DNA of 64,000 bases from Patescibacteria group bacterium (GCA_028865725.1 JAGWJP010000001.1:55377-119376), one strand, 5' to 3'; counted from the stretch's first letter, positions 1 to 64,000 are shown. The notes: generated by a model not told the origin, from the sequence alone. Numbers and translations are program-made.

Positions 1-1802
1 CTTGCAAATTTCCATATCATGAGTCCGCGTGTCAGTTCCTCCTCCGCTTCCTGCTTATTCAGCCACCGCGGTTCCAGTGTTTTTCCAGCCACAATGACAT
101 TGATTCTGTTTGTAGATGCAAGACATTCCCTCAACGTGACAAGCGTACTTGTCCCATCAGGAGGAAAGAAGATGCGGATAAAACATCCTTGCCGTTCTAG
201 CATATCGCTCACGAATCCGGGGTTCTGATGTGAGAATCCATTATGCTCTTGGCGCCATCCCGATGACGTGAGAATGTAGTTGAAGGAGGGTGCTGCGCCG
301 CGCCATGGTATTTCGCGCGCCACTTTCAAAAATTTTGCATATTGATCCGCCATGCTGCTCACGACCTGAATGAAAGCCTCGTAGGACGCAAACACTGCAT
401 GGCGTCCTGTAAGAATATATCCTTGTGCAAGACCCTGCAACGAATGTTCGCTGAGCATCTCAATGACGCGTCCGTCAGATGCGAGATCCATGTCCCAAGG
501 CTCGATAAGGAGTTCAAATGAACGTGGCGTCGTGCTGAATATCGCGTCGAGTTTGTTCGAATACGTTTCATCCGGAGAAAAGAATCGAAAGTTTTTTTGG
601 TTTGCATTGAGTGCGAAGACTTCGTTGAGATAAAGTCCTGCACGCCGCATACTGCTCGATCCTACAATACCTGGTGGATCGGCTTCTTCATTAAAGTGAT
701 CGATTTCTGGAAGAATAAGGTCTTTGCGTATGGTGCCTGCATAGGCGTGGCGGTTTTGTCCTATACGGAGCGAAGGGGCGGGGAGAATACTTCGGATAGA
801 TTCGGAGAATCCTTTTTCAGAATCAAAAAGATTTTCAAAATGATATGAACGAAGCCATGTGCTTAATGCTTTTAGTTCTTCCGGATCGGTTTTGGCAAGA
901 GGTGCGGTGACCTGGTGCGATAAACAGTTTCCTTCAATTTTTTTTCCATGCAATGTTTTGATTCCCGTCCACCCCTTCGGTGTTTTCATGATAATCATGG
1001 GAAAGCGCGCCTCAGCAGTCATCGTGTGATTGCGTGCGGCATGTTGAATGCGTGTGATTACTTCATAGGCATGATCAAGTGCGGTAAACATTTTTTGGTA
1101 GACATCACGTCCTTCTACTATGATTGGCTCATACCCGTACCCTGAAAAGAGATTTTTGAGGTCTTTGTTCGACATTCTTCCAAAGATTGTAGGACCCGAT
1201 ATCTTATAGCCATTCAAATGAAGAATGGGGAGTACGGCTCCGTTTGATGCGGGGTTTATAAACTTGTGTAAGTGCCATCCAGTGGCAGTGGCGGCTGTTT
1301 CCGCTTCGCCATCACCGACGAGACATACGGTGAGAAGATCTGGATTATCCAAAACTGATCCGTAGGCTGTGCTCAGGGCATAGCCTAATTCTCCTCCTTC
1401 TACGATGACACCCGGCGTTCCTGGATTACTGTGGCTTGGAAATCCATAGGGCCAGCTAAATTGTTTTGCGATATATCCTACCCCCGCTTCAGTAGGAAGC
1501 GCTTGAGGATAATACTTGCCTAATGTTTCTTCGATAAATAGGTTTGCCTGAAGGGCAGGAAAGCCATGACCGGGTCCCAACACGAACAGGGTCGACACGC
1601 TGTGTCGTTTTACAAAGTGTTGCAAGTGTCCATACACAAAATTGATGCCAGGACTTGTGCCCCAGTGTCCTAGGAGACGAGGTTTGATATGTTCAAATTT
1701 GAGCGGTTTTTTCAGAAGGAAGTTGTCGGCAAGATAAATTTGAGCTGCTGCAAGATAATTTGCCGCGCGCACATATTCTTTAATTGATTCAATTGGGTTC
1801 AT
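1..1802 (-). CDS. xfp: Phosphoketolase (XFP family), runs off the left edge; absent from the ORF track
   Basis: Manual minus-strand translation from the ATG at 1802 gives MNPIESIKEYVRAANYLAAAQIYLADNFLLKKPLKFEHIKPRLLGHWGTSPGINF, the XFP N-terminal signature. Confidence 0.9.
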   Translation of the reverse strand, partial: MNPIESIKEYVRAANYLAAAQIYLADNFLLKKPLKFEHIKPRLLGHWGTSPGINFVYGHLQHFVKRHSVSTLFVLGPGHGFPALQANLFIEETLGKYYPQALPTEAGVGYIAKQFSWPYGFPSHSNPGTPGVIVEGGELGYALSTAYGSVLDNPDLLTVCLVGDGEAETAATATGWHLHKFINPASNGAVLPILHLNGYKISGPTIFGRMSNKDLKNLFSGYGYEPIIVEGRDVYQKMFTALDHAYEVITRIQHAARNHTMTAEARFPMIIMKTPKGWTGIKTLHGKKIEGNCLSHQVTAPLAKTDPEELKALSTWLRSYHFENLFDSEKGFSESIRSILPAPSLRIGQNRHAYAGTIRKDLILPEIDHFNEEADPPGIVGSSSMRRAGLYLNEVFALNANQKNFRFFSPDETYSNKLDAIFSTTPRSFELLIEPWDMDLASDGRVIEMLSEHSLQGLAQGYILTGRHAVFASYEAFIQVVSSMADQYAKFLKVAREIPWRGAAPSFNYILTSSGWRQEHNGFSHQNPGFVSDMLERQGCFIRIFFPPDGTSTLVTLRECLASTNRINVIVAGKTLEPRWLNKQEAEEELTRGLMIWKFA

Positions 1803-2122
1803 ACGCAGGGGGGTAAAGTATATCTCTCTTATTTTAGAACATCTTCATCAATAAGTTAAATTTTCTTGTCCGACATTCTTGTGTTTGTGAAAACATCGTT
1901 TTATAAATAACGTACGTCTCTCGTCTATGTTTTTGACATCCGCGGTGTGTTAGTGGTACCTTGAATATATCTTGTTTATACTAATTTGTTGCATCATAAT
2001 GCTAATTTCATTGCTATTATACAGACATATTGTTCCGTTGCCATGTTCCACATTAAAGAATCGTGCGGAAGACGTTGAAGGAAGTGGCGCGGGAGGATTA
2101 GCAGAAGCGTCAGCACACTATT

Positions 2123-3640
2123 ATGGGATTTCCAATCGTGGGTATTTTGGTTTTGGTAGGCGCGGGAGTAGGATACGCTATTCGTGAGTTAAACGCGAAA
2201 ATCTCTACGAACTCTGCAGAAATGAAGGTGCGGAATTTACTGGAATCCGCAAGACAAGAAGCGAAAGAGACATTATTATCCGCAAAAGACAAAGCGGTCA
2301 AGATTCTCGAGGAGGCAAAAGGTGAAGAAAAAGAACGAAAACTTTCCCTTCAACGCATTGAGGAACGTCTTTTGCATCGCGAAGAACTTTTCGAAAAGAA
2401 ATCACAAGAGGTAGAAGAAAAAAACAAAACAGTTGATAGCGAGCTTGATCGTTTGAAAGTAGTCAAGGCTCAACTTGAAAAATCAAGCCAGAAAATCAAT
2501 GGAGAATTGGAGCGTGTGGCGCAGATGACGCGCGAACAGGCGCGCGAAGAGCTTGTGTCCAAAGCGGAGTCTGAACACCGTAATGATTTGACGCGCGCAC
2601 TCATGAAGCTCGAACAGACTAAACAGGAAGAAATCGAAAAAAAGACGAGTGAATTGGTGACGACCGCGATTCAACGCTACGCACGTTCCCATGTAAGTGA
2701 TATTACGACATCTTATCTTCCGCTTCCTGCCGAGGATTTGAAAGGAAAGATCATCGGACGTGAAGGACGAAATATTCGCACATTTGAACGATTGACCGGA
2801 GTAGAGGTCATCATGGATGAGGCGCCTGATGTGATCGTATTTTCTTCGTTTGATCCTGTGCGTCGCGAGGTAGCTCGTCTCGCGATGGAAAAACTTATTA
2901 AGGATGGCAGAATCCAGCCCGCAAAAATAGAAGAGAAGGTGGCGGAGGCAGGACAGGAAATGAATGAACGAATGCGTGAGGCGGGGGAGAATGCGGCATA
3001 TGAGGTAGGCGTGTTGGATTTGCCGCGGGAACTTATTATGCTTCTCGGCAGATTGAATTATCGTACCAGTTTTGGACAAAATGTATTGATGCATTCCGTA
3101 GAAATGGCGCATATTGCAGGCATGCTTGCCGAAGAACTTGGACTCCGCGTCGATATCGCAAAAAAGGGTGCACTGCTTCATGATATTGGAAAGGCGGTAG
3201 ATCATGAGATTCAAGGTACGCATGTAAACATTGGAAAGAAAATCTTACAAAAATACGGTATGCCAGAAGATATTATTCGAGCCATGCACTCACATCACGA
3301 AGAGTATCCGGTCGAGATCCCGGAGGCATATTTGGTGAATGCTGCGGATATTATTTCGGCCGGGCGTCCGGGTGCACGCAGAGAAACGCTCGAGTTTTAT
3401 GTAAAGCGTCTTGAGGATCTTGAAAAAATCGCGCATATGTTCCACGGTGTGGAAAAAGCATATGCAATCCAGGCAGGACGTGAAATTCGCGTGTTTGTCG
3501 TGCCTGAAAAGGTAGATGATTTCGGAGCAATCAGACTCGCACATGATATCGCAAAGCGTATTGAAGCGGATTTGAAGTATCCCGGCGAGATTAAAGTAAA
3601 CGTAATTCGTGAGACACGCGCGGTAGAATACGCCCGATAG
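2123..3640 (+). CDS. rny: Ribonuclease Y
   Basis: N-terminal TM helix, coiled coil, KH motif (KGKIIGREGRNIR), HD motif (LLHDIGKA), typical C-terminus VIRETRAVEYAR. Confidence 0.97.
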   Translation: MGFPIVGILVLVGAGVGYAIRELNAKISTNSAEMKVRNLLESARQEAKETLLSAKDKAVKILEEAKGEEKERKLSLQRIEERLLHREELFEKKSQEVEEKNKTVDSELDRLKVVKAQLEKSSQKINGELERVAQMTREQAREELVSKAESEHRNDLTRALMKLEQTKQEEIEKKTSELVTTAIQRYARSHVSDITTSYLPLPAEDLKGKIIGREGRNIRTFERLTGVEVIMDEAPDVIVFSSFDPVRREVARLAMEKLIKDGRIQPAKIEEKVAEAGQEMNERMREAGENAAYEVGVLDLPRELIMLLGRLNYRTSFGQNVLMHSVEMAHIAGMLAEELGLRVDIAKKGALLHDIGKAVDHEIQGTHVNIGKKILQKYGMPEDIIRAMHSHHEEYPVEIPEAYLVNAADIISAGRPGARRETLEFYVKRLEDLEKIAHMFHGVEKAYAIQAGREIRVFVVPEKVDDFGAIRLAHDIAKRIEADLKYPGEIKVNVIRETRAVEYAR

Positions 3641-3802
3641 GAATTCAATTGCCGCACCCCGATTTTACGGAAGGAATCTAAATGGTCATGATGTGGGTAA
3701 ACCCCTTGTCTTTTTCTCAGTTTTTTTAGTACCATAAGAAGAGAAGAGGGTATGATGCCCCATGTGGTGAAAGGTCGTCAATTTATAATTCAATCATTTG
3801 TT

Positions 3803-4075
3803 ATGTCAAAAGAAGGATTAGTGGAAGCAGTGCAAAAAGTTGCAGAGATGAGTAAGAGCCAAGCTCAAGAAATTGTGAACACTGTTTTTGAAACAATTAC
3901 CCAGACACTTAAAAACGGAGAGGAGGTTGCGGTCACTGGTTTTGGTACATTTCGTGTATCAAAAAGAGCCGCACGTATGGCTACCAACCCAAAGACAGGT
4001 GAAAAGATAAATGTCCCCGCTAAAATCGTTCCCAAGTTTAAGCCTGGTAAGGGATTAAAGGATGCAGTGGCATAA
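3803..4075 (+). CDS. hup: HU-family DNA-binding protein
   Basis: GFGTFRVSKRAARMATNPKTGE...VPKFKPGKGLKDAV; start moved to MSKEG. Confidence 0.95.
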   Translation: MSKEGLVEAVQKVAEMSKSQAQEIVNTVFETITQTLKNGEEVAVTGFGTFRVSKRAARMATNPKTGEKINVPAKIVPKFKPGKGLKDAVA

Positions 4076-4103
4076 GAAGGTTTCCTCATAAGGGGACTCT
4101 AAG

Positions 4104-4144
4104 ACAATAAAAACTCCTTGGAATTTTCAAGGAGTTTTTATTGT
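4104..4144. terminator. Bidirectional intrinsic terminator
   Basis: Inverted repeat acaataaaaactccttg...caaggagtttttattgt between convergent genes. Confidence 0.8.
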
Positions 4145-4163
4145 AGGGATGAGTTGGTGTGTA

Positions 4164-4919
4164 TTACGAACCACTTACATGGAGTACGTTTCCAATGGCA
4201 ATAAATTCATCATAGACGTTCTGAAGAAGTCCGTTGATGCGACTTAGGGCGTCAAGGCCATTGGTATAGTCTTCTGTTGTCGAGAGTGTTTCAAACAATA
4301 AACGTGTCTCTGAAGTGGTGGTCTGAATTTCATCCAATTGAGATTTAATTTCTGAGAGGTACGCAGTAACAGCAAGGTGCGCAGGATTAAGAAATAATTG
4401 TGCGGTAGAACTGCTTACTTGATTGAAACGAGTGACTGCGATAGCACGCGCCCGTTCCGCATCGTTTACAAGGAGGATCCCTGTAATTTGTTTTTGCAGA
4501 ATATCTTGTATTTCTTGGCGATGTTGTTTGACGTCAAGCACAACCGCCTTGATTGCGTCAGTGGATGTAGCACTTGCAGTTATTTTTCGTTCTGCAAGAT
4601 ACCACTGTTCGTCATTCCAGATCGCGTCGAGAAATTTATTTTGTGTGCTACTCGCAAGCGTCGCATTAGTCACGCTTTTCCCAAGATTGTCATCCTCACT
4701 TATCAGGTAAGAATATAGATTGTCGAGGATGTTTTTATTGAGTTTTAAAATTTGTAATTTCGATGCATTGTTCTCTTCCGCATTTTTAAGAGCATTTACC
4801 TGTTGTTGTAATGCAGTAAGAGTAATTTGCGATTGCGCCGCGGCGAGGCTTGTCCCATATGAGGAACATAACCAAACTCCGCTTATCACGAGAACATAGA
4901 GTTTTTTAGAGAAGTTCAT
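4164..4919 (-). CDS. Hypothetical secreted helical/coiled-coil protein
   Basis: Signal-peptide-like MNFSKKLYVLVISGVWLC...; in operon with the ECF sigma. Confidence 0.6.
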   Translation of the reverse strand: MNFSKKLYVLVISGVWLCSSYGTSLAAAQSQITLTALQQQVNALKNAEENNASKLQILKLNKNILDNLYSYLISEDDNLGKSVTNATLASSTQNKFLDAIWNDEQWYLAERKITASATSTDAIKAVVLDVKQHRQEIQDILQKQITGILLVNDAERARAIAVTRFNQVSSSTAQLFLNPAHLAVTAYLSEIKSQLDEIQTTTSETRLLFETLSTTEDYTNGLDALSRINGLLQNVYDEFIAIGNVLHVSGS

Positions 4920-5340
4920 CGAGAATAGTATTAACAGTTGGTGTGTGCGGGCCACTTGTAGGAGAGGAAGGCGCTGATGACATTTTTGCGAAGGCTAGGT
5001 TTTGGATAGTGCGATCAATTACTTTATTGTTGGAATCTTGTTTTTTTGTCTCCTTAATTTTTGCAGCGAGATTAATGTTGTCAAATTCTTGAATGAGAGC
5101 GTTATGATCAAGGCTCGAGAGTGTTGCAGGGGCTGGCGCTATTACAATGGGGTGGAACAGGAGTAAGGATAATGCGATTATTCCGCTTGTGCCAAGGGCG
5201 AGGCTTACAAGCATGCGAGGAGCGAGAAATGTGACGGGAGGCGTAATGGCGCGGAGTAATTTCTTTTTTGAAAACGCATAATAACCCTTATGAGGACGGA
5301 TGTGGCGCAGTCGTTTAATTGTTCCTACGAGATCATTCAT
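4906..5340 (-). CDS. Single-TM protein, putative anti-sigma factor
   Basis: One hydrophobic segment; overlaps the ECF sigma stop codon. Confidence 0.5.
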   Translation of the reverse strand: MNDLVGTIKRLRHIRPHKGYYAFSKKKLLRAITPPVTFLAPRMLVSLALGTSGIIALSLLLFHPIVIAPAPATLSSLDHNALIQEFDNINLAAKIKETKKQDSNNKVIDRTIQNLAFAKMSSAPSSPTSGPHTPTVNTILDELL

Positions 5341-5906
5341 GATGCATCGAGTTTGTGTTTTAGTTTGGCGATTGCTCTATGGATAAGGACTTTTGTGGCA
5401 CTCTCACTTTTTTGTATGATAGATGCCACTGCTTTATGATCCAAATCTTCTACATAACGGAGAAGGAGCGCATCTTGTTCAATGGGGCCGAGCTCAGCAA
5501 TATATTTTTTTATTCCTTGTAGGGCTATATGTGACTCAAGACGTTCTAATTCGTTCGAGGAAACAAGTTTACTTTGAAATGTTTCAGACAATTCGGAAGT
5601 TGCTTTTCTGGTGCGATAGAAATCGATCACCGTATTTCTCGCAATGCTATAGAGCCAGGAGAGGAAGGGAATTCCGCGTTCTTCATAGTAAGGAATATGA
5701 TCCCATGCCTTAAGAAAGGTCTGATGAACCAGATCCTCCGTATCTTCTTGATTACTTGTTTTAAGGAAGATAAACCGATAAATACTTTCCGCATAAAGCT
5801 CATAAAGGACCCCAAAAGCGTTTGTATTTCCACTTTTTGCCTTTTTCACGAGTGTAGGTACGTCGATTTTTTCTCTCTTAGGTATAAAACGATTGAATAA
5901 GGACAT
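5337..5906 (-). CDS. ECF RNA polymerase sigma factor
   Basis: Region 2 (EDLVHQTFLKAW...FLSWLYSIARNTVIDFYR) and region 4 HTH. Confidence 0.92.
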   Translation of the reverse strand: MSLFNRFIPKREKIDVPTLVKKAKSGNTNAFGVLYELYAESIYRFIFLKTSNQEDTEDLVHQTFLKAWDHIPYYEERGIPFLSWLYSIARNTVIDFYRTRKATSELSETFQSKLVSSNELERLESHIALQGIKKYIAELGPIEQDALLLRYVEDLDHKAVASIIQKSESATKVLIHRAIAKLKHKLDAS

Positions 5907-5976
5907 TGGTAACAGCGCGAGCTAAAAGTATACTTTTCTGGTGTTATTGTGTGGAGAACGACCATGTTCTGATATG

Positions 5977-6048
5977 AGCGGGCGATGGGAATCGAACCCA
6001 CGTCTCAACCTTGGAAGGGTCGCATAATAGCCACTATACGACGCCCGC
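5977..6048 (-). tRNA. tRNA-Gly(TCC)
   Basis: Cloverleaf; anticodon arm cgacc-cttccaa-ggttg; GTTCGA T-loop. Confidence 0.93.
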
Positions 6049-6181
6049 AATGCATGCCAATCAATACTTCCTGTTGTTTTTAGATTACCCTTTGTTTTTT
6101 CATTTGTAAATGTAGGGAAGGATGTTTGATATTTTGTGTATTCTATAAAAATTCGATACAATAGACATGAAAATATTTTTT

Positions 6182-7012
6182 ATGGCGGAACTCACTATTC
6201 TAAAAGCAAACGGCGAACATGAGCCGTTTTCACTTGAAAAGATTAAACGTACGGCGATGCGTGCACAGGCAGACGAACTTCTCGCATCTCGTGTTGCGCA
6301 TGAAGTAGAGCAAAAGGCGTATGACGGCATCTCTACAAAAGAGATTCTCCATTTAATTCGCAATTCTCTTGCTGCTCATTCTCCTGTTGTGGCATCGCGA
6401 TATGGATTAAAGGAGGCAATCTTAAAATTGGGTCCGACAGGTTTTGATTTTGAAAAATATCTTGTTTATGTGTTTAGGGCGTATGGATATCATGCTGAAT
6501 TGCCCCCCCTCTTGCAGGGAATGTGCGTGACGCATGAGGTAGATCTTTTGATTGAAAAAGACAAACGTAGGGGAATGGTAGAAGCTAAGCTCCACCACGA
6601 TCCTATTTATGTGGGTATTCAGGTCACTATGGCAACGTGGGCGCGGTTCTTGGATCTTGTCGATGCGGGGCAGATTGGCAAGTGTCCTCATTTAGATGAA
6701 GTGTGGATGGTGACCAATGGAAAATTTTCTCATGAATCGCTTCAATTTGGGCACTGTAAAAATATGATTCTTTTGGGGTGGAATCATCCTAAAGAACGCC
6801 CTCTTTCAGCCTGGATTGATGACAAGCATTTGTATCCTATTACGATCCTTTATCACTTGTCCGCTGAGGAACACAGAATGCTTGTTGATGCAAACATTAT
6901 CCTGGTAAGCCAGCTTTTGGAACATAAACCTTATGAATTACAACACATTCTTCATACATCAGAAGAACGTATTACTGAATTGTGTCGCGTTTCGGAAGGG
7001 CTTTTGAAGTAA
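6182..7012 (+). CDS. ATP-cone domain fused to an Mrr-like restriction endonuclease domain
   Basis: ILKANGEHEPFSLEKI (ATP cone); FDFEKY...HEVDL...VEAK PD-(D/E)xK-like motif. Confidence 0.75.
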   Translation: MAELTILKANGEHEPFSLEKIKRTAMRAQADELLASRVAHEVEQKAYDGISTKEILHLIRNSLAAHSPVVASRYGLKEAILKLGPTGFDFEKYLVYVFRAYGYHAELPPLLQGMCVTHEVDLLIEKDKRRGMVEAKLHHDPIYVGIQVTMATWARFLDLVDAGQIGKCPHLDEVWMVTNGKFSHESLQFGHCKNMILLGWNHPKERPLSAWIDDKHLYPITILYHLSAEEHRMLVDANIILVSQLLEHKPYELQHILHTSEERITELCRVSEGLLK

Positions 7013-7015
7013 TTA

Positions 7016-7089
7016 TGGTCGGGACGCAGGGAATCGAACCCTGATCGCACGCTCCCAAAGCGCGTATACTACCATTATACGACGTCCCG
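7016..7089 (-). tRNA. tRNA-Pro(TGG), encoded CCA
   Basis: Cloverleaf; anticodon arm cgcgc-tttggga-gcgtg. Confidence 0.93.
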
Positions 7090-7168
7090 ATTGCTGCTGA
7101 AGAGTGTTTTTATTCTACATAGATTTGTTGGATTTATCAAACATGGTATAGTAATTCGAGATTATGCC

Positions 7169-7240
7169 GCCCTCGTAGCTTAATGGATAAAGCAGGACTC
7201 TTCTAAGGTCTTGATGTGGGTTCGATTCCTACCGAGGGCA
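7169..7240 (+). tRNA. tRNA-Arg(TCT)
   Basis: Acceptor stem gccctcg/cgagggc; anticodon loop cttctaa. Confidence 0.93.
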
Positions 7241-7260
7241 CATGGGCGAAATTTTTTCAT

Positions 7261-7827
7261 ATGTTAACACAAAACATGAAACAAATAAAAAAGAAGAAAG
7301 TAGCGAAAAATGTGGTGAAAAAAGTTTCAGCGGCAAAGAAACCAGCTAAAAAAGGAACAGTGAAATTAGTGAAGGAACCACTAAAGACGAAATCGGAAAA
7401 AAGGGCGATGAAGAAACATCAAAAAAGGGAAATCGGGGTCATTAAAAAATTGGCGCTGAAGGGAAAGACTACAAAAAGGCCGGTTTCTAAAAAGGTGAAG
7501 TCGCATCTTGTGGCGAAGAAATCAATCAAAAATCCGCTACCCACAAAAAGAGTTGTGATTGTATCTTCCGTTCATGAAAAAGAGGTGGGCGTTGTGACAC
7601 ACATGTTCGACGCTATCCGCGTAGGTGTCGTGCTTCTTGCAAAAGCAGGCTTACAAAAAGGAGATCATATTCGCATTCGCAGGGGTGATGTGGTGTTTGA
7701 TCAGAGAGTGGAGTCGATGCAAAAAGATCATGTTCATCTTGATGCGGCGAAGAAAGGCGAGGAGATTGGGTTGAAGCTTAAGAAAGTTACCAAAAGCGGA
7801 GCCAAGGTGTACAAAATAGAAAAGTAG
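7261..7827 (+). CDS. Lys-rich N-terminus plus EF-Tu domain II-like/U32 C-terminal-like beta barrel
   Basis: K/A/P-rich low-complexity stretch, then EKEVGVVTHMF...LQKGDHIRI...ESMQ...GEEIGLK; the ORF-track start lies inside the tRNA. Confidence 0.6.
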   Translation: MLTQNMKQIKKKKVAKNVVKKVSAAKKPAKKGTVKLVKEPLKTKSEKRAMKKHQKREIGVIKKLALKGKTTKRPVSKKVKSHLVAKKSIKNPLPTKRVVIVSSVHEKEVGVVTHMFDAIRVGVVLLAKAGLQKGDHIRIRRGDVVFDQRVESMQKDHVHLDAAKKGEEIGLKLKKVTKSGAKVYKIEK

Positions 7828-7870
7828 GCTATAATAGATTTCTGGATTCTCACGAAAAAGATGAGATCAT

Positions 7871-7945
7871 GGTGCCCATGGTGTAACGGCAACACTAGAG
7901 TTTGTGGAGCTCTCATTACGGGTTCGAGTCCCGTTGGGCACCCCA
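7871..7945 (+). tRNA. tRNA-His(GTG), integration site of island 1
   Basis: G-1, acceptor stem gtgccca/tgggcac, anticodon loop ttgtgga, CCA. Confidence 0.95.
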
Positions 7946-9532
7946 AGAGAGAATTAATTGAGCGAAAGCCTCATTTCGTTCAGTGTTTGTAAGGTTTTTC
8001 GCCAGTTCTAATCGCTTGAATTCCATTTCTAACGCAGGATATGCTTTTTCTATGGGAACGAACCATTCGTTAGGTATTATCACGACTTTTCCGTTTTTGA
8101 GCCAAAAGTTCTGACCAAGTGCTGAAAAGAGCTCTCGCTTCCTTTCCAAGCTACCTGTAAGGAATTCTTTACGAGCATAACAGGCGAAATAAAAAGTCTT
8201 TTCTGTGAGTTCCAGCCACTTGCTGGCTCTATTTTCAGTTTCGTGTAAGTTTTGTTGGAGCTTCAGTATTTTTGCTTTGAGTCCGTCTCGTTCTTTGATG
8301 AATGTCTCGTCATCAATAAGTTCCCGATATCGCATCTTTGTAAGGTTGTCCAATTCTCGCTGGGTAGCAACAAGGGTCTGGTGTTGTGTCTCGTATATTT
8401 TTGTCCGTTCCTCAATTTCTTTGTCATTATCACGATTTAGTATCTCAAGAGCCCATTTTAGGAATTGAGGAAGAATAGTGTATCGTTCAAGTTCAATATC
8501 AATCATTTCCTCGACTTCTTTAAGTGGAATTCTTATCTTTTGGGTACAGACTGCATTTTTCTTTTGATGACCGCAATGATAGTAGACGTAAGCTTTCAAT
8601 TCCATCGTCTTTTTTACTATCTTTATTTTTTCTGTGGCAGTAATCATCCCACCACAAACACTACATACAATAATTCCTGTGTATGCGAAATCGTGTGCTT
8701 TAGGGCGTGGTCTTCCTTTCCGTCCCAAAAGGATTTGGACACGGTCATACTCTTCAAGGGTAATCATTGCTTCATGATTGCCTTGGTATGTAGTTCCTGA
8801 CCAGACGAAAAGACCCGTATAAAATATATTGGAAAATATGCGATACATTTCAGAGAGCGACATCTCTTTATTTCCAAGTTTGCTCCATTTCGGTGTTCGG
8901 AACCCCCATTCATTATTTGCTATGGCAAGTATTTTTGAGGGAGTGTAATTGCCCGTGAGCATCATGTCCCACATTTTGCGAACCAGATGAAATCGTTCTG
9001 GGTCTTTGTAGATAGTATGTTCAAGTTTATCGTTCAAGTAACCAACAGGAGCACGGGATGGGAGCCATCCACGTTCAGCTTTTCCCACCATTCCTCGTCT
9101 GCTATTTTTGCGGAGGTCTATGATGAATTGATTTGCCATTCCGCTTTCAACATTGAAGAGGAGGACATTGTCGTCGGGGAGATATCTGCGGTCTATGGTT
9201 TGGATACACTGCAAGATACCTTGTTGGAGCATCCAGCTTATTGTTCCGCTGTCTATTGGGTTTCTGGAAAGACGATTAATTTGCCAACATAAGATGCCCT
9301 GGGCTTCTCCATTTTCAATTCGTTTGAGCATTTCTGCAAAGACAGGGCGGCAGTTTGGTTTCTTTGCTGATTTTGCTTCTGTGAGTATTTCTTTAATTGA
9401 AATACCAAGGGTGTTTGCAAGTTCTTTAAGGCGGTTTATTTGGTCGTCGATGGATTGAACCTGCCTATCCTCGCTTTCTGATGATTTGCGAGCGTAGAGA
9501 AAATATGTAATTTTTTGGTCTTGTTGTTTCAT
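7916..9532 (-). CDS. Large serine recombinase (resolvase + recombinase + Zn ribbon); C-terminus read from the tRNA antisense strand
   Basis: YARKSSE catalytic Ser, RLSRN, CSVCGG; ends WGAQRDSNP* inside tRNA-His. Confidence 0.95.
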   Translation of the reverse strand: MKQQDQKITYFLYARKSSESEDRQVQSIDDQINRLKELANTLGISIKEILTEAKSAKKPNCRPVFAEMLKRIENGEAQGILCWQINRLSRNPIDSGTISWMLQQGILQCIQTIDRRYLPDDNVLLFNVESGMANQFIIDLRKNSRRGMVGKAERGWLPSRAPVGYLNDKLEHTIYKDPERFHLVRKMWDMMLTGNYTPSKILAIANNEWGFRTPKWSKLGNKEMSLSEMYRIFSNIFYTGLFVWSGTTYQGNHEAMITLEEYDRVQILLGRKGRPRPKAHDFAYTGIIVCSVCGGMITATEKIKIVKKTMELKAYVYYHCGHQKKNAVCTQKIRIPLKEVEEMIDIELERYTILPQFLKWALEILNRDNDKEIEERTKIYETQHQTLVATQRELDNLTKMRYRELIDDETFIKERDGLKAKILKLQQNLHETENRASKWLELTEKTFYFACYARKEFLTGSLERKRELFSALGQNFWLKNGKVVIIPNEWFVPIEKAYPALEMEFKRLELAKNLTNTERNEAFAQLILSWGAQRDSNP

Positions 9533-9542
9533 AAATGAAATT

Positions 9543-9664
9543 AAAAGGGACGGTTCTGGTTGACCCAATTACTTGCTCACGAGGAGTAGCCTACTGGCAG
9601 AACCGCCCCTTTTAGGGCAGTAAGCAATAAAAAAACTCGTGATGTACTATATAACTGGGCCAAC
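9543..9664 (-). promoter_or_regulatory. Structured leader upstream of the recombinase (nested inverted repeats, terminator-like stem)
   Basis: Complementary pairs 9543-9558/9598-9613, 9559-9571/9652-9664, 9577-9583/9636-9642. Confidence 0.55.
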
Positions 9665-9671
9665 GTAATGA

Positions 9672-10265
9672 TTATAGCATTTTCTCCATTTGTAGTGAAG
9701 CGAGATAAGGACGTGCCCGCTGGCATAGTCTCGCAAGGCGTCGTGCTTTTTTGGTGGGTCTTCCTGCATAAGTACGACGTTTCATCTTCTTTTCAAGGTC
9801 TTCAGCCTTAAACATAAAGTTCATTGTTGCGAGAAGTGGACTTCTATAGTTTTCATATTGCGAACTATAGGGAAGGCCATAGCAATGTCTGCACCCGAAG
9901 TAATCACCACCTTTATAGAGTACACCTACCCGTTTGCCACAATATACTCCGTTGCGAGATAGGGGGCACATAAACCACCATCGCTTACCACCGAAATGAC
10001 ATTTTGTGCTTACCAGAGGAATTTTGTAGTCCACATCTTTCTTTTCTCCCGTATCTCGGTTTGTTTGCGTGTAGTAAAAACGAATATAGTCGTTATTTTC
10101 TTCGATATGACTGGCAATGCTGATAGAGTTTTTAGAGTCTCCATGTGTCCATGTAATAAGACCTGATTGAGTGGAATTAAAATATCCATGCTTGTGAAGG
10201 AAGGAGACACTTACGCTTCTACACTCATCAGCATAATCCCGCATATACGATTTCCATCTTCCCAT
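9672..10265 (-). CDS. Hypothetical Cys-motif protein typical of integrated elements
   Basis: GGKRWWFMCP...CGKR...GCRHCYGL.YSSQ. Confidence 0.65.
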   Translation of the reverse strand: MGRWKSYMRDYADECRSVSVSFLHKHGYFNSTQSGLITWTHGDSKNSISIASHIEENNDYIRFYYTQTNRDTGEKKDVDYKIPLVSTKCHFGGKRWWFMCPLSRNGVYCGKRVGVLYKGGDYFGCRHCYGLPYSSQYENYRSPLLATMNFMFKAEDLEKKMKRRTYAGRPTKKARRLARLCQRARPYLASLQMEKML

Positions 10266-10342
10266 ATTTTTTCTTCAAAATTTACGAAATCATTAGGGTT
10301 TCTCCTGTTTTAATGGATAACCTTTTCCAAACAAACCCATTG

Positions 10343-10816
10343 TTATTCATTGTTAATATCAACGTCTATTGCGATAGGGGCGGGCGGTTTTTCACCATTG
10401 CGAGCTGATTGGATACGCTGGAGTTCGTGAAGGGCTTTGTAAAGACTTCTTTCAAGCATAGTTTCATAACGGAAAAATAAATCTGCATCGACTTTAAGAC
10501 TTATCTTTCTGTCGAAATCACCGATATAGAATACATCATCCTTTTCAAAAGAGAGGGCACGTTTAAGTCTCCATACGTTTGAACTAATTCTATCAACAAG
10601 GATATATTCTATTTCGCTTGCAGGATTAAGTTCTTGCCTCAATCGTTTTTGCAGTTCAAGCAACGCCTTTTCATCCTCTCCTTTTATGAGCACCTCTTTG
10701 CTCAACAAGCCGTGCTTGATAGCATTATAACGGCTTATTGCCTTACCTTCTTCGGTTTTTATACCTCAGAGCTTTGCATTTTCACGATTTGCTTCTATTT
10801 GTTTTTGTGTAGCCAT
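10343..10816 (-). pseudogene. Element-associated hypothetical gene interrupted by an in-frame TGA at codon 17
   Basis: ATG at 10816 reads MATQKQIEANRENAKL*GIKTEEGKAISRYNAIKHGLLSKEVL, in frame with ORF 10343..10708. Confidence 0.65.
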
Positions 10817-10822
10817 ATTTGA

Positions 10823-12742
10823 TTAAAACCCTAATTCATTAGCGTTTATTTCCTTGCTATCGGGCATAATGGGTTCTGAACTCTGGGAACGACCAAATGT
10901 CTCGATAGTATCACCATTTTCTTCACTTTTTGTTTCTTGTTTTTCTTGTTCCGTATATATAGTGGGAACAAGGGAACAAGAATATTGGAATGGGTCTCCC
11001 TTCTTGCCCGAGCCTGTCCTGCCAATCTTTTGAGCTTTCACAAGTTCCTGTAACGCCCTACGTTTATGCGTGGTACGTCCTTCAACGGCATTATCAATAT
11101 CGACTTGTAACATAGGCTCATTAGATGCTTTCAGAAGCTCTAGGATAGCTTCAGAGACCTTCAATACATCATCCTCTTCCTTCGTTCCACCAAAAACCAC
11201 CATTTTGGTGTCTGGGTCAAAAAGCAATATGCTTGGTTCCATGTCTGTGCCATACCGTTGCTGTGTTTCAATAGTCCTTTTACTGTCAGTACGTTTTAGA
11301 ACAATTGCAGTGTCTACAGAACCGAATATCGCTGTAGAGCCGAGTGCGGTATCTGCTCCATCTCCTCCACCTTTTCTGGCGTGGTGAATACCCATCACGT
11401 GTGCCGAATACGTCCTCGCAAGAGAGAGGAGGGGGTCTAAAGCTTTAATCACTTTCGAATAGTCATTTACATCAGAAACACTCGCAAAACGGAACAGAGT
11501 GTCTACAATCACCAGTATAGGTTTTTTCCGCTCTATTTCGCTTTTAAGCCACTCATTTGCACTATCTGGTAGAGAACCTACATAAACTCCCAAATCTTCG
11601 CTTCCTGTGGCTCCCATGAGCTGGAAATGGCTTCTCACTTCGCTACGCTTCTCTTCAAGGGATACATAAAGAACGGCTCCTTGAATAACTTGACGCCCTA
11701 AAAAGGGCTCACCACGTGCAACTGCAAGGGCTGCTTGTCTCGCCAGGGTTGATTTTCCTACTTTTGGCTTTGCTATCACTATTGAGAACCCTCCCGAGGG
11801 AAGTAGGTTCTCAACCACCCAGCTTATTTCTTCTTCTGACTCTTTCAATAAATCATTGAGTGATGTAAAGCCGAATTTGGGAACAACAATCACGGCTGAA
11901 GAAATAGATGCCAGTACTGCTTCACCCCCATGAAGCACACACAAGTCATTAAAATCAGATGGCGTTTCTTCTCCAATTTTTTCTTCTGGTTCAAAAGAGG
12001 GGAAGGCGAGTCTGGCTCCTATAGCCTCGGCAGCTTCTTTTGCTTTTTGAGAGCCGTTTGTATCAGTATCTCCGCAAATGACCACTTCAATATCGGGATA
12101 CTTTCTCCTTATATCCATTGCTGTTGCTTTGAGGTTGCTTGCAGAGAAGGCTATAGCGACCGCATATCCTGTTGTCTCTGCAATGCTCGCCGCTGTGGCA
12201 AAACCTTCCGCTACGCAGAGAATTTTGTCGGGTTCTCTTATGATGGAATAGCACCCCGCCGTCTTTCCACCTTTAAGGAATTTCTTGTTCCCGTTTTCAT
12301 CTACGAATTGAAGTGAGGAAAGAAATCCTTCTGAAGAATAAAGCGGAAGAATAAGGTTGTTGTTCCAGAAGCGGCTATGATAAGCGGATATCTTCTTTTT
12401 TGTGAGATAGGGAAAATTGGCGGGTGGTTGGGATGCTGATTGCCATATCTTCATGGCATCAGTAGATATTTCGTTTTTTGTTTTCCTCATATCCTCCAGA
12501 AGAAGACTACTTGTATCATCCCCAAAATGTTTGGCGAGGGTCATAAGATTTCCCTTTGCGTCACATTTCTTACAGTGAAAGCGACCCGTCTCTTCTTCAA
12601 AGTAGAGATGGGCTTCATTGTTTTTGCTGTCGTCATCGCAATTACTGAAGATACAACGAGTGATGAGCTCCTTTCCGTTTTTACGGAAGGGGATACCTTT
12701 GCGAGTTAGGTATTCTGTAATAGTAATAGTTTGAAAGGTCAT
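10823..12742 (-). CDS. Primase-helicase (Zn finger + TOPRIM + RecA-like AAA_25 ATPase)
   Basis: CIFSNC...HCKKC; AEGFATA and CGDTD; Walker A AKPKVGKST; Walker B IVDT. Confidence 0.88.
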   Translation of the reverse strand: MTFQTITITEYLTRKGIPFRKNGKELITRCIFSNCDDDSKNNEAHLYFEEETGRFHCKKCDAKGNLMTLAKHFGDDTSSLLLEDMRKTKNEISTDAMKIWQSASQPPANFPYLTKKKISAYHSRFWNNNLILPLYSSEGFLSSLQFVDENGNKKFLKGGKTAGCYSIIREPDKILCVAEGFATAASIAETTGYAVAIAFSASNLKATAMDIRRKYPDIEVVICGDTDTNGSQKAKEAAEAIGARLAFPSFEPEEKIGEETPSDFNDLCVLHGGEAVLASISSAVIVVPKFGFTSLNDLLKESEEEISWVVENLLPSGGFSIVIAKPKVGKSTLARQAALAVARGEPFLGRQVIQGAVLYVSLEEKRSEVRSHFQLMGATGSEDLGVYVGSLPDSANEWLKSEIERKKPILVIVDTLFRFASVSDVNDYSKVIKALDPLLSLARTYSAHVMGIHHARKGGGDGADTALGSTAIFGSVDTAIVLKRTDSKRTIETQQRYGTDMEPSILLFDPDTKMVVFGGTKEEDDVLKVSEAILELLKASNEPMLQVDIDNAVEGRTTHKRRALQELVKAQKIGRTGSGKKGDPFQYSCSLVPTIYTEQEKQETKSEENGDTIETFGRSQSSEPIMPDSKEINANELGF

Positions 12743-12957
12743 AAATCATTGAGACGTTTTATTAATAAGGGGAGCGTTGCTGTTCTATGTTTTTGTATAA
12801 GTTCATATTCTTCTTTAGTCATTGGCTTGTAGATTGCAGACGTCAATTGCAAAAGCTTGATGCCTTTTTCGTAAGCATCTTCTTTTTCTATTTCAGTTCC
12901 AAAGAGCTCTTTATAAAGTGCTTGGAACCTCTCAATGTCTGCATCTGACAAGACCAT
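12739..12957 (-). CDS. Small hypothetical protein, paralog of 20196..20375
   Basis: Shared pattern F/Y..YKE.FG..I..E.A.E....LL....AIY.P..KE. Confidence 0.65.
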   Translation of the reverse strand: MVLSDADIERFQALYKELFGTEIEKEDAYEKGIKLLQLTSAIYKPMTKEEYELIQKHRTATLPLLIKRLNDL

Positions 12958-12961
12958 ATAC

Positions 12962-13255
12962 CTATCTGCTATAGAGTTTATTTTTCAGGGCTTTTATCGC
13001 ATCGAAGAACGACCTTGCTTTCACCTCTAACCTGTCCGCAAAATAATGGTTTGCGACCTCGTTTATTCTGTCTTCACGACGAAAGATGAAAAGAGCCTTG
13101 TTCGGGTTTTCCTTGTTCACCGACAATAATTCAAACCCCATACATAAGAGTGCGGATGATACTCCCAAATCGTATGTGGTAAAGACCACTGACGAGTCAT
13201 CGAGTGGTATGTATTGATAGTCTTCAGACTCATTACTTCCTGTTTTTTTAGTCAT
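12962..13255 (-). CDS. Small hypothetical protein (DUF5659-like)
   Basis: FTTYDLGVSSALLCMGFELLSVNKENPNKALFIF; first gene of the replication operon; family recalled from memory. Confidence 0.55.
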   Translation of the reverse strand: MTKKTGSNESEDYQYIPLDDSSVVFTTYDLGVSSALLCMGFELLSVNKENPNKALFIFRREDRINEVANHYFADRLEVKARSFFDAIKALKNKLYSR

Positions 13256-13394
13256 AATTTTTAATATTGGTTAATTGGTTAAGACGACTTTGTCGCTCTG
13301 GCAAAATAAAAAAGCCAAAGCGTACTCTGCTTTGACTTTATCTTTTACCCTTCCGTGTCGGATATGGAGGTGAGAAAGGTGAACTTTTTATTTC

Positions 13395-15587
13395 CTATTT
13401 CTCAAGCCATATCCAGCCTTTTTCTTGTTTGAAAATCGGGAAAAGTTCGCCCTCACCCACTTTCAGTCTAGAGCGAATTTCTCGTAATGTATCATTGATG
13501 TCTTTTGCTTTTCTAAACTGATATTTTTTAATATTAATTAGTGGATTGCAGTGCTTTTTTATCTCATCAACATGAAAATTCATATTTTTGCTTTTGCGGA
13601 GAATTGTTAAAAAAGCACGAGCTTTTCCCTTAAATTGCCACAGAGCAGTTTTATATTCGGCATCGCCACTCTCTGGATAAAAGTTAAGTTTATTTGCAAT
13701 AATTTTTGAATACCTTGCTTTTTTATCGGGTTTGGAGATACCAAGGAATTGGGTGAGTTGGTTTTTTGGAATCTTACCTTCAAAAGTAAGGTAGTCTCCT
13801 TCAGTTACAACTTGTTCTTTTTTTGATTTTGCGTGCGGTGGTAGTTTTAGATAAATCCTACTTAACTCTCCCGTTATTTCTTGCCCTAAATTTATATTCC
13901 ATTTTGTTATGATGTTTCTACTGTTTATTTCGGCTGGAGATGCTTCAAAAAAGTGATAAAGATTTTTTAATAAAAACAGTCCCATTGTCTGGATTTCTGG
14001 AGATTTTGACTGCAATGCATCATAGACCAAGTCTTTCATTGTTTCTTCTTCTCCTCGAATACCTCTCAAATAGATTACAAAATAATAGTAAATCGCCTGT
14101 TCTGTTTCGGCTTTAGATTTTCTTATTTGTCTCTTTACGTCGTCTGATGTAAAACCTAAATCTATTGAGTCCAAAGATTCTCCACTCACCGCTTTATTCC
14201 AACGCACCATATCCCTTGCGTATGCTTTATAGAAAAATGCTAAAGGTCTTAAAAATTTTGCGTTAGGGTCTGCAACTATTCTGCTAAGTTCCATCTGAAA
14301 TCCATTGTGATTTTTTGCAAACGGTGATGCAGATAGGACTTTCAAAAGCCAGAATTTTGTCCATTCAGTAAGCGAGTTGTCGCAATAGATTTTCCAAATT
14401 TTTTCATATTTAGCGTGTATGAATTTTTTATTGGCTTCATAAAAGTTATCGTCAATATCAGAGAGAAAAAATCCTAAATAGCGACATATCAAAAAGGTTA
14501 GAGATGGTTTTTTCGGTATTAACGCAATCAAATCATCAAGTATCTTTGGATTGCCCCATTTTCCTCCAGCCTTGAGGTAATATCGGAGGCAACTTATTTC
14601 CGCCTTCTTTACATCTCCGCCATTTTTAATTTTTCTTAAAATTGTTGGTAATCGTTTGCTTATTTTTGTTATCTTTTGCTTTGATGTTTCGTTAAGTTCT
14701 CCATATGGATTGTAAAACTTTAGCTCTTCAATTTTTTCGGTATTTTTGAGTTTTTCTAATTTTGTTTTCCCATTAAGTTTTAGATTATATTCTCGAAGAA
14801 ATATTACGATTTGAGCAACAATATTATTTATTTTATCGGCACTTTTCGCCATTATCACAGTGTCATCTGCGTAGCGAAAGTATTCAAAGTCATTATTACT
14901 TTTCAAATCATCAAGAAAAGTGTCCAGTGGATAAAGATAGGCATTGGATAAAACGTGAGAAGCGTTTGCACCCTGCGGGATACCACAAAGAGTAGGGGTT
15001 TCAGACCAATTTTTTAGTTGTTGTTCCAGAGTTTTCAGTAGGCGTTCATCTTGTATTTGAAAGCCTTTCTTAAGAATTTTGAGTAGAGTATCAATGTGGA
15101 TATTTTCATAATAGGTTTGTATATCAAACTCTGCTCTCCAGACAAATTTCTTTGCAAAAGCATCTACTTGTTTATCACAGAATTCTGCCCATTGGTTTTT
15201 GTATGGTTTCAGATACTTTTCCTTTCCAAGCACTCTGTTACCTAAACACGAACTGTACATTTTTTTATCTATCGTATTGCCTAAAATTAATGGATTAAGA
15301 AGTGCCTGAAAAACTATTCTGTCCACTACTGAAAAAACACAAATAGGACGAACACCCATATTATCTTTATCGGCATAAATATAATCAGCTTTGTCGGGTT
15401 GATATTTTTCTTGTCGGAGATATTCTTGCAGTGTCTCAAAGAATTCGTCTCCGAGTTGTGTTACAGCACTTATAGCTGGTCTCCATATTGGGTCTAAGGG
15501 TAGAGTGCTCTCATCTGTTTCTTCCTTTAGATATACAAATGCTTTTTTGAGGTTTTCCTTTGAGGAAAAGCTTTCAAACAGGTTCAT
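13395..15587 (-). CDS. Reverse transcriptase, Abi/UG (defence-associated)-like, with long helical extension and possible C-terminal winged helix
   Basis: RPI...DRIVFQ, FDIQTYYENI, GIPQGANASHVLSN, FRYADD, LKLNGKTK; about 400 further residues. Confidence 0.85.
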   Translation of the reverse strand: MNLFESFSSKENLKKAFVYLKEETDESTLPLDPIWRPAISAVTQLGDEFFETLQEYLRQEKYQPDKADYIYADKDNMGVRPICVFSVVDRIVFQALLNPLILGNTIDKKMYSSCLGNRVLGKEKYLKPYKNQWAEFCDKQVDAFAKKFVWRAEFDIQTYYENIHIDTLLKILKKGFQIQDERLLKTLEQQLKNWSETPTLCGIPQGANASHVLSNAYLYPLDTFLDDLKSNNDFEYFRYADDTVIMAKSADKINNIVAQIVIFLREYNLKLNGKTKLEKLKNTEKIEELKFYNPYGELNETSKQKITKISKRLPTILRKIKNGGDVKKAEISCLRYYLKAGGKWGNPKILDDLIALIPKKPSLTFLICRYLGFFLSDIDDNFYEANKKFIHAKYEKIWKIYCDNSLTEWTKFWLLKVLSASPFAKNHNGFQMELSRIVADPNAKFLRPLAFFYKAYARDMVRWNKAVSGESLDSIDLGFTSDDVKRQIRKSKAETEQAIYYYFVIYLRGIRGEEETMKDLVYDALQSKSPEIQTMGLFLLKNLYHFFEASPAEINSRNIITKWNINLGQEITGELSRIYLKLPPHAKSKKEQVVTEGDYLTFEGKIPKNQLTQFLGISKPDKKARYSKIIANKLNFYPESGDAEYKTALWQFKGKARAFLTILRKSKNMNFHVDEIKKHCNPLINIKKYQFRKAKDINDTLREIRSRLKVGEGELFPIFKQEKGWIWLEK

Positions 15588-15704
15588 CAATGTAGGGTAA
15601 TGGTAATTTAATATCGCACCCCAATGTAGCAAATTTAAGTCTTGTTCTCAACCCCTTAAAAATCAAGGGTTTCCATTTTTTTGAAATTTGTTTATTATAA
15701 GAAC

Positions 15705-15881
15705 GTCTACCCAAAACGAATACTCCTGAAGAGCTGTCCATTTTCCCCAATTACGGGCAGAAATGGGCAGCTCGAGTTCCATAATTGGGGACTCCTTTGG
15801 GGGTTTTTCGTTATGGGTAGACAGCTCGGGCTGTCCCTTTTTATTTTCAGCTCGAGACATAGTTCTGTCTACCTATGTCTC
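15705..15881 (+). promoter_or_regulatory. Structured RNA/leader between the divergent RT and mod genes
   Basis: Complementary pairs 15705-15720/15807-15822, 15745-15756/15779-15790, 15765-15776/15825-15836 plus T tract; hairpin 15854-15881 covers the mod ATG. Confidence 0.55.
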
Positions 15882-17581
15882 AAACACAAGAAGAAAAAAA
15901 ATTTCAGGCTCGCATTTCAGAGCTTGAAACCGAAATTAAAAAACTAAAGAAAAGAAAAAAATACGGACTTGTTTGGGAGGAAAAACCAGAACAGGTTGTT
16001 GAATCATGTAAGGAAAAATTACCTGTTTTTTCAGAGAACAAAGATAGAGAAATTAAAGCAGCAAAAAATGAACCCACGAATATTCTTATTGAAGGAGACA
16101 ACTATGATAGTCTCTCTGTTTTGAATTATTCTCACGAAAAGAATATTGACCTAATTTATATAGACCCTCCCTACAATACTGGCAACAAAGATTTTATATA
16201 CAATGACCGTTACATCGATTTAGTAGACACCTACAGGCACAGCAAGTGGCTTTCTTTTATGGAGAAACGGTTAAGGTTGGCAAGAAATTTATTAAAGGAG
16301 ACGGGAGTTGTTTTTATTAGTATCGATGATAATGAGTTTGCACGGTTAAAGTTGTTATGTGATGAAATTTTTGGAGAAAAGAATTTTGTAACTACGATTA
16401 CAATTCAGGTTAATAAGGGTGGGAGGGATTATTTGCCATTGGCTGTAACGCACGAGTATATTCTTTGTTATTTTAAAGGGAATGCTGGACAGTTAAATGA
16501 GCTATCAAAGGAGATTGATTTTGAACTCGAAGACACAGGGGGTAAATATGAATTAAGGGAATTAAGAAATCGTAATCCGAAATTTAGTAAAAAAAATCGA
16601 CCCAATCTTTACTATCCGATTTATGTCAGTCCAATGAGTAAAGATGGAAACGAACAATGCATCGTGTCTTTAGAAAAATCAAAAGATTTTAACGTTGAAG
16701 TCTTTCCTCTTAATAGTAAGGGTGAGGAAGGTTGCTGGCGTTGGGGTCGAGAACTTACGCTAAAAAATTTAGCGAGCAGTACAGATCTATCTAATATAGT
16801 CGGCAGGCAACGTAGAGATGGTGGATGGAATATTTATGAAAAATCTAGAAAGGCTACCACAAAAGCGAAATCAATCTGGGATGAAACTGGCGTAAGGACA
16901 GAACAAGGAACAATTGATTTGCGAGAACTCGGAATGGCGAACCTTTTCGACCACCCAAAGCCAGTTTATCTCATAAAGAAAATGGTCAGATTGGCTACTA
17001 AAGAAGATTCTGTAATTTTAGATTTTATGGCTGGTTCAGGTACTACGGGTCAAGCAGTTTTAGAACTTAATAAAGAAGATGGTGGTACTCGTAAATTTAT
17101 CTTATGTACTAATAACGAAAATAAAATTGCTGAAGAAGTATGCTATTTACGCATTAAAAAAGTAATCGAAGGATACAAGAATCCTAAAAACGAGGAAATT
17201 GCTGGCTTGGGTGGCAACCTCAAATACTATAAAACCGACTTTGTCGACGCAGAACCAACTGACAAAAACAAAAAGATGCTCGTTGATAAATCGACCGAAA
17301 TGCTTTGTCTCAAAGAAGATTGTTTTGATGTAGTCAAAAAAGGTAGCGAATATAAGCTTTTCAAAAATAGTAAGGATAAATATCTCGGTATCATCTACGA
17401 CGATACAGGCATTGAACCATTCAAAAGTGAAATAAAAAAACTGAACAAGAAAGCTACTGTTTATGTTTTTTCACTAGACGAGAGTGCCCGAGAAGAGGAA
17501 TTTGAGAATATTGCGAACCTTGTTGAACCAAAACCAATACCCGCCGCTATTCTTAACGTGTATAAACGCATATTCAAATGA
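15875..17581 (+). CDS. mod: Type III R-M methyltransferase (Mod)
   Basis: IYIDPPYNTG, HSKWLSFM, DFMAGSGTTG. Confidence 0.93.
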   Translation: MSQTQEEKKFQARISELETEIKKLKKRKKYGLVWEEKPEQVVESCKEKLPVFSENKDREIKAAKNEPTNILIEGDNYDSLSVLNYSHEKNIDLIYIDPPYNTGNKDFIYNDRYIDLVDTYRHSKWLSFMEKRLRLARNLLKETGVVFISIDDNEFARLKLLCDEIFGEKNFVTTITIQVNKGGRDYLPLAVTHEYILCYFKGNAGQLNELSKEIDFELEDTGGKYELRELRNRNPKFSKKNRPNLYYPIYVSPMSKDGNEQCIVSLEKSKDFNVEVFPLNSKGEEGCWRWGRELTLKNLASSTDLSNIVGRQRRDGGWNIYEKSRKATTKAKSIWDETGVRTEQGTIDLRELGMANLFDHPKPVYLIKKMVRLATKEDSVILDFMAGSGTTGQAVLELNKEDGGTRKFILCTNNENKIAEEVCYLRIKKVIEGYKNPKNEEIAGLGGNLKYYKTDFVDAEPTDKNKKMLVDKSTEMLCLKEDCFDVVKKGSEYKLFKNSKDKYLGIIYDDTGIEPFKSEIKKLNKKATVYVFSLDESAREEEFENIANLVEPKPIPAAILNVYKRIFK

Positions 17582-19758
17582 TTACTCTCAAGGATTATCA
17601 AAAACAGGCAGTAGAAAACCTGCATAGGAAAATAGAGAATTCATTACGTTCTCCAGAGAATGAAGTGGTTGTTTTTCAGGCTCCTACTGGTTCTGGAAAG
17701 ACGGTGATGGTATCCGAGCTCCTAAAAGAACTCATAAATAACAGGCAAGATGACAAAAAACTTTCTTTTATTTGGATTTCGGTGAGGATGCTCCATGAAC
17801 AGAGTAAGGAACGCCTAGAAAAATACTATGAGGACGATAGAAGTCTCAAATGTTCCTATTTTGAAGACTTGGAAGACAGAAAAATAGGAGAAAATGAAAT
17901 CCTGTTCGTTAATTGGCATAGCATAAACAAGAAAGACAAAAACACAATAGTTAAAGAAAACGAACAAGAATTTTATCTCGAAAAAGTCCTAGAAAATACC
18001 AGAGAAGATGGGCGAGATATTGTTTTAATTATAGACGAAAGCCACCACACGGCTGGTTCCCAGAAATCGAGGGAACTTATAGAAACCATAAGCCCAAAGG
18101 TGACTCTAGAGGTCTCCGCTACACCGCATTTGGAAGAGAATGCTGCTGAAAAAGAAAAAGTCCACCTTTCGGACGTTAAAGCGGAAGAAATGATTAAGTC
18201 AGAAATATCCGTAAATCCAGAATTTCTTGATATCAAAGTAGGTTCCAAAAGCTCTGATGAAATTGTAATTGAAGAAGCTCTCAAAAAACGGGATGAGCTT
18301 GCGAAGATGTACAAGAAAGAAGGGGTAAACATTAACCCCCTAATGCTTGTACAGCTTCCCGATGCAAAGGCTGGTCTTGCCGACAAAAAAGAGGAGATAT
18401 TAACAATACTTCACAAACAGGGCGTAGAGGACGAGAACATCGCTATTTGGCTATCGGAAGATAAATCTGATACTTTGCCGAACATAGAGAAAAACGATAA
18501 TGATGTGAACGTCCTTATATTCAAACAAGCCATCGCACTTGGATGGGACTGCCCGAGAGCTTCTATCTTGGTTATTTTCAGAGAGTCAAAGAGCTTCACG
18601 TTTACCATCCAAACCATTGGTAGAATAATGCGGATGCCTGAACTGAAATATTATACGAAGGAGCCAGAACTAAATAAAGGGTTTGTATTTACCAACCTAG
18701 CCAATATTGAGGTTACCGAAGATTATGCAAAAGACTATGTAACTCAATATGAAGCAAAACGAGATAAATTATATAAAAACATATCACTACCCTCTATTTA
18801 CTTAAAACGCCAAAGAGAAAGAACCCGTTTATCTGGCGAATTTATTAAATTCTTTCTTAAAATTGCGAAGGAAAAGGATTTAGCAAAAGAAATAAATCCG
18901 AAACCAAAGAAAATAATAAGCCCCATAATTGCTGATGGAAGGATAATAGATATAGATAAATCGGGGGAAATAGAGCACAGGGGTACTCTAGAAATTGGGT
19001 TGAGTGAGAAAGAGCTTGGAAAGAAATTTGATAAATTTATTGCTCAAAATTGCACTCCTTATGCTCCTGCTGATTCTAGCGACAGAATGAAAACAGCTTT
19101 ATATCAGTTCTTTAATCAGGAGTTCAAAATACCGAAATACGAACCCAAGGTTCAACGGATTGTGCTAGGTGAAGAAAACGTGCAGTTATTTGTAAACGTT
19201 ATCAATTTGGCAAAGGAAAAATATAAGAAAGATATAGTTGAAAAGCTTGCCGAGAAACGTGAGCTTATTGAAACAAAGGATTGGGAAGTACCTCTCGTTA
19301 CCAGCTACAACAGCAGGTATCAGATGGAAGAACAACCCTTATCCGTTATGAAACCGTTTTATACGGCAAAACAAAGCGAGCCAGAACGCTTATTTATTGA
19401 ATTTCTCAACAAATCAAAGAACGTAAAGTGGTGGTACAAAAATGGCGAGGCGGAAATCAAGTATTTTGCGGTTTTGCGAGATGACGACCTCGCATTCTAT
19501 CCCGACTTCATTATTCAGCTCAAAGATGGAAGTATCGCTATATTTGATACCAAATCGGGAAGAACGGCAGAAACAAGTGATGCAGCACCCAGAGCCGAAG
19601 CACTACAACGATATATCAAAAAACAAAATAAATCAGGCAAAAATCTATTCGGTGGTATCGCTATTTATGTGAATGGCACATGGCGATACAACGACAAAGA
19701 GAAATATGAGTATAATTCCGATGATTTGTCGGATTGGAAAGTGTTAACTGAATTATGA
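17578..19758 (+). CDS. res: Type III R-M restriction subunit (Res)
   Basis: APTGSGKT, IIDESH, SAT, GWDCP, QTIGRIMR, C-terminal YPDFII...DTK; ATGA overlap with mod. Confidence 0.9.
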   Translation: MITLKDYQKQAVENLHRKIENSLRSPENEVVVFQAPTGSGKTVMVSELLKELINNRQDDKKLSFIWISVRMLHEQSKERLEKYYEDDRSLKCSYFEDLEDRKIGENEILFVNWHSINKKDKNTIVKENEQEFYLEKVLENTREDGRDIVLIIDESHHTAGSQKSRELIETISPKVTLEVSATPHLEENAAEKEKVHLSDVKAEEMIKSEISVNPEFLDIKVGSKSSDEIVIEEALKKRDELAKMYKKEGVNINPLMLVQLPDAKAGLADKKEEILTILHKQGVEDENIAIWLSEDKSDTLPNIEKNDNDVNVLIFKQAIALGWDCPRASILVIFRESKSFTFTIQTIGRIMRMPELKYYTKEPELNKGFVFTNLANIEVTEDYAKDYVTQYEAKRDKLYKNISLPSIYLKRQRERTRLSGEFIKFFLKIAKEKDLAKEINPKPKKIISPIIADGRIIDIDKSGEIEHRGTLEIGLSEKELGKKFDKFIAQNCTPYAPADSSDRMKTALYQFFNQEFKIPKYEPKVQRIVLGEENVQLFVNVINLAKEKYKKDIVEKLAEKRELIETKDWEVPLVTSYNSRYQMEEQPLSVMKPFYTAKQSEPERLFIEFLNKSKNVKWWYKNGEAEIKYFAVLRDDDLAFYPDFIIQLKDGSIAIFDTKSGRTAETSDAAPRAEALQRYIKKQNKSGKNLFGGIAIYVNGTWRYNDKEKYEYNSDDLSDWKVLTEL

Positions 19759-20030
19759 ACAAAAAGACACTAAAATATACAATTTCCGAATTTATTTGGA
19801 ACCAATATTTCAAAGAACAATCGGAATTGAAATACTGCATGGATATTCTTGATAAAAAACTTGAATGCCTATCAAAATATGTGGGGAGGAAGCTAACAGA
19901 AAGAGAACAGATGGCTATTTTGGATATTGTAGACGAAAATACCGCCAAAGGTGATGACGGGAATTATCTTGGTTCGCTTTTTCCTTTTGAGTTTGCGTGG
20001 AAGATTTATGAGACAGAAAAAGAATACTAA
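19755..20030 (+). CDS. Hypothetical protein
   Basis: ATGA overlap with res. Confidence 0.55.
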   Translation: MNKKTLKYTISEFIWNQYFKEQSELKYCMDILDKKLECLSKYVGRKLTEREQMAILDIVDENTAKGDDGNYLGSLFPFEFAWKIYETEKEY

Positions 20031-20194
20031 TGCTTTCTATTGAAAAGTGTCGTGAGATATTAGGCGATGAATATGCTGGGCTTTCTGATGAAAGGCTGGC
20101 TCAAATTAGGGATGAACTATCTGAACTTGCTCGGATAGCTCTCGATGCCTACATTAAGAAACAGAAACAAGGTAAGATTGCTAACAATAGTTAA
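20030..20194 (+). CDS. Small hypothetical protein (54 aa; below the ORF-track cutoff)
   Basis: MLSIEKCREILGDEYAGLSDERLAQIRDELSELARIALDAY...; TAATG coupling to the upstream gene. Confidence 0.55.
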   Translation: MLSIEKCREILGDEYAGLSDERLAQIRDELSELARIALDAYIKKQKQGKIANNS

Positions 20195-20195
20195 A

Positions 20196-20375
20196 ATGAT
20201 TTCTGAAGAGGCATTTGAAGAATACAAAAAGATATATAAAGAAGAATTTGGTGCCGATATTACTGATGAAGAGGCAATGGAACAAGCCACAAGTCTTTTG
20301 ACGATGATGAACGCTATCTACAGACCCGTCAAAAAGGAGTGGCTTGATGATTTGGAAAAACGTGATAATGTATAA
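20196..20375 (+). CDS. Small hypothetical protein, paralog of 12739..12957
   Basis: MISEEAFEEYKKIYKEEFGADITDEEAMEQATSLL. Confidence 0.6.
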   Translation: MISEEAFEEYKKIYKEEFGADITDEEAMEQATSLLTMMNAIYRPVKKEWLDDLEKRDNV

Positions 20376-20559
20376 GATATTATTTTCTTTTCTTTGAACC
20401 AGATATATAATCAAGATATGATACATCCTAAAAACACAAATAATAAGAAAACAGCCCACTCGAAGGGGTTTAATTGGGATAAGTTTAATTTGGACAGATT
20501 TTTTAAGGATGCAGAAAGGGTGGGGAAAATAATTAGAAGAAAAGGAGGATATTCTGAAA

Positions 20560-21111
20560 ATGACAGACGAAACATTTTGGAAAGATAAATCGGTTATTCT
20601 TGATACAAATATCCTTTCGCAGTTAGCAAAGGAAAAACGGGCGGATAAGTTCCGTCCCGTTTTTGATTTTTTTAAAAACAATAATATCGACCCACTTTTG
20701 ATTGATGCAACTTATTTTGAACTTTTAGGATTTACGGCAAATAAAAGCGATTTCGATTTTCTTGCTGAATGGGTTAAACAGTTTCCAATATTGCCGACCA
20801 AATCGGAGGATGTTGAATTAGCGTCCCTACTCTCGTCTTATTATAAAAACCTAGACCCCGAACTTAACAAAAAACAGATATCATACTGTGATTGTTTGCA
20901 CGCAGCACAACTGATTAAATTTGGTGGACGGGTATTTATTGTAACTACTGATATACATGATTATCCCATTTCTATTTTTGATATAAAAAGTATTCAAATT
21001 ATTGAAGATAATAAAAAAGCTGTGCTAGTTGGATTTATCACTTTTAATAAAGAGAAACTAGAAAAAGCAAGAATAAATTTTGAGAAATCAATTCAGGAGA
21101 AACGAGGATAG
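20560..21111 (+). CDS. PIN-domain (VapC-like) protein, preceded by a small overlapping ORF (possible antitoxin)
   Basis: VILDTNIL, FELL, SYCDCLHAA, TTDIHDY acidic PIN motifs. Confidence 0.75.
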   Translation: MTDETFWKDKSVILDTNILSQLAKEKRADKFRPVFDFFKNNNIDPLLIDATYFELLGFTANKSDFDFLAEWVKQFPILPTKSEDVELASLLSSYYKNLDPELNKKQISYCDCLHAAQLIKFGGRVFIVTTDIHDYPISIFDIKSIQIIEDNKKAVLVGFITFNKEKLEKARINFEKSIQEKRG

Positions 21112-21177
21112 ATACTATTAGGTTTTTTTCAATCAATAAACCAAACCTGACGTTGTTGGTGACAATTATAAAAAGTA

Positions 21178-21206
21178 TTGACTTTTCTTACAAAATACTA
21201 TATAAC
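21178..21206 (+). promoter_or_regulatory. Sigma70-type promoter of the DGR1 target
   Basis: TTGACT-17bp-TATAAC, followed by boxA-like TGTTCTTTAACA (21217) and SD AAGGAGGTG (21331). Confidence 0.6.
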
Positions 21207-21343
21207 ATAATTATCCTGTTCTTTAACATGGTAAAATTCAGTATGAGACGAGCGTTTTGGATGCCAAATAGAGGTGGTTTTCAGACCGCTCTTCTCATCC
21301 GAGAGAGCCAGGAGCAATCCTGATTTCATAAAGGAGGTGTGCG

Positions 21344-22129
21344 ATGTCTAACATCGTAAGCCCAAACAAACTGTCAGTACACAAGCAGCACGAGGTGCTT
21401 CTCAAGCTCGAAGCAGCGGGTCTCAACGACACCCTTGCCCAGAAGCTCGTCGACTCCAAAGACAATGACCTTGCTACGAGAGTGGTACGGCTCATCGAAA
21501 ACGGAGGCATCGAGCCGAGCACGAGTCAGAAGATGGCACGTAGCATCATGGGCAAGAACTTCTTTGGTGTGGAAGAGGCAGTGAAGCACTTCGGTGTCAA
21601 TCCCACGAAGGCTCAGCTCGCTCTTCTCGCCGAGATTCCGTTTACCAAAGCGGAGCTCAAAGAAAAGAAGAACTCCCATATCCTCGTCGCCGTCTTCCCG
21701 CTCTCCATCCTCGACATTCGTGGCAAGATGACCACCAAGGTTTTCTACAACCAGGACTGGTACAACAACCAGGACTGGTACAACAACCAGGACTTCGCCA
21801 AGAATCGTGGAGAAGTGGGATGGTATCTCATTCGCAAGACTCCCGTGGAGAATTCGACGAACAAGACGTGGCAAGAGCAGCAGGCTCTTCTCTCCGACAA
21901 GGATGAGACGCCGACTGCTCGGGTCATGGTCTATGCTATCGTCGGTCATTACCTGGCAACGGGTGAGCGACTTTTTGAGAGAATCTATGTACGCTGTTCG
22001 GACCTCGGTTCGGACGGCCGCCGTGTCAGCGTCGGTTACTTCGCTGCTCGTGGGCTGGGCGTCAGCGACTGCTGGGGTGATGACCGTTTCTCCAGCGTCG
22101 GTCTCGCCTCCGCTCGGAAGTCCAACTGA
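21344..22129 (+). CDS. DGR1 target protein with C-terminal variable region (CLec-fold-like by inference)
   Basis: Its 3' end matches TR1 except at adenines; C-terminus ...SSVGLASARKSN. Confidence 0.92.
   Translation: MSNIVSPNKLSVHKQHEVLLKLEAAGLNDTLAQKLVDSKDNDLATRVVRLIENGGIEPSTSQKMARSIMGKNFFGVEEAVKHFGVNPTKAQLALLAEIPFTKAELKEKKNSHILVAVFPLSILDIRGKMTTKVFYNQDWYNNQDWYNNQDFAKNRGEVGWYLIRKTPVENSTNKTWQEQQALLSDKDETPTARVMVYAIVGHYLATGERLFERIYVRCSDLGSDGRRVSVGYFAARGLGVSDCWGDDRFSSVGLASARKSN
21747..21794 (+). repeat. 18-bp in-frame tandem repeat (2.7 copies; YNNQDW)
   Basis: acaaccaggactggtaca x2 + acaaccaggact. Confidence 0.9.
22004..22117 (+). repeat. DGR1 variable region (VR1)
   Basis: 114-bp match to TR1 with 19 mismatches, all at TR adenines (13 A>G, 3 A>C, 3 A>T). 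Confidence 0.97.
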
Positions 22130-22490
22130 ACCTAGAACCTTGAAGCCTTGAGCTTCTTCGACCCCTTGAGTTTCCCGCAACGATTTGCGTGAGACTCTTG
22201 GGGTTTTTTCTTTTTGAATTCTTTTTTGATACAATATCCTTGTTCTGCTTTTGAAGGTGAGGCTACGGTTTCATCTCGCAGATGTCTCTTCTTTGAGACT
22301 TCGCCAGAATAGCAGTTGTCTACGGATACCGCTAGCGTGCGAATAAAGATGGAGATTGGACTTCTTGCTCATCTTTGGTGGAGATGGTTTCACAACTTGC
22401 TCCCAAATAAAATACAGAAAGGAGAGGATATAGACTCCCGTGAGTAGTAACCCTCGATTTTCAGTGACAGAGAGGAAGATGGGCAAATTT

Positions 22491-22604
22491 CTCGATTCGG
22501 ACGGCAACCGTGTCAACGTCGGTAACTTCGATGCTAATGGGCTGAACGTCAACAACTACTGGGATGATAACCGTAACTCCAACATCGGTCTCGCCTCCGC
22601 TCGG
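22491..22604 (+). ncRNA. DGR1 template repeat (TR1)
   Basis: AAC-rich copy of VR1 with 27 adenines, upstream of avd/RT. Confidence 0.95.
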
Positions 22605-22625
22605 CACTCTTTTCTCTATCACAAC

Positions 22626-22645
22626 AACACCCCTTTCGGGGTGTT
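22626..22645. terminator. Hairpin between TR1 and the avd stop
   Basis: aacacccc-tttc-ggggtgtt. Confidence 0.65.
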
Positions 22646-22996
22646 TTAGTAACTTTTTGTTGCTTTAATCCAACCCCCGAGCATTTTTCCAATTTCATCA
22701 ATATGTTCCTGAAGTATGATATATTTTTTAGCATCAATCGCTTTTACCTCTTTTGATAATCGCACCAATACCCGCAAGAGATTTAATTTCACGCTTGTTT
22801 TTTCAAGTATTGGGAGTTTCTCCATTTTTGTACTCTGGCTTGCGGCGAGAAGAAATTCTACAATATCTAACATTATTGTTTCGCACCGTTGCCATAGAAT
22901 ATAACGGTCTTGTTTTGCAACTGTGTTCCGATAGCTATACAGTGTTTTATACAGCTCATACGTTTTCTTAAAAATTGGGATATCGAATTCGTCCAT
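22646..22996 (-). CDS. avd: DGR accessory variability determinant (Avd, four-helix bundle)
   Basis: 116 aa; DRYIL...EIGKMLGGWIK motif; lies between TR and RT. Confidence 0.88.
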   Translation of the reverse strand: MDEFDIPIFKKTYELYKTLYSYRNTVAKQDRYILWQRCETIMLDIVEFLLAASQSTKMEKLPILEKTSVKLNLLRVLVRLSKEVKAIDAKKYIILQEHIDEIGKMLGGWIKATKSY

Positions 22997-23000
22997 AATT

Positions 23001-24047
23001 ATGAAAGTTTATAAGAATGTTTTTGAAGAAATAATTTCGTTAGAAAATTTGTTTGCTGCATGGGATACCTTCAAGAGCAACAAACAGAAGAAACGAGACG
23101 TACAAGCATTTGAATGGAATCTTGAACATAACATCTTCGAACTCCATAGAGCTTTGAAGTCAGGGCGTTATCGCCATGGTTCCTACACCTCGTTCTTTAT
23201 TCAAGACCCGAAGCAACGTCATATTCATAAGGCATTGGTACAAGATAGGATATTGCATCACGCTCTCTTTACGGTATTGAATCCAATCTTTGAATCCACG
23301 TTTATTGCTCATTCGTTTTCGTGCCGTGTAAACAAGGGAACTCACAAAGGCATAGAAGTTCTCGAAGGAATGATACGAAAAATAACCCACAATGGGGTTC
23401 ATATGGCGTTTGCTTTGAAATGTGATGTCCAAAAGTTCTTTGGGTCGGTTGACCATCAAACTCTGAAGTCTATCCTTGCTCGAAAAATCAAAGATGTTCA
23501 GGCACTGGACTTGTGTAGCAAGATTATCGACAGTTTTGCCACAAACCCGTTGGGGGGGGGGCGTTATAGGAGGGGTTTGCCGATTGGTAACCTCACCTCG
23601 CAATTGTTTGCCAACATCTATCTGAATGAATTTGACCAGTTTATTAAGCATGATTTGAAAGTGAAAAATTACGTACGGTATACCGATGATTTTGTCATTG
23701 TGCACCAGAGTGAGGAAGAACTCAAGAACCTTTTACCGAAGATACGAGAATTTTTGAGCACGAGATTAAAACTTACCTTGCATCCCCGAAAAGTTATCTT
23801 GAATAAAACATCCCAAGGAGTCGATTTCTTGGGGTATGTACTTTTGCTTCATCACAGAGCGTTGCGTACGAAAACAAGGAGGCGGATAGTGAGAAAATTC
23901 AAATTGCGGATGGGGGAGTATAGAAAGGGAGTTATTACAAGGCAGACCCTTGAACAGTCGTTGCAATCCTATCTCGGTGTTCTTTCTCACGCAGATAATT
24001 ATGTGATTTCCGAAGGATTAAAGAATATGCTTTGGTTTTGGAAATAG
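23001..24047 (+). CDS. DGR1 reverse transcriptase
   Basis: QDRILHHA, SCRVNKGTH, GLPIGNLTSQLFAN (DGR-type SQ), YVRYTDD, GVDFLGY. Confidence 0.95.
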   Translation: MKVYKNVFEEIISLENLFAAWDTFKSNKQKKRDVQAFEWNLEHNIFELHRALKSGRYRHGSYTSFFIQDPKQRHIHKALVQDRILHHALFTVLNPIFESTFIAHSFSCRVNKGTHKGIEVLEGMIRKITHNGVHMAFALKCDVQKFFGSVDHQTLKSILARKIKDVQALDLCSKIIDSFATNPLGGGRYRRGLPIGNLTSQLFANIYLNEFDQFIKHDLKVKNYVRYTDDFVIVHQSEEELKNLLPKIREFLSTRLKLTLHPRKVILNKTSQGVDFLGYVLLLHHRALRTKTRRRIVRKFKLRMGEYRKGVITRQTLEQSLQSYLGVLSHADNYVISEGLKNMLWFWK

Positions 24048-24050
24048 AGT

Positions 24051-24155
24051 AATCAATAAACCAAATCCGCCCCCGTGTCCGAAAAGCTAGGAATATACAC
24101 TGTAGCATCATTTCTACGCTCAAAAATAGTTCTAACATCCCACACTACGGCACCC
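24051..24155. repeat. Putative inner right end (attR-1) of island 1
   Basis: 105 bp, about 78% identical to 26886-26990, ending in GGCACCC shared with the tRNA-His 3' end. Confidence 0.75.
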
Positions 24156-24371
24156 ACTTTACAAAATAGCATTAAATTCCAACTATTCGTTCTATCTTTC
24201 CAAGAAAATCGCCACAAAGGCGCACCTCATTCGAGTAGGATTATTCAACAATGACCACTCTGCGTATGCGGTAAATGGATCGCAGATTGAAGATGAACAA
24301 GTGGTTCATGTTTCTGCAAATGCGCCAAAACCCATGCAGATGGGAAATGGCCAGATGTAACGCGTGGCGCA

Positions 24372-24866
24372 CTAGCGCACCACAGCCGTTTCGTAGACAA
24401 TCGCGTAGGTTGAACTTGGGGTAAGCTCTGTATCGGCAAGCGTGTTTACCGGATTGCCGTCTTTGTAGATCGTGAGCGCGTGCGATGTGTCAAGGGGATG
24501 TCCTAAGAAATGGGAGCTATCAAACTTTTGCCGCCAGGTTCCGAAAAAGTCTCCCAGCGTATAGATGATGTGGTCATTTGATTGGATTATCACTGCGCCG
24601 GAAGCGTCGTTCGTGGAAATTACGCGGAGGCATTTTCCTGGGTCATGTCCGATAGAAGGAGAGAGGGGAAGCGGGGCACCATTCAGTGTTATGATAATGT
24701 GTACGGTAAAGCGTTGAAGAATGGGCTGAGTGGGATCAACGCAAGGCACCGCAGGAAGCCCGAGGTAATTCGCGCTATTCTGCGCTGCAACAAGAAGCCA
24801 TGATGTAGTTCCGGCAAGCGCAATAACAATGATGATGGAAACAAAAAATGATACGAATGTTCTCAT
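24372..24866 (-). CDS. Membrane-anchored hypothetical protein
   Basis: N-terminal TM; YTLGDFFGTW motif. Confidence 0.65.
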   Translation of the reverse strand: MRTFVSFFVSIIIVIALAGTTSWLLVAAQNSANYLGLPAVPCVDPTQPILQRFTVHIIITLNGAPLPLSPSIGHDPGKCLRVISTNDASGAVIIQSNDHIIYTLGDFFGTWRQKFDSSHFLGHPLDTSHALTIYKDGNPVNTLADTELTPSSTYAIVYETAVVR

Positions 24867-25089
24867 ATGCTTAATTATAGCCTACTTTTAAAGAAAGCAG
24901 ATGTGGTAAGATAAGAAAAGATTATGAAATACGAAGAATCAACGCCTTCTTCGGGGATGAAAATAGAAGATGCTTTAGTGACTATTCGTTCAAAACGTTC
25001 TTCTATACATTTGGGTGATTCTCAGCTCAAGGCCTTAGAAAAATTTGCTATGGTGATACAAAAAAGAGCCAGATCTGATTAATTCAATT

Positions 25090-25791
25090 ATGATTCAAAT
25101 ACTTTTTGCTCTTTTAGCCGGGATGTTGACGATTGCATCACCATGCATATTGCCGCTTTTGCCAATTCTTCTAGGCGTATCTATTGGACAGACCAATAAG
25201 GTGCGGCCATTATTTATTGTCATTGGTTTTGTTATTGTTTTCTCTACTACAGCAATCCTTTTGTCGATCTTGGTAAGAAATTCAGGGTTTAACCCAAATC
25301 TTATAAGGACAATCGGGATTTTTGCATTAGGGGTTTTTGGTGTCTTAATGCTTTGGCCCACTCCCTTTGAACGCTTTATGCTTCGGTTCAATAGTTTTTT
25401 TGTGAGAGTCGGCATGCTTAGCAACCCAACAAAACAGAGTAATATAAGCGGTTTTGTGTTGGGGATGGTTTTGGGAATCATCTGGACGCCTTGTGCAGGC
25501 CCCGTACTCGCCTCGGTGCTCACTCTCGTGGCACTTCAAAAAGAATTATTGGTAGCAGGTATTTTGCTTGTTGCGTATGCTATCGGTGCTGGTGTGCCTA
25601 TGCTTCTTATTGCATACGGCGGTCAGTATCTTAGTAATAAAATCACGGCTGTTGCAAGATATTCCGGATTATTACAACAGATTTTTGGAGCACTTATTAT
25701 AGTGCTTTCTGTTGCTATCTATTTCAACTACGATATGAAAATATACATGCTGCTTTCAACGTATTTTCCAAATCTTAATCCTCGATTTTAA
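25090..25791 (+). CDS. ccdA: CcdA-like disulfide transfer membrane protein
   Basis: SPCILPLLP and WTPCAGPVLA. Confidence 0.88.
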   Translation: MIQILFALLAGMLTIASPCILPLLPILLGVSIGQTNKVRPLFIVIGFVIVFSTTAILLSILVRNSGFNPNLIRTIGIFALGVFGVLMLWPTPFERFMLRFNSFFVRVGMLSNPTKQSNISGFVLGMVLGIIWTPCAGPVLASVLTLVALQKELLVAGILLVAYAIGAGVPMLLIAYGGQYLSNKITAVARYSGLLQQIFGALIIVLSVAIYFNYDMKIYMLLSTYFPNLNPRF

Positions 25792-25794
25792 ATC

Positions 25795-26862
25795 ATGAAA
25801 ACGAAATCACTACTAGTATTAATAGTGATCATTACAATTGTGATCGGTGCCGGTTTTTATGTTGACACGAGATTACGTGGTATTAACCTTATGTTCAATA
25901 CCACCGTGATCCCTAGAAACGGAACTCAGTCCGATAGTTCTTCGACAGCGGAGGCGTCGCTTGCTTCAAAGATAGACCTTAAGAATTACGGCATGGCTCC
26001 CGATTTTGCTGGAATTAGTACATGGCTTAACAGCAGTCCTTTGACTATCGAAGGTTTGCGTGGAAAGGTCGTGCTCATAGATTTCTGGACATATTCTTGC
26101 ATCAACTGTATTCGCACGCTTCCTTATGTGACGAAGTGGTATGACACCTATAAAAATAATGGTTTTGTTGTTGTAGGAGTCCATACTCCAGAGTTTGCAT
26201 TTGAGCAAGACACGAATAATGTGAAAGACGCTATCCAGTATTTCAATATCCATTATCCTGTTGCTCAAGATAATCAGTACAGAACGTGGAATGCATACAG
26301 CAATCAATATTGGCCAGCCGAATATCTAATCGATAAGAATGGAAATATTGTTCACGTGCATTTTGGAGAGGGTGAGTATGACGTTACTGAAAATATAATA
26401 CGTGCATTGTTGGGTTTGAATCCAGCAACCACGACGGCTCCGAGTAATAGTTTGGACCAAGTGCAATCACCTGAAATGTACTTTGGCACTAATAGGCTTA
26501 ATAATCTGACACCTGAGCAAACCCCTTCGTTATCGTCCACAATGTATTCATTTCCTCAGAATCTTTCTTTAAATAATTTTGCTTTGGAAGGAAACTGGCA
26601 ATTTAGTCCGAAGAGTATTGCGTTAGTAAGTGGTCAAGGAAAAATAAAACTCAAATTCCATTCTGGTAAACTCTATATTGTGGCTTCCAGCGCAAATCCG
26701 AATCAACTTTCTGTTGTGATTGATGGAAAAGATCAGCTCCCCGTTGTGGTAAAAGATTCCAAATTATATACGCTCTTCGATTCAAATGATTACTCTGACC
26801 ATATCGTTGAAGTTACGATAGATCAGCCTGGCTTTAATGCATTTACGTTTACATTCGGATAG
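25795..26862 (+). CDS. DipZ-like redoxin (TlpA-type thioredoxin with C-terminal domain)
   Basis: IDFWTYSCINCIRTLP, GVHTPEFAFE. Confidence 0.88.
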   Translation: MKTKSLLVLIVIITIVIGAGFYVDTRLRGINLMFNTTVIPRNGTQSDSSSTAEASLASKIDLKNYGMAPDFAGISTWLNSSPLTIEGLRGKVVLIDFWTYSCINCIRTLPYVTKWYDTYKNNGFVVVGVHTPEFAFEQDTNNVKDAIQYFNIHYPVAQDNQYRTWNAYSNQYWPAEYLIDKNGNIVHVHFGEGEYDVTENIIRALLGLNPATTTAPSNSLDQVQSPEMYFGTNRLNNLTPEQTPSLSSTMYSFPQNLSLNNFALEGNWQFSPKSIALVSGQGKIKLKFHSGKLYIVASSANPNQLSVVIDGKDQLPVVVKDSKLYTLFDSNDYSDHIVEVTIDQPGFNAFTFTFG

Positions 26863-26885
26863 GAAATGCAAGGCGCGCTTTTGCG

Positions 26886-26990
26886 AATCAATAAACCAAA
26901 TCTATCGTTGTGTCTGCAAACGTAGGAACATACACTGTAGCGTCGTTTCTCTGCTCAAACACAATTTTAACATCCTCTACGACGGCACCC
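26886..26990. repeat. Putative outer right end (attR-2) of island 1
   Basis: Second copy of the 105-bp repeat ending in GGCACCC. Confidence 0.78.
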
Positions 26991-27486
26991 AAAGATTTGA
27001 CAAATAGCACGTGATGTGCTATGTTGGTTTTATTCCCATAGAGAGTGGAGGCAAAACTAATGGAAGAGGAGCGTTTTCGAAAGGCTCAAACAAATTATAT
27101 TCGTGCACACAGTAGGTTTGTGCGGTTGGATCGGATGAGTAATCCGCCGAAAGAAAAAGTTGACAGGGCTGAGGATGACCTTCGTACGGCAAGCGATGCA
27201 TGGAAGGCTTTGCAAGATGGCGAGGGGAAGAAAGATAACTAAATATTTTTTTGAGAGCCCCTGGTAATGCCCATGGGTTTTTATATACCAACCATCAGTT
27301 TCTCCAACCCAACCGTAACCTCCCGCTAATGATACATTTTGCCGCTTGGAAATATTCAAGCGGTTTTTTGTTCCTACCACAGCGCATCCCGCTATTTAGC
27401 GTACCTCCGAGCACGGCGTTTACATTATGTATAAATTATGTTATTATATCTTTTGTTCGTTGAAATCAGTATAAGGAGGTAGGTCT

Positions 27487-28737
27487 ATGAAGTCTTTTCG
27501 TGTCTTTCCAGTTACTTCGTTGCTTGATTCCGATTTTTACAAGTTTACGATGGGACAGTTTGTGTTTTTGAATTTTCCAAATGTCGAGGTCGAGTTTGAA
27601 CTTATCAATCGATCTCGTGCGCCGCTTGCGTATCATATTCGTGAAGCGGATCTTCGCGCCACGCTTACCGCGCTTCGTACTTTACGCTTGACTCAAAGTG
27701 AACTTTCTTATTTGCGCGGGTTACGCAATGGAGAAGGGCCTCTTTTTCGCGAGGAATATCTTGATTTTCTTTCGGGACTTTCGTTGCCTCGCTATACGCT
27801 TAAGCGTGACGGCGATACCTATCGTTTGTCATGTCGCGGGCCGTGGCCGCTCGTTATGATGTGGGAGATTCCTGCGCTTGCCACAGTGAATGAACTTTAC
27901 TATCGTGGTCTTTGCGAGGGTCGACAGGATGAGTGTATTACCGTGGGAGACAAGCTTCTACGAGAGAAGATCGCTTTGTTGCGTACTGTACCCAATCTTT
28001 CCTTTAGCGATTTTGGGACGCGCCGGCGTTATAGCAGGGCGTGGCAGGGTCATGTTTTGGAGACGCTTGTTCGGGAAATTCCTTCCCAATTGCAAGGGAC
28101 TTCGAATGTGATGTACGCGATGCGGTACGGTCTTCGGCCTATTGGCACTTCTGCACACGAGCTTCCTATGGTGCTTGCAGCACTCGCATTTGCCAAGAAC
28201 ACCCCAGGGGTATCGGATACCGGAGTGCTTGAGAGCGTTCATCAGTATATTTTTGAACACTGGTTTGAGCTCTATGGCGATTCGCTTTCGATTGCGCTGA
28301 CTGATACGTTTGGAAGTGATTTCTTTTTTCGTACTGCTCCGCGTTGGATTGCAGAGCAATGGCGTGGAACCCGCCAGGATTCAGGCAATCCATTCCGGTA
28401 CGGAGAAGAGGCGATCAGATGGTATGAACGCCATGGAATTGATCCTTCAAAAAAGGTAGTGGTATGGAGCGATCAGTTGGATGTAGCTCTTATGATTACT
28501 ATTCTTGAGCAGTTTTATGGGCGTATTGGCGTTGGGTTTGGTATTGGTACGAATCTTACGAACGATTGCGGCGTCAAGGCCATTTCTCTTGTGATGAAGG
28601 CGATGCGTGCGAATGGACATGATACGGTGAAGCTCAGTGATAACCGCGCGAAGGCGACTGGTCCCCAAAACACTGTTGATCGATATTCCGCAGCGGCAGG
28701 GTATGTCTCGACATTGTATGAAGAATGCCGGTCATAG
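27487..28737 (+). CDS. pncB: Nicotinate phosphoribosyltransferase
   Basis: SLLDSDFYKFTM, DFGTRRR, GTSAHE, LTDTFG, RQDSG, KLSDN. Confidence 0.95.
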   Translation: MKSFRVFPVTSLLDSDFYKFTMGQFVFLNFPNVEVEFELINRSRAPLAYHIREADLRATLTALRTLRLTQSELSYLRGLRNGEGPLFREEYLDFLSGLSLPRYTLKRDGDTYRLSCRGPWPLVMMWEIPALATVNELYYRGLCEGRQDECITVGDKLLREKIALLRTVPNLSFSDFGTRRRYSRAWQGHVLETLVREIPSQLQGTSNVMYAMRYGLRPIGTSAHELPMVLAALAFAKNTPGVSDTGVLESVHQYIFEHWFELYGDSLSIALTDTFGSDFFFRTAPRWIAEQWRGTRQDSGNPFRYGEEAIRWYERHGIDPSKKVVVWSDQLDVALMITILEQFYGRIGVGFGIGTNLTNDCGVKAISLVMKAMRANGHDTVKLSDNRAKATGPQNTVDRYSAAAGYVSTLYEECRS

Positions 28738-28742
28738 CGTAG

Positions 28743-28781
28743 AATTTTTTTATCCCGCCACATGGCGGGTTTTTGTTTTGA
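28743..28781 (+). terminator. Intrinsic terminator, exactly duplicated at 29452-29490
   Basis: aatttttttatcccgccacatggcgggtttttgttttga. Confidence 0.8.
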
Positions 28782-28910
28782 AAATATGTATTTTCAAAGA
28801 ATAATGCTGATAATTTGCTGACGTGTTTCATGTTTAGCCTATAGAGTCCACCTCTTGACATATTTTTTAGAAAGTTTTAAAATTTTCATGCTTCACAAGA
28901 AGCAATTCTG

Positions 28911-29435
28911 GTGGGTTACCGCCACAAGGAGGAAATTCTATTGGATATGGATAGAAAGAATACTATTGTTGACATGCTTATTGGATCGTTGCTCAAAAGT
29001 GAAGAAGATGAAGCTGGGGGAGAAGAAAGACTGACGAGTCGAGGAATGGGCCAGGTTCTTGGGATGGTTGGTGAGTTGCAGGGTGGGCTTGATGAGGTGA
29101 GACGCTATTTTCCTATCGCAAAACTTATCATCGACGGCTTGAAAGGCGATGTGACCACCGTTCTTAAGATGGCGGCTGGTGCGTATCTTGACGTAGCGGA
29201 GGGCATGCCAGAAGAGGCAAAGCGATTTGCAGCGCTTCGGGCGCGGGGAATCCGTAATTTGTATGAGAGTCTTAGCCAGAGTGGTTTTTCTGACGAAGAC
29301 GCGTATGGACTCACACTTGCGGCCCTTGCGAGTGACAGTGCTATCAAAGCACAGCAAAAGGCCAACGGCCTTTCCAAAGCTCTTGATAGATGCAGCAGTA
29401 CTACCGCTGCTCAAGTTCGTGCTGCCAAGAGTTAG
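28911..29435 (+). CDS. Hypothetical helical protein (start uncertain)
   Basis: Promoter TTGACA-17-TAAAAT at 28855, SD and terminator flank the ORF. Confidence 0.6.
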   Translation: MGYRHKEEILLDMDRKNTIVDMLIGSLLKSEEDEAGGEERLTSRGMGQVLGMVGELQGGLDEVRRYFPIAKLIIDGLKGDVTTVLKMAAGAYLDVAEGMPEEAKRFAALRARGIRNLYESLSQSGFSDEDAYGLTLAALASDSAIKAQQKANGLSKALDRCSSTTAAQVRAAKS

Positions 29436-29535
29436 GGAGAGCGAATAAATAAATTTTTTTATCCCGCCACATGGCGGGTTTTTGTTTTGATCTAGAGCAG
29501 CTATCCTATTCGTATCTTTCCTTGACGAGCCATGA

Positions 29536-30087
29536 ATGTTTTATTATGTTTTATGTAGAGCATCTTGTGTAGGGAGGCCTGACGTGAAAGAAAAGGCGAC
29601 ACGCAAAGTTACTCTTGCGGAACTGGTGCGAGCGCGGCAATTGTTCCTTGAAACTATTATTCCTTGTATTGAATTTTTGGTGCATACCCATGGTGAGGTG
29701 TTGGATCATAAGGTTCGCGATTGTTACACGACTACTACACGTGAGTTAAACAATGTGCGTGGATTCTCATTCTATACGTACGGCTCTTTTACTATGTTTG
29801 GTGGTAGGAACGTCATTGTATACTATCATCCACATGGAAAGAAGGGTGATCTGACGCGTGTTCTCGATGTTGATTATTGGGATATCCAAAAATGTCACGT
29901 TAAGACATTTGATGCTTCTCTTGTATGGCAGCACGCGCTGCAGCAGCTTTGTTTAGACAAAGAACAAGTGCAACATGAATTGCAGAGACGGAAACAGCAG
30001 GAGCAGGAAGTGCGGGGAAAAGAAGCACAGCAATATAGAGATGCGGCACAAGTTGAAGAGGATGCACGACGGTTGAAGCTTATTTGA
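29536..30087 (+). CDS. Hypothetical protein (start uncertain)
   Basis: ORF followed by a hairpin terminator near 30110. Confidence 0.55.
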   Translation: MFYYVLCRASCVGRPDVKEKATRKVTLAELVRARQLFLETIIPCIEFLVHTHGEVLDHKVRDCYTTTTRELNNVRGFSFYTYGSFTMFGGRNVIVYYHPHGKKGDLTRVLDVDYWDIQKCHVKTFDASLVWQHALQQLCLDKEQVQHELQRRKQQEQEVRGKEAQQYRDAAQVEEDARRLKLI

Positions 30088-30215
30088 GAGCAAGAGCATT
30101 TTCGAGATTACATGCGGAATTCCGCATGTTTTTTGTTCCTCACGGAATATTTACATATTTCTTTTGATGTGGTATCATTAATTTCGCTCATTGAAAACAG
30201 AAAGGAGTAAGTCTT

Positions 30216-30944
30216 GTGATCTCAGAAGTCTCCGTAATTTTTCAGGTTACAGCTACGGCGGATCATGCTTTGCGGTATGCGCGCGATCTTGCTTCATTGC
30301 TTCACGTGAACCTCACTGTATTTGTAGATTCATGGCTTGGTACGGATGAAAAAGAGCGCATTGCGCGTGCCGTGGTTGAGCGAGTTGATGGTGAAGGAAT
30401 TGTCTATAAGCCTTTGCGCGCTTTGCGTATGCCGATGGGTTCCAGTGTTTGTAATCTCGTGGTGACCAATACCCCATCTCAATGTGCAGAGTTTTCTTGT
30501 GTCATGCCTCACAATGAAACACAAGTGAGCCGGTCAGAAAAAGGAGAAATTATGATTCCTTTTGGTGACGGCCGTTCTGGCATTCGCGCTGCGTCGCTGG
30601 GGATTCCCCTCGCGAGACAGCTTGGCTATTCAGTATTTTTATGGCATACGACATGGCGCGATGAGCGAGTGTTCTCAGCGGATCCTTATGCTCATATGTG
30701 TGCAGAAGCACGCACGGTATTTTCTATACTTAAGGAGGCATGCGTCCAGGAGAGGGTGCCTTATCGTATCGGTATTGATATGGCAGACAGTATCCCTGGA
30801 GGAATAGTGCGTATAGCATTGCGCGAACATATGTCTCTGATTTGTATGGCGAGAGGTGCGAATACAGGAAAAGGAAGTTACGTTGATTTAGTGAGTGCGC
30901 GTACCCCTACCCCGCTTGTGATTGTGGGAGGTGAAGTGCAGTGA
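30216..30944 (+). CDS. Universal stress protein-like
   Basis: IMIPFGDG...LICMARG...GSYVDLVSARTPTPLVIV USP-type ending. Confidence 0.6.
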   Translation: MISEVSVIFQVTATADHALRYARDLASLLHVNLTVFVDSWLGTDEKERIARAVVERVDGEGIVYKPLRALRMPMGSSVCNLVVTNTPSQCAEFSCVMPHNETQVSRSEKGEIMIPFGDGRSGIRAASLGIPLARQLGYSVFLWHTTWRDERVFSADPYAHMCAEARTVFSILKEACVQERVPYRIGIDMADSIPGGIVRIALREHMSLICMARGANTGKGSYVDLVSARTPTPLVIVGGEVQ

Positions 30945-32185
30945 TGAAGACTGCTGTTTTTCGCTCTCCTTATTTTGTGATGGTGGTTGTGTTGTTCATG
31001 TATGCCATAAAGGTTGTCGCGAAGCTTAGTATCGGTGCGTACGTACACTCCCCGGTGATTATGGGGGACGGTTATCATAATGTTGCTGATGTACTGGAAG
31101 CGTTGATCGTCGTAGTAGTAATTAGTTATGCGAGAATGTCGTATGGCGATGAGTATCCGTTGGGGAGAAGTAATATCGAAAGCATTTTTAAGTTCGGGGT
31201 TGGTATCGCGCTCTGCTATACCGCATTTCAATTGTGTGTTCGGTGCGGTGTCGAGCTTGTCGCATATGTGCCTTCTTTTGATACCTGGCTCCGTGCGCAT
31301 GTTGCGCTTCCGCATCACGAATTGTTGCGCATGGGTGCTCAATATTTTTGGTATGTGGCTGGCGTTACGGGGCTTAGCGCATTGACTTCATGGGGTGTGG
31401 GGCGCTATCAGATTATTGTCGGCCAGAACGCCGGGTGCGGGAGCCTTAAAACGGATGGCATTGAGACGCTAAATGACGGAAAAATCGAAGGGGTTACTTG
31501 TGTGGGTGTGTTGAGTGAATATTTTTTTCATATTTCATGTATTGAGTATCCTCTTGGGTTATATGTTGCTTATCTTGTATTTCATGCGGGGAAAGAACTG
31601 ATTGGAGAAGCGTGGGGTGCATTGCTCCAGCGTTCTATTGGAAAGGCGCATGAAGTGGCGATCCGCGATATTACCACGCGTACATGTGGGGTGCTTGACC
31701 TTGCCGAGCTGAAGGCATTTTGTGTCGGTGAACGCGTGGTATGCATTATGAAGGTGATTACGCGTTTGTCTCACACAACGAATGTCGATATCAAACATGC
31801 TCTTGCAGATAACGTCGCAGAATATCTTGAGACGCATGGCTTCGATACTCATCAATTTTTTATTCGTTTTGATCATCCCGACGCCCACGAACGTCGCGTA
31901 GCATATGCAGTGTTTCACGGCGTGCGGGGATCATTTGTCGCGGAATCTTTGCACGATGCAACGCATGTGAGAATTTGTGATGAAGAATATGAAGAGATCG
32001 TGCGGTGGGACGATGAAGCGATTTCTGGCATCATCCCAGAGGAGATTCTTGCACTTCTTCTTCGTAAGCGAGTGCGAATACTCTATGTGTATGGTGATGA
32101 ACCTGATAGAGCTATATTTCAGGACGCAGGAATTGAGGTCAAACAAACCATTTCATCGGTTCTCGATGTTTTGGGTATCGCCTAG
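30941..32185 (+). CDS. Cation diffusion facilitator family transporter
   Basis: GDGYHNVAD, YPLGRSNIE, multiple TM segments. Confidence 0.8.
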   Translation: MMKTAVFRSPYFVMVVVLFMYAIKVVAKLSIGAYVHSPVIMGDGYHNVADVLEALIVVVVISYARMSYGDEYPLGRSNIESIFKFGVGIALCYTAFQLCVRCGVELVAYVPSFDTWLRAHVALPHHELLRMGAQYFWYVAGVTGLSALTSWGVGRYQIIVGQNAGCGSLKTDGIETLNDGKIEGVTCVGVLSEYFFHISCIEYPLGLYVAYLVFHAGKELIGEAWGALLQRSIGKAHEVAIRDITTRTCGVLDLAELKAFCVGERVVCIMKVITRLSHTTNVDIKHALADNVAEYLETHGFDTHQFFIRFDHPDAHERRVAYAVFHGVRGSFVAESLHDATHVRICDEEYEEIVRWDDEAISGIIPEEILALLLRKRVRILYVYGDEPDRAIFQDAGIEVKQTISSVLDVLGIA

Positions 32186-32365
32186 TGTAATGAGAAAGAA
32201 CCCTGCATACTCCATGCAGGTTTTTTATAACCGCAGCCTCGGATAATATTAGTGGTTTTGCCACCCACCCATAGGATCTTTACAAATAATATTACTTATA
32301 CTAATATCTTCACAGAACCCCCCGCCCTGCCTACTACTTGTGGGGGTTTGACAAGGAGGTCTGTC

Positions 32366-32581
32366 ATGCACGAAAAACATGACGATCAGACAATGAAAAA
32401 GATTCTGATCACGACGTTTTTGATCTTTATGACTGTTCCGGTACTGAGCACTTGTGGTACCATGGTCTCTTCCCCTAGTGATCTAGGGGTATTGGGGGGA
32501 GTATGTTTGTTTCTCGCGACCGTCGTTGCGTGGTACTACTACGTAACGCGGTATCTCCAGAAAGGGAGGTCACAAGGATGA
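32366..32581 (+). CDS. Small two-TM protein
   Basis: SD AAGGAGG; ATGA coupling to the SPFH gene. Confidence 0.55.
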   Translation: MHEKHDDQTMKKILITTFLIFMTVPVLSTCGTMVSSPSDLGVLGGVCLFLATVVAWYYYVTRYLQKGRSQG

Positions 32582-33447
32582 ACGGAAAGTTCCACAACCT
32601 TTTTTCCACCGTCGCTCTCTTTTTTGTGATGATTTCCATGAGTGGCTGTGCCGCCACGGTTGATCCTGGCCATGCAGGCATCAAGGTAAATTATTATGGT
32701 TCGAACCGCGGAGTTCAGGATTACCCGATCGTTACGGGTCGTGTATGGTATAACCCGATTTCTGAGAAAGTTTTGAGCTATCCAACGTTTGTGCAGACCG
32801 CTGTGTGGACCTCTAATAGTCACGAAGGAAGCCCTAATAATGAGGAGATCTCCTTTAATTCAAAGGAGGGCCTCATCATTAATGGAGACATTTCTCTTTC
32901 CTATCAGCTCGATCCAAGTAAGGTCCCGGCATTTTATGTGAAGTTTCGCAGCGATGACTTGAATAACTTCACGCATGGATTTTTGCGTAATGTCGCGCGC
33001 GACGCATTCAATGAGGTCGCATCCACGTACGCAGTGGATGATCTCTATGGGCCGAAGAAAGAGGAGTTTTTGCGGGAAGTACGCAAGCGAATTAATGATA
33101 AAGTAAGTCCTTTTGGAGTAGAGATTCAGCAATTCGGTTTTATTGGTGCACCGCGTCTTCCTCAAAGCGTGGTGGATGCGTTGAACATGAAGATTAAGGC
33201 GACACAGGATGCTATTCGTGTTGAAAATGAATTGCGTGAAGCAAGAGCGGAAGCGAATAAGCGCGTAGCGACCGCGGAGGGTGAGGCGCGGGCGAATGAG
33301 ATTCTTACGAAATCAATTACGCCCACCTTGCTTGAATGGCGTCGGCTTGAACTCTTAAAAGAGAAGTGGAACGGTGCGTTGCCCACCGTGATTGGCGGGA
33401 ATGGTGGAATTCCTTTGCTTCAGCTTCCTGTTCAGCACAGTAAGTAA
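32578..33447 (+). CDS. SPFH/Band 7 (prohibitin-like) lipoprotein
   Basis: Lipobox MSGC; VDPGHAGIKV; AEGEARAN; KWNGALP. Confidence 0.88.
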   Translation: MNGKFHNLFSTVALFFVMISMSGCAATVDPGHAGIKVNYYGSNRGVQDYPIVTGRVWYNPISEKVLSYPTFVQTAVWTSNSHEGSPNNEEISFNSKEGLIINGDISLSYQLDPSKVPAFYVKFRSDDLNNFTHGFLRNVARDAFNEVASTYAVDDLYGPKKEEFLREVRKRINDKVSPFGVEIQQFGFIGAPRLPQSVVDALNMKIKATQDAIRVENELREARAEANKRVATAEGEARANEILTKSITPTLLEWRRLELLKEKWNGALPTVIGGNGGIPLLQLPVQHSK

Positions 33448-33544
33448 TATGAGATAAAAGTAATAAAGCCCCAGATTATATGGGGTTTTTTCTTTAGTTG
33501 AAATATCTTGAGAGAGTGAGTAGAATGGAGTTACTTTATATTAC

Positions 33545-34348
33545 ATGAAGAATAAAAAACTCGTCACTATTTTATTTTTTGATATCCTCACGCCCGATGA
33601 AGCGCAAAAGATCGAGTTCAGTCGTGAGATTTATAACGGGGGGACATATTCTGAATCTGTGCGGCGTAGGGTAGGATTGGGTCCGGATGAATGGGTATAT
33701 TGTGATGCTCCTAAAGGAGTGTTTCCGAAAGATCTCTCCCAATTCGATGGAGTTATTATTGGTGGATCTACGGGGGATCCCATCCAAGGATCTGAAAAAT
33801 CATGGATGAGAAAGACCTATCCTTTTATTCGAAAACTTATCCGCGCCAAGATTCCGCTCTTGGGGATTTGTGGCGGTCTCCAGTTTACCGTGCGTGCATT
33901 AGGGGGTGATGTCATATTAAATCCGAAGGGCAGGGAACTTGGAACTATACGTGTAGCACTTACAAAATCGGGGAAACAGGATCCGCTCTTTCGCGGGTTA
34001 CCGCACGCTATTTTTGCGCAATCCAGTCACAAATGTATTGCCGGAGATTTGTTGCCAGATTGGGTATTGCTCGGATCTTCTAAACTTTGTATACCCCAGG
34101 CAATCGGTATTCACAACTCGGTGCGCCTTTTGCAATTTCATCCCGAGAAAAAGGCATCGTATCTGAAGAGACTTGTGCGCACGCGTAAGAATACGCTCTT
34201 GAAAGAAGGCTTTGTAAAAAATGAAGCGCAGTTCAAGAAATTTGTCGCATCTATTAAAAACGAAGATCGTATCGGAAAAAAGATTCTTCATAATTTTGTC
34301 ACGCAGTTTGTGATGCCTTACGCACAACAGAAAACAAAAACCCGTTAA
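33545..34348 (+). CDS. Class I glutamine amidotransferase
   Basis: PLLGICGGLQ, QFHPE. Confidence 0.88.
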   Translation: MKNKKLVTILFFDILTPDEAQKIEFSREIYNGGTYSESVRRRVGLGPDEWVYCDAPKGVFPKDLSQFDGVIIGGSTGDPIQGSEKSWMRKTYPFIRKLIRAKIPLLGICGGLQFTVRALGGDVILNPKGRELGTIRVALTKSGKQDPLFRGLPHAIFAQSSHKCIAGDLLPDWVLLGSSKLCIPQAIGIHNSVRLLQFHPEKKASYLKRLVRTRKNTLLKEGFVKNEAQFKKFVASIKNEDRIGKKILHNFVTQFVMPYAQQKTKTR

Positions 34349-34504
34349 AAGTATATGAGAGATTTCATTAAGCCACGCGAGCAAGAAGAATTAAAAGAAG
34401 TCCTTGATAATCTTACTAAAGAATCCGAGGCTCTTTATGATGCTCTTATTCAAAAAGAGGGAGAAGTAGAAAATAAAGAGCAAGCGAAATAGTTAAAAAG
34501 AAAT

Positions 34505-36685
34505 ATGAAAGAGTCTCTTGGTTCTATTCAAAAAGAAAAGAAAAATCCCGCGCATGTAATTGATATGTATTGGGAGAAGGCGCGACGTATCGTTGGTGCT
34601 GTTCAGGAGCGCGGAGGAGATGTTTCCGCCGTTCTCAAAAAAGAGATTATGGAGCGTTTGTCGGCCTTATCTTATATTAAAGAATATGCGTCAAGTGTTG
34701 CCGCGCGCGTATCGGGTAACAAAGAGTTCCTTACCGAACGCCAGCGCGACGAGATTCGCATTCATTGCAAAGCGCTTGAAGGTCAACTAGGCATAGAGAG
34801 CAACAACGGGCATATTGCCGAGGCGGCGCTGTGTATTGATTTGCCTTTCTTGGAGTTTGCCCTTCTTCGTGAAGATAACTATCCCGAGGAAGTATTGGGA
34901 ATTCGCGCGTGGGAAGGATGGCTTGAAGCAGAAAAGAAGATTAAGGATACTGCTACGCTTACTCTCGATAATGTGATTGAGCTTCAGAATATCCTTACAC
35001 AGGGAACCTCTTCTAAAACACGGGGAGCGTTAAGGGACACAGGTGTCGTAGGTAGCGATATGACAGAGTTAGGAAAACCCCTGCTTCTTACTGATCAGGA
35101 GCTGCAAATTCTTCGCAAGAATTTTTTTGTACGGTTCGTGCCTACAGGTGATGATCCTCATAAAGGATATATTTTATATCCTACGGTAAAAGATCCCGAG
35201 CTTCTCGCATCATGCCGCGCCAATCTTTCACCCGAAGCAAACGATCGTCTAGGAGCAGACCCCGGCGAACAAATGCTTGTTATGGAATTATTGGACGCAA
35301 GACTTCAGGAGCTTGCCGCAGAGGACTCGCCCAAAGATAACGATGAAGTTATCGTGCGCGCAGCAAAGCTTCAGCGAGATATTGTTTCCCTTCACCCCTT
35401 TTTTGATGGCAACGGAAGGCTTTCCCGGTTGATTATGAATTGGTATCTAAGAAAACACGGTGTTTCTCCGAGTGTTTTGGAATATGCGGAACGTGATCTT
35501 TTCTTTTCTGATGAAGAATGGGTAGAAGAAGTGAAGCGGGGGACAACGCATCATGAAGAATTACAGGGACTGGGAGTGTGGAGCATTGAAGATTGTGAAT
35601 TATATACCCAGATCTATGCGCCTGCGAACCCTGATGCGATTCCCGAAAAAGACAAAATGCGCCACGAGCCGTATCGTGTCGCCCTTGATCGATTTGAGAA
35701 ATGGGAGGGCACGCACGCCGAGGAATTTCAAAAAATGACGACTGATGAAGTGCAGATTTATACGTCTGAAGGACCAAAAACTGTAAAGATAGGAGGACTG
35801 GTGTCAAGGAGGCAGATTGAGATGTTCGGCGATACTCGGCCTGAAGCGCAGAAGTTTATTCGTCGTGAGTTTTATCGAGAGGATGTGACGCTTTTTCGCG
35901 GTTTAGCAGTGACGGGAATAGAGGATCCACAAGATCTTATTTCATTTTTTACAGAACCTATGGCAGGTACTTCTTCGTATCGATCTTTGATTCCTAGCGG
36001 TACGTCTCCTTTTGCATTTTTGCCGGTTTCCAAGAAAGATATTCGCCAGGTTTTTTTAGATTATAACCAGACAATTGCTTCTGATTATACTATTACCACG
36101 GAACATAAGGAAATACCCGATTTTAAAAACAAAGAAAAACAGAAATTAAAATTAGTATCAAAGAATTTTGGTCGATATGAACCTAAAGGAAAGCAGGCGC
36201 TTCAAGACGGAGATTACTTATCTTTTCTTTTAGATAAACACCAGTTGGGTTCGACACCTGGCGTTGTTGTATCTCCCGGGGTAAGTTTCACTCCTAATAT
36301 TGGCAATGCACGGTCTTTTGGTTCTGAGAGGGAGACTCGTATCCTAATACACGCATTATTACCGCGCTCAGGACTTTATTTTTTACCTAAAGCAAAGCAG
36401 GTACCTCTTTTGAAAAAATTTCATCCTGAGCATCCTAGTGAGAATGAAATGATAGTGATCGGAGGAATGGATCCGAATGCGGTGATGAAAGTTGAGGTTG
36501 TTGAACGTAATCAGGTTGGGTCGTATCCTGAATTTACTACCGTAGCTTCTTTGGAGAGAAACGAACGTAATGAAATTGTGTATACGAATCATAAGAGTGG
36601 GGTACAGAACGTGTTTGTGTTCAACGGCGAGGGAACATTAGTGCCTTATGTGTCTGAAGAGACGTCAAATAAACGCGCCGCTTAA
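34505..36685 (+). CDS. Large Fic-domain protein with possible C-terminal ADP-ribosyltransferase-like domain
   Basis: HPFFDGNGRLSR; later LFRG, VSFT and ENE motifs. Confidence 0.8.
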   Translation: MKESLGSIQKEKKNPAHVIDMYWEKARRIVGAVQERGGDVSAVLKKEIMERLSALSYIKEYASSVAARVSGNKEFLTERQRDEIRIHCKALEGQLGIESNNGHIAEAALCIDLPFLEFALLREDNYPEEVLGIRAWEGWLEAEKKIKDTATLTLDNVIELQNILTQGTSSKTRGALRDTGVVGSDMTELGKPLLLTDQELQILRKNFFVRFVPTGDDPHKGYILYPTVKDPELLASCRANLSPEANDRLGADPGEQMLVMELLDARLQELAAEDSPKDNDEVIVRAAKLQRDIVSLHPFFDGNGRLSRLIMNWYLRKHGVSPSVLEYAERDLFFSDEEWVEEVKRGTTHHEELQGLGVWSIEDCELYTQIYAPANPDAIPEKDKMRHEPYRVALDRFEKWEGTHAEEFQKMTTDEVQIYTSEGPKTVKIGGLVSRRQIEMFGDTRPEAQKFIRREFYREDVTLFRGLAVTGIEDPQDLISFFTEPMAGTSSYRSLIPSGTSPFAFLPVSKKDIRQVFLDYNQTIASDYTITTEHKEIPDFKNKEKQKLKLVSKNFGRYEPKGKQALQDGDYLSFLLDKHQLGSTPGVVVSPGVSFTPNIGNARSFGSERETRILIHALLPRSGLYFLPKAKQVPLLKKFHPEHPSENEMIVIGGMDPNAVMKVEVVERNQVGSYPEFTTVASLERNERNEIVYTNHKSGVQNVFVFNGEGTLVPYVSEETSNKRAA

Positions 36686-36686
36686 G

Positions 36687-36715
36687 TTGACAGATTTTTG
36701 AGAGGAGTATACAAT
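36687..36715 (+). promoter_or_regulatory. Sigma70-type promoter
   Basis: TTGACA-17bp-TACAAT. Confidence 0.6.
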
Positions 36716-36900
36716 GAATACTATATGCAGCACGAAATTTCATTTACGTATTGGTTTTGCTTTATCCCTCTCTTGGAGAAGCGGCGTTTTGTTGCATAGC
36801 TACATACTAAGTAGTCAGGACAAAAACCTCTTCTCCAGAAGAGGTTTTTTACTTCTTCCGGATTCCAGCACTTTGAAAACAAGAAAAGGAGGAGATTACT

Positions 36901-37662
36901 ATGGACCCAGATTATGAGGCGTTCATTGCAAAGTTTTTGTTCCGCGAGGATCTTGCGCGGCATATAGGCATTGAGCGTGAACATTTTTTAGTAGATCAGT
37001 ATGGCAAGGAAATTCCTCGCGCCAAGGAATTTCTGGAAATGATCAGCGATCCTCGATGGACGTATGAACTTTCTGCGTGCCAAGTTGAGGATAGGACAAT
37101 TCCACGACGTGATATAAACGCAGTCATGTATGAGTGTTTGGAAAATGATAATAACGCGCATCATGTCGCAGAGCGTTTGGGTATTGCTCTCGCGAATCGA
37201 GAGGTTGCGCGTGCGTCTATGCCGCTTGATGTGTATCCCGATCCGCGCTATGAGAATATTGTGCGTACTATTTCGCATGAACGACTTAGCGCGGCATGCC
37301 GTGTAACCGGAACTCATATTCACGTAGGAGTACGAGATATGGAAGATGCGATCGCGACGTATAATGCCCTTGTGCCTCACGGTGAGGAGCTCTGTGCACT
37401 GGGGAACCATTCGGATGGTGAGCGTTTGCGCCTCTATAAAGCGATGGCAACTGATTGGAAACCATCGTGTTATCGCAACGCGGCACATTTTTATGCAGTG
37501 GCATGCGCGCGTGGTTTTGCAGAGGACCCGAGAAATTGTTGGAACTTGATTCGGATCAGCAGACATGGCACCATCGAACTCCGTATGTTCGGGGTCACTG
37601 ATTATGTCGGTGAGGTTGCGATGTGGGTACAGCGTATTCTTTCAATCCTGAAAGGAGGATGA
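36901..37662 (+). CDS. Glutamate-cysteine ligase family 2 (carboxylate-amine ligase)-like protein
   Basis: IGIEREHF, ELSACQVE, GTHIHVG, GTIELRM. Confidence 0.8.
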   Translation: MDPDYEAFIAKFLFREDLARHIGIEREHFLVDQYGKEIPRAKEFLEMISDPRWTYELSACQVEDRTIPRRDINAVMYECLENDNNAHHVAERLGIALANREVARASMPLDVYPDPRYENIVRTISHERLSAACRVTGTHIHVGVRDMEDAIATYNALVPHGEELCALGNHSDGERLRLYKAMATDWKPSCYRNAAHFYAVACARGFAEDPRNCWNLIRISRHGTIELRMFGVTDYVGEVAMWVQRILSILKGG

Positions 37663-37669
37663 CACATCT

Positions 37670-38745
37670 ATGAACACACATGAGTCAGAAATGAGAGAGG
37701 CGTTTGTCCAGCGCGCGGAGCAGATTCTTTCTGAGGAAGAGCGGTTTGTAAAGCCGGAAGGTATGCAACGTATGGGGTTCGAATCTGAGCTTGCGTTCGA
37801 TGTGGAGAGCGCGCCGCTCGATGCGATCGAGCCGGTGCGGAATATGGTGATCGACGAGGTGGGCACCTCGGCCGATACCGAACTTGGGGTGGCACAGATC
37901 GAGATCCGTACCCCTCCTATTGATATCTTGAAATGTGGCGGCATGCATGAGCTTGGTAGAGTCTACCAGCAAGAGCTTGAGGCAACTGTCATCGCGGCGC
38001 GGCGTCACGGAGCGCATATTCTTCGTGTAGGCGCACACCCATTTCTTCCTGTGCTTGGTACCCCACGTACTCACAAGCCGAAATATCGACAGGTTCCTGA
38101 TTTCTACAATGCGCATCGACGTTGTGATGTGGAAACACGAATTGGGCTTGGGAATGTTCAGATTGATATTGGGGACGCCGCGGTGGTGTCACTTTTTCAG
38201 TCGTTTCAAGTTAATATTGAAGCACGCTCCTTTTACGACGCGATTCTAAAAATGGATCGTTCTCTTATGATCGCTCCCTACCTTCTGACATTAGGCGGTA
38301 ATGCGCGGTACTTGAATTGTACCGATTCTCACTACACAGACTTACGTATGGTTGCGTGGGAGAAGAGTCATGATACGCGTGCGAATGATATGCGACTTCT
38401 TTCATGGGAACGAACTTGCCGTTGTCCATGGTGCGAGAAAACAGAATCAATGCGATGCTCCATGGAGTACACCGCGATATGTGGTTTCTGTCCGATACGG
38501 GCGCACTAGAACGTATGGATGCGCGAGTGGGTATTTTGCGTGAAATTGATCGCGCGATGCATGGACTTCGTGATCTTGGTCTCCATAACGAATTTTGTGC
38601 TCAGCATATGTATCTGGTTCATCACACGGGTTCTCCCTCGGACAGGTTGTCACAGGCGCTGTCTCAACTTTCTTGTAGTGGCGATGAATGCATTGAAGCA
38701 TCTGTAATGCGGAATGCACTTCGTGAAACAAGTATGCTTATATAG
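37670..38745 (+). pseudogene. Second GCS2-like gene, apparently frameshifted or internally deleted near 38410
   Basis: MGFESE, ELGVAQIE, SFQVN; frame change between ORFs 37670..38509 and 38404..38745. Confidence 0.55.
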
Positions 38746-38885
38746 CACAGAAAAATACAAAGCGGGGACCCTTCGCTTTTTTGTTGAGGCGATCAATTCT
38801 TGCGATGGCACTATGGCCTTTGGCCGATCCATTTTTCTATATTAGGTGACATTAATATGGAGTTGGTACGTTTATTGTAGCAAGC

Positions 38886-38913
38886 TTGACAAATTTTATT
38901 GGTTGGTTATAAT
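38886..38913 (+). promoter_or_regulatory. Consensus sigma70 promoter
   Basis: TTGACA-16bp-TATAAT. Confidence 0.7.
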
Positions 38914-38965
38914 ATGGACACATGATGGGATCCGCAAGATCTCATCAAAAAAAGGAGGGAAAAAG

Positions 38966-39370
38966 ATGTCAATAGTGCCTTTTTTCTTTTTGTCGCTTGC
39001 GGGGTGTTTTTTTATGCTGGCTGGGTATGTGTTTGGTAAGTCTGCTTATCAGCAGAAGCCCGCGCCACAGAAGGTTTTTGGCCTTCGAGAGGCTGAGGAG
39101 GCCGCCGCAAAGCTCGGCGGGATTAATAAGGAAACGGCGAAGGTTATGCGGGTTGTCGCCGCCGTGAATGGCCTTGACAACCAAGTCCTTGCCCACGCGG
39201 CGGACGAAAGAGAATATCATTCTCGACAAATCGCGGAGAGTGAAAAGAGGATCAGTGACAAGAGGCGCCAGATTGCGATCCACGAGGGGATCATCGAGAA
39301 CCACAAGATTCGGGATGAAGATGTTGCTTCTTTGCAAGCCGTGTTTGCTGAAGAAACCGCGGCCGAGTAA
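38966..39370 (+). CDS. Membrane-anchored coiled-coil hypothetical protein
   Basis: SD AAGGAGG; N-terminal TM; terminator near 39380. Confidence 0.65.
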   Translation: MSIVPFFFLSLAGCFFMLAGYVFGKSAYQQKPAPQKVFGLREAEEAAAKLGGINKETAKVMRVVAAVNGLDNQVLAHAADEREYHSRQIAESEKRISDKRRQIAIHEGIIENHKIRDEDVASLQAVFAEETAAE

Positions 39371-39515
39371 TTTTTGAAGACGCCCACATTGTGGGCGTTT
39401 TTTATTAAGCATGGCGGAAGATTCATCGGGTTATCAATCGATTTCTTCCCGGGAGGATGCCGAATAATAAGTACTTTGCCGTCGGTAGATTTTTTTATTT
39501 GCGTATGCTAGGCTT

Positions 39516-40118
39516 GTGGTGGGTCTTTTCACAAGGGAGGAAGGCAGTGTGAATACGTTGAAACCTAATGATTTTGATCATCCTATTTCGTATATGATTC
39601 AAAAAAAGATTCGTTCCGCTTCCCGTCATGAGGTTGCAACGAGTCTATGCGCATGGCTGGAGAGCTGGCTTGATGTCGGATATATTGACGATGAATATAT
39701 AGAATACGCAGGAATGCACGTCGCCGCAGAGGAAAAAACAGGAATTGATGACGACGTGTTCTCATGGTTCAAAAAAGATCCTACCGAAAAACGCCTATTT
39801 ATCGCCGTGTCGTTTTGCATGGGGTACTGGGGCGCTATGCCGGTTTCAGAGCCGTGCATGGAGATTATTCTTACCGTGTTTGCAACAACGAGACGCGATA
39901 CGATGTTATATCGTGTATTGCTCGGCGCGCTATGTCGCAAAATCACAAACTTATCAGGAACACTGCGGACGCGCGCAGAGGAAGTTCTCCTTGCTGAAGA
40001 GCCATTTATCATGGAACGCATAACGATTGAACAAGAGGACGTATTGCACGAGCAGGGGGCGTATGCCTGTCTAGGAGTCCTTTTTAAGATGTTGCGTGCA
40101 AATAAAGTGATTTCATAA
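39516..40118 (+). CDS. Hypothetical protein (start uncertain)
   Basis: 200-aa ORF with downstream terminator. Confidence 0.5.
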   Translation: MVGLFTREEGSVNTLKPNDFDHPISYMIQKKIRSASRHEVATSLCAWLESWLDVGYIDDEYIEYAGMHVAAEEKTGIDDDVFSWFKKDPTEKRLFIAVSFCMGYWGAMPVSEPCMEIILTVFATTRRDTMLYRVLLGALCRKITNLSGTLRTRAEEVLLAEEPFIMERITIEQEDVLHEQGAYACLGVLFKMLRANKVIS

Positions 40119-40202
40119 TTTATTAGACCTGAGGAGGTTCATAGCCCGGAAAGTTTCCGGGTTTTTCTTACTCTTTACTGATTTTAAATTTAGTTATATA
40201 CT

Positions 40203-40547
40203 ATGGTTCCAAAGGTGATACGTGAAATTACTCATAACGACGCTATGACACCCTCTCATCACATCCCTCATCAGCCTATTCCTCAGGAGAAGCATAACGA
40301 TGATTTTATTACTGTACCCACCACATGGGTGAAGGGTCTTGTTGAGTGGGCGAAGAGAATGGAGGAACGCGAGAGGCATGTTCTCGTGGGTGTTCTCTAT
40401 AAATTGGAGCTCAACCATCTTCTTCGTTCTATCTTAGAAGGCGAGGCGCATCTTGCCACACACCATATATCTAAAACACATCAAATCGAGGTATGTGACC
40501 ACTGTGGAAATGTTTCTCTTGTACGGCAGGAACCGAAGGTCGAGTAG
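40203..40547 (+). CDS. Hypothetical protein
   Basis: 114 aa; C-terminal CxxC. Confidence 0.5.
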   Translation: MVPKVIREITHNDAMTPSHHIPHQPIPQEKHNDDFITVPTTWVKGLVEWAKRMEERERHVLVGVLYKLELNHLLRSILEGEAHLATHHISKTHQIEVCDHCGNVSLVRQEPKVE

Positions 40548-40636
40548 AATTATTTATCTGTATAAAAATTGGATTAATATATAAAAACCGCAAGAGCCAA
40601 TTTTTGCGGTTTTTATATATCTCCTCTTTCTTAGCG

Positions 40637-41059
40637 TTATTGAGTGCGAGTAGATGAGGCAGGACGTAGTTGAATTGATTCTGCAGTAAGGCTTCCGTCC
40701 GAGTTTTGTGTTCCGGCCGCGATTACTTGTTTTCCTGACACAAGGTCGGCGCGTGTTCCCGCGACAGATTTCATAATCGGCGTAGAGGGCGATACAAGTA
40801 TAATTTTGGAACTCCCGTCTTGAAGTTTTACCGTGATGCTTGTCGCGTCACTTGCAATAATGTTTCCCGAAACAAAACCACCCCCATTTCCTCCTCGTAG
40901 GGTGCCTCCTCCACTTCGTGGGCCGCTAAAACGCGCATTCATGGCAGCAGACCCTGTGAATTGTGCACGCGTATTTGCATTGTATTTCATGCCTGCATAA
41001 AACGCACCCCCTCCCACCACGATCACCCCCACGAGAATCATAAGAATTTTGTTATTCAT
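40637..41059 (-). CDS. Membrane-anchored Gly-rich OB-fold-like protein
   Basis: N-terminal TM; GTQNSDGSLTAESIQL; last gene of the ABC operon. Confidence 0.65.
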   Translation of the reverse strand: MNNKILMILVGVIVVGGGAFYAGMKYNANTRAQFTGSAAMNARFSGPRSGGGTLRGGNGGGFVSGNIIASDATSITVKLQDGSSKIILVSPSTPIMKSVAGTRADLVSGKQVIAAGTQNSDGSLTAESIQLRPASSTRTQ

Positions 41060-41086
41060 ACATTTTAAATATTGTTATTTTATTAT

Positions 41087-42310
41087 TTACTCATAACGCA
41101 ATGCTTCGATAGGGTTAAGGCTTGCTGCTCTGCACGCAGGATAGTAACCGAAGATAATTCCAATGAGCGCAGAGACTCCAAATGCGAGGAGTACGGAAAA
41201 GAATGAAACAGACGTCTGAATAATACCCAGGTATGTAATCAAAAACGAGATGAGCCATCCAAGAAAGACGCCAATTGTACCACTTGAGAATGTCAACATG
41301 ACTGCCTCTGCGAGAAATTGAAAGCTTATATCTTTTTTCTTTGCACCGATTGCCTTGCGAAGTCCTATTTCTCGTGTACGTTCGGTCACCGTGGTAAGCA
41401 TCATATTCATAATGCCGATCCCTCCCACAAGAAGAGAAATACCTGCCACGGCTGCAAGAAGAATTGTGAAGGTTTGTGCCACGCTTGATGCGGTCGCGAC
41501 AATATCAGCTTGATTGACCGTACTAAAATCAGCCATAGTGGGATCAGAGATTTTATGACGGTCGAGAAGAAGCGATGTAATATCATCCTGTACTTGTGTC
41601 ATTACCTGTTGATTTTCGGCTTCTACATCGATTGTAGTTACATACGTATCGCCCGCAAAGAAACGTTGCGCGCTTGAAATCGGGATAAAAATCATATTAT
41701 CTTGACTGTTGAATCCTGATCCGCCCTTTGTGGTTGTGATGCCAATTACCTTAAAATCAAGCCCTTTAATACGGATAGTTTGTCCAATAGGATTGGTATC
41801 TGGGCCGAACAGATCATCACGCACCGTAGGGCCGATAACGGCCACTTTTTGAATTCCTTGAATGTTTGCATCAGTGATAAAATAACCATTGTCAATTTGG
41901 ATATTGCGTACGTCGGGATAGTTCGCATTCGTACCGATGACTGACACGTTCGTATTCGTACCCGGTGCGGTAACCTGTTCGCGGATAGAGAGCTCCGGTG
42001 CCACCGCTTTGACGGATGCGACCTGCGACGCAATAGCATCTGCGTCTTCCAGCCGTAGCGTACGCGCAGAACCTCGCCCCGCACTTATTTGGTATCCGGG
42101 TCCTCGCTGCGCTCCGGGTGTCACTATAATAAGGTTTGAGCCAATAGACTGGATGCTTGCTTGAATTGATCTTTGTGCTCCGGCGCCAATTGCAGTCATC
42201 GCGATCACGGAGCTAATACCAATGATAATGCCAAGCATGGTAAGACCCGTACGCGTTTTATTAGAGGTGAGCGCAGTGTATGTTTCTTGGAAAATATCGT
42301 TCGCGGTCAT
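41087..42310 (-). CDS. MacB-like ABC transporter permease
   Basis: RTGLTMLGIIIG; GGIGIMNMML..VTERTREIGLRKAIGA. Confidence 0.93.
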   Translation of the reverse strand: MTANDIFQETYTALTSNKTRTGLTMLGIIIGISSVIAMTAIGAGAQRSIQASIQSIGSNLIIVTPGAQRGPGYQISAGRGSARTLRLEDADAIASQVASVKAVAPELSIREQVTAPGTNTNVSVIGTNANYPDVRNIQIDNGYFITDANIQGIQKVAVIGPTVRDDLFGPDTNPIGQTIRIKGLDFKVIGITTTKGGSGFNSQDNMIFIPISSAQRFFAGDTYVTTIDVEAENQQVMTQVQDDITSLLLDRHKISDPTMADFSTVNQADIVATASSVAQTFTILLAAVAGISLLVGGIGIMNMMLTTVTERTREIGLRKAIGAKKKDISFQFLAEAVMLTFSSGTIGVFLGWLISFLITYLGIIQTSVSFFSVLLAFGVSALIGIIFGYYPACRAASLNPIEALRYE

Positions 42311-43032
42311 AGAGAGTATGTTACTTTTTTTGAAATGTTCGGTGTATCGCTTAAAATCAAACCGTCTTTAATGTGGATAATCCGCTTTGCATATTCAGCA
42401 ATATCCGGTTCGTGGGTAATAAGAATAATAGTTCGTCCATGTTGCGTGTTAAGTTCCTGGAACGTCCCAAGTACGATTTCTCCTGTTTTTGAATCAAGAT
42501 TTCCCGTGGGTTCATCGGCCAAGATAAGCGAAGGATTGTTGACAAGCGCTCGCGCAATTGCCACGCGTTGAATTTGTCCCCCTGAAAGTTGATTAGAGAG
42601 ATGGGAAAAATATTCTTCTCCAAGACCCGCAGCCTTTAATGCGGTGTATGCGCGCGATTCCCGTTCTTCAGGGTTTGTCTCCTCATAGACAAGCGGTAGC
42701 ATGACATTGCGGAGCGCGGTTGCGCGCGGGAGGAGATTGAATGCCTGAAAGACAAATCCTATCTTTTCTCTGCGAATATCGGCAAGCTCATTATCATTGA
42801 GTTTCGAGACGTCCTTCCCCTCAAGGAAATAAGAGCCGCTTGTCGGTGTATCGAGCGCTCCCAAAATATGCATAAGTGTTGACTTTCCTGACCCGGAAGG
42901 TCCCATAATGGCGACAAATTCTCCTTCGTGTATATCAAAACTTACGCCGCATAACGCAGTAAATGCCGCATTGCCACTGCCATATGTTTTTGTCACGTTT
43001 TTAATTTCTAGCATGTCCGATATAGGTTTCAT
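42307..43032 (-). CDS. ABC transporter ATP-binding protein
   Basis: GPSGSGKST, LSGGQ, ILADEPTGNLD. Confidence 0.95.
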   Translation of the reverse strand: MKPISDMLEIKNVTKTYGSGNAAFTALCGVSFDIHEGEFVAIMGPSGSGKSTLMHILGALDTPTSGSYFLEGKDVSKLNDNELADIRREKIGFVFQAFNLLPRATALRNVMLPLVYEETNPEERESRAYTALKAAGLGEEYFSHLSNQLSGGQIQRVAIARALVNNPSLILADEPTGNLDSKTGEIVLGTFQELNTQHGRTIILITHEPDIAEYAKRIIHIKDGLILSDTPNISKKVTYSL

Positions 43033-44813
43033 TAACCTCCTATTCTTCCGCGAAATGTTGCTCCGCCTCCGCCACCTCCCGTGACACCACGCGCGCCTCC
43101 TCCGCCAATAAGGCTCGGTGCGGAAGCAGCAGTCGTGGATTTTGTCGCCGTAATTGTTTTTACAATAATTTCATCGTCTTGCTCGAGGCCGCTTAGAATC
43201 TCCGTTGAATTATTGTCTGAAATACCAACTTCTACGGTGCGTCGTTGCGGAATAAGGGTAGTGGCAATTCCTTGCGGATTTTCAATATTACTCACGTTGC
43301 CCAATAATGTTTTATCAATCGTCTCTACATAATGCGTGGTCCCTTGCGTTTTTACCGCACTATTAGGTACGAGGAGCGTGTCTTGGTGGACATCGGTAAT
43401 AATAGCGGCATTTACGCTCATTCCTGGTTTTACTCGTGCGTCTTGCGTATCGAATCCTATTTTAACGTTATAGGTTACGACACCCTGGTTTACCGTTCCT
43501 ATGGTATCTATCTCTGCAACGGTTCCCGCAATACTTAACCCATCAACTGCGTCAAAAGTGAGCGTTGCTTTTTGTCCTACTTTTACTTTCGCCGCATCGA
43601 TCTCATTTAATGAAAGTTCCGCAATTTTTTGCTGGGTGATAAGTGTGGCGATCACGGTCGAAGGAGATGCTGAATCGTATTTCTGTGCATTTACCGTTGC
43701 CAGCACACCATCAAAGGGCGCATAGACAGAATAATCAGCTAATGTACTTTGCGCATCGGCAAGCGCGTTTTCTTTTTGCTGGATCGAAAGTTGTTGCGCG
43801 GCAAGATCAAGCGGATCAGGTCCTTGCTGGAGTTTTGTAAGATTCAACTGCTCCTCTTCAATAGAGCGTTTTGTGTTGGCAAGCGTACTGATATCACTGG
43901 AAAGATTTGAGAGTTGCGAATCGGTTTCACTGATATAGGTTGCAAGCGTATTTTGTTGAGTAATAAGTAGGGAAGGGGGTGTACGCTGGTAGGTGCTCAA
44001 CGTTTCTTTCACAAATCCAAGAAGATCATTTGTACTTTTTACGGTGTCTGAAACGGATTTAGTTGTTGCATAGGTTTCATTGATAATATGTTCAGTGGTG
44101 GTGGCATCAGAAAAACGCGTAGTGGTTTTATAATCGTTAAACGTTTGGTTATATTCGTTTTGTGCCGTTTGAAATTTTGTGAGCACATCATTTTGGTATT
44201 TCGATACATTGGGATCATAATCTTTCACCAAATCACCGTAGGCTGAAGTATTGTCTTGATTTCTACTTACCTCTGTACCGTAAATAATATCTTGAAGACC
44301 TGACATAATAGTAGGGAGCTGTAAGAAGGTATCGGACACATCGCTAAACCCACCGTCATACGTTTTTTGAAGTGTTTCTTGCGATTGTGCGAGACTGTTC
44401 TGCGCCTGAATGATAGTAAGGGGATCGGTAGGTTCTTCAAATTTCTGAAAGGATAGTTTTGCGCTTTCAAGATTGGCCTCCGCATCTCGCACCGATTTTT
44501 CTGCTGTGGTAGTGTCGAGGCGTGCAATAAGAGACCCTGCTTTTACGTAGTGTCCGGGGACCGCGTTGAGATACAAGATTTCACCTGACGCTTCCGGTTG
44601 GAGGTTTACTTGATTTGATGCGGATACTTGCCCGCTCCCACTTATCGAAGATACAATAGTGCCCTTCTGTGTTGCGGCAAATACATAGCGTGTTTCTGTG
44701 TTTGTCGGGTAAAGTGCATTCCATCCCCAGTATCCTGCACCTACAAGTAAGATAAGTACGAGTATGCTTAGTTTTTTATGAGTAGCAATATAAACACTTA
44801 GAGCATGATACAT
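43032..44813 (-). CDS. MacA/HlyD-like periplasmic adaptor
   Basis: N-terminal TM, lipoyl-like halves (APFDG), long helical hairpin, KPGMS. Confidence 0.88.
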   Translation of the reverse strand: MYHALSVYIATHKKLSILVLILLVGAGYWGWNALYPTNTETRYVFAATQKGTIVSSISGSGQVSASNQVNLQPEASGEILYLNAVPGHYVKAGSLIARLDTTTAEKSVRDAEANLESAKLSFQKFEEPTDPLTIIQAQNSLAQSQETLQKTYDGGFSDVSDTFLQLPTIMSGLQDIIYGTEVSRNQDNTSAYGDLVKDYDPNVSKYQNDVLTKFQTAQNEYNQTFNDYKTTTRFSDATTTEHIINETYATTKSVSDTVKSTNDLLGFVKETLSTYQRTPPSLLITQQNTLATYISETDSQLSNLSSDISTLANTKRSIEEEQLNLTKLQQGPDPLDLAAQQLSIQQKENALADAQSTLADYSVYAPFDGVLATVNAQKYDSASPSTVIATLITQQKIAELSLNEIDAAKVKVGQKATLTFDAVDGLSIAGTVAEIDTIGTVNQGVVTYNVKIGFDTQDARVKPGMSVNAAIITDVHQDTLLVPNSAVKTQGTTHYVETIDKTLLGNVSNIENPQGIATTLIPQRRTVEVGISDNNSTEILSGLEQDDEIIVKTITATKSTTAASAPSLIGGGGARGVTGGGGGGATFRGRIGG

Positions 44814-44832
44814 AAGTCATTATATTATGGAA

Positions 44833-45306
44833 TTATTGATTGTGAGGCATGCGCGCCATGGTGCTTGACGCAATGCCGGGTACGATACGCACAAGGCGTG
44901 CGTGCATGACACCTGCTTCGTCGGAGGATCCTATTACGATTACATGATCATTTATGTGAAGATCGGTGGGGGTAATGACATCTCGAAATTTTCGGAGTGC
45001 CGTAGTGCTTGAGAGCCTGATTGTCGTTTCAATATTATCTCTCCCTTCTACTATAAAAGTTGGTAGATTGATTGAGGTGATGGTTCCTACTGCTCCGTTT
45101 GCGCTTGGAAAATATTGCTGTGCGATATTGTAGCGCGGATTATTAAATGCTTGGTAGTATGCTCTTCCCCGCTGATACGCAACGCTTGCTTTGTGATACC
45201 CGATAAAAATGCCAAGTTGAAATACCGCGAGGATTATGATGAATGCACCAATGCCGTATAGGATGCATATAATAACGCGTGAGGAAAATGATGTGCGTGT
45301 ATCCAT
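44833..45306 (-). CDS. Membrane-anchored hypothetical protein
   Basis: One TM segment; within the ECF/ABC operon. Confidence 0.6.
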   Translation of the reverse strand: MDTRTSFSSRVIICILYGIGAFIIILAVFQLGIFIGYHKASVAYQRGRAYYQAFNNPRYNIAQQYFPSANGAVGTITSINLPTFIVEGRDNIETTIRLSSTTALRKFRDVITPTDLHINDHVIVIGSSDEAGVMHARLVRIVPGIASSTMARMPHNQ

Positions 45307-45315
45307 AAATTGTGA

Positions 45316-45777
45316 TTATAACGTTTTTATTGACAGCAATGCTCTTCGGACATGTTTTGCAATACGCGCACATGAGAGCACTATGATAAAGGCGACAGAG
45401 GAGAGCGCAATCAGTGGAAGTACGGGGAGCGCTTCTAAAATTGAACTTACAAATTCTTGCCATGAAGCGACAAGGAGTGTGCCGTCAGAAAAGAGAAGAG
45501 ATCCATATTCATAGAATCCCGTTTCTCCAAAGCTTTTTATTGCATAATGAAGAGCGGGAACAAGAGCGGCTCCTGCAAAAATGGCGGGGATGCCAAAGAG
45601 AACGAGTTGTACTCGCGAAAATTTCCTACGTTCCATTGCAACCGCCACGATTACTTTGTGATACAAATTGTGAGGAAGTGGATTCTTGGAGGAATGGGGA
45701 GTATTCATATGGTTTCTAATAATACAACGTGTGTGCGCACTATTTTGGTGCGTGAGCGACGAGCTTTCGTAGTGCAA
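45316..45777 (-). CDS. Membrane protein, putative anti-sigma factor (start uncertain)
   Basis: Two TM segments, directly after the ECF sigma. Confidence 0.5.
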   Translation of the reverse strand: MHYESSSLTHQNSAHTRCIIRNHMNTPHSSKNPLPHNLYHKVIVAVAMERRKFSRVQLVLFGIPAIFAGAALVPALHYAIKSFGETGFYEYGSLLFSDGTLLVASWQEFVSSILEALPVLPLIALSSVAFIIVLSCARIAKHVRRALLSIKTL

Positions 45778-46333
45778 TAAGAGCTCGATTGTGCTGGCTT
45801 CGTACGGTGTTGGCTGGTTTGTGAAGTATGGTGCCTATTTCTTCAAATGAGAGATGTTCTTCATAGCGCAGAAATACAACTTCTCGATACAGGGTTGGTA
45901 ATTGACCTAACAACATATGCATATGTCGTTTTTCCTCCGCCTGAAGAAGCAGCTCATCAGGCGGTGTTTCTTCGCTTGTCACTCGGTCGGCAATAGTATT
46001 ATTTCCTTCTTCGTCCTCAAATTCGGAGAATGAATAATCGCGTCGTTTGCGCATCCAGTCGATCGTGGTGTTTCGCGCAATAGTGAGCAGCCAAGTAGTG
46101 AATTTTCCTGTTGGTTTGTAGTGTGAAAGTTTTTTCCACATTTTAATAAATGTTTCTTGTGCAATATCTTCTGCGTCTTTTGGGTTTTTATTAAGCTGGA
46201 GTATAAAGTAATACACCTGATTAAGGTGTGTATGAATGAGAATTTCGAGAGCATTATCGTCTCCTTCTTGCGCACGCGCGATGAGATCAAACTCGTTGGT
46301 TTCACTACTGCGATGCCTGTGATCGTGAATCAT
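45740..46333 (-). CDS. ECF RNA polymerase sigma factor
   Basis: DAEDIAQETFIKMW, FTTWLLTIARN, region 4. Confidence 0.92.
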   Translation of the reverse strand: MIHDHRHRSSETNEFDLIARAQEGDDNALEILIHTHLNQVYYFILQLNKNPKDAEDIAQETFIKMWKKLSHYKPTGKFTTWLLTIARNTTIDWMRKRRDYSFSEFEDEEGNNTIADRVTSEETPPDELLLQAEEKRHMHMLLGQLPTLYREVVFLRYEEHLSFEEIGTILHKPANTVRSQHNRALIALRKLVAHAPK

Positions 46334-46442
46334 GATGTTCAGGAGTGTTCCATACCACCATAATGGTGGCAGGAGGGTAGTTCTCTGTCAACCCCCCCCA
46401 TTTTTTTTGCTTCTATAGATATAAACGTGGGTTTATGGTATT

Positions 46443-46826
46443 TTGTTCCCATACATTAAGTTGGCTTATATGTTCATTCGCACGGGAACATTTCTTTGGA
46501 CGCAACATATTCAACGAAAAATGAGATTTTACGGGCTTTCTGAGTCACGACTTAAGCGTATCGTGCGCCATCCCGCACGCATTGAAGAAGGCATTGCGCC
46601 GCATACTGTCGCCTGTATGCAGCCTGCGGGGTCTTCAAAGAATATGCAAGAAATTTGGGTGATGTATCAAAAAAAATCAGCATCCAAAAATCAACATTCA
46701 AAATTGAGTGGCGAAGCGGTTACCATGATTAGTGCATGGCGCTATCCTGGAGTGAGCCCCAAGCGGAATCCTATTCCGCAAGATATTTTGGATGAAGTGT
46801 TAGAAATGCTTGAACTCTCAGAATAA
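46443..46826 (+). CDS. Conserved hypothetical protein
   Basis: WTQH...EIWVMYQ...ISAWRYPGVSP. Confidence 0.65.
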   Translation: MFPYIKLAYMFIRTGTFLWTQHIQRKMRFYGLSESRLKRIVRHPARIEEGIAPHTVACMQPAGSSKNMQEIWVMYQKKSASKNQHSKLSGEAVTMISAWRYPGVSPKRNPIPQDILDEVLEMLELSE

Positions 46827-46880
46827 CAAATAACACCGCGGTAAGAGAAATCTACGGTGTTATTTGTTATACAGCATTTT

Positions 46881-47945
46881 TTATTTTCTTTCTACCAGTT
46901 TTACTGCAGCAGTGATTTCTTTTCCATTGCGCAAGACTTTGAGCATAAGTTCGTCGCCCACTTCATACCGATCAAGCATGTCCTGGAGGGTAAGATCTCG
47001 CGTTACTTTTTCTTCGTTGCATTCGAGAATGACGTCTTGTTCTTTGATGCCTGCCTTTGATGCCGGGGAGTGAGGGACAATGGCATTATCTCCCGGGTCC
47101 TGCCGTACGACCAGCGCGCCGTAATTAACAGGGAGTTTGAAATGCCGTTGCAATGCATCGTCTAAGATCACGTACTTTATACCAAGGAGCGGTTTGCGTA
47201 TTCTTCCAAACTCCTTGAGATCCGCAAGATCTTTTTTTGCTGCATTGATAGGAAGCGCGAATCCGATATTTTGTGCGCCAAAAATGATAGCGGTATTGAT
47301 GCCCATAACCTCGCCAAAAATGTTCAAGAGAGGTCCACCCGAGTTTCCGGGATTGATCGCAGTATCTGTCTGGATTAAACCGCGCAGTTCTTCTGTTGGT
47401 TTTTCTCCGGGTTCGATTTGTGCGGGGATATGGCGCGCGATGCCCGATACAATTCCGCTTGAAACAGTATTTTTGAACATGCCAAGCGCATTGCCGATAG
47501 CAATAGCTTGCTGACCAAGCGTAATGCGCGCCGAATCGCCGAGGGTAAGTGTGGGGAGGTCATGCGCATCAATTTTCAAGATCGCAACATCATTGATAGG
47601 ATCGCGTGCGAGAATAGTTGCTGCATAGGTCTTGTTGTCGTCGGTGAGTACTGCGTAGGAGGCATTTGGTTCGCTCACCACATGGCGGTTTGTGAGAATA
47701 ATTCCACTTGGATCAACGACAAAACCGGACCCCCCTCCAATTTTTACCATGCCTTTTTCGTCGACATCCTCGGGGGAAATATGGGGCTGTTCTTCCCCCT
47801 GGGGAATGTAGGGATACATTTGGGTATAAATTTCTTTTTCGAGCTCGCGCAAATCTTTCGAGATGACAATGCTTACCACCGCAGGCATTGCGGATTTTAC
47901 TACATTAATAAGAGGTGATTGTTCTTCCATATGTGTCTGCCTCAT
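46881..47945 (-). CDS. HtrA/DegP-like serine protease with PDZ domain
   Basis: TNRHV, DVAILK, TDTAINPGNSGGPL. Confidence 0.93.
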   Translation of the reverse strand: MRQTHMEEQSPLINVVKSAMPAVVSIVISKDLRELEKEIYTQMYPYIPQGEEQPHISPEDVDEKGMVKIGGGSGFVVDPSGIILTNRHVVSEPNASYAVLTDDNKTYAATILARDPINDVAILKIDAHDLPTLTLGDSARITLGQQAIAIGNALGMFKNTVSSGIVSGIARHIPAQIEPGEKPTEELRGLIQTDTAINPGNSGGPLLNIFGEVMGINTAIIFGAQNIGFALPINAAKKDLADLKEFGRIRKPLLGIKYVILDDALQRHFKLPVNYGALVVRQDPGDNAIVPHSPASKAGIKEQDVILECNEEKVTRDLTLQDMLDRYEVGDELMLKVLRNGKEITAAVKLVERK

Positions 47946-48184
47946 GTCGGCTGGCGCATTTCTTTGTCAAAACTTGCGCTCCTCACTCGAAATACTGTTA
48001 GTATTCCTCGTTTCGGTGCTCGGTTTTTCCTCGCACTGCATCCAGCCGGCACAAGGCAGTATCGTTTTTAAGAGTTAATACGCTTTGATTATAGCAGAAA
48101 AGAATCTTATTTGTCATTCTGAATGGAAGGTAAAAATGCTCTCGTTTTGTCATTCTGAGGCGCTCCGAAGAATCTCTGTAGCAT

Positions 48185-48721
48185 CTAGTGACTACCAAAT
48201 ACATCGGGCGGCAGAGTTTCCGGCCACTCTCCAGTTTCTCGTATTATTGCAAGTTTCCACAATAGATCGCCTACACGGCCATTCCCGTCTTCAAAAGGAT
48301 GAATTGTTTCAAAGTCTGTGTAATATTCTAATGGGTTTACTGCGTTGCCAATAAAGGCATCGATTAACCCTTCAAGTGCTCTTTCAATATTTTCGGGATC
48401 AATGCCGCGTGTCATATTGGCAAAACGTACTGGAATCCTTCTGAACCCTTTTTGATTTCTTTTTTCTATTATTTCCGCCCACCGCATGATATACTCTTTC
48501 ATCTCGGAAGGGGTAAGCGCGGCGAGTTTCTCCGTATCAGATCCTAATGTCTTGGCGGAGATGTATGCTTCTGCAAAGCCCAGAATTTGTTCTCTAGAAG
48601 TTGCGTGTTGCAAGATACATTGCTCAATAATCAGTTCCTTATCTTTTTGGGTAAGCCTTTCCGGAAATTTCAAAGAAGCAATATCCAATGGAACTGATTT
48701 TATTTCTTCGTTATTTTTCAT
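48185..48721 (-). CDS. Small Fic-domain protein
   Basis: HPFEDGNGRVG. Confidence 0.8.
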   Translation of the reverse strand: MKNNEEIKSVPLDIASLKFPERLTQKDKELIIEQCILQHATSREQILGFAEAYISAKTLGSDTEKLAALTPSEMKEYIMRWAEIIEKRNQKGFRRIPVRFANMTRGIDPENIERALEGLIDAFIGNAVNPLEYYTDFETIHPFEDGNGRVGDLLWKLAIIRETGEWPETLPPDVFGSH

Positions 48722-49367
48722 GGCTTGGACTGTCGATGCCACTAATTATAGTGAGTAAATCTAACGTATTGTGTGCAATAGGTGTTTCGGGATCAATGGT
48801 TGAGGGATCATAACCCCACCCGTAATGGGCAAGGATAAAATGGCGAATATTATTTTCGCGTGCCATGGTATAGTCGACATTTCTGTCTCCAATCATAATG
48901 ACTTCATCAACTCCCACATTAAATCTGTTCAAAATATCAGGTACGACGTTTTTCTTGATGAAACGTGTAAGATCAGTTTTGCCGACGACATCATCAAAAA
49001 ACGAGTCTAGTTGATTGAGTTCGAGATTACGACGTATTTCGTTTGCATAATTTGATGATAATACCACGAGCGTATAGTTTTGATGTAGCTCCCGAAGCAC
49101 TTCTTGTATATTCGGATAGGCATTGTATTTTTGAGTTTTAATCTCGTCTACATACATCTCTTCCGCCTGGCGTACCACCTGTTCGTCGGTCACCCCGAGA
49201 TTGGACAAACATTCTTTATAGTTTTTACCATATACTTTTCTAAATTCCTCTAAATCTTCAGGACAGGGGATACCCAATGTCTTGCAAATATTCAAATATA
49301 CGCGATGAATCGCGGGAAAAGAATCTAGAATGACGCCATCATAATCAAAGATAATTAATTTAATCAT
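48711..49367 (-). CDS. HAD-family hydrolase
   Basis: IIFDYDGVILDS, MIGDRNVD. Confidence 0.88.
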   Translation of the reverse strand: MIKLIIFDYDGVILDSFPAIHRVYLNICKTLGIPCPEDLEEFRKVYGKNYKECLSNLGVTDEQVVRQAEEMYVDEIKTQKYNAYPNIQEVLRELHQNYTLVVLSSNYANEIRRNLELNQLDSFFDDVVGKTDLTRFIKKNVVPDILNRFNVGVDEVIMIGDRNVDYTMARENNIRHFILAHYGWGYDPSTIDPETPIAHNTLDLLTIISGIDSPSHEK

Positions 49368-49397
49368 ACCGTGACCGCGTCTTATGTTTTTTAAGGG

Positions 49398-49471
49398 TGG
49401 GCTCGAGCCGATTCGAACGGCTGACCCCTTCGATGTCAACGAAGTACTCTAACCAACTGAGCTACGAGCCC
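49398..49471 (-). tRNA. tRNA-Val(GAC)
   Basis: Anticodon arm cttcg-ttgacat-cgaag; cloverleaf. Confidence 0.93.
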
Positions 49472-49533
49472 GTACATAAGTAATCGTGAGGTCATTGTAG
49501 GATAGTTTTTTCTGAAATACAAGGCGTGCCGTA

Positions 49534-50682
49534 TTATTGAGGAATCTGGCTGTGGAGTGCGTGAAGGACGCAGTTCGCGATATAGTGTCCGTTAATAAAC
49601 GCATCTTCCGTGCTTGGTACATCATGATCGTTTGCGAGATAAATATTCGGTTCAGGATGTTCATTAATGTATTCATCGCCGAAGAAAAAAAGTGCGGGCT
49701 GCCACGTGCCCTTAGTGATTACTTCCCAGGTGTCAAAATACTTTCCAATGCGATCGTCTCCGTTGTAAAAATACAGAAATGTGCCATTCGGCTCATGAGA
49801 AATTGCAGCCTCTTCTTCAATGGGGAAGAAATTATACCACGGTACGTCATATTCTTTTTTGATGACACCACGAAGATGATAGTAGTTTACATTAATTTGC
49901 CCTTTGATCTTTTGAGGAGTAATGAGCGTATTCGCGATATCCATAGGGGTGGCGAGGATGAGAATATCACATTCGTATTGAGTTCCGGATTTGGTTTCAA
50001 GAGTAAACGTGTTGTTTGCGTGCCGTGCAAGCGACGTCACGCGATCTATAATGATTTTGTTTTTGAAAGGTTTGGTGAGGATATCAAAATGAAAGATGAA
50101 TGAATAACTTGGAATGATGATAGTCGAAAGCACGCCGAGGAAGATGGTGGTCGGTACTTCGCGCGGATCGGTAAAATATGCCGCCCACAGAAATTGTTCA
50201 AGGTACTCTTTCGTTAATGCTTCGAGGTTCTTTTCCTTGATAAATTCTTTTGCGTTCTGATGATAGTACCGTTTCAAGTAGGGATCTGCTTCGATCAGCT
50301 CTCGATAAGGAGTATGCATGGCGCGCGCGCGTGCTGCTTGTACATGGCGGCGAAATATAAACAGCTCTTTTAAAAGGCGCAGTCCTGCTGGAATGTGGCG
50401 CAGCATACGGAGCGAGAAAGCGCGGTATTGCGTGTGTCCCGAATGAAAATGGGCTTTGGCAAAATGCACCAAGTCTTTTTTGGTGATATACGGCATAATG
50501 TTTGCGCAATCGGCCGTGATATAATATGCGCCGTAATTGGTTTGTCCGTCGGGGGATGTTTTCACACGTCCGCCGATATTTTCGCTCACCAACAAAAAAT
50601 CCTCTCCTTGCTCCGTAAGACGTTTTGCGCACCCGAGCCCGTTGAGGCCTCCTCCTACGATGATGATTTTTGCGCGTGGCAT
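49534..50682 (-). CDS. FAD-dependent oxidoreductase
   Basis: IIVGGGLNGL, IGGRVKT. Confidence 0.8.
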   Translation of the reverse strand: MPRAKIIIVGGGLNGLGCAKRLTEQGEDFLLVSENIGGRVKTSPDGQTNYGAYYITADCANIMPYITKKDLVHFAKAHFHSGHTQYRAFSLRMLRHIPAGLRLLKELFIFRRHVQAARARAMHTPYRELIEADPYLKRYYHQNAKEFIKEKNLEALTKEYLEQFLWAAYFTDPREVPTTIFLGVLSTIIIPSYSFIFHFDILTKPFKNKIIIDRVTSLARHANNTFTLETKSGTQYECDILILATPMDIANTLITPQKIKGQINVNYYHLRGVIKKEYDVPWYNFFPIEEEAAISHEPNGTFLYFYNGDDRIGKYFDTWEVITKGTWQPALFFFGDEYINEHPEPNIYLANDHDVPSTEDAFINGHYIANCVLHALHSQIPQ

Positions 50683-50699
50683 AGTGTGTTACTTGAAGA

Positions 50700-51323
50700 T
50701 TATTCTGGTAGTCCTATTATATAGGTTAACACATTTACGAAGTTTTGTTCTCGATAGGACCACGGCATTGCTTCTTCGGGGCTTATTTCTGCAAGAGTTT
50801 TTTCTCGATCCTGCGGGATAAAAATTGCGTTATAGCCGCCGCCATACGCGTTATGCTCATTCGGTGCGATCCAATCAGGATAATCGCCATAATGTTCTTC
50901 ATGAGCAATATGTCCTTCTATTGTGCGATGAAATACGTTGCATGTGCCTTCCGGTGTCGCATAGGCGACGGCGGAGCGTATAGCCGCATTGCGATTTTTT
51001 ACATCTCGCATTCGGTACAAAATTTCACCTCTTCCATATTGCTTCAAAAATGCTCCTGCGTGAATACCTGGGATTCCACCCAGTGCGTCGACGCGAAAGT
51101 CGGTGTCTTCAGTGATCACAGGTACGCCGATGCGTTTCGCTACCATAATGGCTCCGTTTCGCGCCACATCGGAAACATTGTCGCCTATTTCTTCGTAGGA
51201 TGCATTGTCACCATACGTCTCTTTTCCATTTATGATTTCGATCGGAATATCGTAATGCCCGGCGACAAATCGAATTTGCGCGAGTTTTGAGTGATTGCCG
51301 GTTGCAAATACAATTTGTTTCAT
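50700..51323 (-). CDS. Ham1-family non-canonical purine NTP pyrophosphatase
   Basis: FATGNHSK, EDTDFRVDALGGIPG, GYNAIFIP...KTLAE. Confidence 0.82.
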   Translation of the reverse strand: MKQIVFATGNHSKLAQIRFVAGHYDIPIEIINGKETYGDNASYEEIGDNVSDVARNGAIMVAKRIGVPVITEDTDFRVDALGGIPGIHAGAFLKQYGRGEILYRMRDVKNRNAAIRSAVAYATPEGTCNVFHRTIEGHIAHEEHYGDYPDWIAPNEHNAYGGGYNAIFIPQDREKTLAEISPEEAMPWSYREQNFVNVLTYIIGLPE

Positions 51324-51335
51324 GAGCCGGTACTA

Positions 51336-51563
51336 TTATTTCTTTCCTTCGTTTTTCTTTCCGCGAAGTTGTAGGAGTTCTATCGTTGCCGAAGCGATAA
51401 ACACAATTTGCAGGATGATAAAGATACTATCACGGATGTTTATGCTATAGACGAGGAGGAACACGCCACCGATCATGAATAACACATCTTGTCGTTTTTC
51501 GTTTTTGAGCCAAATCGCAACGGATATTATGAGAAGTCCCAGAATGCCGAATATGATATGCAT
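51336..51563 (-). CDS. Small three-TM membrane protein
   Basis: Hydrophobic 75-aa ORF in operon. Confidence 0.65.
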   Translation of the reverse strand: MHIIFGILGLLIISVAIWLKNEKRQDVLFMIGGVFLLVYSINIRDSIFIILQIVFIASATIELLQLRGKKNEGKK

Positions 51564-51574
51564 AAGATGAATTT

Positions 51575-51721
51575 TGGTGGACCTACGGGGAAGCGGTCAC
51601 AACTTTTTTGCTTCGCAAAAAGTCGCGACCCCGTCTCGCGTGCACTGATGTGCACATGCTCCGACTTTCGATTCCCTACACAAGCAAAGCGGTTTGCTTG
51701 TTGTGGTGGACCTACGGGGAA
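51575..51721. repeat. 18-bp duplication of the tRNA-Ala 3' end flanking a 111-bp hairpin-rich insert
   Basis: tggtggacctacggggaa at 51575-51592 and 51704-51721. Confidence 0.85.
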
Positions 51722-51777
51722 TCGAACCCCGCCTTCCTCCATGCCATGGAGGCGTAATACCGATTTACTATAGGCCC
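51704..51777 (-). tRNA. tRNA-Ala(GGC), encoded CCA
   Basis: Anticodon arm cctcc-atggcat-ggagg; cloverleaf. Confidence 0.9.
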
Positions 51778-51788
51778 GTTGCTCTTCC

Positions 51789-52778
51789 TTATATATACTG
51801 TACTTCTTCTGAGAGTTCAATTCCGAATTTTTTCTGTACGCGATGTTTTAGGCGCTTTACGAGTCTTGCGAGATCATGTGCCGTTCCGTTTCCTTTGTTG
51901 TAGATAAGGTTTCCATGATAGGCCGCGACGGCAATGTCGTGCTCGGCAAGTCCCATCGCGCCCGCTTCTTCGAGGAGGTATCCACTTGCGAGTTTTCCAA
52001 ATGTTATTTTTTCTGGCGGTATTTTTTTCATGAACTCATCGCGTAACGAGGCAGGGGATATCATTTTGATGACAAGATTTTTAAAAAAGCTTCCTGGGCA
52101 GCGCATTCCACGTGGATACTTTTTTTCACGAAGGCGTATCGTATCGCGCGAGATTTTTTTGAGTGCCGCAGGATGCGCATGTGTGTAGGTGAATGTCGCT
52201 GCAAGGATGATCCAATTCTTTTTCTTTTTGAAGATACTTGAGCGGTAGCGAAACATACATGCATCGCGCGTAAGCCACCGCACGGTGCGCCCGTCATATA
52301 TTTGTACGTGATGGAGGCAATCCTTAATTTCTTGGCCATAGGCACCCGCGCATCCATAGATTGCGCCACCTATTGTGCCTGGGATACCTGCCATGCGTTC
52401 CATGCCCGCCAATCCTATTGCGTTTATCCTTTTTATTAATGCGAGGAGGTTGTATCCCGCGCCGACAGTGATGGAATGAGTGCTTTTATCTATCGTACAG
52501 TCCGCAATACGGTTTTGTATCACAAGGCCGTTAAATCCAATGTCCTCCGCAATGATGTTCGATGCTTCCCCGATCACCACATACGGCATGCGATAGGCAC
52601 GCGCGAGGCGAACTGCTTCAAGAAGTTCGTGTTCGTGTTGCGCCATAACTATATAGTGCGCAGGTCCGCCAATATGTATGGACGTTATTTCGCGGAGAGG
52701 ATACTCGATCCGCAGTCTTTTTTTAAAAAGAGTGTGGAGCGCGTTCTCTATAGTGTCGGTACGCGTTTTCATGTACAT
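51789..52778 (-). CDS. murB: UDP-N-acetylenolpyruvoylglucosamine reductase
   Basis: IGGPA, GIPGTIGGA, GSFFKN, HGNLIYN, LSEEV. Confidence 0.93.
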   Translation of the reverse strand: MYMKTRTDTIENALHTLFKKRLRIEYPLREITSIHIGGPAHYIVMAQHEHELLEAVRLARAYRMPYVVIGEASNIIAEDIGFNGLVIQNRIADCTIDKSTHSITVGAGYNLLALIKRINAIGLAGMERMAGIPGTIGGAIYGCAGAYGQEIKDCLHHVQIYDGRTVRWLTRDACMFRYRSSIFKKKKNWIILAATFTYTHAHPAALKKISRDTIRLREKKYPRGMRCPGSFFKNLVIKMISPASLRDEFMKKIPPEKITFGKLASGYLLEEAGAMGLAEHDIAVAAYHGNLIYNKGNGTAHDLARLVKRLKHRVQKKFGIELSEEVQYI

Positions 52779-52832
52779 TGATAAAATACAATGTTTTCGG
52801 TACCATTACAATTGTTCGGGCGAACGGAGAAG

Positions 52833-52904
52833 GCTCCTGTAGTTCAATGGATAGAACATCCCCGTCCTAAGGGGAGGATGCAGGTCCGATTCCTGCTGGG
52901 AGCA
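52833..52904 (+). tRNA. tRNA-Arg(CCT), probable anchor of island 2
   Basis: Acceptor stem gctcctg/tgggagc; anticodon loop gtcctaa. Confidence 0.9.
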
Positions 52905-53054
52905 CACACTAGTGAGAGGTGTTTTGCGACCGTGTTTCTCGGTACTCCTGGGCGACCACGAGAGCCGACCCGACTGTACGGAAACACGTTTCACACACAA
53001 CAATAGCGCAGCATTTTGCCGCGCTCTTGTTGTCTCTCTCCACACATGACCCCG

Positions 53055-54395
53055 CTATACCGTTTCTTTCTGCACCAAACTGATCGTTCTGTCTTTGAGC
53101 GTAAGCCTACTTTTCAAGTTTGAAAGCAGCTCTCGCTTCTCTGTGATTGATCCGTCAGTCAAAATGTAGGCGGCATAGGCTTTCACATCAAAGATATCCG
53201 ATTCGTCATTCTTTTCCTTGGCTTTCCCCAACGCAATCCTCCTGAACTTGTTGTAACGGGTTATCTCATCATTGAATTTTTGTTTCACGCCAAGTTCGTT
53301 TAGATCGAGGGTATTCAAGATAGGGATGATTTGTTCAATGATCTCTTCTTCTTTGATGTAGCCGCACGGACAGTTTACATCTCTCCGCTTCGTACATCCG
53401 TAGTACACGTAACGGTGGGTATTCCCATTCTTCTGGTACTTCCATTTCTCGGAGGCGGTAATCCCTGATCCGCATAATCCACACGTTATCAACTTCGTGA
53501 AGGCGAACTCCTTGTCATTCTTCACCTCGCTCCGAACAAGCTGTTCCCGCGCGCGATCGTACAACTCTTTGGTAATGATAGGAGTATGAGTCCCTGTATA
53601 CCAATTCCCTGATCCTTCGGGGAATTCGAAGACGCCGTAATAGAAGGTTTTCTGGAGAATGAGGAAGATGTTTGAGAGCGAGAGATGTTTTCCATTTCCC
53701 GTTTTGAAATCTACATCGTTCCGAAGCCATTGATACAAGCGGCGGCCGCTCCATCCTTCATGCGCCACCTTCTCAAACATTTGTTTGATGATGGGTGCTC
53801 GTACCGGATCGACAATCACTTCACAGGGCTTATCCTTTCGTTTCTCATTCAGATAACCTGTTGGCGCGACAGAGGGACGAAGTCCTTGTTCGCAGCGTGT
53901 GCGCAATCCGCGTTTTACGTTCTCTGACTTATTGTCATTTTCAAGCTTGGCGGTGGAACACAGAATCATCAGCATGAATTTTTCGCTTGGGCTATTGGAG
54001 AATTTCTGTGAAAAAGTTCGGATTTCGATGAGGAGCTTCTGATCCATGAGATCGACAAGGCTTCCAAGATCGCCCGCATTTCTTGAAAGCCTATCTGGCG
54101 CCCAGGTCAGGATTCCATTAAACTTACCTCCGCGTATATCCTTGAGGAGTTCATTGAACACCTCACGCTGTCCTGTCGCCTTAGCAGAATGGCTCTCCTT
54201 TCTAATCTCTGTGATCTCCAAACCATCCCGCTCGGCAATCTTGATCATTTCTTTGATTTGAGAATCGATGGAAAGCACCTGCTGTTCCTCTGATTCCGTT
54301 GATTTTCTTGCGTACAAACAGTAGGCGACCTTTGTTGGCAGCGGTGGATTGGTTGAGGACGCCGTGCCTGCCGCCCCCTTTAGTTGATTGTTCAT
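53055..54395 (-). CDS. Large serine recombinase
   Basis: YARKSTE, DRLSRN, CGLCGS; start moved to MNNQLKG. Confidence 0.93.
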   Translation of the reverse strand: MNNQLKGAAGTASSTNPPLPTKVAYCLYARKSTESEEQQVLSIDSQIKEMIKIAERDGLEITEIRKESHSAKATGQREVFNELLKDIRGGKFNGILTWAPDRLSRNAGDLGSLVDLMDQKLLIEIRTFSQKFSNSPSEKFMLMILCSTAKLENDNKSENVKRGLRTRCEQGLRPSVAPTGYLNEKRKDKPCEVIVDPVRAPIIKQMFEKVAHEGWSGRRLYQWLRNDVDFKTGNGKHLSLSNIFLILQKTFYYGVFEFPEGSGNWYTGTHTPIITKELYDRAREQLVRSEVKNDKEFAFTKLITCGLCGSGITASEKWKYQKNGNTHRYVYYGCTKRRDVNCPCGYIKEEEIIEQIIPILNTLDLNELGVKQKFNDEITRYNKFRRIALGKAKEKNDESDIFDVKAYAAYILTDGSITEKRELLSNLKSRLTLKDRTISLVQKETV

Positions 54396-54518
54396 ACACC
54401 CAAAGGAATGACGCAAACCACCCTGAGCGTCAAGGGTGGGTGAAATGTGATTATAAAAAATTTTTCGAACGTCCAAGGAATCAAGAAGAACCAAGACAAT
54501 CAAGCACCCAAGGCGAAA

Positions 54519-54638
54519 CTACCGAGAGGGACAGACGCCCAGAGTGGAGTAAGTGCTGCCGCGGGAAACGCTGCGGACGCTGAGACCGCCCGAATCGAAG
54601 CTGCCAACGAGGACGAAGCCGCCGCCGGACGACTGAAC
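54519..54638 (-). repeat. DGR2 variable region A
   Basis: 120 bp vs TR2: 18 mismatches, 17 at TR adenines and one synonymous G>T. Confidence 0.96.
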
Positions 54639-55346
54639 ACCGGTCCAGTCCCATTTATCTTCTAAGAGCGATTCTTTATTGGCGCCATAATATAAAAACG
54701 TATCGTACGCAATTTCTACAGGAGTTCTTCGCTTTACTGAAGCAGGATCAATGTTATTCTGTTTAGCCCAGTCTTTGAGAACCTCTTCTTGTTGGTCCCA
54801 GTTTTTTCCTAATGAATCGGGTAATACCGATCTTGCCACAAGACCCCAACCGAGCTTCGGAGTATCTTCGATAGCGAATTTTTCAGCGTCATACCACCCT
54901 TCACCTTTTTTGCTCACGAACATTTTTTGCTTCTTTTTCTTGGGATTGCCTAATGTGTCGCCACTTGAGAACCTCTCACGTATTTGATCGATAGTTAGCG
55001 GTTTTTCGGTTTTCCCTTCGCCAAGTCTTGATACTCTTAAGACAAGCATCATTCCCAATTTCTTTGCCTGTTCTAGTTCTTCTCGCGTAAAGGGTATTGT
55101 CTCTATTTTTTCTGATTCTTCTGGACTAAGTTCAACGCCATACGTGGCTTTAATGGCTTCGGGTCCTAGAAAGTCTTTACCAAATATTTCTTGGGCCTCG
55201 GTAAATTCAATGGATCCTTCTTTGGCCTCTGGTACAAGATTTTCTTTTTTTGCAATATCCAAAGCTTGCGCTACTTTCTTTTGTGTAGAGGTTTTGTATT
55301 TATTCGGCTCGTATTCGTCGTAGATTTTGTAGGCTTCGAAGGGCAT
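54519..55346 (-). CDS. DGR2 target paralog A
   Basis: VR at the 3' end matches TR2. Confidence 0.93.
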   Translation of the reverse strand: MPFEAYKIYDEYEPNKYKTSTQKKVAQALDIAKKENLVPEAKEGSIEFTEAQEIFGKDFLGPEAIKATYGVELSPEESEKIETIPFTREELEQAKKLGMMLVLRVSRLGEGKTEKPLTIDQIRERFSSGDTLGNPKKKKQKMFVSKKGEGWYDAEKFAIEDTPKLGWGLVARSVLPDSLGKNWDQQEEVLKDWAKQNNIDPASVKRRTPVEIAYDTFLYYGANKESLLEDKWDWTGVQSSGGGFVLVGSFDSGGLSVRSVSRGSTYSTLGVCPSR

Positions 55347-55347
55347 G

Positions 55348-57333
55348 CTATAGGTCTTGTGTATATTTTAGAATAACGTTTTGGACCGCCTGTGGCAATG
55401 TTTTGATGTCAGCAATAACTTCAGCATCGGGTTTGTAGGTTTCTTTAACAGCTCCGCCTGATTCAGTCATACCAAGACCCAACACAATAACTCCTTTGCT
55501 GCGCAATTCACGAAGGATGCCCTGAACCCGAGAGGCATCCTGACTCTCTCCATCAGAAAGTACCACGACCACCTTTCTTCTCGTTTTTTCTCGCAATTCT
55601 TTCTCTTGCTCTTGCGTAATTGATTTCAGGACCGCATCCAAAGAAAGGTAATCAGGAGTGCCTCCTCCTGCTTTATGCATTTTCTTCCAAATACCAACCC
55701 TATCTTTCTCTGACAACTCCGGCGAAAGTTCTTTCAGTTCGGTATCGCCAAAGTCACCAAAGGCCCTTGTCTCTGTTCTTACCTGAAGACCAAGGACTAT
55801 ACCGCTTTCATATTCAGCTTGTTTGATTTCCTTTTGAAAATCAGCGAGCGATTCCAAGAATAGTAGTTTACTCTTCCGGTCCATTTCTAACTTACCGCCT
55901 TCGCTCATAGAACCAGAAAGATCGTTTACGAGAGACATGTCCAACATACCATAACCTTTTTGTTCTTTCTGATGTTTTTCAAGTTCACGAAATGCGTGTG
56001 GCTCTCCGCCCATCCGAGATTCGATGGAAGATTCGACGAGCGTGTCTTCGGATAATTCTTCACCTTCCGTCTCGAGCTGTGGCGAAAACTTCCAACGTTC
56101 TTTGAGGCGTCGAGAAATAATCTGTTTAAATACTTCTCGCAATTCAGCGACGAGCGGAGCAATTTCTGCATATTCCTTACGATACCCAAGAACATCCTCA
56201 GCGTTAACTCCGTGTTCACGAGCCCATTCTTCAAGAATATTCTGTTCTAGCGTTGGTGCTCCGCCTTTCTTGGCGACAATCTCTTCCATCATTTTCTTGA
56301 TCTGTTTCTCTTCTTCGTAGGTGATAGGTTCAGGGTGGCTGTCGTGGTATGTTTTGTATTGTTCTTTAAACTTCTTCTGAGCCGCTTCTTTCGCAGCACG
56401 ATCGCTGGTTTTTTTATCACCCTCGTTACCCGGCTTTTCTTCTTTTCCTTTGCCTTCTTGCGGTGTTTCCCTTTTTCTCTGCCACCATTTTCTTTTTTCC
56501 TGACCCGAACCTTGACCCTGTTGCGGCTTATCGGAAACCGTAGTGTCTGTTGGTGATACTTGCCCCTGATCTTTTTTACCATTCTTCTTTTCTTCCTCTA
56601 GGTCTTTCTCGTAAAGTTCCCGGTAGATAGGTTCAACGATCGTTCGCATAATGCGAAAACGATCTTTGGGATCAATGGTTGGTGTCGTGACAAGATCTAA
56701 AATATCTATTTTTTCAGAACCAAAACTTCGCAAGGTGTCCAACGCAGTTTGTGCATCTAGCCCAAGTTGTACTGCCTCACCGGACACCATCATCTGCCGG
56801 ATAAACCCATAGGTAAATTGGACATGGGAAGCTTTATCGGTGTAATCGGTTTGTGGAAACATCTTTTCTCGATAGAGAGTTTCACGTGTTTCCTTGAGAA
56901 ACGGAAGCTCAGCAACGATACGCCTGTTGCCTAACACGTCCTCAAAAATATTGTATAACAGATGGAGATGTTCTTTTGCACTATAACGCTTAGCCTCTTT
57001 TAAAATGAGCTCCGGATCGCGCAGGAGCTCGCCGTAGTGGGCCATGAGTTCATGTGTCGTGGCAAAGAGGGTTTCCTGAAGATTATACCCGCGTTCGATA
57101 AAGAAGTTGGGATCGTAGATAAGTTTTCGATTTTGAAAATCAAACGCCCAGCCGCCATTGCCCCGTTCTAAGGTAATGTCGCCCTTTAATCCATAGGCGG
57201 ACAAAAGCTCTGTCTCCCGATTCAAAAACTCCTCAACCGCAGGGGCATCAATTTCACGTTCTTTTTTAGGAACCTCCTGTTTTGGTGTATTACGAGGAGG
57301 TTCCATCCGATTTGTAGGGAATGATTCTTGCAT
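55348..57333 (-). CDS. vWA-domain protein with N-terminal HExxxH metallopeptidase-like domain
   Basis: THELMAHY, YNIFED; charged linker; MIDAS DLSGSMS, GGTPD, LSDGES. Confidence 0.85.
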   Translation of the reverse strand: MQESFPTNRMEPPRNTPKQEVPKKEREIDAPAVEEFLNRETELLSAYGLKGDITLERGNGGWAFDFQNRKLIYDPNFFIERGYNLQETLFATTHELMAHYGELLRDPELILKEAKRYSAKEHLHLLYNIFEDVLGNRRIVAELPFLKETRETLYREKMFPQTDYTDKASHVQFTYGFIRQMMVSGEAVQLGLDAQTALDTLRSFGSEKIDILDLVTTPTIDPKDRFRIMRTIVEPIYRELYEKDLEEEKKNGKKDQGQVSPTDTTVSDKPQQGQGSGQEKRKWWQRKRETPQEGKGKEEKPGNEGDKKTSDRAAKEAAQKKFKEQYKTYHDSHPEPITYEEEKQIKKMMEEIVAKKGGAPTLEQNILEEWAREHGVNAEDVLGYRKEYAEIAPLVAELREVFKQIISRRLKERWKFSPQLETEGEELSEDTLVESSIESRMGGEPHAFRELEKHQKEQKGYGMLDMSLVNDLSGSMSEGGKLEMDRKSKLLFLESLADFQKEIKQAEYESGIVLGLQVRTETRAFGDFGDTELKELSPELSEKDRVGIWKKMHKAGGGTPDYLSLDAVLKSITQEQEKELREKTRRKVVVVLSDGESQDASRVQGILRELRSKGVIVLGLGMTESGGAVKETYKPDAEVIADIKTLPQAVQNVILKYTQDL

Positions 57334-57410
57334 TGAGATAGTTATAAAAAATTTTTTCGAACGTCCAAGGAATCAAAAAGAATCAAGAGATCCAAGCACC
57401 CAAGGGGAAA

Positions 57411-57530
57411 CTACCGAGAGGGACAGACGCCCAGATCGGAGCTCGTGCCGTCGCGGGTATCGCTGTAGACGTTGAGACCGTCCGAATCGAAGCGGCCAAC
57501 GAAGACGAAGCTGCCGCCGGACGACTGAAC
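57411..57530 (-). repeat. DGR2 variable region B
   Basis: 120 bp vs TR2: 12 mismatches, all at TR adenines. Confidence 0.96.
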
Positions 57531-58229
57531 GGCAGACCAGTCATAAGAACTTTCGAGGAGAGATTCTTTGTTCGCACCATAATACAAAAGAGTATCGTAG
57601 ATGATCTCAACGGGAGTCCTACGTTTTACTGAAGCAGGATCAATATTGTTTTGTTTGGCCCAACTCTTGAGAACCTCTTCTTGCTGATCCCAGTTTTTAC
57701 TGCGTGATTCCTGTAAGACTTCTTTCATAACTAAACTCCACCCGAGTGAAGGCGTAACCTGTGTAGCAAACGATTCATTATTATACCAATCCTGATCGTA
57801 AAATATCTTTGTTTTTTTCTTGGTGGGATTACCCAACTTGTCTCCCGCCTTAAAAACTCCCCGCACATTGTTAATGCTAAAAGGTTTTGCAGTTTTATCC
57901 TTACCGATTCTTGGTATGCGTAAGACGAGCATCATGCCAAGTTGTTTTGCCTGTTCTAATTCTTCTCGAGTAAATGGGATGTTTTCGATACGTCCAAGTT
58001 CATCAGGAGAGAGTTCAATCCCGAACGTTGCTTTGACAGCTTCAGGACCCAAAAAATCCTTACCTAATAGTTCTTGGGCCTCATTGAACTCAATAGTTAC
58101 TTCCTTTGCCTCAGGCACAAGATTTTCTTTCTTGGCAATATCTAAAGCCTGAGCCACCTTCTTTTGCGTGGAAGTTTTGTACTTGTTGGGCTCGTATTCG
58201 TCGTAAATTTTGTAGGCTTCAAAAGGCAT
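57411..58229 (-). CDS. DGR2 target paralog B
   Basis: VR at the 3' end matches TR2. Confidence 0.93.
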   Translation of the reverse strand: MPFEAYKIYDEYEPNKYKTSTQKKVAQALDIAKKENLVPEAKEVTIEFNEAQELLGKDFLGPEAVKATFGIELSPDELGRIENIPFTREELEQAKQLGMMLVLRIPRIGKDKTAKPFSINNVRGVFKAGDKLGNPTKKKTKIFYDQDWYNNESFATQVTPSLGWSLVMKEVLQESRSKNWDQQEEVLKSWAKQNNIDPASVKRRTPVEIIYDTLLYYGANKESLLESSYDWSAVQSSGGSFVFVGRFDSDGLNVYSDTRDGTSSDLGVCPSR

Positions 58230-58258
58230 GATTCGATACGCGTATCAACGAATGGTCA

Positions 58259-59938
58259 TTATTCTTTACCCTGCCACTGACGGACTGTTTTAGAAGATAA
58301 TCCTTGGATATCAAATTCTTCTGGATTAGTGTCCTTGAAAAATTTATTCGCCATAAATACTTTAATCATATTTTCACGATCCTTGGCGGCTCGACCGCTG
58401 ATTTCTGCCTTTCTGAAAAATTCTCGGAGCACAACATTTTCTAATGGTTCAGCAAAACCAGAGGCCTTCCAGGCTTTCATGATTTCAATTTGATCTTTTA
58501 AGGTAATAACGAGTTCTTTAAAGGCAAGTTTATCGCTACGCGCTAATGAATCTTCACCACCTTCTCGCATGCTCAAAGTAAAATCTTCCTGAATCTTACG
58601 GCACGCGCCGACAAAACGCTTTAACGCATCGAGTTTTTGTGGTGCTTCTTGTTCGTCCCACGCAATGGCGCCATTTCGATCTGCAAGTACACCCGCAAGA
58701 ATAGTAAGCGTCTCAGGAGCAATATATTCACCTTCTTTGTTCTTTTTGCCGAGATCTAGATAATGAATTTCTTTCGCCCCCGCACCGCCGATAAAACGGC
58801 GAAGCGTGGCAACATCAAGTTCGTAGCGTTGCTTATAGCGTTCTGATTTAAGATTAGCGGTGGCAAAAATAACAAATCCGGGGGCAACCTTGATTGATTC
58901 TCCTGTTGAAGGATGCTTCCATGAACTGCCCACACGTAACTGAAAAATTTCGTTCAAAATGCCTTGAAATTCATGAGGCATAAGGTTCATTTCATCCAAA
59001 ATAACGGGACGCCCTTCCTTCATGCTTTTCACAAGTTCTGAATACAGAAAATCAGTAGCGCCATCTTTGAGGGTAACACGTCCCATGATTTGAGATTCTT
59101 TGATTTGTTCGGAAATGGAGATTGGCGCAACTTCGTAACCCAGAAATCTATGAGAAATGTATTTAGCAAGCTGAGTCTTGCCAGAACCTGTTTCGCCTTG
59201 AAACAAAATAGGCGCGCCGCGCAATAAATCAGGTAAGACGTCTTGAATAAGCTTGGTGCGCGATTCTGTCTCGGCAAAACTATAACGCTCTAAATCTTGT
59301 TGCGTGCGCCGAACCTCTCTCCGGCGTAGCATATCAATTGATGCCGGATCTAATTCAAAAGCAGTTACATTGTTTTGTAGTTCCTCTCTCCGATTTGTGA
59401 GATCGGTAAGCTTGGTGCGTTCAATCGGGCCCGGTGCGCGTCCTATTTTTTCATAGAGCACGCGAAGTTTTTGTTCACTATTCGTGACAGCGCTAAGTTC
59501 TTTTTGGAGATGTTCATAGGTTAGAACGTTGGCTAACGTATCCTTCATGCCTTCAAAGCGCTCTTTATACGTCTCCATTACTTTGGAGTTACTGCCCAGT
59601 TCTTGAATACGCGCATCATATTCAGCAAGAACATTCTCGGAAAATTCTGCCATTTCAGGATCAATTTTAAGTGCGTCAAATTGAGCCGCAACCGCATCAT
59701 CGCCTTGAGCCTTCAATTCTTCTCGTTCGGTTTTTGTAAGACCGCCCCACGATTCACGGACGTGCTTTGATGCTTCGACTCTTGCGGCGGAGAGGTCCAT
59801 AAGCTCTTGGACTCGTGTTTCAAGTTGCTCAGGAGAAAGTTTTTGCTTCTCTTTTGTACTATCAACACCTTTTTCCTCAATAACGCGCTCCGGAGTGGTA
59901 GGTAGATTAGGCATTGATGGAAATTGTTCTTTGGGCAT
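58259..59938 (-). CDS. MoxR/dynein-related AAA+ ATPase with N-terminal coiled coil
   Basis: Walker A GETGSGKT, Walker B VILDEMN, sensor IFATAN, LDVATLRRF. Confidence 0.88.
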   Translation of the reverse strand: MPKEQFPSMPNLPTTPERVIEEKGVDSTKEKQKLSPEQLETRVQELMDLSAARVEASKHVRESWGGLTKTEREELKAQGDDAVAAQFDALKIDPEMAEFSENVLAEYDARIQELGSNSKVMETYKERFEGMKDTLANVLTYEHLQKELSAVTNSEQKLRVLYEKIGRAPGPIERTKLTDLTNRREELQNNVTAFELDPASIDMLRRREVRRTQQDLERYSFAETESRTKLIQDVLPDLLRGAPILFQGETGSGKTQLAKYISHRFLGYEVAPISISEQIKESQIMGRVTLKDGATDFLYSELVKSMKEGRPVILDEMNLMPHEFQGILNEIFQLRVGSSWKHPSTGESIKVAPGFVIFATANLKSERYKQRYELDVATLRRFIGGAGAKEIHYLDLGKKNKEGEYIAPETLTILAGVLADRNGAIAWDEQEAPQKLDALKRFVGACRKIQEDFTLSMREGGEDSLARSDKLAFKELVITLKDQIEIMKAWKASGFAEPLENVVLREFFRKAEISGRAAKDRENMIKVFMANKFFKDTNPEEFDIQGLSSKTVRQWQGKE

Positions 59939-60044
59939 ATTGTAAGTGTTATACGGTTATGAATTGATTGTACCAGTTTCAAAAATTTTTTCGAACGTCC
60001 AAGGAATCAAGAAGAACCAAGACAATCAAGCACCCAAGGGGAAA

Positions 60045-60164
60045 CTACCGAGAGGGACAGACGCCCAGACTGGAGCTCGTGCCGTCGCGGGTATCGTCGC
60101 TGACGTCGAGACCGCCCGAATCGAAGCTGCCAACGTCGACGAAGCTGCCGTCGGACGACTGAAC
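60045..60164 (-). repeat. DGR2 variable region C
   Basis: 120 bp vs TR2: 11 mismatches, all A>G. Confidence 0.96.
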
Positions 60165-60857
60165 GGCAGACCAATCCCAGGTAGATTCTAATAATGATTC
60201 TTTGTTTGCACCATAATAGAGGAGAGTGTCATAGATGATTTCTACGGGGGTTCTGCGTTTAATAGTATTCGGATCTATATTATTGTCTTTTGCCCACTTT
60301 TTAAGAACCTCCTCTTGTTGATCCCAATTTTTATCCAATGATTCCTGGAGCACGTCTTTTGTTACCAGGCTCCATTTGAGTTGCGGTGTCGGTTTTGTTG
60401 CAAATTCTTGGTCGTTATACCAATCCTGTGATTTCCAAAACAAATTCGTTTTCTTCTTTGCGGGATCTCCCAATGCATCATCGGACCCGAATTGTTCTCG
60501 CAATTGTTTGATGGTAAGCAGGTTTCCATCCTTATCATGCGATACCCGCAACACAAGCATCATCTTAAGATGTTTTGCTTGTTCAAGCTCTTCTCGAGTA
60601 AACGGGATGTTTTCAATCTCCTGCAATTCTTCAGGGGTAAGTTCGACGCCATATGTCGTTTTAACCGATTCGGGTCCCAGAAAATCTTTGCCGAATAGTT
60701 CTCTGGCTTCATTGAATTCGATGTTTGTTTCTTTAGCTTCAGGTATGAGATTCTCTTTTTTGGCAATGTCTAAAGCCTGCTCAACCTTTTTCTGAGTAGA
60801 AGTCTTGTATTTATTCGGTTCGTATTCGTCGTAAATTTTGTAAGCTTCAAAAGGCAT
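60045..60857 (-). CDS. DGR2 target paralog C
   Basis: VR at the 3' end matches TR2. Confidence 0.93.
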   Translation of the reverse strand: MPFEAYKIYDEYEPNKYKTSTQKKVEQALDIAKKENLIPEAKETNIEFNEARELFGKDFLGPESVKTTYGVELTPEELQEIENIPFTREELEQAKHLKMMLVLRVSHDKDGNLLTIKQLREQFGSDDALGDPAKKKTNLFWKSQDWYNDQEFATKPTPQLKWSLVTKDVLQESLDKNWDQQEEVLKKWAKDNNIDPNTIKRRTPVEIIYDTLLYYGANKESLLESTWDWSAVQSSDGSFVDVGSFDSGGLDVSDDTRDGTSSSLGVCPSR

Positions 60858-61180
60858 AGCTATTTCTTTAACTATACAGAATATGAAACATTTTTGCCAA
60901 CTTTCGCAATCATAAAACGTATGCCATACTAATGGCGAGCTTTGTTACTAGAGATTAGGCTGCATAGGTTTAATCTTACGGATCTCCTTTTTGCATATTC
61001 CGCCGGAGTTTCTGTGGCATATCGGTTATAGAAAGCGCGCGGTGGCAAAACGTAAGAACAACGAAACTACGTGTTTTGTTTCAATGTGGATGCCTTGTGC
61101 ACGGGCTGCCACTACGTAAAATTCAGGAGATATTTCCTTGTTGAAATTATCCGGTGATGGGGAAGGAACAAAACACACAG

Positions 61181-61300
61181 GTTCAGTCGTCCGACGGCAA
61201 CTTCGTCAACGTTGGCAACTTCGATTCGGACGGTCTCAACGTCAACAACGATACCCGCGACAACACGAACTCCAATCTGGGCGTCTGTCCCTCTCGGTAG
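61181..61300 (+). ncRNA. DGR2 template repeat (TR2)
   Basis: AAC-rich, gttcagtcgtccgac...ccctctcggtag; inverted relative to its three VRs. Confidence 0.95.
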
Positions 61301-61314
61301 TTTTGTTAATCTGG

Positions 61315-61345
61315 ATGAAGAGGCCTTCTTAGAAGGCCTCTTCAT
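61315..61345. terminator. Perfect 14-bp hairpin between TR2 and the avd stop
   Basis: atgaagaggccttc-tta-gaaggcctcttcat. Confidence 0.7.
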
Positions 61346-61719
61346 TACTCTCGCGTTGATCGGATCCATCCGCCAAGCATTTTGCCAATTTCCTGGATAT
61401 GGTTTTGGCAAACAACGTATCGCTTATCGCTCAGCGCATCAACGTCGTTTGTTAATCGGATAAAAACTTTTAACATATCAAGCTTGCCGCTTGCAGATTC
61501 TAGTATGGGTAATTTGCGATCTTTTGTGATTTGGGCGGCCAACATAATATCCTTCAAGATTTGTAAAATATATTCTTCGCAATATTGGCCTAACGTATAG
61601 CGATCTTTCTTTGGGAAATCGAGCTCGAAAATGTAGAACTCTTTGAAAAAATCATACGTTTTTTTGAAGATAGGGATATCTAAGCTAAATTTTCCATCAT
61701 AGCCATGAGAGTTTTCCAT
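61345..61719 (-). CDS. avd: DGR2 Avd
   Basis: DIPIFKKTY...KDRYTLG...EIGKMLGGWIR, homologous to 22646..22996; start moved to MENSHG. Confidence 0.87.
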   Translation of the reverse strand: MENSHGYDGKFSLDIPIFKKTYDFFKEFYIFELDFPKKDRYTLGQYCEEYILQILKDIMLAAQITKDRKLPILESASGKLDMLKVFIRLTNDVDALSDKRYVVCQNHIQEIGKMLGGWIRSTRE

Positions 61720-62757
61720 AATATTTTTGATCAAATTATTAATATAGAGAATTTGGTTACTTCGTGGAGAGAATTTCGGATTGGCAAAAAACATCGCCGC
61801 GATACACTTATTTTTGAATATCGGTTGGAGGATAATCTCTGGTATCTTCGGAGGGTGCTTGAGGATAGAACGTACAAGCATTCCGGATACTTCTCTTTCT
61901 TTGTACAAGACCCGAAGGTCCGGCATATCCATAAAGCATCGGTTCGGGATCGAGTGTTACACCACGCGATTGTGAAACATCTTAACCCAATTTTCGAACC
62001 AACATTTATTTATGATTCCTATTCTTGCAGAATTAATAAAGGCACTCATCGAGGAATCAAAGCTTTTACTAAACATGCTCGGCAAGTCAGCAAAAACTGG
62101 ACAAGCACATGCTGGGTACTGAAATGCGACATCAGAAAATTTTTTGCCACCATCGATCACAATGTTTTGCTCGATATACTCTTTAGACATATTGCCGATC
62201 CTGACACGCGATGGTTACTACGCGAGGTTGTTTCAAGTTTTCGTTCGGAGTTTACGGTTGATCCGGAAAACCCCAAAGGAGTGCCTATCGGCAATCTTAC
62301 CTCGCAACTTTTTGCCAACGTGTACCTGAACGAGCTCGACCAATTTGTAAAGCATCAGTTGAAAGAAAAACACTACATTCGTTATGCCGATGATTTTGTG
62401 ATACTACACCCCCAAAGAGATCACTGTTTAGATATTGTGAAACGTATCACTACATTCCTTAAAGAATTTCTCAAGCTTGAATTGCATCCCAATAAAGTTA
62501 CTGTTAGAAAATTTAGCCAAGGCGTAGATTTTTTGGGTTACGTTTCTTTTCCTCATTTTGTGATACCGAGAAATAAAACCAGGAACAGAGTATTCAATAA
62601 AATACATGACAATATTTTGCTCTATAAACGTGGCCAATGGACGCTCGAGTCACTAAATCAAAGCATTCATTCATATCTTGGAATTTTATCTCACAGTAAT
62701 TCATTTGATCTCCAACAGGAGCTTGAAAATCAGATATTTTTTTGGCTGACAGAATAA
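61705..62757 (+). CDS. DGR2 reverse transcriptase
   Basis: RDRVLHHA, GVPIGNLTSQLFAN, YIRYADD, GVDFLGY. Confidence 0.95.
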   Translation: MRVFHNIFDQIINIENLVTSWREFRIGKKHRRDTLIFEYRLEDNLWYLRRVLEDRTYKHSGYFSFFVQDPKVRHIHKASVRDRVLHHAIVKHLNPIFEPTFIYDSYSCRINKGTHRGIKAFTKHARQVSKNWTSTCWVLKCDIRKFFATIDHNVLLDILFRHIADPDTRWLLREVVSSFRSEFTVDPENPKGVPIGNLTSQLFANVYLNELDQFVKHQLKEKHYIRYADDFVILHPQRDHCLDIVKRITTFLKEFLKLELHPNKVTVRKFSQGVDFLGYVSFPHFVIPRNKTRNRVFNKIHDNILLYKRGQWTLESLNQSIHSYLGILSHSNSFDLQQELENQIFFWLTE

Positions 62758-62819
62758 GCAATCATCTCTACATTATCCTTCGGATTTCCTGGTACATTGT
62801 TGACTAATACGCATGTAGC

Positions 62820-63932
62820 CTATAGCTCCGGAAAGATTGCTCTCACCTTCGCTTCGTGTTCCTCAATGGTTTTCTGATCTGGCTCAACGGTAGCGATATC
62901 AATCGTCACATCCTCCTCGAACGGCATCGTCTCTTTCTCATGAAAGAGGCGGTTCTTTGTGGTATTCGATTCCTCGTCTATGTTTGTCGCAGTTCGGATC
63001 GCCTTGTTGAGCTGCTCCATGTTTTCCCGCAAGGCAGCGAGTCTCTCGGAGACATGCTCCGCCATATCTGTCTCGTAGATGGGGGAAAGCTTTTTGAACA
63101 CAGTCTCGAAACCAAGGAGAATGGCATAGCCATTGATGAGCAGTTGTCGCCGTTCGGCAAATATTTTCGCTATTTCCTCATCTTTGAATCTGAGAAACAA
63201 TGTCCCGTTTTTTCTGAATTCTTCAAACAATGTCTGTGCATAGAGAAGGTTTGAGAGCATCGTCACACTCATACCATATCGACTGAAGGCGCCTGGTTCT
63301 CGGTTTCCTGCAAGGCTGCAAATCAAGAGCTCTTGGTCGAGATGCTCGTCCGTGTGATCGGGGTCATTTTCAGCGTACACGAGGCCAAGGTTCGGGTCGT
63401 AAGTGTCGACCCGCTTTTTGAAATCCTTGACGAATGCATATGCTCCGCCAAAGGCATAGAGACTTGTTCCGGTGATCACTGTATTGTTAAAGGTTTCGAA
63501 TGCTCTTTTTTCATCAAGTTCGCCTTTGAGGCTCGGCTCGATATTCAGGTTTTCGAAAATCATGGCAGCCGAGGCGAACTCACTATCGTAGAGACCCTTG
63601 CTCCAAAGTTTCTCTTTTCTGGTTTCTTCCTCAGTACGCTCCCTCAAGGCAAGCTCTCCAGAGGCGACATGCTTGCGTAACGTTTTTCTTGCTTTCACCT
63701 TGCTTTGGAACCACCGTTTCAAAAGTTCAGCATCATCGCTTGCCGCAAGCGGTGTGTATTCTTCGATGAGCCCATCGTCAAGCCAGCGTCGGCATGCCTC
63801 GCGAAGCATGGCCTTGATGGTCATAGTATGCTCTTTGGCATAGTGCTGCATCGCCTTCGTCACGGCATCGTGGATGTCATCGTCCTCCTCACGCGCTTCT
63901 TGATCCTTGGCTAGCGGATCGCCCGTAATCAC
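62820..63932 (-). CDS. Hypothetical protein, probably truncated by the window edge
   Basis: 370-aa open frame with no recognisable motif. Confidence 0.55.
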   Translation of the reverse strand: MITGDPLAKDQEAREEDDDIHDAVTKAMQHYAKEHTMTIKAMLREACRRWLDDGLIEEYTPLAASDDAELLKRWFQSKVKARKTLRKHVASGELALRERTEEETRKEKLWSKGLYDSEFASAAMIFENLNIEPSLKGELDEKRAFETFNNTVITGTSLYAFGGAYAFVKDFKKRVDTYDPNLGLVYAENDPDHTDEHLDQELLICSLAGNREPGAFSRYGMSVTMLSNLLYAQTLFEEFRKNGTLFLRFKDEEIAKIFAERRQLLINGYAILLGFETVFKKLSPIYETDMAEHVSERLAALRENMEQLNKAIRTATNIDEESNTTKNRLFHEKETMPFEEDVTIDIATVEPDQKTIEEHEAKVRAIFPEL

Positions 63933-64000
63933 GACCCCATGGCTTTTGAGAAAATACCGGGCTACCTCAAGGAGGGGTATGCAGGCGAAATAGTGGAAGA

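What the first reader, a model, noticed from the sequence alone, without database searches (positions are those of the whole stretch)
54519..62757. DGR diversifying three paralogs interleaved with a MoxR-type AAA+ ATPase and a HExxxH-vWA protein
Seen: the minus-strand run is targetC - AAA+ - targetB - vWA - targetA, with a 1-bp gap between vWA and targetA and a 29-bp gap between the ATPase and targetB. It diverges from TR2/avd/RT. All three VRs differ from the single TR2 almost only at adenines (17/18, 12/12, 11/11) and differ from each other. None of the five proteins shows a signal peptide or TM helix. Established: DGRs mutate TR adenines into ligand-binding C-termini, and MoxR ATPases work with vWA partners to remodel substrates. 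Inference: the targets are interchangeable hypervariable specificity subunits of a cytoplasmic AAA+/vWA(-peptidase) machine, for example an adaptive anti-phage or anti-element sensor-effector. Multi-target DGRs are known, but I do not recognise this operon design.
Basis: partly seen in the sequence, partly recalled or inferred. Interest (0 to 1): 0.92.

Follow-up and report, generated by a model that had tools for sequence, protein, structure and literature searches.

The report
Hypermutated binders around an ATPase-peptidase pair
In an ultra-small (CPR) bacterium, a mutation-generating retroelement rewrites the tips of three sister binding proteins that share a fixed "handle" and sit beside a motor ATPase and a protease-like partner; the parts and similar pairings are already published, but I did not find this unfused, handle-bearing layout in the papers I could search.

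Summary
The three VRs differ from one TR at 11/11, 12/12 and 17/18 adenines, and gene order and gaps are as stated. One correction: avd lies on the minus strand, the usual CPR layout TR-(avd)-RT.

The link to the ATPase and vWA gene is not accidental. All 24 loci of this vWA clade carry a target gene. Among 24 well-flanked vWA-family clusters, 22 have the ATPase and 16 a VR or target. Homologous ATPases are often fused to the target domain. The targets' first 40 residues are under strong purifying selection (54 synonymous against 4 amino-acid changes). DGR-less relatives carry paralog arrays with one N-terminal tag on LRR, WD40, WG-repeat or target domains. The vWA N-terminal domain is a HExxH/HExxxH peptidase or a transglutaminase-like domain.

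Best reading: a cytoplasmic MoxR-vWA-peptidase machine with swappable tagged sensors.

DGR+MoxR+vWA (other phyla) and CPR AAA-CLec fusions are published. This scan already found this cassette on other DNA several times. Verdict: new variant of a known kind.

The parts
60045..60857 (-). DGR target C (270 aa): 40-aa conserved N-terminal tag, body, C-terminal VR
60042..60164 (-). VR-C (11 of 11 mismatches at TR adenines, all A>G)
59981..60041 (-). about 60-nt element after the VR, shared by the three targets and absent after TR (phased CTTG repeats, then an A/T tract); probable homing (IMH-side) element, inferred
58259..59938 (-). MoxR/midasin-like AAA_5 ATPase with an N-terminal helical region; Walker A 248-255, Walker B 313-316, sensor-1 N362, RRF 380-382; not fused to a target
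57411..58229 (-). DGR target B (272 aa), 29 nt after the ATPase
57408..57530 (-). VR-B (12 of 12 at adenines)
57347..57407 (-). post-VR element, copy B
55348..57333 (-). peptidase-like/vWA protein: H94-E95-H99 with N128/D132, low-complexity linker, MIDAS D471-x-S473-x-S475, T559, D594
54519..55346 (-). DGR target A (275 aa), 1 nt after the vWA stop
54516..54638 (-). VR-A (17 of 18 at adenines)
54455..54515 (-). post-VR element, copy A
61181..61303 (+). template repeat TR2: 27 adenines, 9 AAY codons, about 1e15 possible protein variants per target
61315..61345 (+). 14-bp hairpin between TR and the avd stop (0 of 200 shuffles fold as well)
61345..61719 (-). avd (NCBIfam NF033474, 85.8 bits, over the cut-off of 80), antisense to TR and RT
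61705..62757 (+). DGR reverse transcriptase, open 350-aa frame
53055..54503 (-). large serine recombinase directly downstream of target A (context: island)
52833..52905 (+). tRNA-Arg(CCT) at the left edge of the island; no att repeat found

Best explanation
This is a three-part intracellular machine of Patescibacteria: a MoxR/midasin-type ATPase ring, a vWA partner carrying an N-terminal peptidase-like domain, and exchangeable specificity subunits. SHOWN: each subunit here has a nearly invariant 40-residue N-terminal tag and a C-terminal tip rewritten by the DGR; the three genes travel together; in the other main branch of the family the variable domain is fused to the ATPase; in DGR-less relatives one tag heads arrays of LRR, WD40, WG-repeat or target-family domains. 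INFERRED: the tag docks the subunit on the machine, much as an F-box does. It docks either on the ATPase, where the fused form places the domain, or in the MIDAS site through a conserved glutamate. The variable tip captures a foreign protein. The ring then pulls on the vWA protein, as NorQ does on NorD, and this unleashes the peptidase or feeds it the captured protein. The most likely purpose is recognising and destroying, or responding to, proteins of phages or other invaders, with the DGR supplying anticipatory specificity.
For: Target gene within 6 kb on the same strand in 24 of 24 loci (10 of 10 clusters at 90% identity) of this vWA clade. Among 24 clusters of the wider vWA family with at least 3 kb on both flanks: ATPase 22, RT 15, VR 15, VR or target 16. 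18 of all 69 clusters have the VR at the C-terminus of the ATPase itself. P0002 is this ATPase type fused to this target family. 14 of the 33 proteins scanned (32 long target homologs plus P0083) carry AAA_5. Tag codons 1-40 among the three paralogs: 54 synonymous against 4 amino-acid changes, 97% identity, against 65-73% in the body. Tagged paralog arrays with WD40, WG and LRR domains lie beside the pair in L031, L071 and L036. The vWA N-terminal domain is HExxH-type in 46 and HExxxH-type in 11 of 69 clusters, and transglutaminase-like in 5 by motif plus 2 by Pfam. P0083 has a transglutaminase domain on a vWA part 65% identical to this protein. Nearest solved ATPases are midasin and NorQ. No hydrophobic segments. 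MoxR-vWA mechanism from PMC7159879 section 8 and the abstract of PMC13036017.
Against: The target domain is also used without the pair: DGR1 in this window has a 25-30% identical target with no AAA or vWA gene beside it. The target family occurs in 45 of 401 sampled genomes and the vWA family in 24 of 401, with only 10 shared. The genome behind L008 has target-vWA-target and no match to the ATPase (completeness not given). 4 of the 24 informative clusters (L070, L080, L128, L134) show no clear third component. The tag shows no significant likeness to the fusion linker. No defence-system model matches. HExxxH departs from the canonical zincin spacing, so catalysis in this clade is unproven.
Confidence: 0.55

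Rival explanations
1. Same machine, aimed outward at the host cell. The tag is an export or processing signal, and the ATPase/vWA/peptidase acts as a loading chaperone that unfolds or clips the variable proteins for display on, or delivery from, the epibiont surface.
For: N-terminal tags on mixed binding folds also fit secretion substrates (inference). CPR DGRs are proposed to serve host attachment (PMC10221324 passage; PMC10907252 passage). One structural neighbour of the Atlas model of target B is an F-box-bearing protein cluster commonest in Chlamydiota (TM 0.66; a lead only).
Against: No signal peptide or TM segment. No secretion genes are conserved in the loci. 18 of 69 clusters have the variable domain welded to the ATPase protein itself, which suits a cytoplasmic complex better.
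Confidence: 0.2
2. A function of a mobile element: the cassette serves the island or prophage that carries it, for example in excluding rival elements or in particle assembly, and not the cell.
For: It sits next to tRNA-Arg and a serine recombinase, with ParB/methyltransferase-like and HTH plus HExxH regulator-like genes beyond the window (the latter labels are from my reading of the sequences). Similar neighbours occur in L004, L011, L089 and L151. Atlas neighbours of the vWA N-terminal domain are mostly viral clusters. It occurs at 85% identity in genomes labelled as different CPR groups.
Against: Viral-contig scans found 0 vWA relatives and 1 ATPase locus, and that locus looks the same as L007. 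Many loci lie among housekeeping genes (L006, L008, L030, L103, L125). No att repeat was found.
Confidence: 0.15
3. An ordinary multi-target DGR whose targets multiplied by duplication around an unrelated AAA/vWA pair.
For: The target family is common on its own. Recombination between the target copies reshuffles the cassette (L006, L008).
Against: Fusions of ATPase and target, linkage in 24 of 24 clade loci, the constrained tag, and the same layout with other binding folds.
Confidence: 0.07

Closest known systems
CPR DGR targets with an AAA ATPase fused to the variable domain (Paul et al. 2017 as cited in PMC10907252; 'UVR4'/midasin-like and category g1 targets in Wu et al., PMC5758913)
   Same: Same phylum and same AAA_5/midasin-like ATPase type. 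The same target family occurs in such fusions (P0002). Same B3 cassette order TR-(avd)-RT.
   Different: Here the ATPase is unfused and belongs to a separate branch (13 unfused or short-tailed rows against 29 fused, SH-aLRT 97, midpoint root). There are three free tagged targets. The passages I read do not mention the peptidase-vWA partner.
MoxR-vWA 'ternary' conflict systems with DGRs (VMAP, iSTAND, FtsH and beta-propeller types; Kaur et al. 2020, PMC7159879; Dore et al. 2024, PMC10907252)
   Same: MoxR ATPase plus MIDAS vWA plus DGR-diversified binding domains, proposed as sensor-effector systems.
   Different: No VMAP, iSTAND, FtsH or vWA-fused beta-propeller was identified. The variable domain is free or on the ATPase and was never seen on the vWA protein in these loci. 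The peptidase sits N-terminal on the vWA protein. The hosts are unicellular CPR, not multicellular bacteria.
NorQ-NorD, CbbQ-CbbO and midasin/Rea1 (MoxR-vWA remodelling machines)
   Same: Best solved-structure matches of the ATPase are midasin (E 4e-38) and NorQ (5e-8). Intact MIDAS residues. Distant vWA homologs hit CobT_C.
   Different: Those machines have fixed substrates, no hypervariable subunits and no swappable peptidase (CbbQO detail recalled).
Esr pathways of Actinomycetota (PMC13622651)
   Same: An experimentally studied MoxR-vWA pair coupled to variable sensors in a conflict setting (passages).
   Different: It uses surface beta-propeller sensors, a kinase/FHA output, no DGR, and is on the host side of the CPR interaction.

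Membership tests
Diversity-generating retroelement | TR/VR pairs with adenine-specific mismatches | tested here: met
   40 of 41 mismatches at TR adenines
Diversity-generating retroelement | RT and Avd genes intact | tested here: met
   RVT_1 and NF033474 over their cut-offs, open frames
Diversity-generating retroelement | VR at the C-terminus with a shared 3' homing element that differs from TR | tested here: met
   The VRs end at the stop codon; an element of about 60 nt follows all three VRs and not TR
Diversity-generating retroelement | DNA hairpin downstream of the VR as in BPP-1 (recalled feature) | tested here: not met
   z-scores 0.12, 1.12 and -1.29 for the three post-VR regions
Diversity-generating retroelement | ongoing VR variation in populations | tested here: inconclusive
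   Only contigs at depth about 4-12 from 4 runs, no VR differences listed. Past activity is shown: 2 synonymous changes in 85 identical VR codons against about half in the body, and the TRs differ between loci at non-A sites
CLec-fold DGR variable protein | C-type lectin/FGE-sulfatase fold | tested here: inconclusive
   No Pfam CLec or FGE family among the 25 shown of 29 families hit by 75 homologs, and no significant PDB sequence match. hhalign against an 8-row FGE alignment: E 0.057, probability 1% (reversed control E 0.8). No structure of my own could be predicted
MoxR/midasin-clade AAA+ | AAA_5 match, Walker A/B, sensor 1, arginine finger | tested here: met
MoxR/midasin-clade AAA+ | helix-2 insert and hexameric ring | not testable with these tools
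MIDAS vWA co-chaperone | DxSxS...T...D motif | tested here: met
   D471, S473, S475 and D594 invariant in 15 divergent homologs; T559 invariant in the 11 rows of A5
Zincin metallopeptidase | HExxH motif plus a third ligand | tested here: inconclusive
   This clade has HExxxH. H94, E95, H99, N128 and D132 are invariant when aligned with HExxH homologs. Only a weak PDB hit to proabylysin, E 0.22. Activity untested
VMAP/iSTAND/FtsH/beta-propeller ternary systems (Kaur 2020) | third component is VMAP, iSTAND or FtsH, or a beta-propeller fused to vWA | tested here: not met
   The operon holds only the ATPase, the vWA protein and three 270-aa targets, none with such a Pfam, NCBIfam or PADLOC match. 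The authors' own VMAP profile was not available; definitions
CPR AAA-CLec fused DGR target | variable domain fused to the ATPase | tested here: not met
   The ATPase ends at 559 aa. The closest homologs at 46% identity or more are all at most 612 aa (which searched 307-979 aa)
Known anti-phage system | match to curated defence models or protection in assay | tested here: not met
   Only partial generic AAA hits in PADLOC and NCBIfam; no assay possible

The most novel reading that the evidence does not exclude
Patescibacteria run a phylum-wide, F-box-like adaptive proteolysis or immune system. One MoxR-vWA-peptidase engine is loaded with many exchangeable receptors through a locus-specific N-terminal tag. 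The receptor repertoire is made either by DGR hypermutation (this locus, three receptors of about 1e15 possible tips each) or by paralog arrays of LRR, WD40, WG-repeat and lectin-like domains. That would be a protein-level adaptive defence in cells usually said to lack CRISPR (recalled), and a programmable bind-and-destroy tool.
Probability: 0.35. Interest if true: 0.85.

Novelty: new variant of a known kind. Interest (0 to 1): 0.55.

Why it matters
What CPR DGR targets do is an open question: most lack membrane anchors or known domains (PMC8144416 passage). This locus ties them to a defined engine, a MoxR ATPase and a MIDAS protein with an exchangeable peptidase. Because the targets are small separate proteins with a 40-residue constant tag, the model can be tested directly by pull-down, tag swap and active-site mutants. 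If tag docking and ligand-triggered proteolysis hold, this is an adaptive, protein-recognising system in a phylum with few known defences, and a possible scaffold for programmable binders or degraders.

Tried and rejected
The fold and the binding partner are therefore untested, and this is no evidence either way.

2) Idea that the tag is the split-off linker of the fused ATPases: rejected. Best scores were reached by 64-124 of 500 shuffles, hhalign probability 0.4%. None of 34 tags tested beat shuffles. The ATPase tree also puts unfused forms on their own branch, not nested among the fusions (quick method, long branches, 8 of 49 rows dropped as redundant or poorly delimited, window row added).

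3) CLec membership by Pfam, PDB sequence search and hhalign: inconclusive.

4) Population variation: no RNA holder listed. Contigs of 4 runs (at most 3 samples, 2 studies, two of them possible sources) showed no VR variants but cannot show absence.

5) Promoter scan: 12 sites against 15.6 expected, not informative.

6) No att repeat of the tRNA-Arg region within 27 kb.

7) Viral-contig scans: 0 vWA and 1 ATPase locus.

8) Avd survey (109 of 401 genomes over the cut-off) only shows that co-occurrence at genome level means little.

9) The TR/VR calls in L032 look like similarity between LRR-like paralogs and were not counted as VRs.

10) My local avd profile was built from a wrong frame and was not used for any count; the gene was checked.

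11) Paul et al. 2017 (PMC5436926) is not held; I know it only through citing papers.
Full report
1. Observation. TR 61181-61303(+) differs from VR-C, VR-B and VR-A at 11, 12 and 18 of 123 positions, of which 11, 12 and 17 are TR adenines. About 9 of these 41 would be expected on A by chance. The RT (350 aa) and avd are intact. One correction: avd is on the minus strand, antisense to TR and RT. Wu et al. call this order B3, TR-(avd)-RT, and give it for 90% of CPR DGRs (PMC5758913 section 22). The genome is 1.36 Mb, and its closest cassette relatives are labelled Yanofskybacteria, Nomurabacteria, Saccharibacteria and Patescibacteria, so I infer a Patescibacteria (CPR) host. No other target of this TR was found in the assembly.

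2. Has the DGR acted on all three genes? Yes, in the past. Among the three paralogs, about half of the amino-acid-identical codons in the body differ synonymously (109 of 210 and 91 of 183), but only 2 of 85 do so in the VR. The TRs of related loci differ from each other at non-adenine sites, while VRs match the TR of their own locus with few or no non-adenine mismatches. Present activity could not be judged: only low-depth contigs were available.

3. The proteins. The ATPase has AAA_5, complete Walker A/B, sensor 1 and an arginine finger; its best solved matches are midasin and NorQ. The vWA protein has a complete MIDAS and an N-terminal domain with H94-E95-H99 and N128/D132, invariant across 11 divergent homologs, most of which have canonical HExxH spacing. 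The targets have no library match. They belong to a large family (2,836 representatives at 50% identity) and are homologous to another VR-bearing domain found on fused ATPases (hhalign 96%). Their CLec fold is likely from DGR precedent but was not shown here (E 0.057). None of the five proteins has a hydrophobic segment.

4. Is the neighbourhood conserved? I collected loci by vWA similarity only and examined 98. I dropped 7 with no vWA ORF by my profile, 6 with weak matches (E above 1e-9) and L144, leaving 84 loci in 69 clusters at 90% identity. In the window's own clade, 24 of 24 loci (10 of 10 clusters) have a target gene within 6 kb. Layouts vary: T-AAA-T-vWA-T (L004-L007), AAA-T-vWA-T (L011, L087, L089), T-vWA-T (L008), and an intact five-gene run that has lost most of its RT (L006). 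Among the 24 clusters with at least 3 kb on both sides, 22 have the ATPase, 15 an RT, 15 a VR and 16 a VR or target-family gene. Of the other 8, four have a third component by inspection (L029, L038, L069, L108) and four show none (L070, L080, L128, L134). These loci are related, so the counts are not independent events. In 18 of 69 clusters the VR is at the C-terminus of the ATPase. P0002 and several others fuse this ATPase type to this very target family. Against an exclusive partnership: the target family is in 45 of 401 sampled genomes, the vWA family in 24, and both in 10; DGR1 of this window uses a homologous target with no such neighbours; and the genome behind L008 gave no ATPase match.

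5. Two features that point to mechanism. (a) The tag. Codons 1-40 of the three targets show 62 identical, 54 synonymous and 4 non-synonymous pairs, so the protein and not the DNA is conserved. The same tag heads scaffolds only 40-55% identical to target B. Relatives without a DGR use the same grammar. L031 has one tag on target-family and WD40 domains, L071 one tag on WG-repeat, GXGXG and other domains, L036 a similar head on LRRs, and L029 and L073 have arrays with their own tags. The ATPases of L029, L031, L032, L036, L038 and L120 group with the window's unfused clade, apart from the 29 fused ones (SH-aLRT 97, quick tree, midpoint root, long branches). This locus is thus the DGR-driven member of an unfused, tag-based branch, not simply a broken fusion. 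The tag is not detectably related to the fusion linker. (b) The exchangeable peptidase. The vWA N-terminal domain is HExxH-type in 46 and HExxxH-type in 11 of 69 clusters (one search printed 44 and 13; two HExxH-H cases were miscounted by my pattern). It is transglutaminase-like in 5 by motif and 2 more by Pfam, and P0083 shows this swap inside the window's clade. Two unrelated protease-type folds in one slot argue that cutting is the output (inference).

6. Mechanism. From established MoxR-vWA biochemistry (PMC7159879 section 8; PMC13036017 abstract), the vWA MIDAS captures a peptide and the ring remodels the vWA protein and what it holds. I infer that tagged subunits dock on this engine, that their variable tips capture foreign proteins, and that ATP-driven remodelling releases or feeds the peptidase. 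My confidence is about 0.75 that the targets are subunits of the machine and about 0.55 for the whole cytoplasmic sensor-peptidase reading. Rivals are an export or processing role toward the host cell (0.2), a function of the surrounding island (0.15) and chance gene order (0.07). 'Interchangeable' fits the tag, but scaffolds tend to group by slot across genomes (bootstrap 80-86, not firm), so the three may be partly specialised.

7. What is known. DGRs linked to MoxR-vWA systems are published for cyanobacteria, gammaproteobacteria and other multicellular bacteria (PMC7159879 passages; PMC10907252 passages). [quoted passage not shown] 2017, which I could not read). Wu et al. note midasin-like CPR targets and multi-target cassettes (passages). 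Seven literature searches and passages of PMC8144416, PMC13622651, PMC10221324 and PMC11661182 turned up no description of the CPR peptidase-vWA partner, the tags or the unfused three-target layout. I read no supplements, and most subscription papers are not in the library, so this is not proof of absence. Within this scan the system has been reported many times on other DNA, including this layout. My reading, including the tags, was written down before I saw those notes.

8. Verdict. Real, conserved and well suited to testing, but a new variant of a known kind: a CPR-type MoxR-vWA-peptidase module with DGR-diversified, tagged specificity subunits. Interest 0.55.

Noticed in passing
window 21344-24047 (+): A second complete DGR: target 21344-22129, VR 22004-22122, TR 22491-22609, avd 22646-22996, RT 23001-24047, all on the plus strand. 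Its target is 25-30% identical to the three targets, with a different N-terminus and no AAA/vWA neighbours. Its RT is 48% identical to RT2.
   Followed up: partly
window 54455-54515, 57347-57407, 59981-60041 (-); also after VR1 near 22123: The sequence after the VRs is a T/G-rich tract with phased CTTG or TTG repeats and no stable hairpin. It is alike among the targets of one locus and differs between loci. Mean CTTG count was 2.4 after VR calls against 1.0 after TRs in 50 cases. It may be a CPR-type homing signal.
   Followed up: partly
window 61315-61345 and 61705-61719: A 14-bp hairpin lies between TR and the avd stop, and the avd and RT start regions overlap head to head by 15 nt, so the TR-RT transcript would be antisense to avd.
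   Followed up: partly
window 52833-64000 and the contig beyond it (to about window position 68200): Island-like context: tRNA-Arg, serine recombinase, the cassette, a 610-aa unknown ORF, two methyltransferase-like or ParB-like genes and an HTH plus HExxH regulator-like pair (labels from my reading of the sequences). The genome has at least three more serine recombinase homologs.
   Followed up: partly
L031 (G146:C2:1-15073), L071 (G301:C3:2154-19763), L029, L073: DGR-less arrays of 4-10 paralogs with one shared N-terminal tag on different folds (target family, WD40, WG repeat, GXGXG). Several tags look like UVR-type helical hairpins (resemblance recalled, not tested).
   Followed up: partly
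L033, L034, L035, L069, L070, L076, L098; P0083: vWA proteins in which a transglutaminase-like domain replaces the HExxH domain.
   Followed up: partly
L006:5600-6500; L008:9087-12818: L006 keeps the five-gene run but only a 54-codon RT remnant. L008 has lost the ATPase and one target, as expected from recombination between target copies.
   Followed up: partly
target B, Atlas structure search: A structural neighbour (TM 0.66) is an F-box-bearing cluster commonest in Chlamydiota, suggesting that this domain serves as a substrate-recognition module elsewhere (predicted models, a lead only).
   Followed up: no
window 15875-19758 (+): A methyltransferase-like and helicase-like gene pair resembling a type III restriction-modification system lies just upstream of DGR1 (read from the ORF sequences, not scanned).
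   Followed up: no
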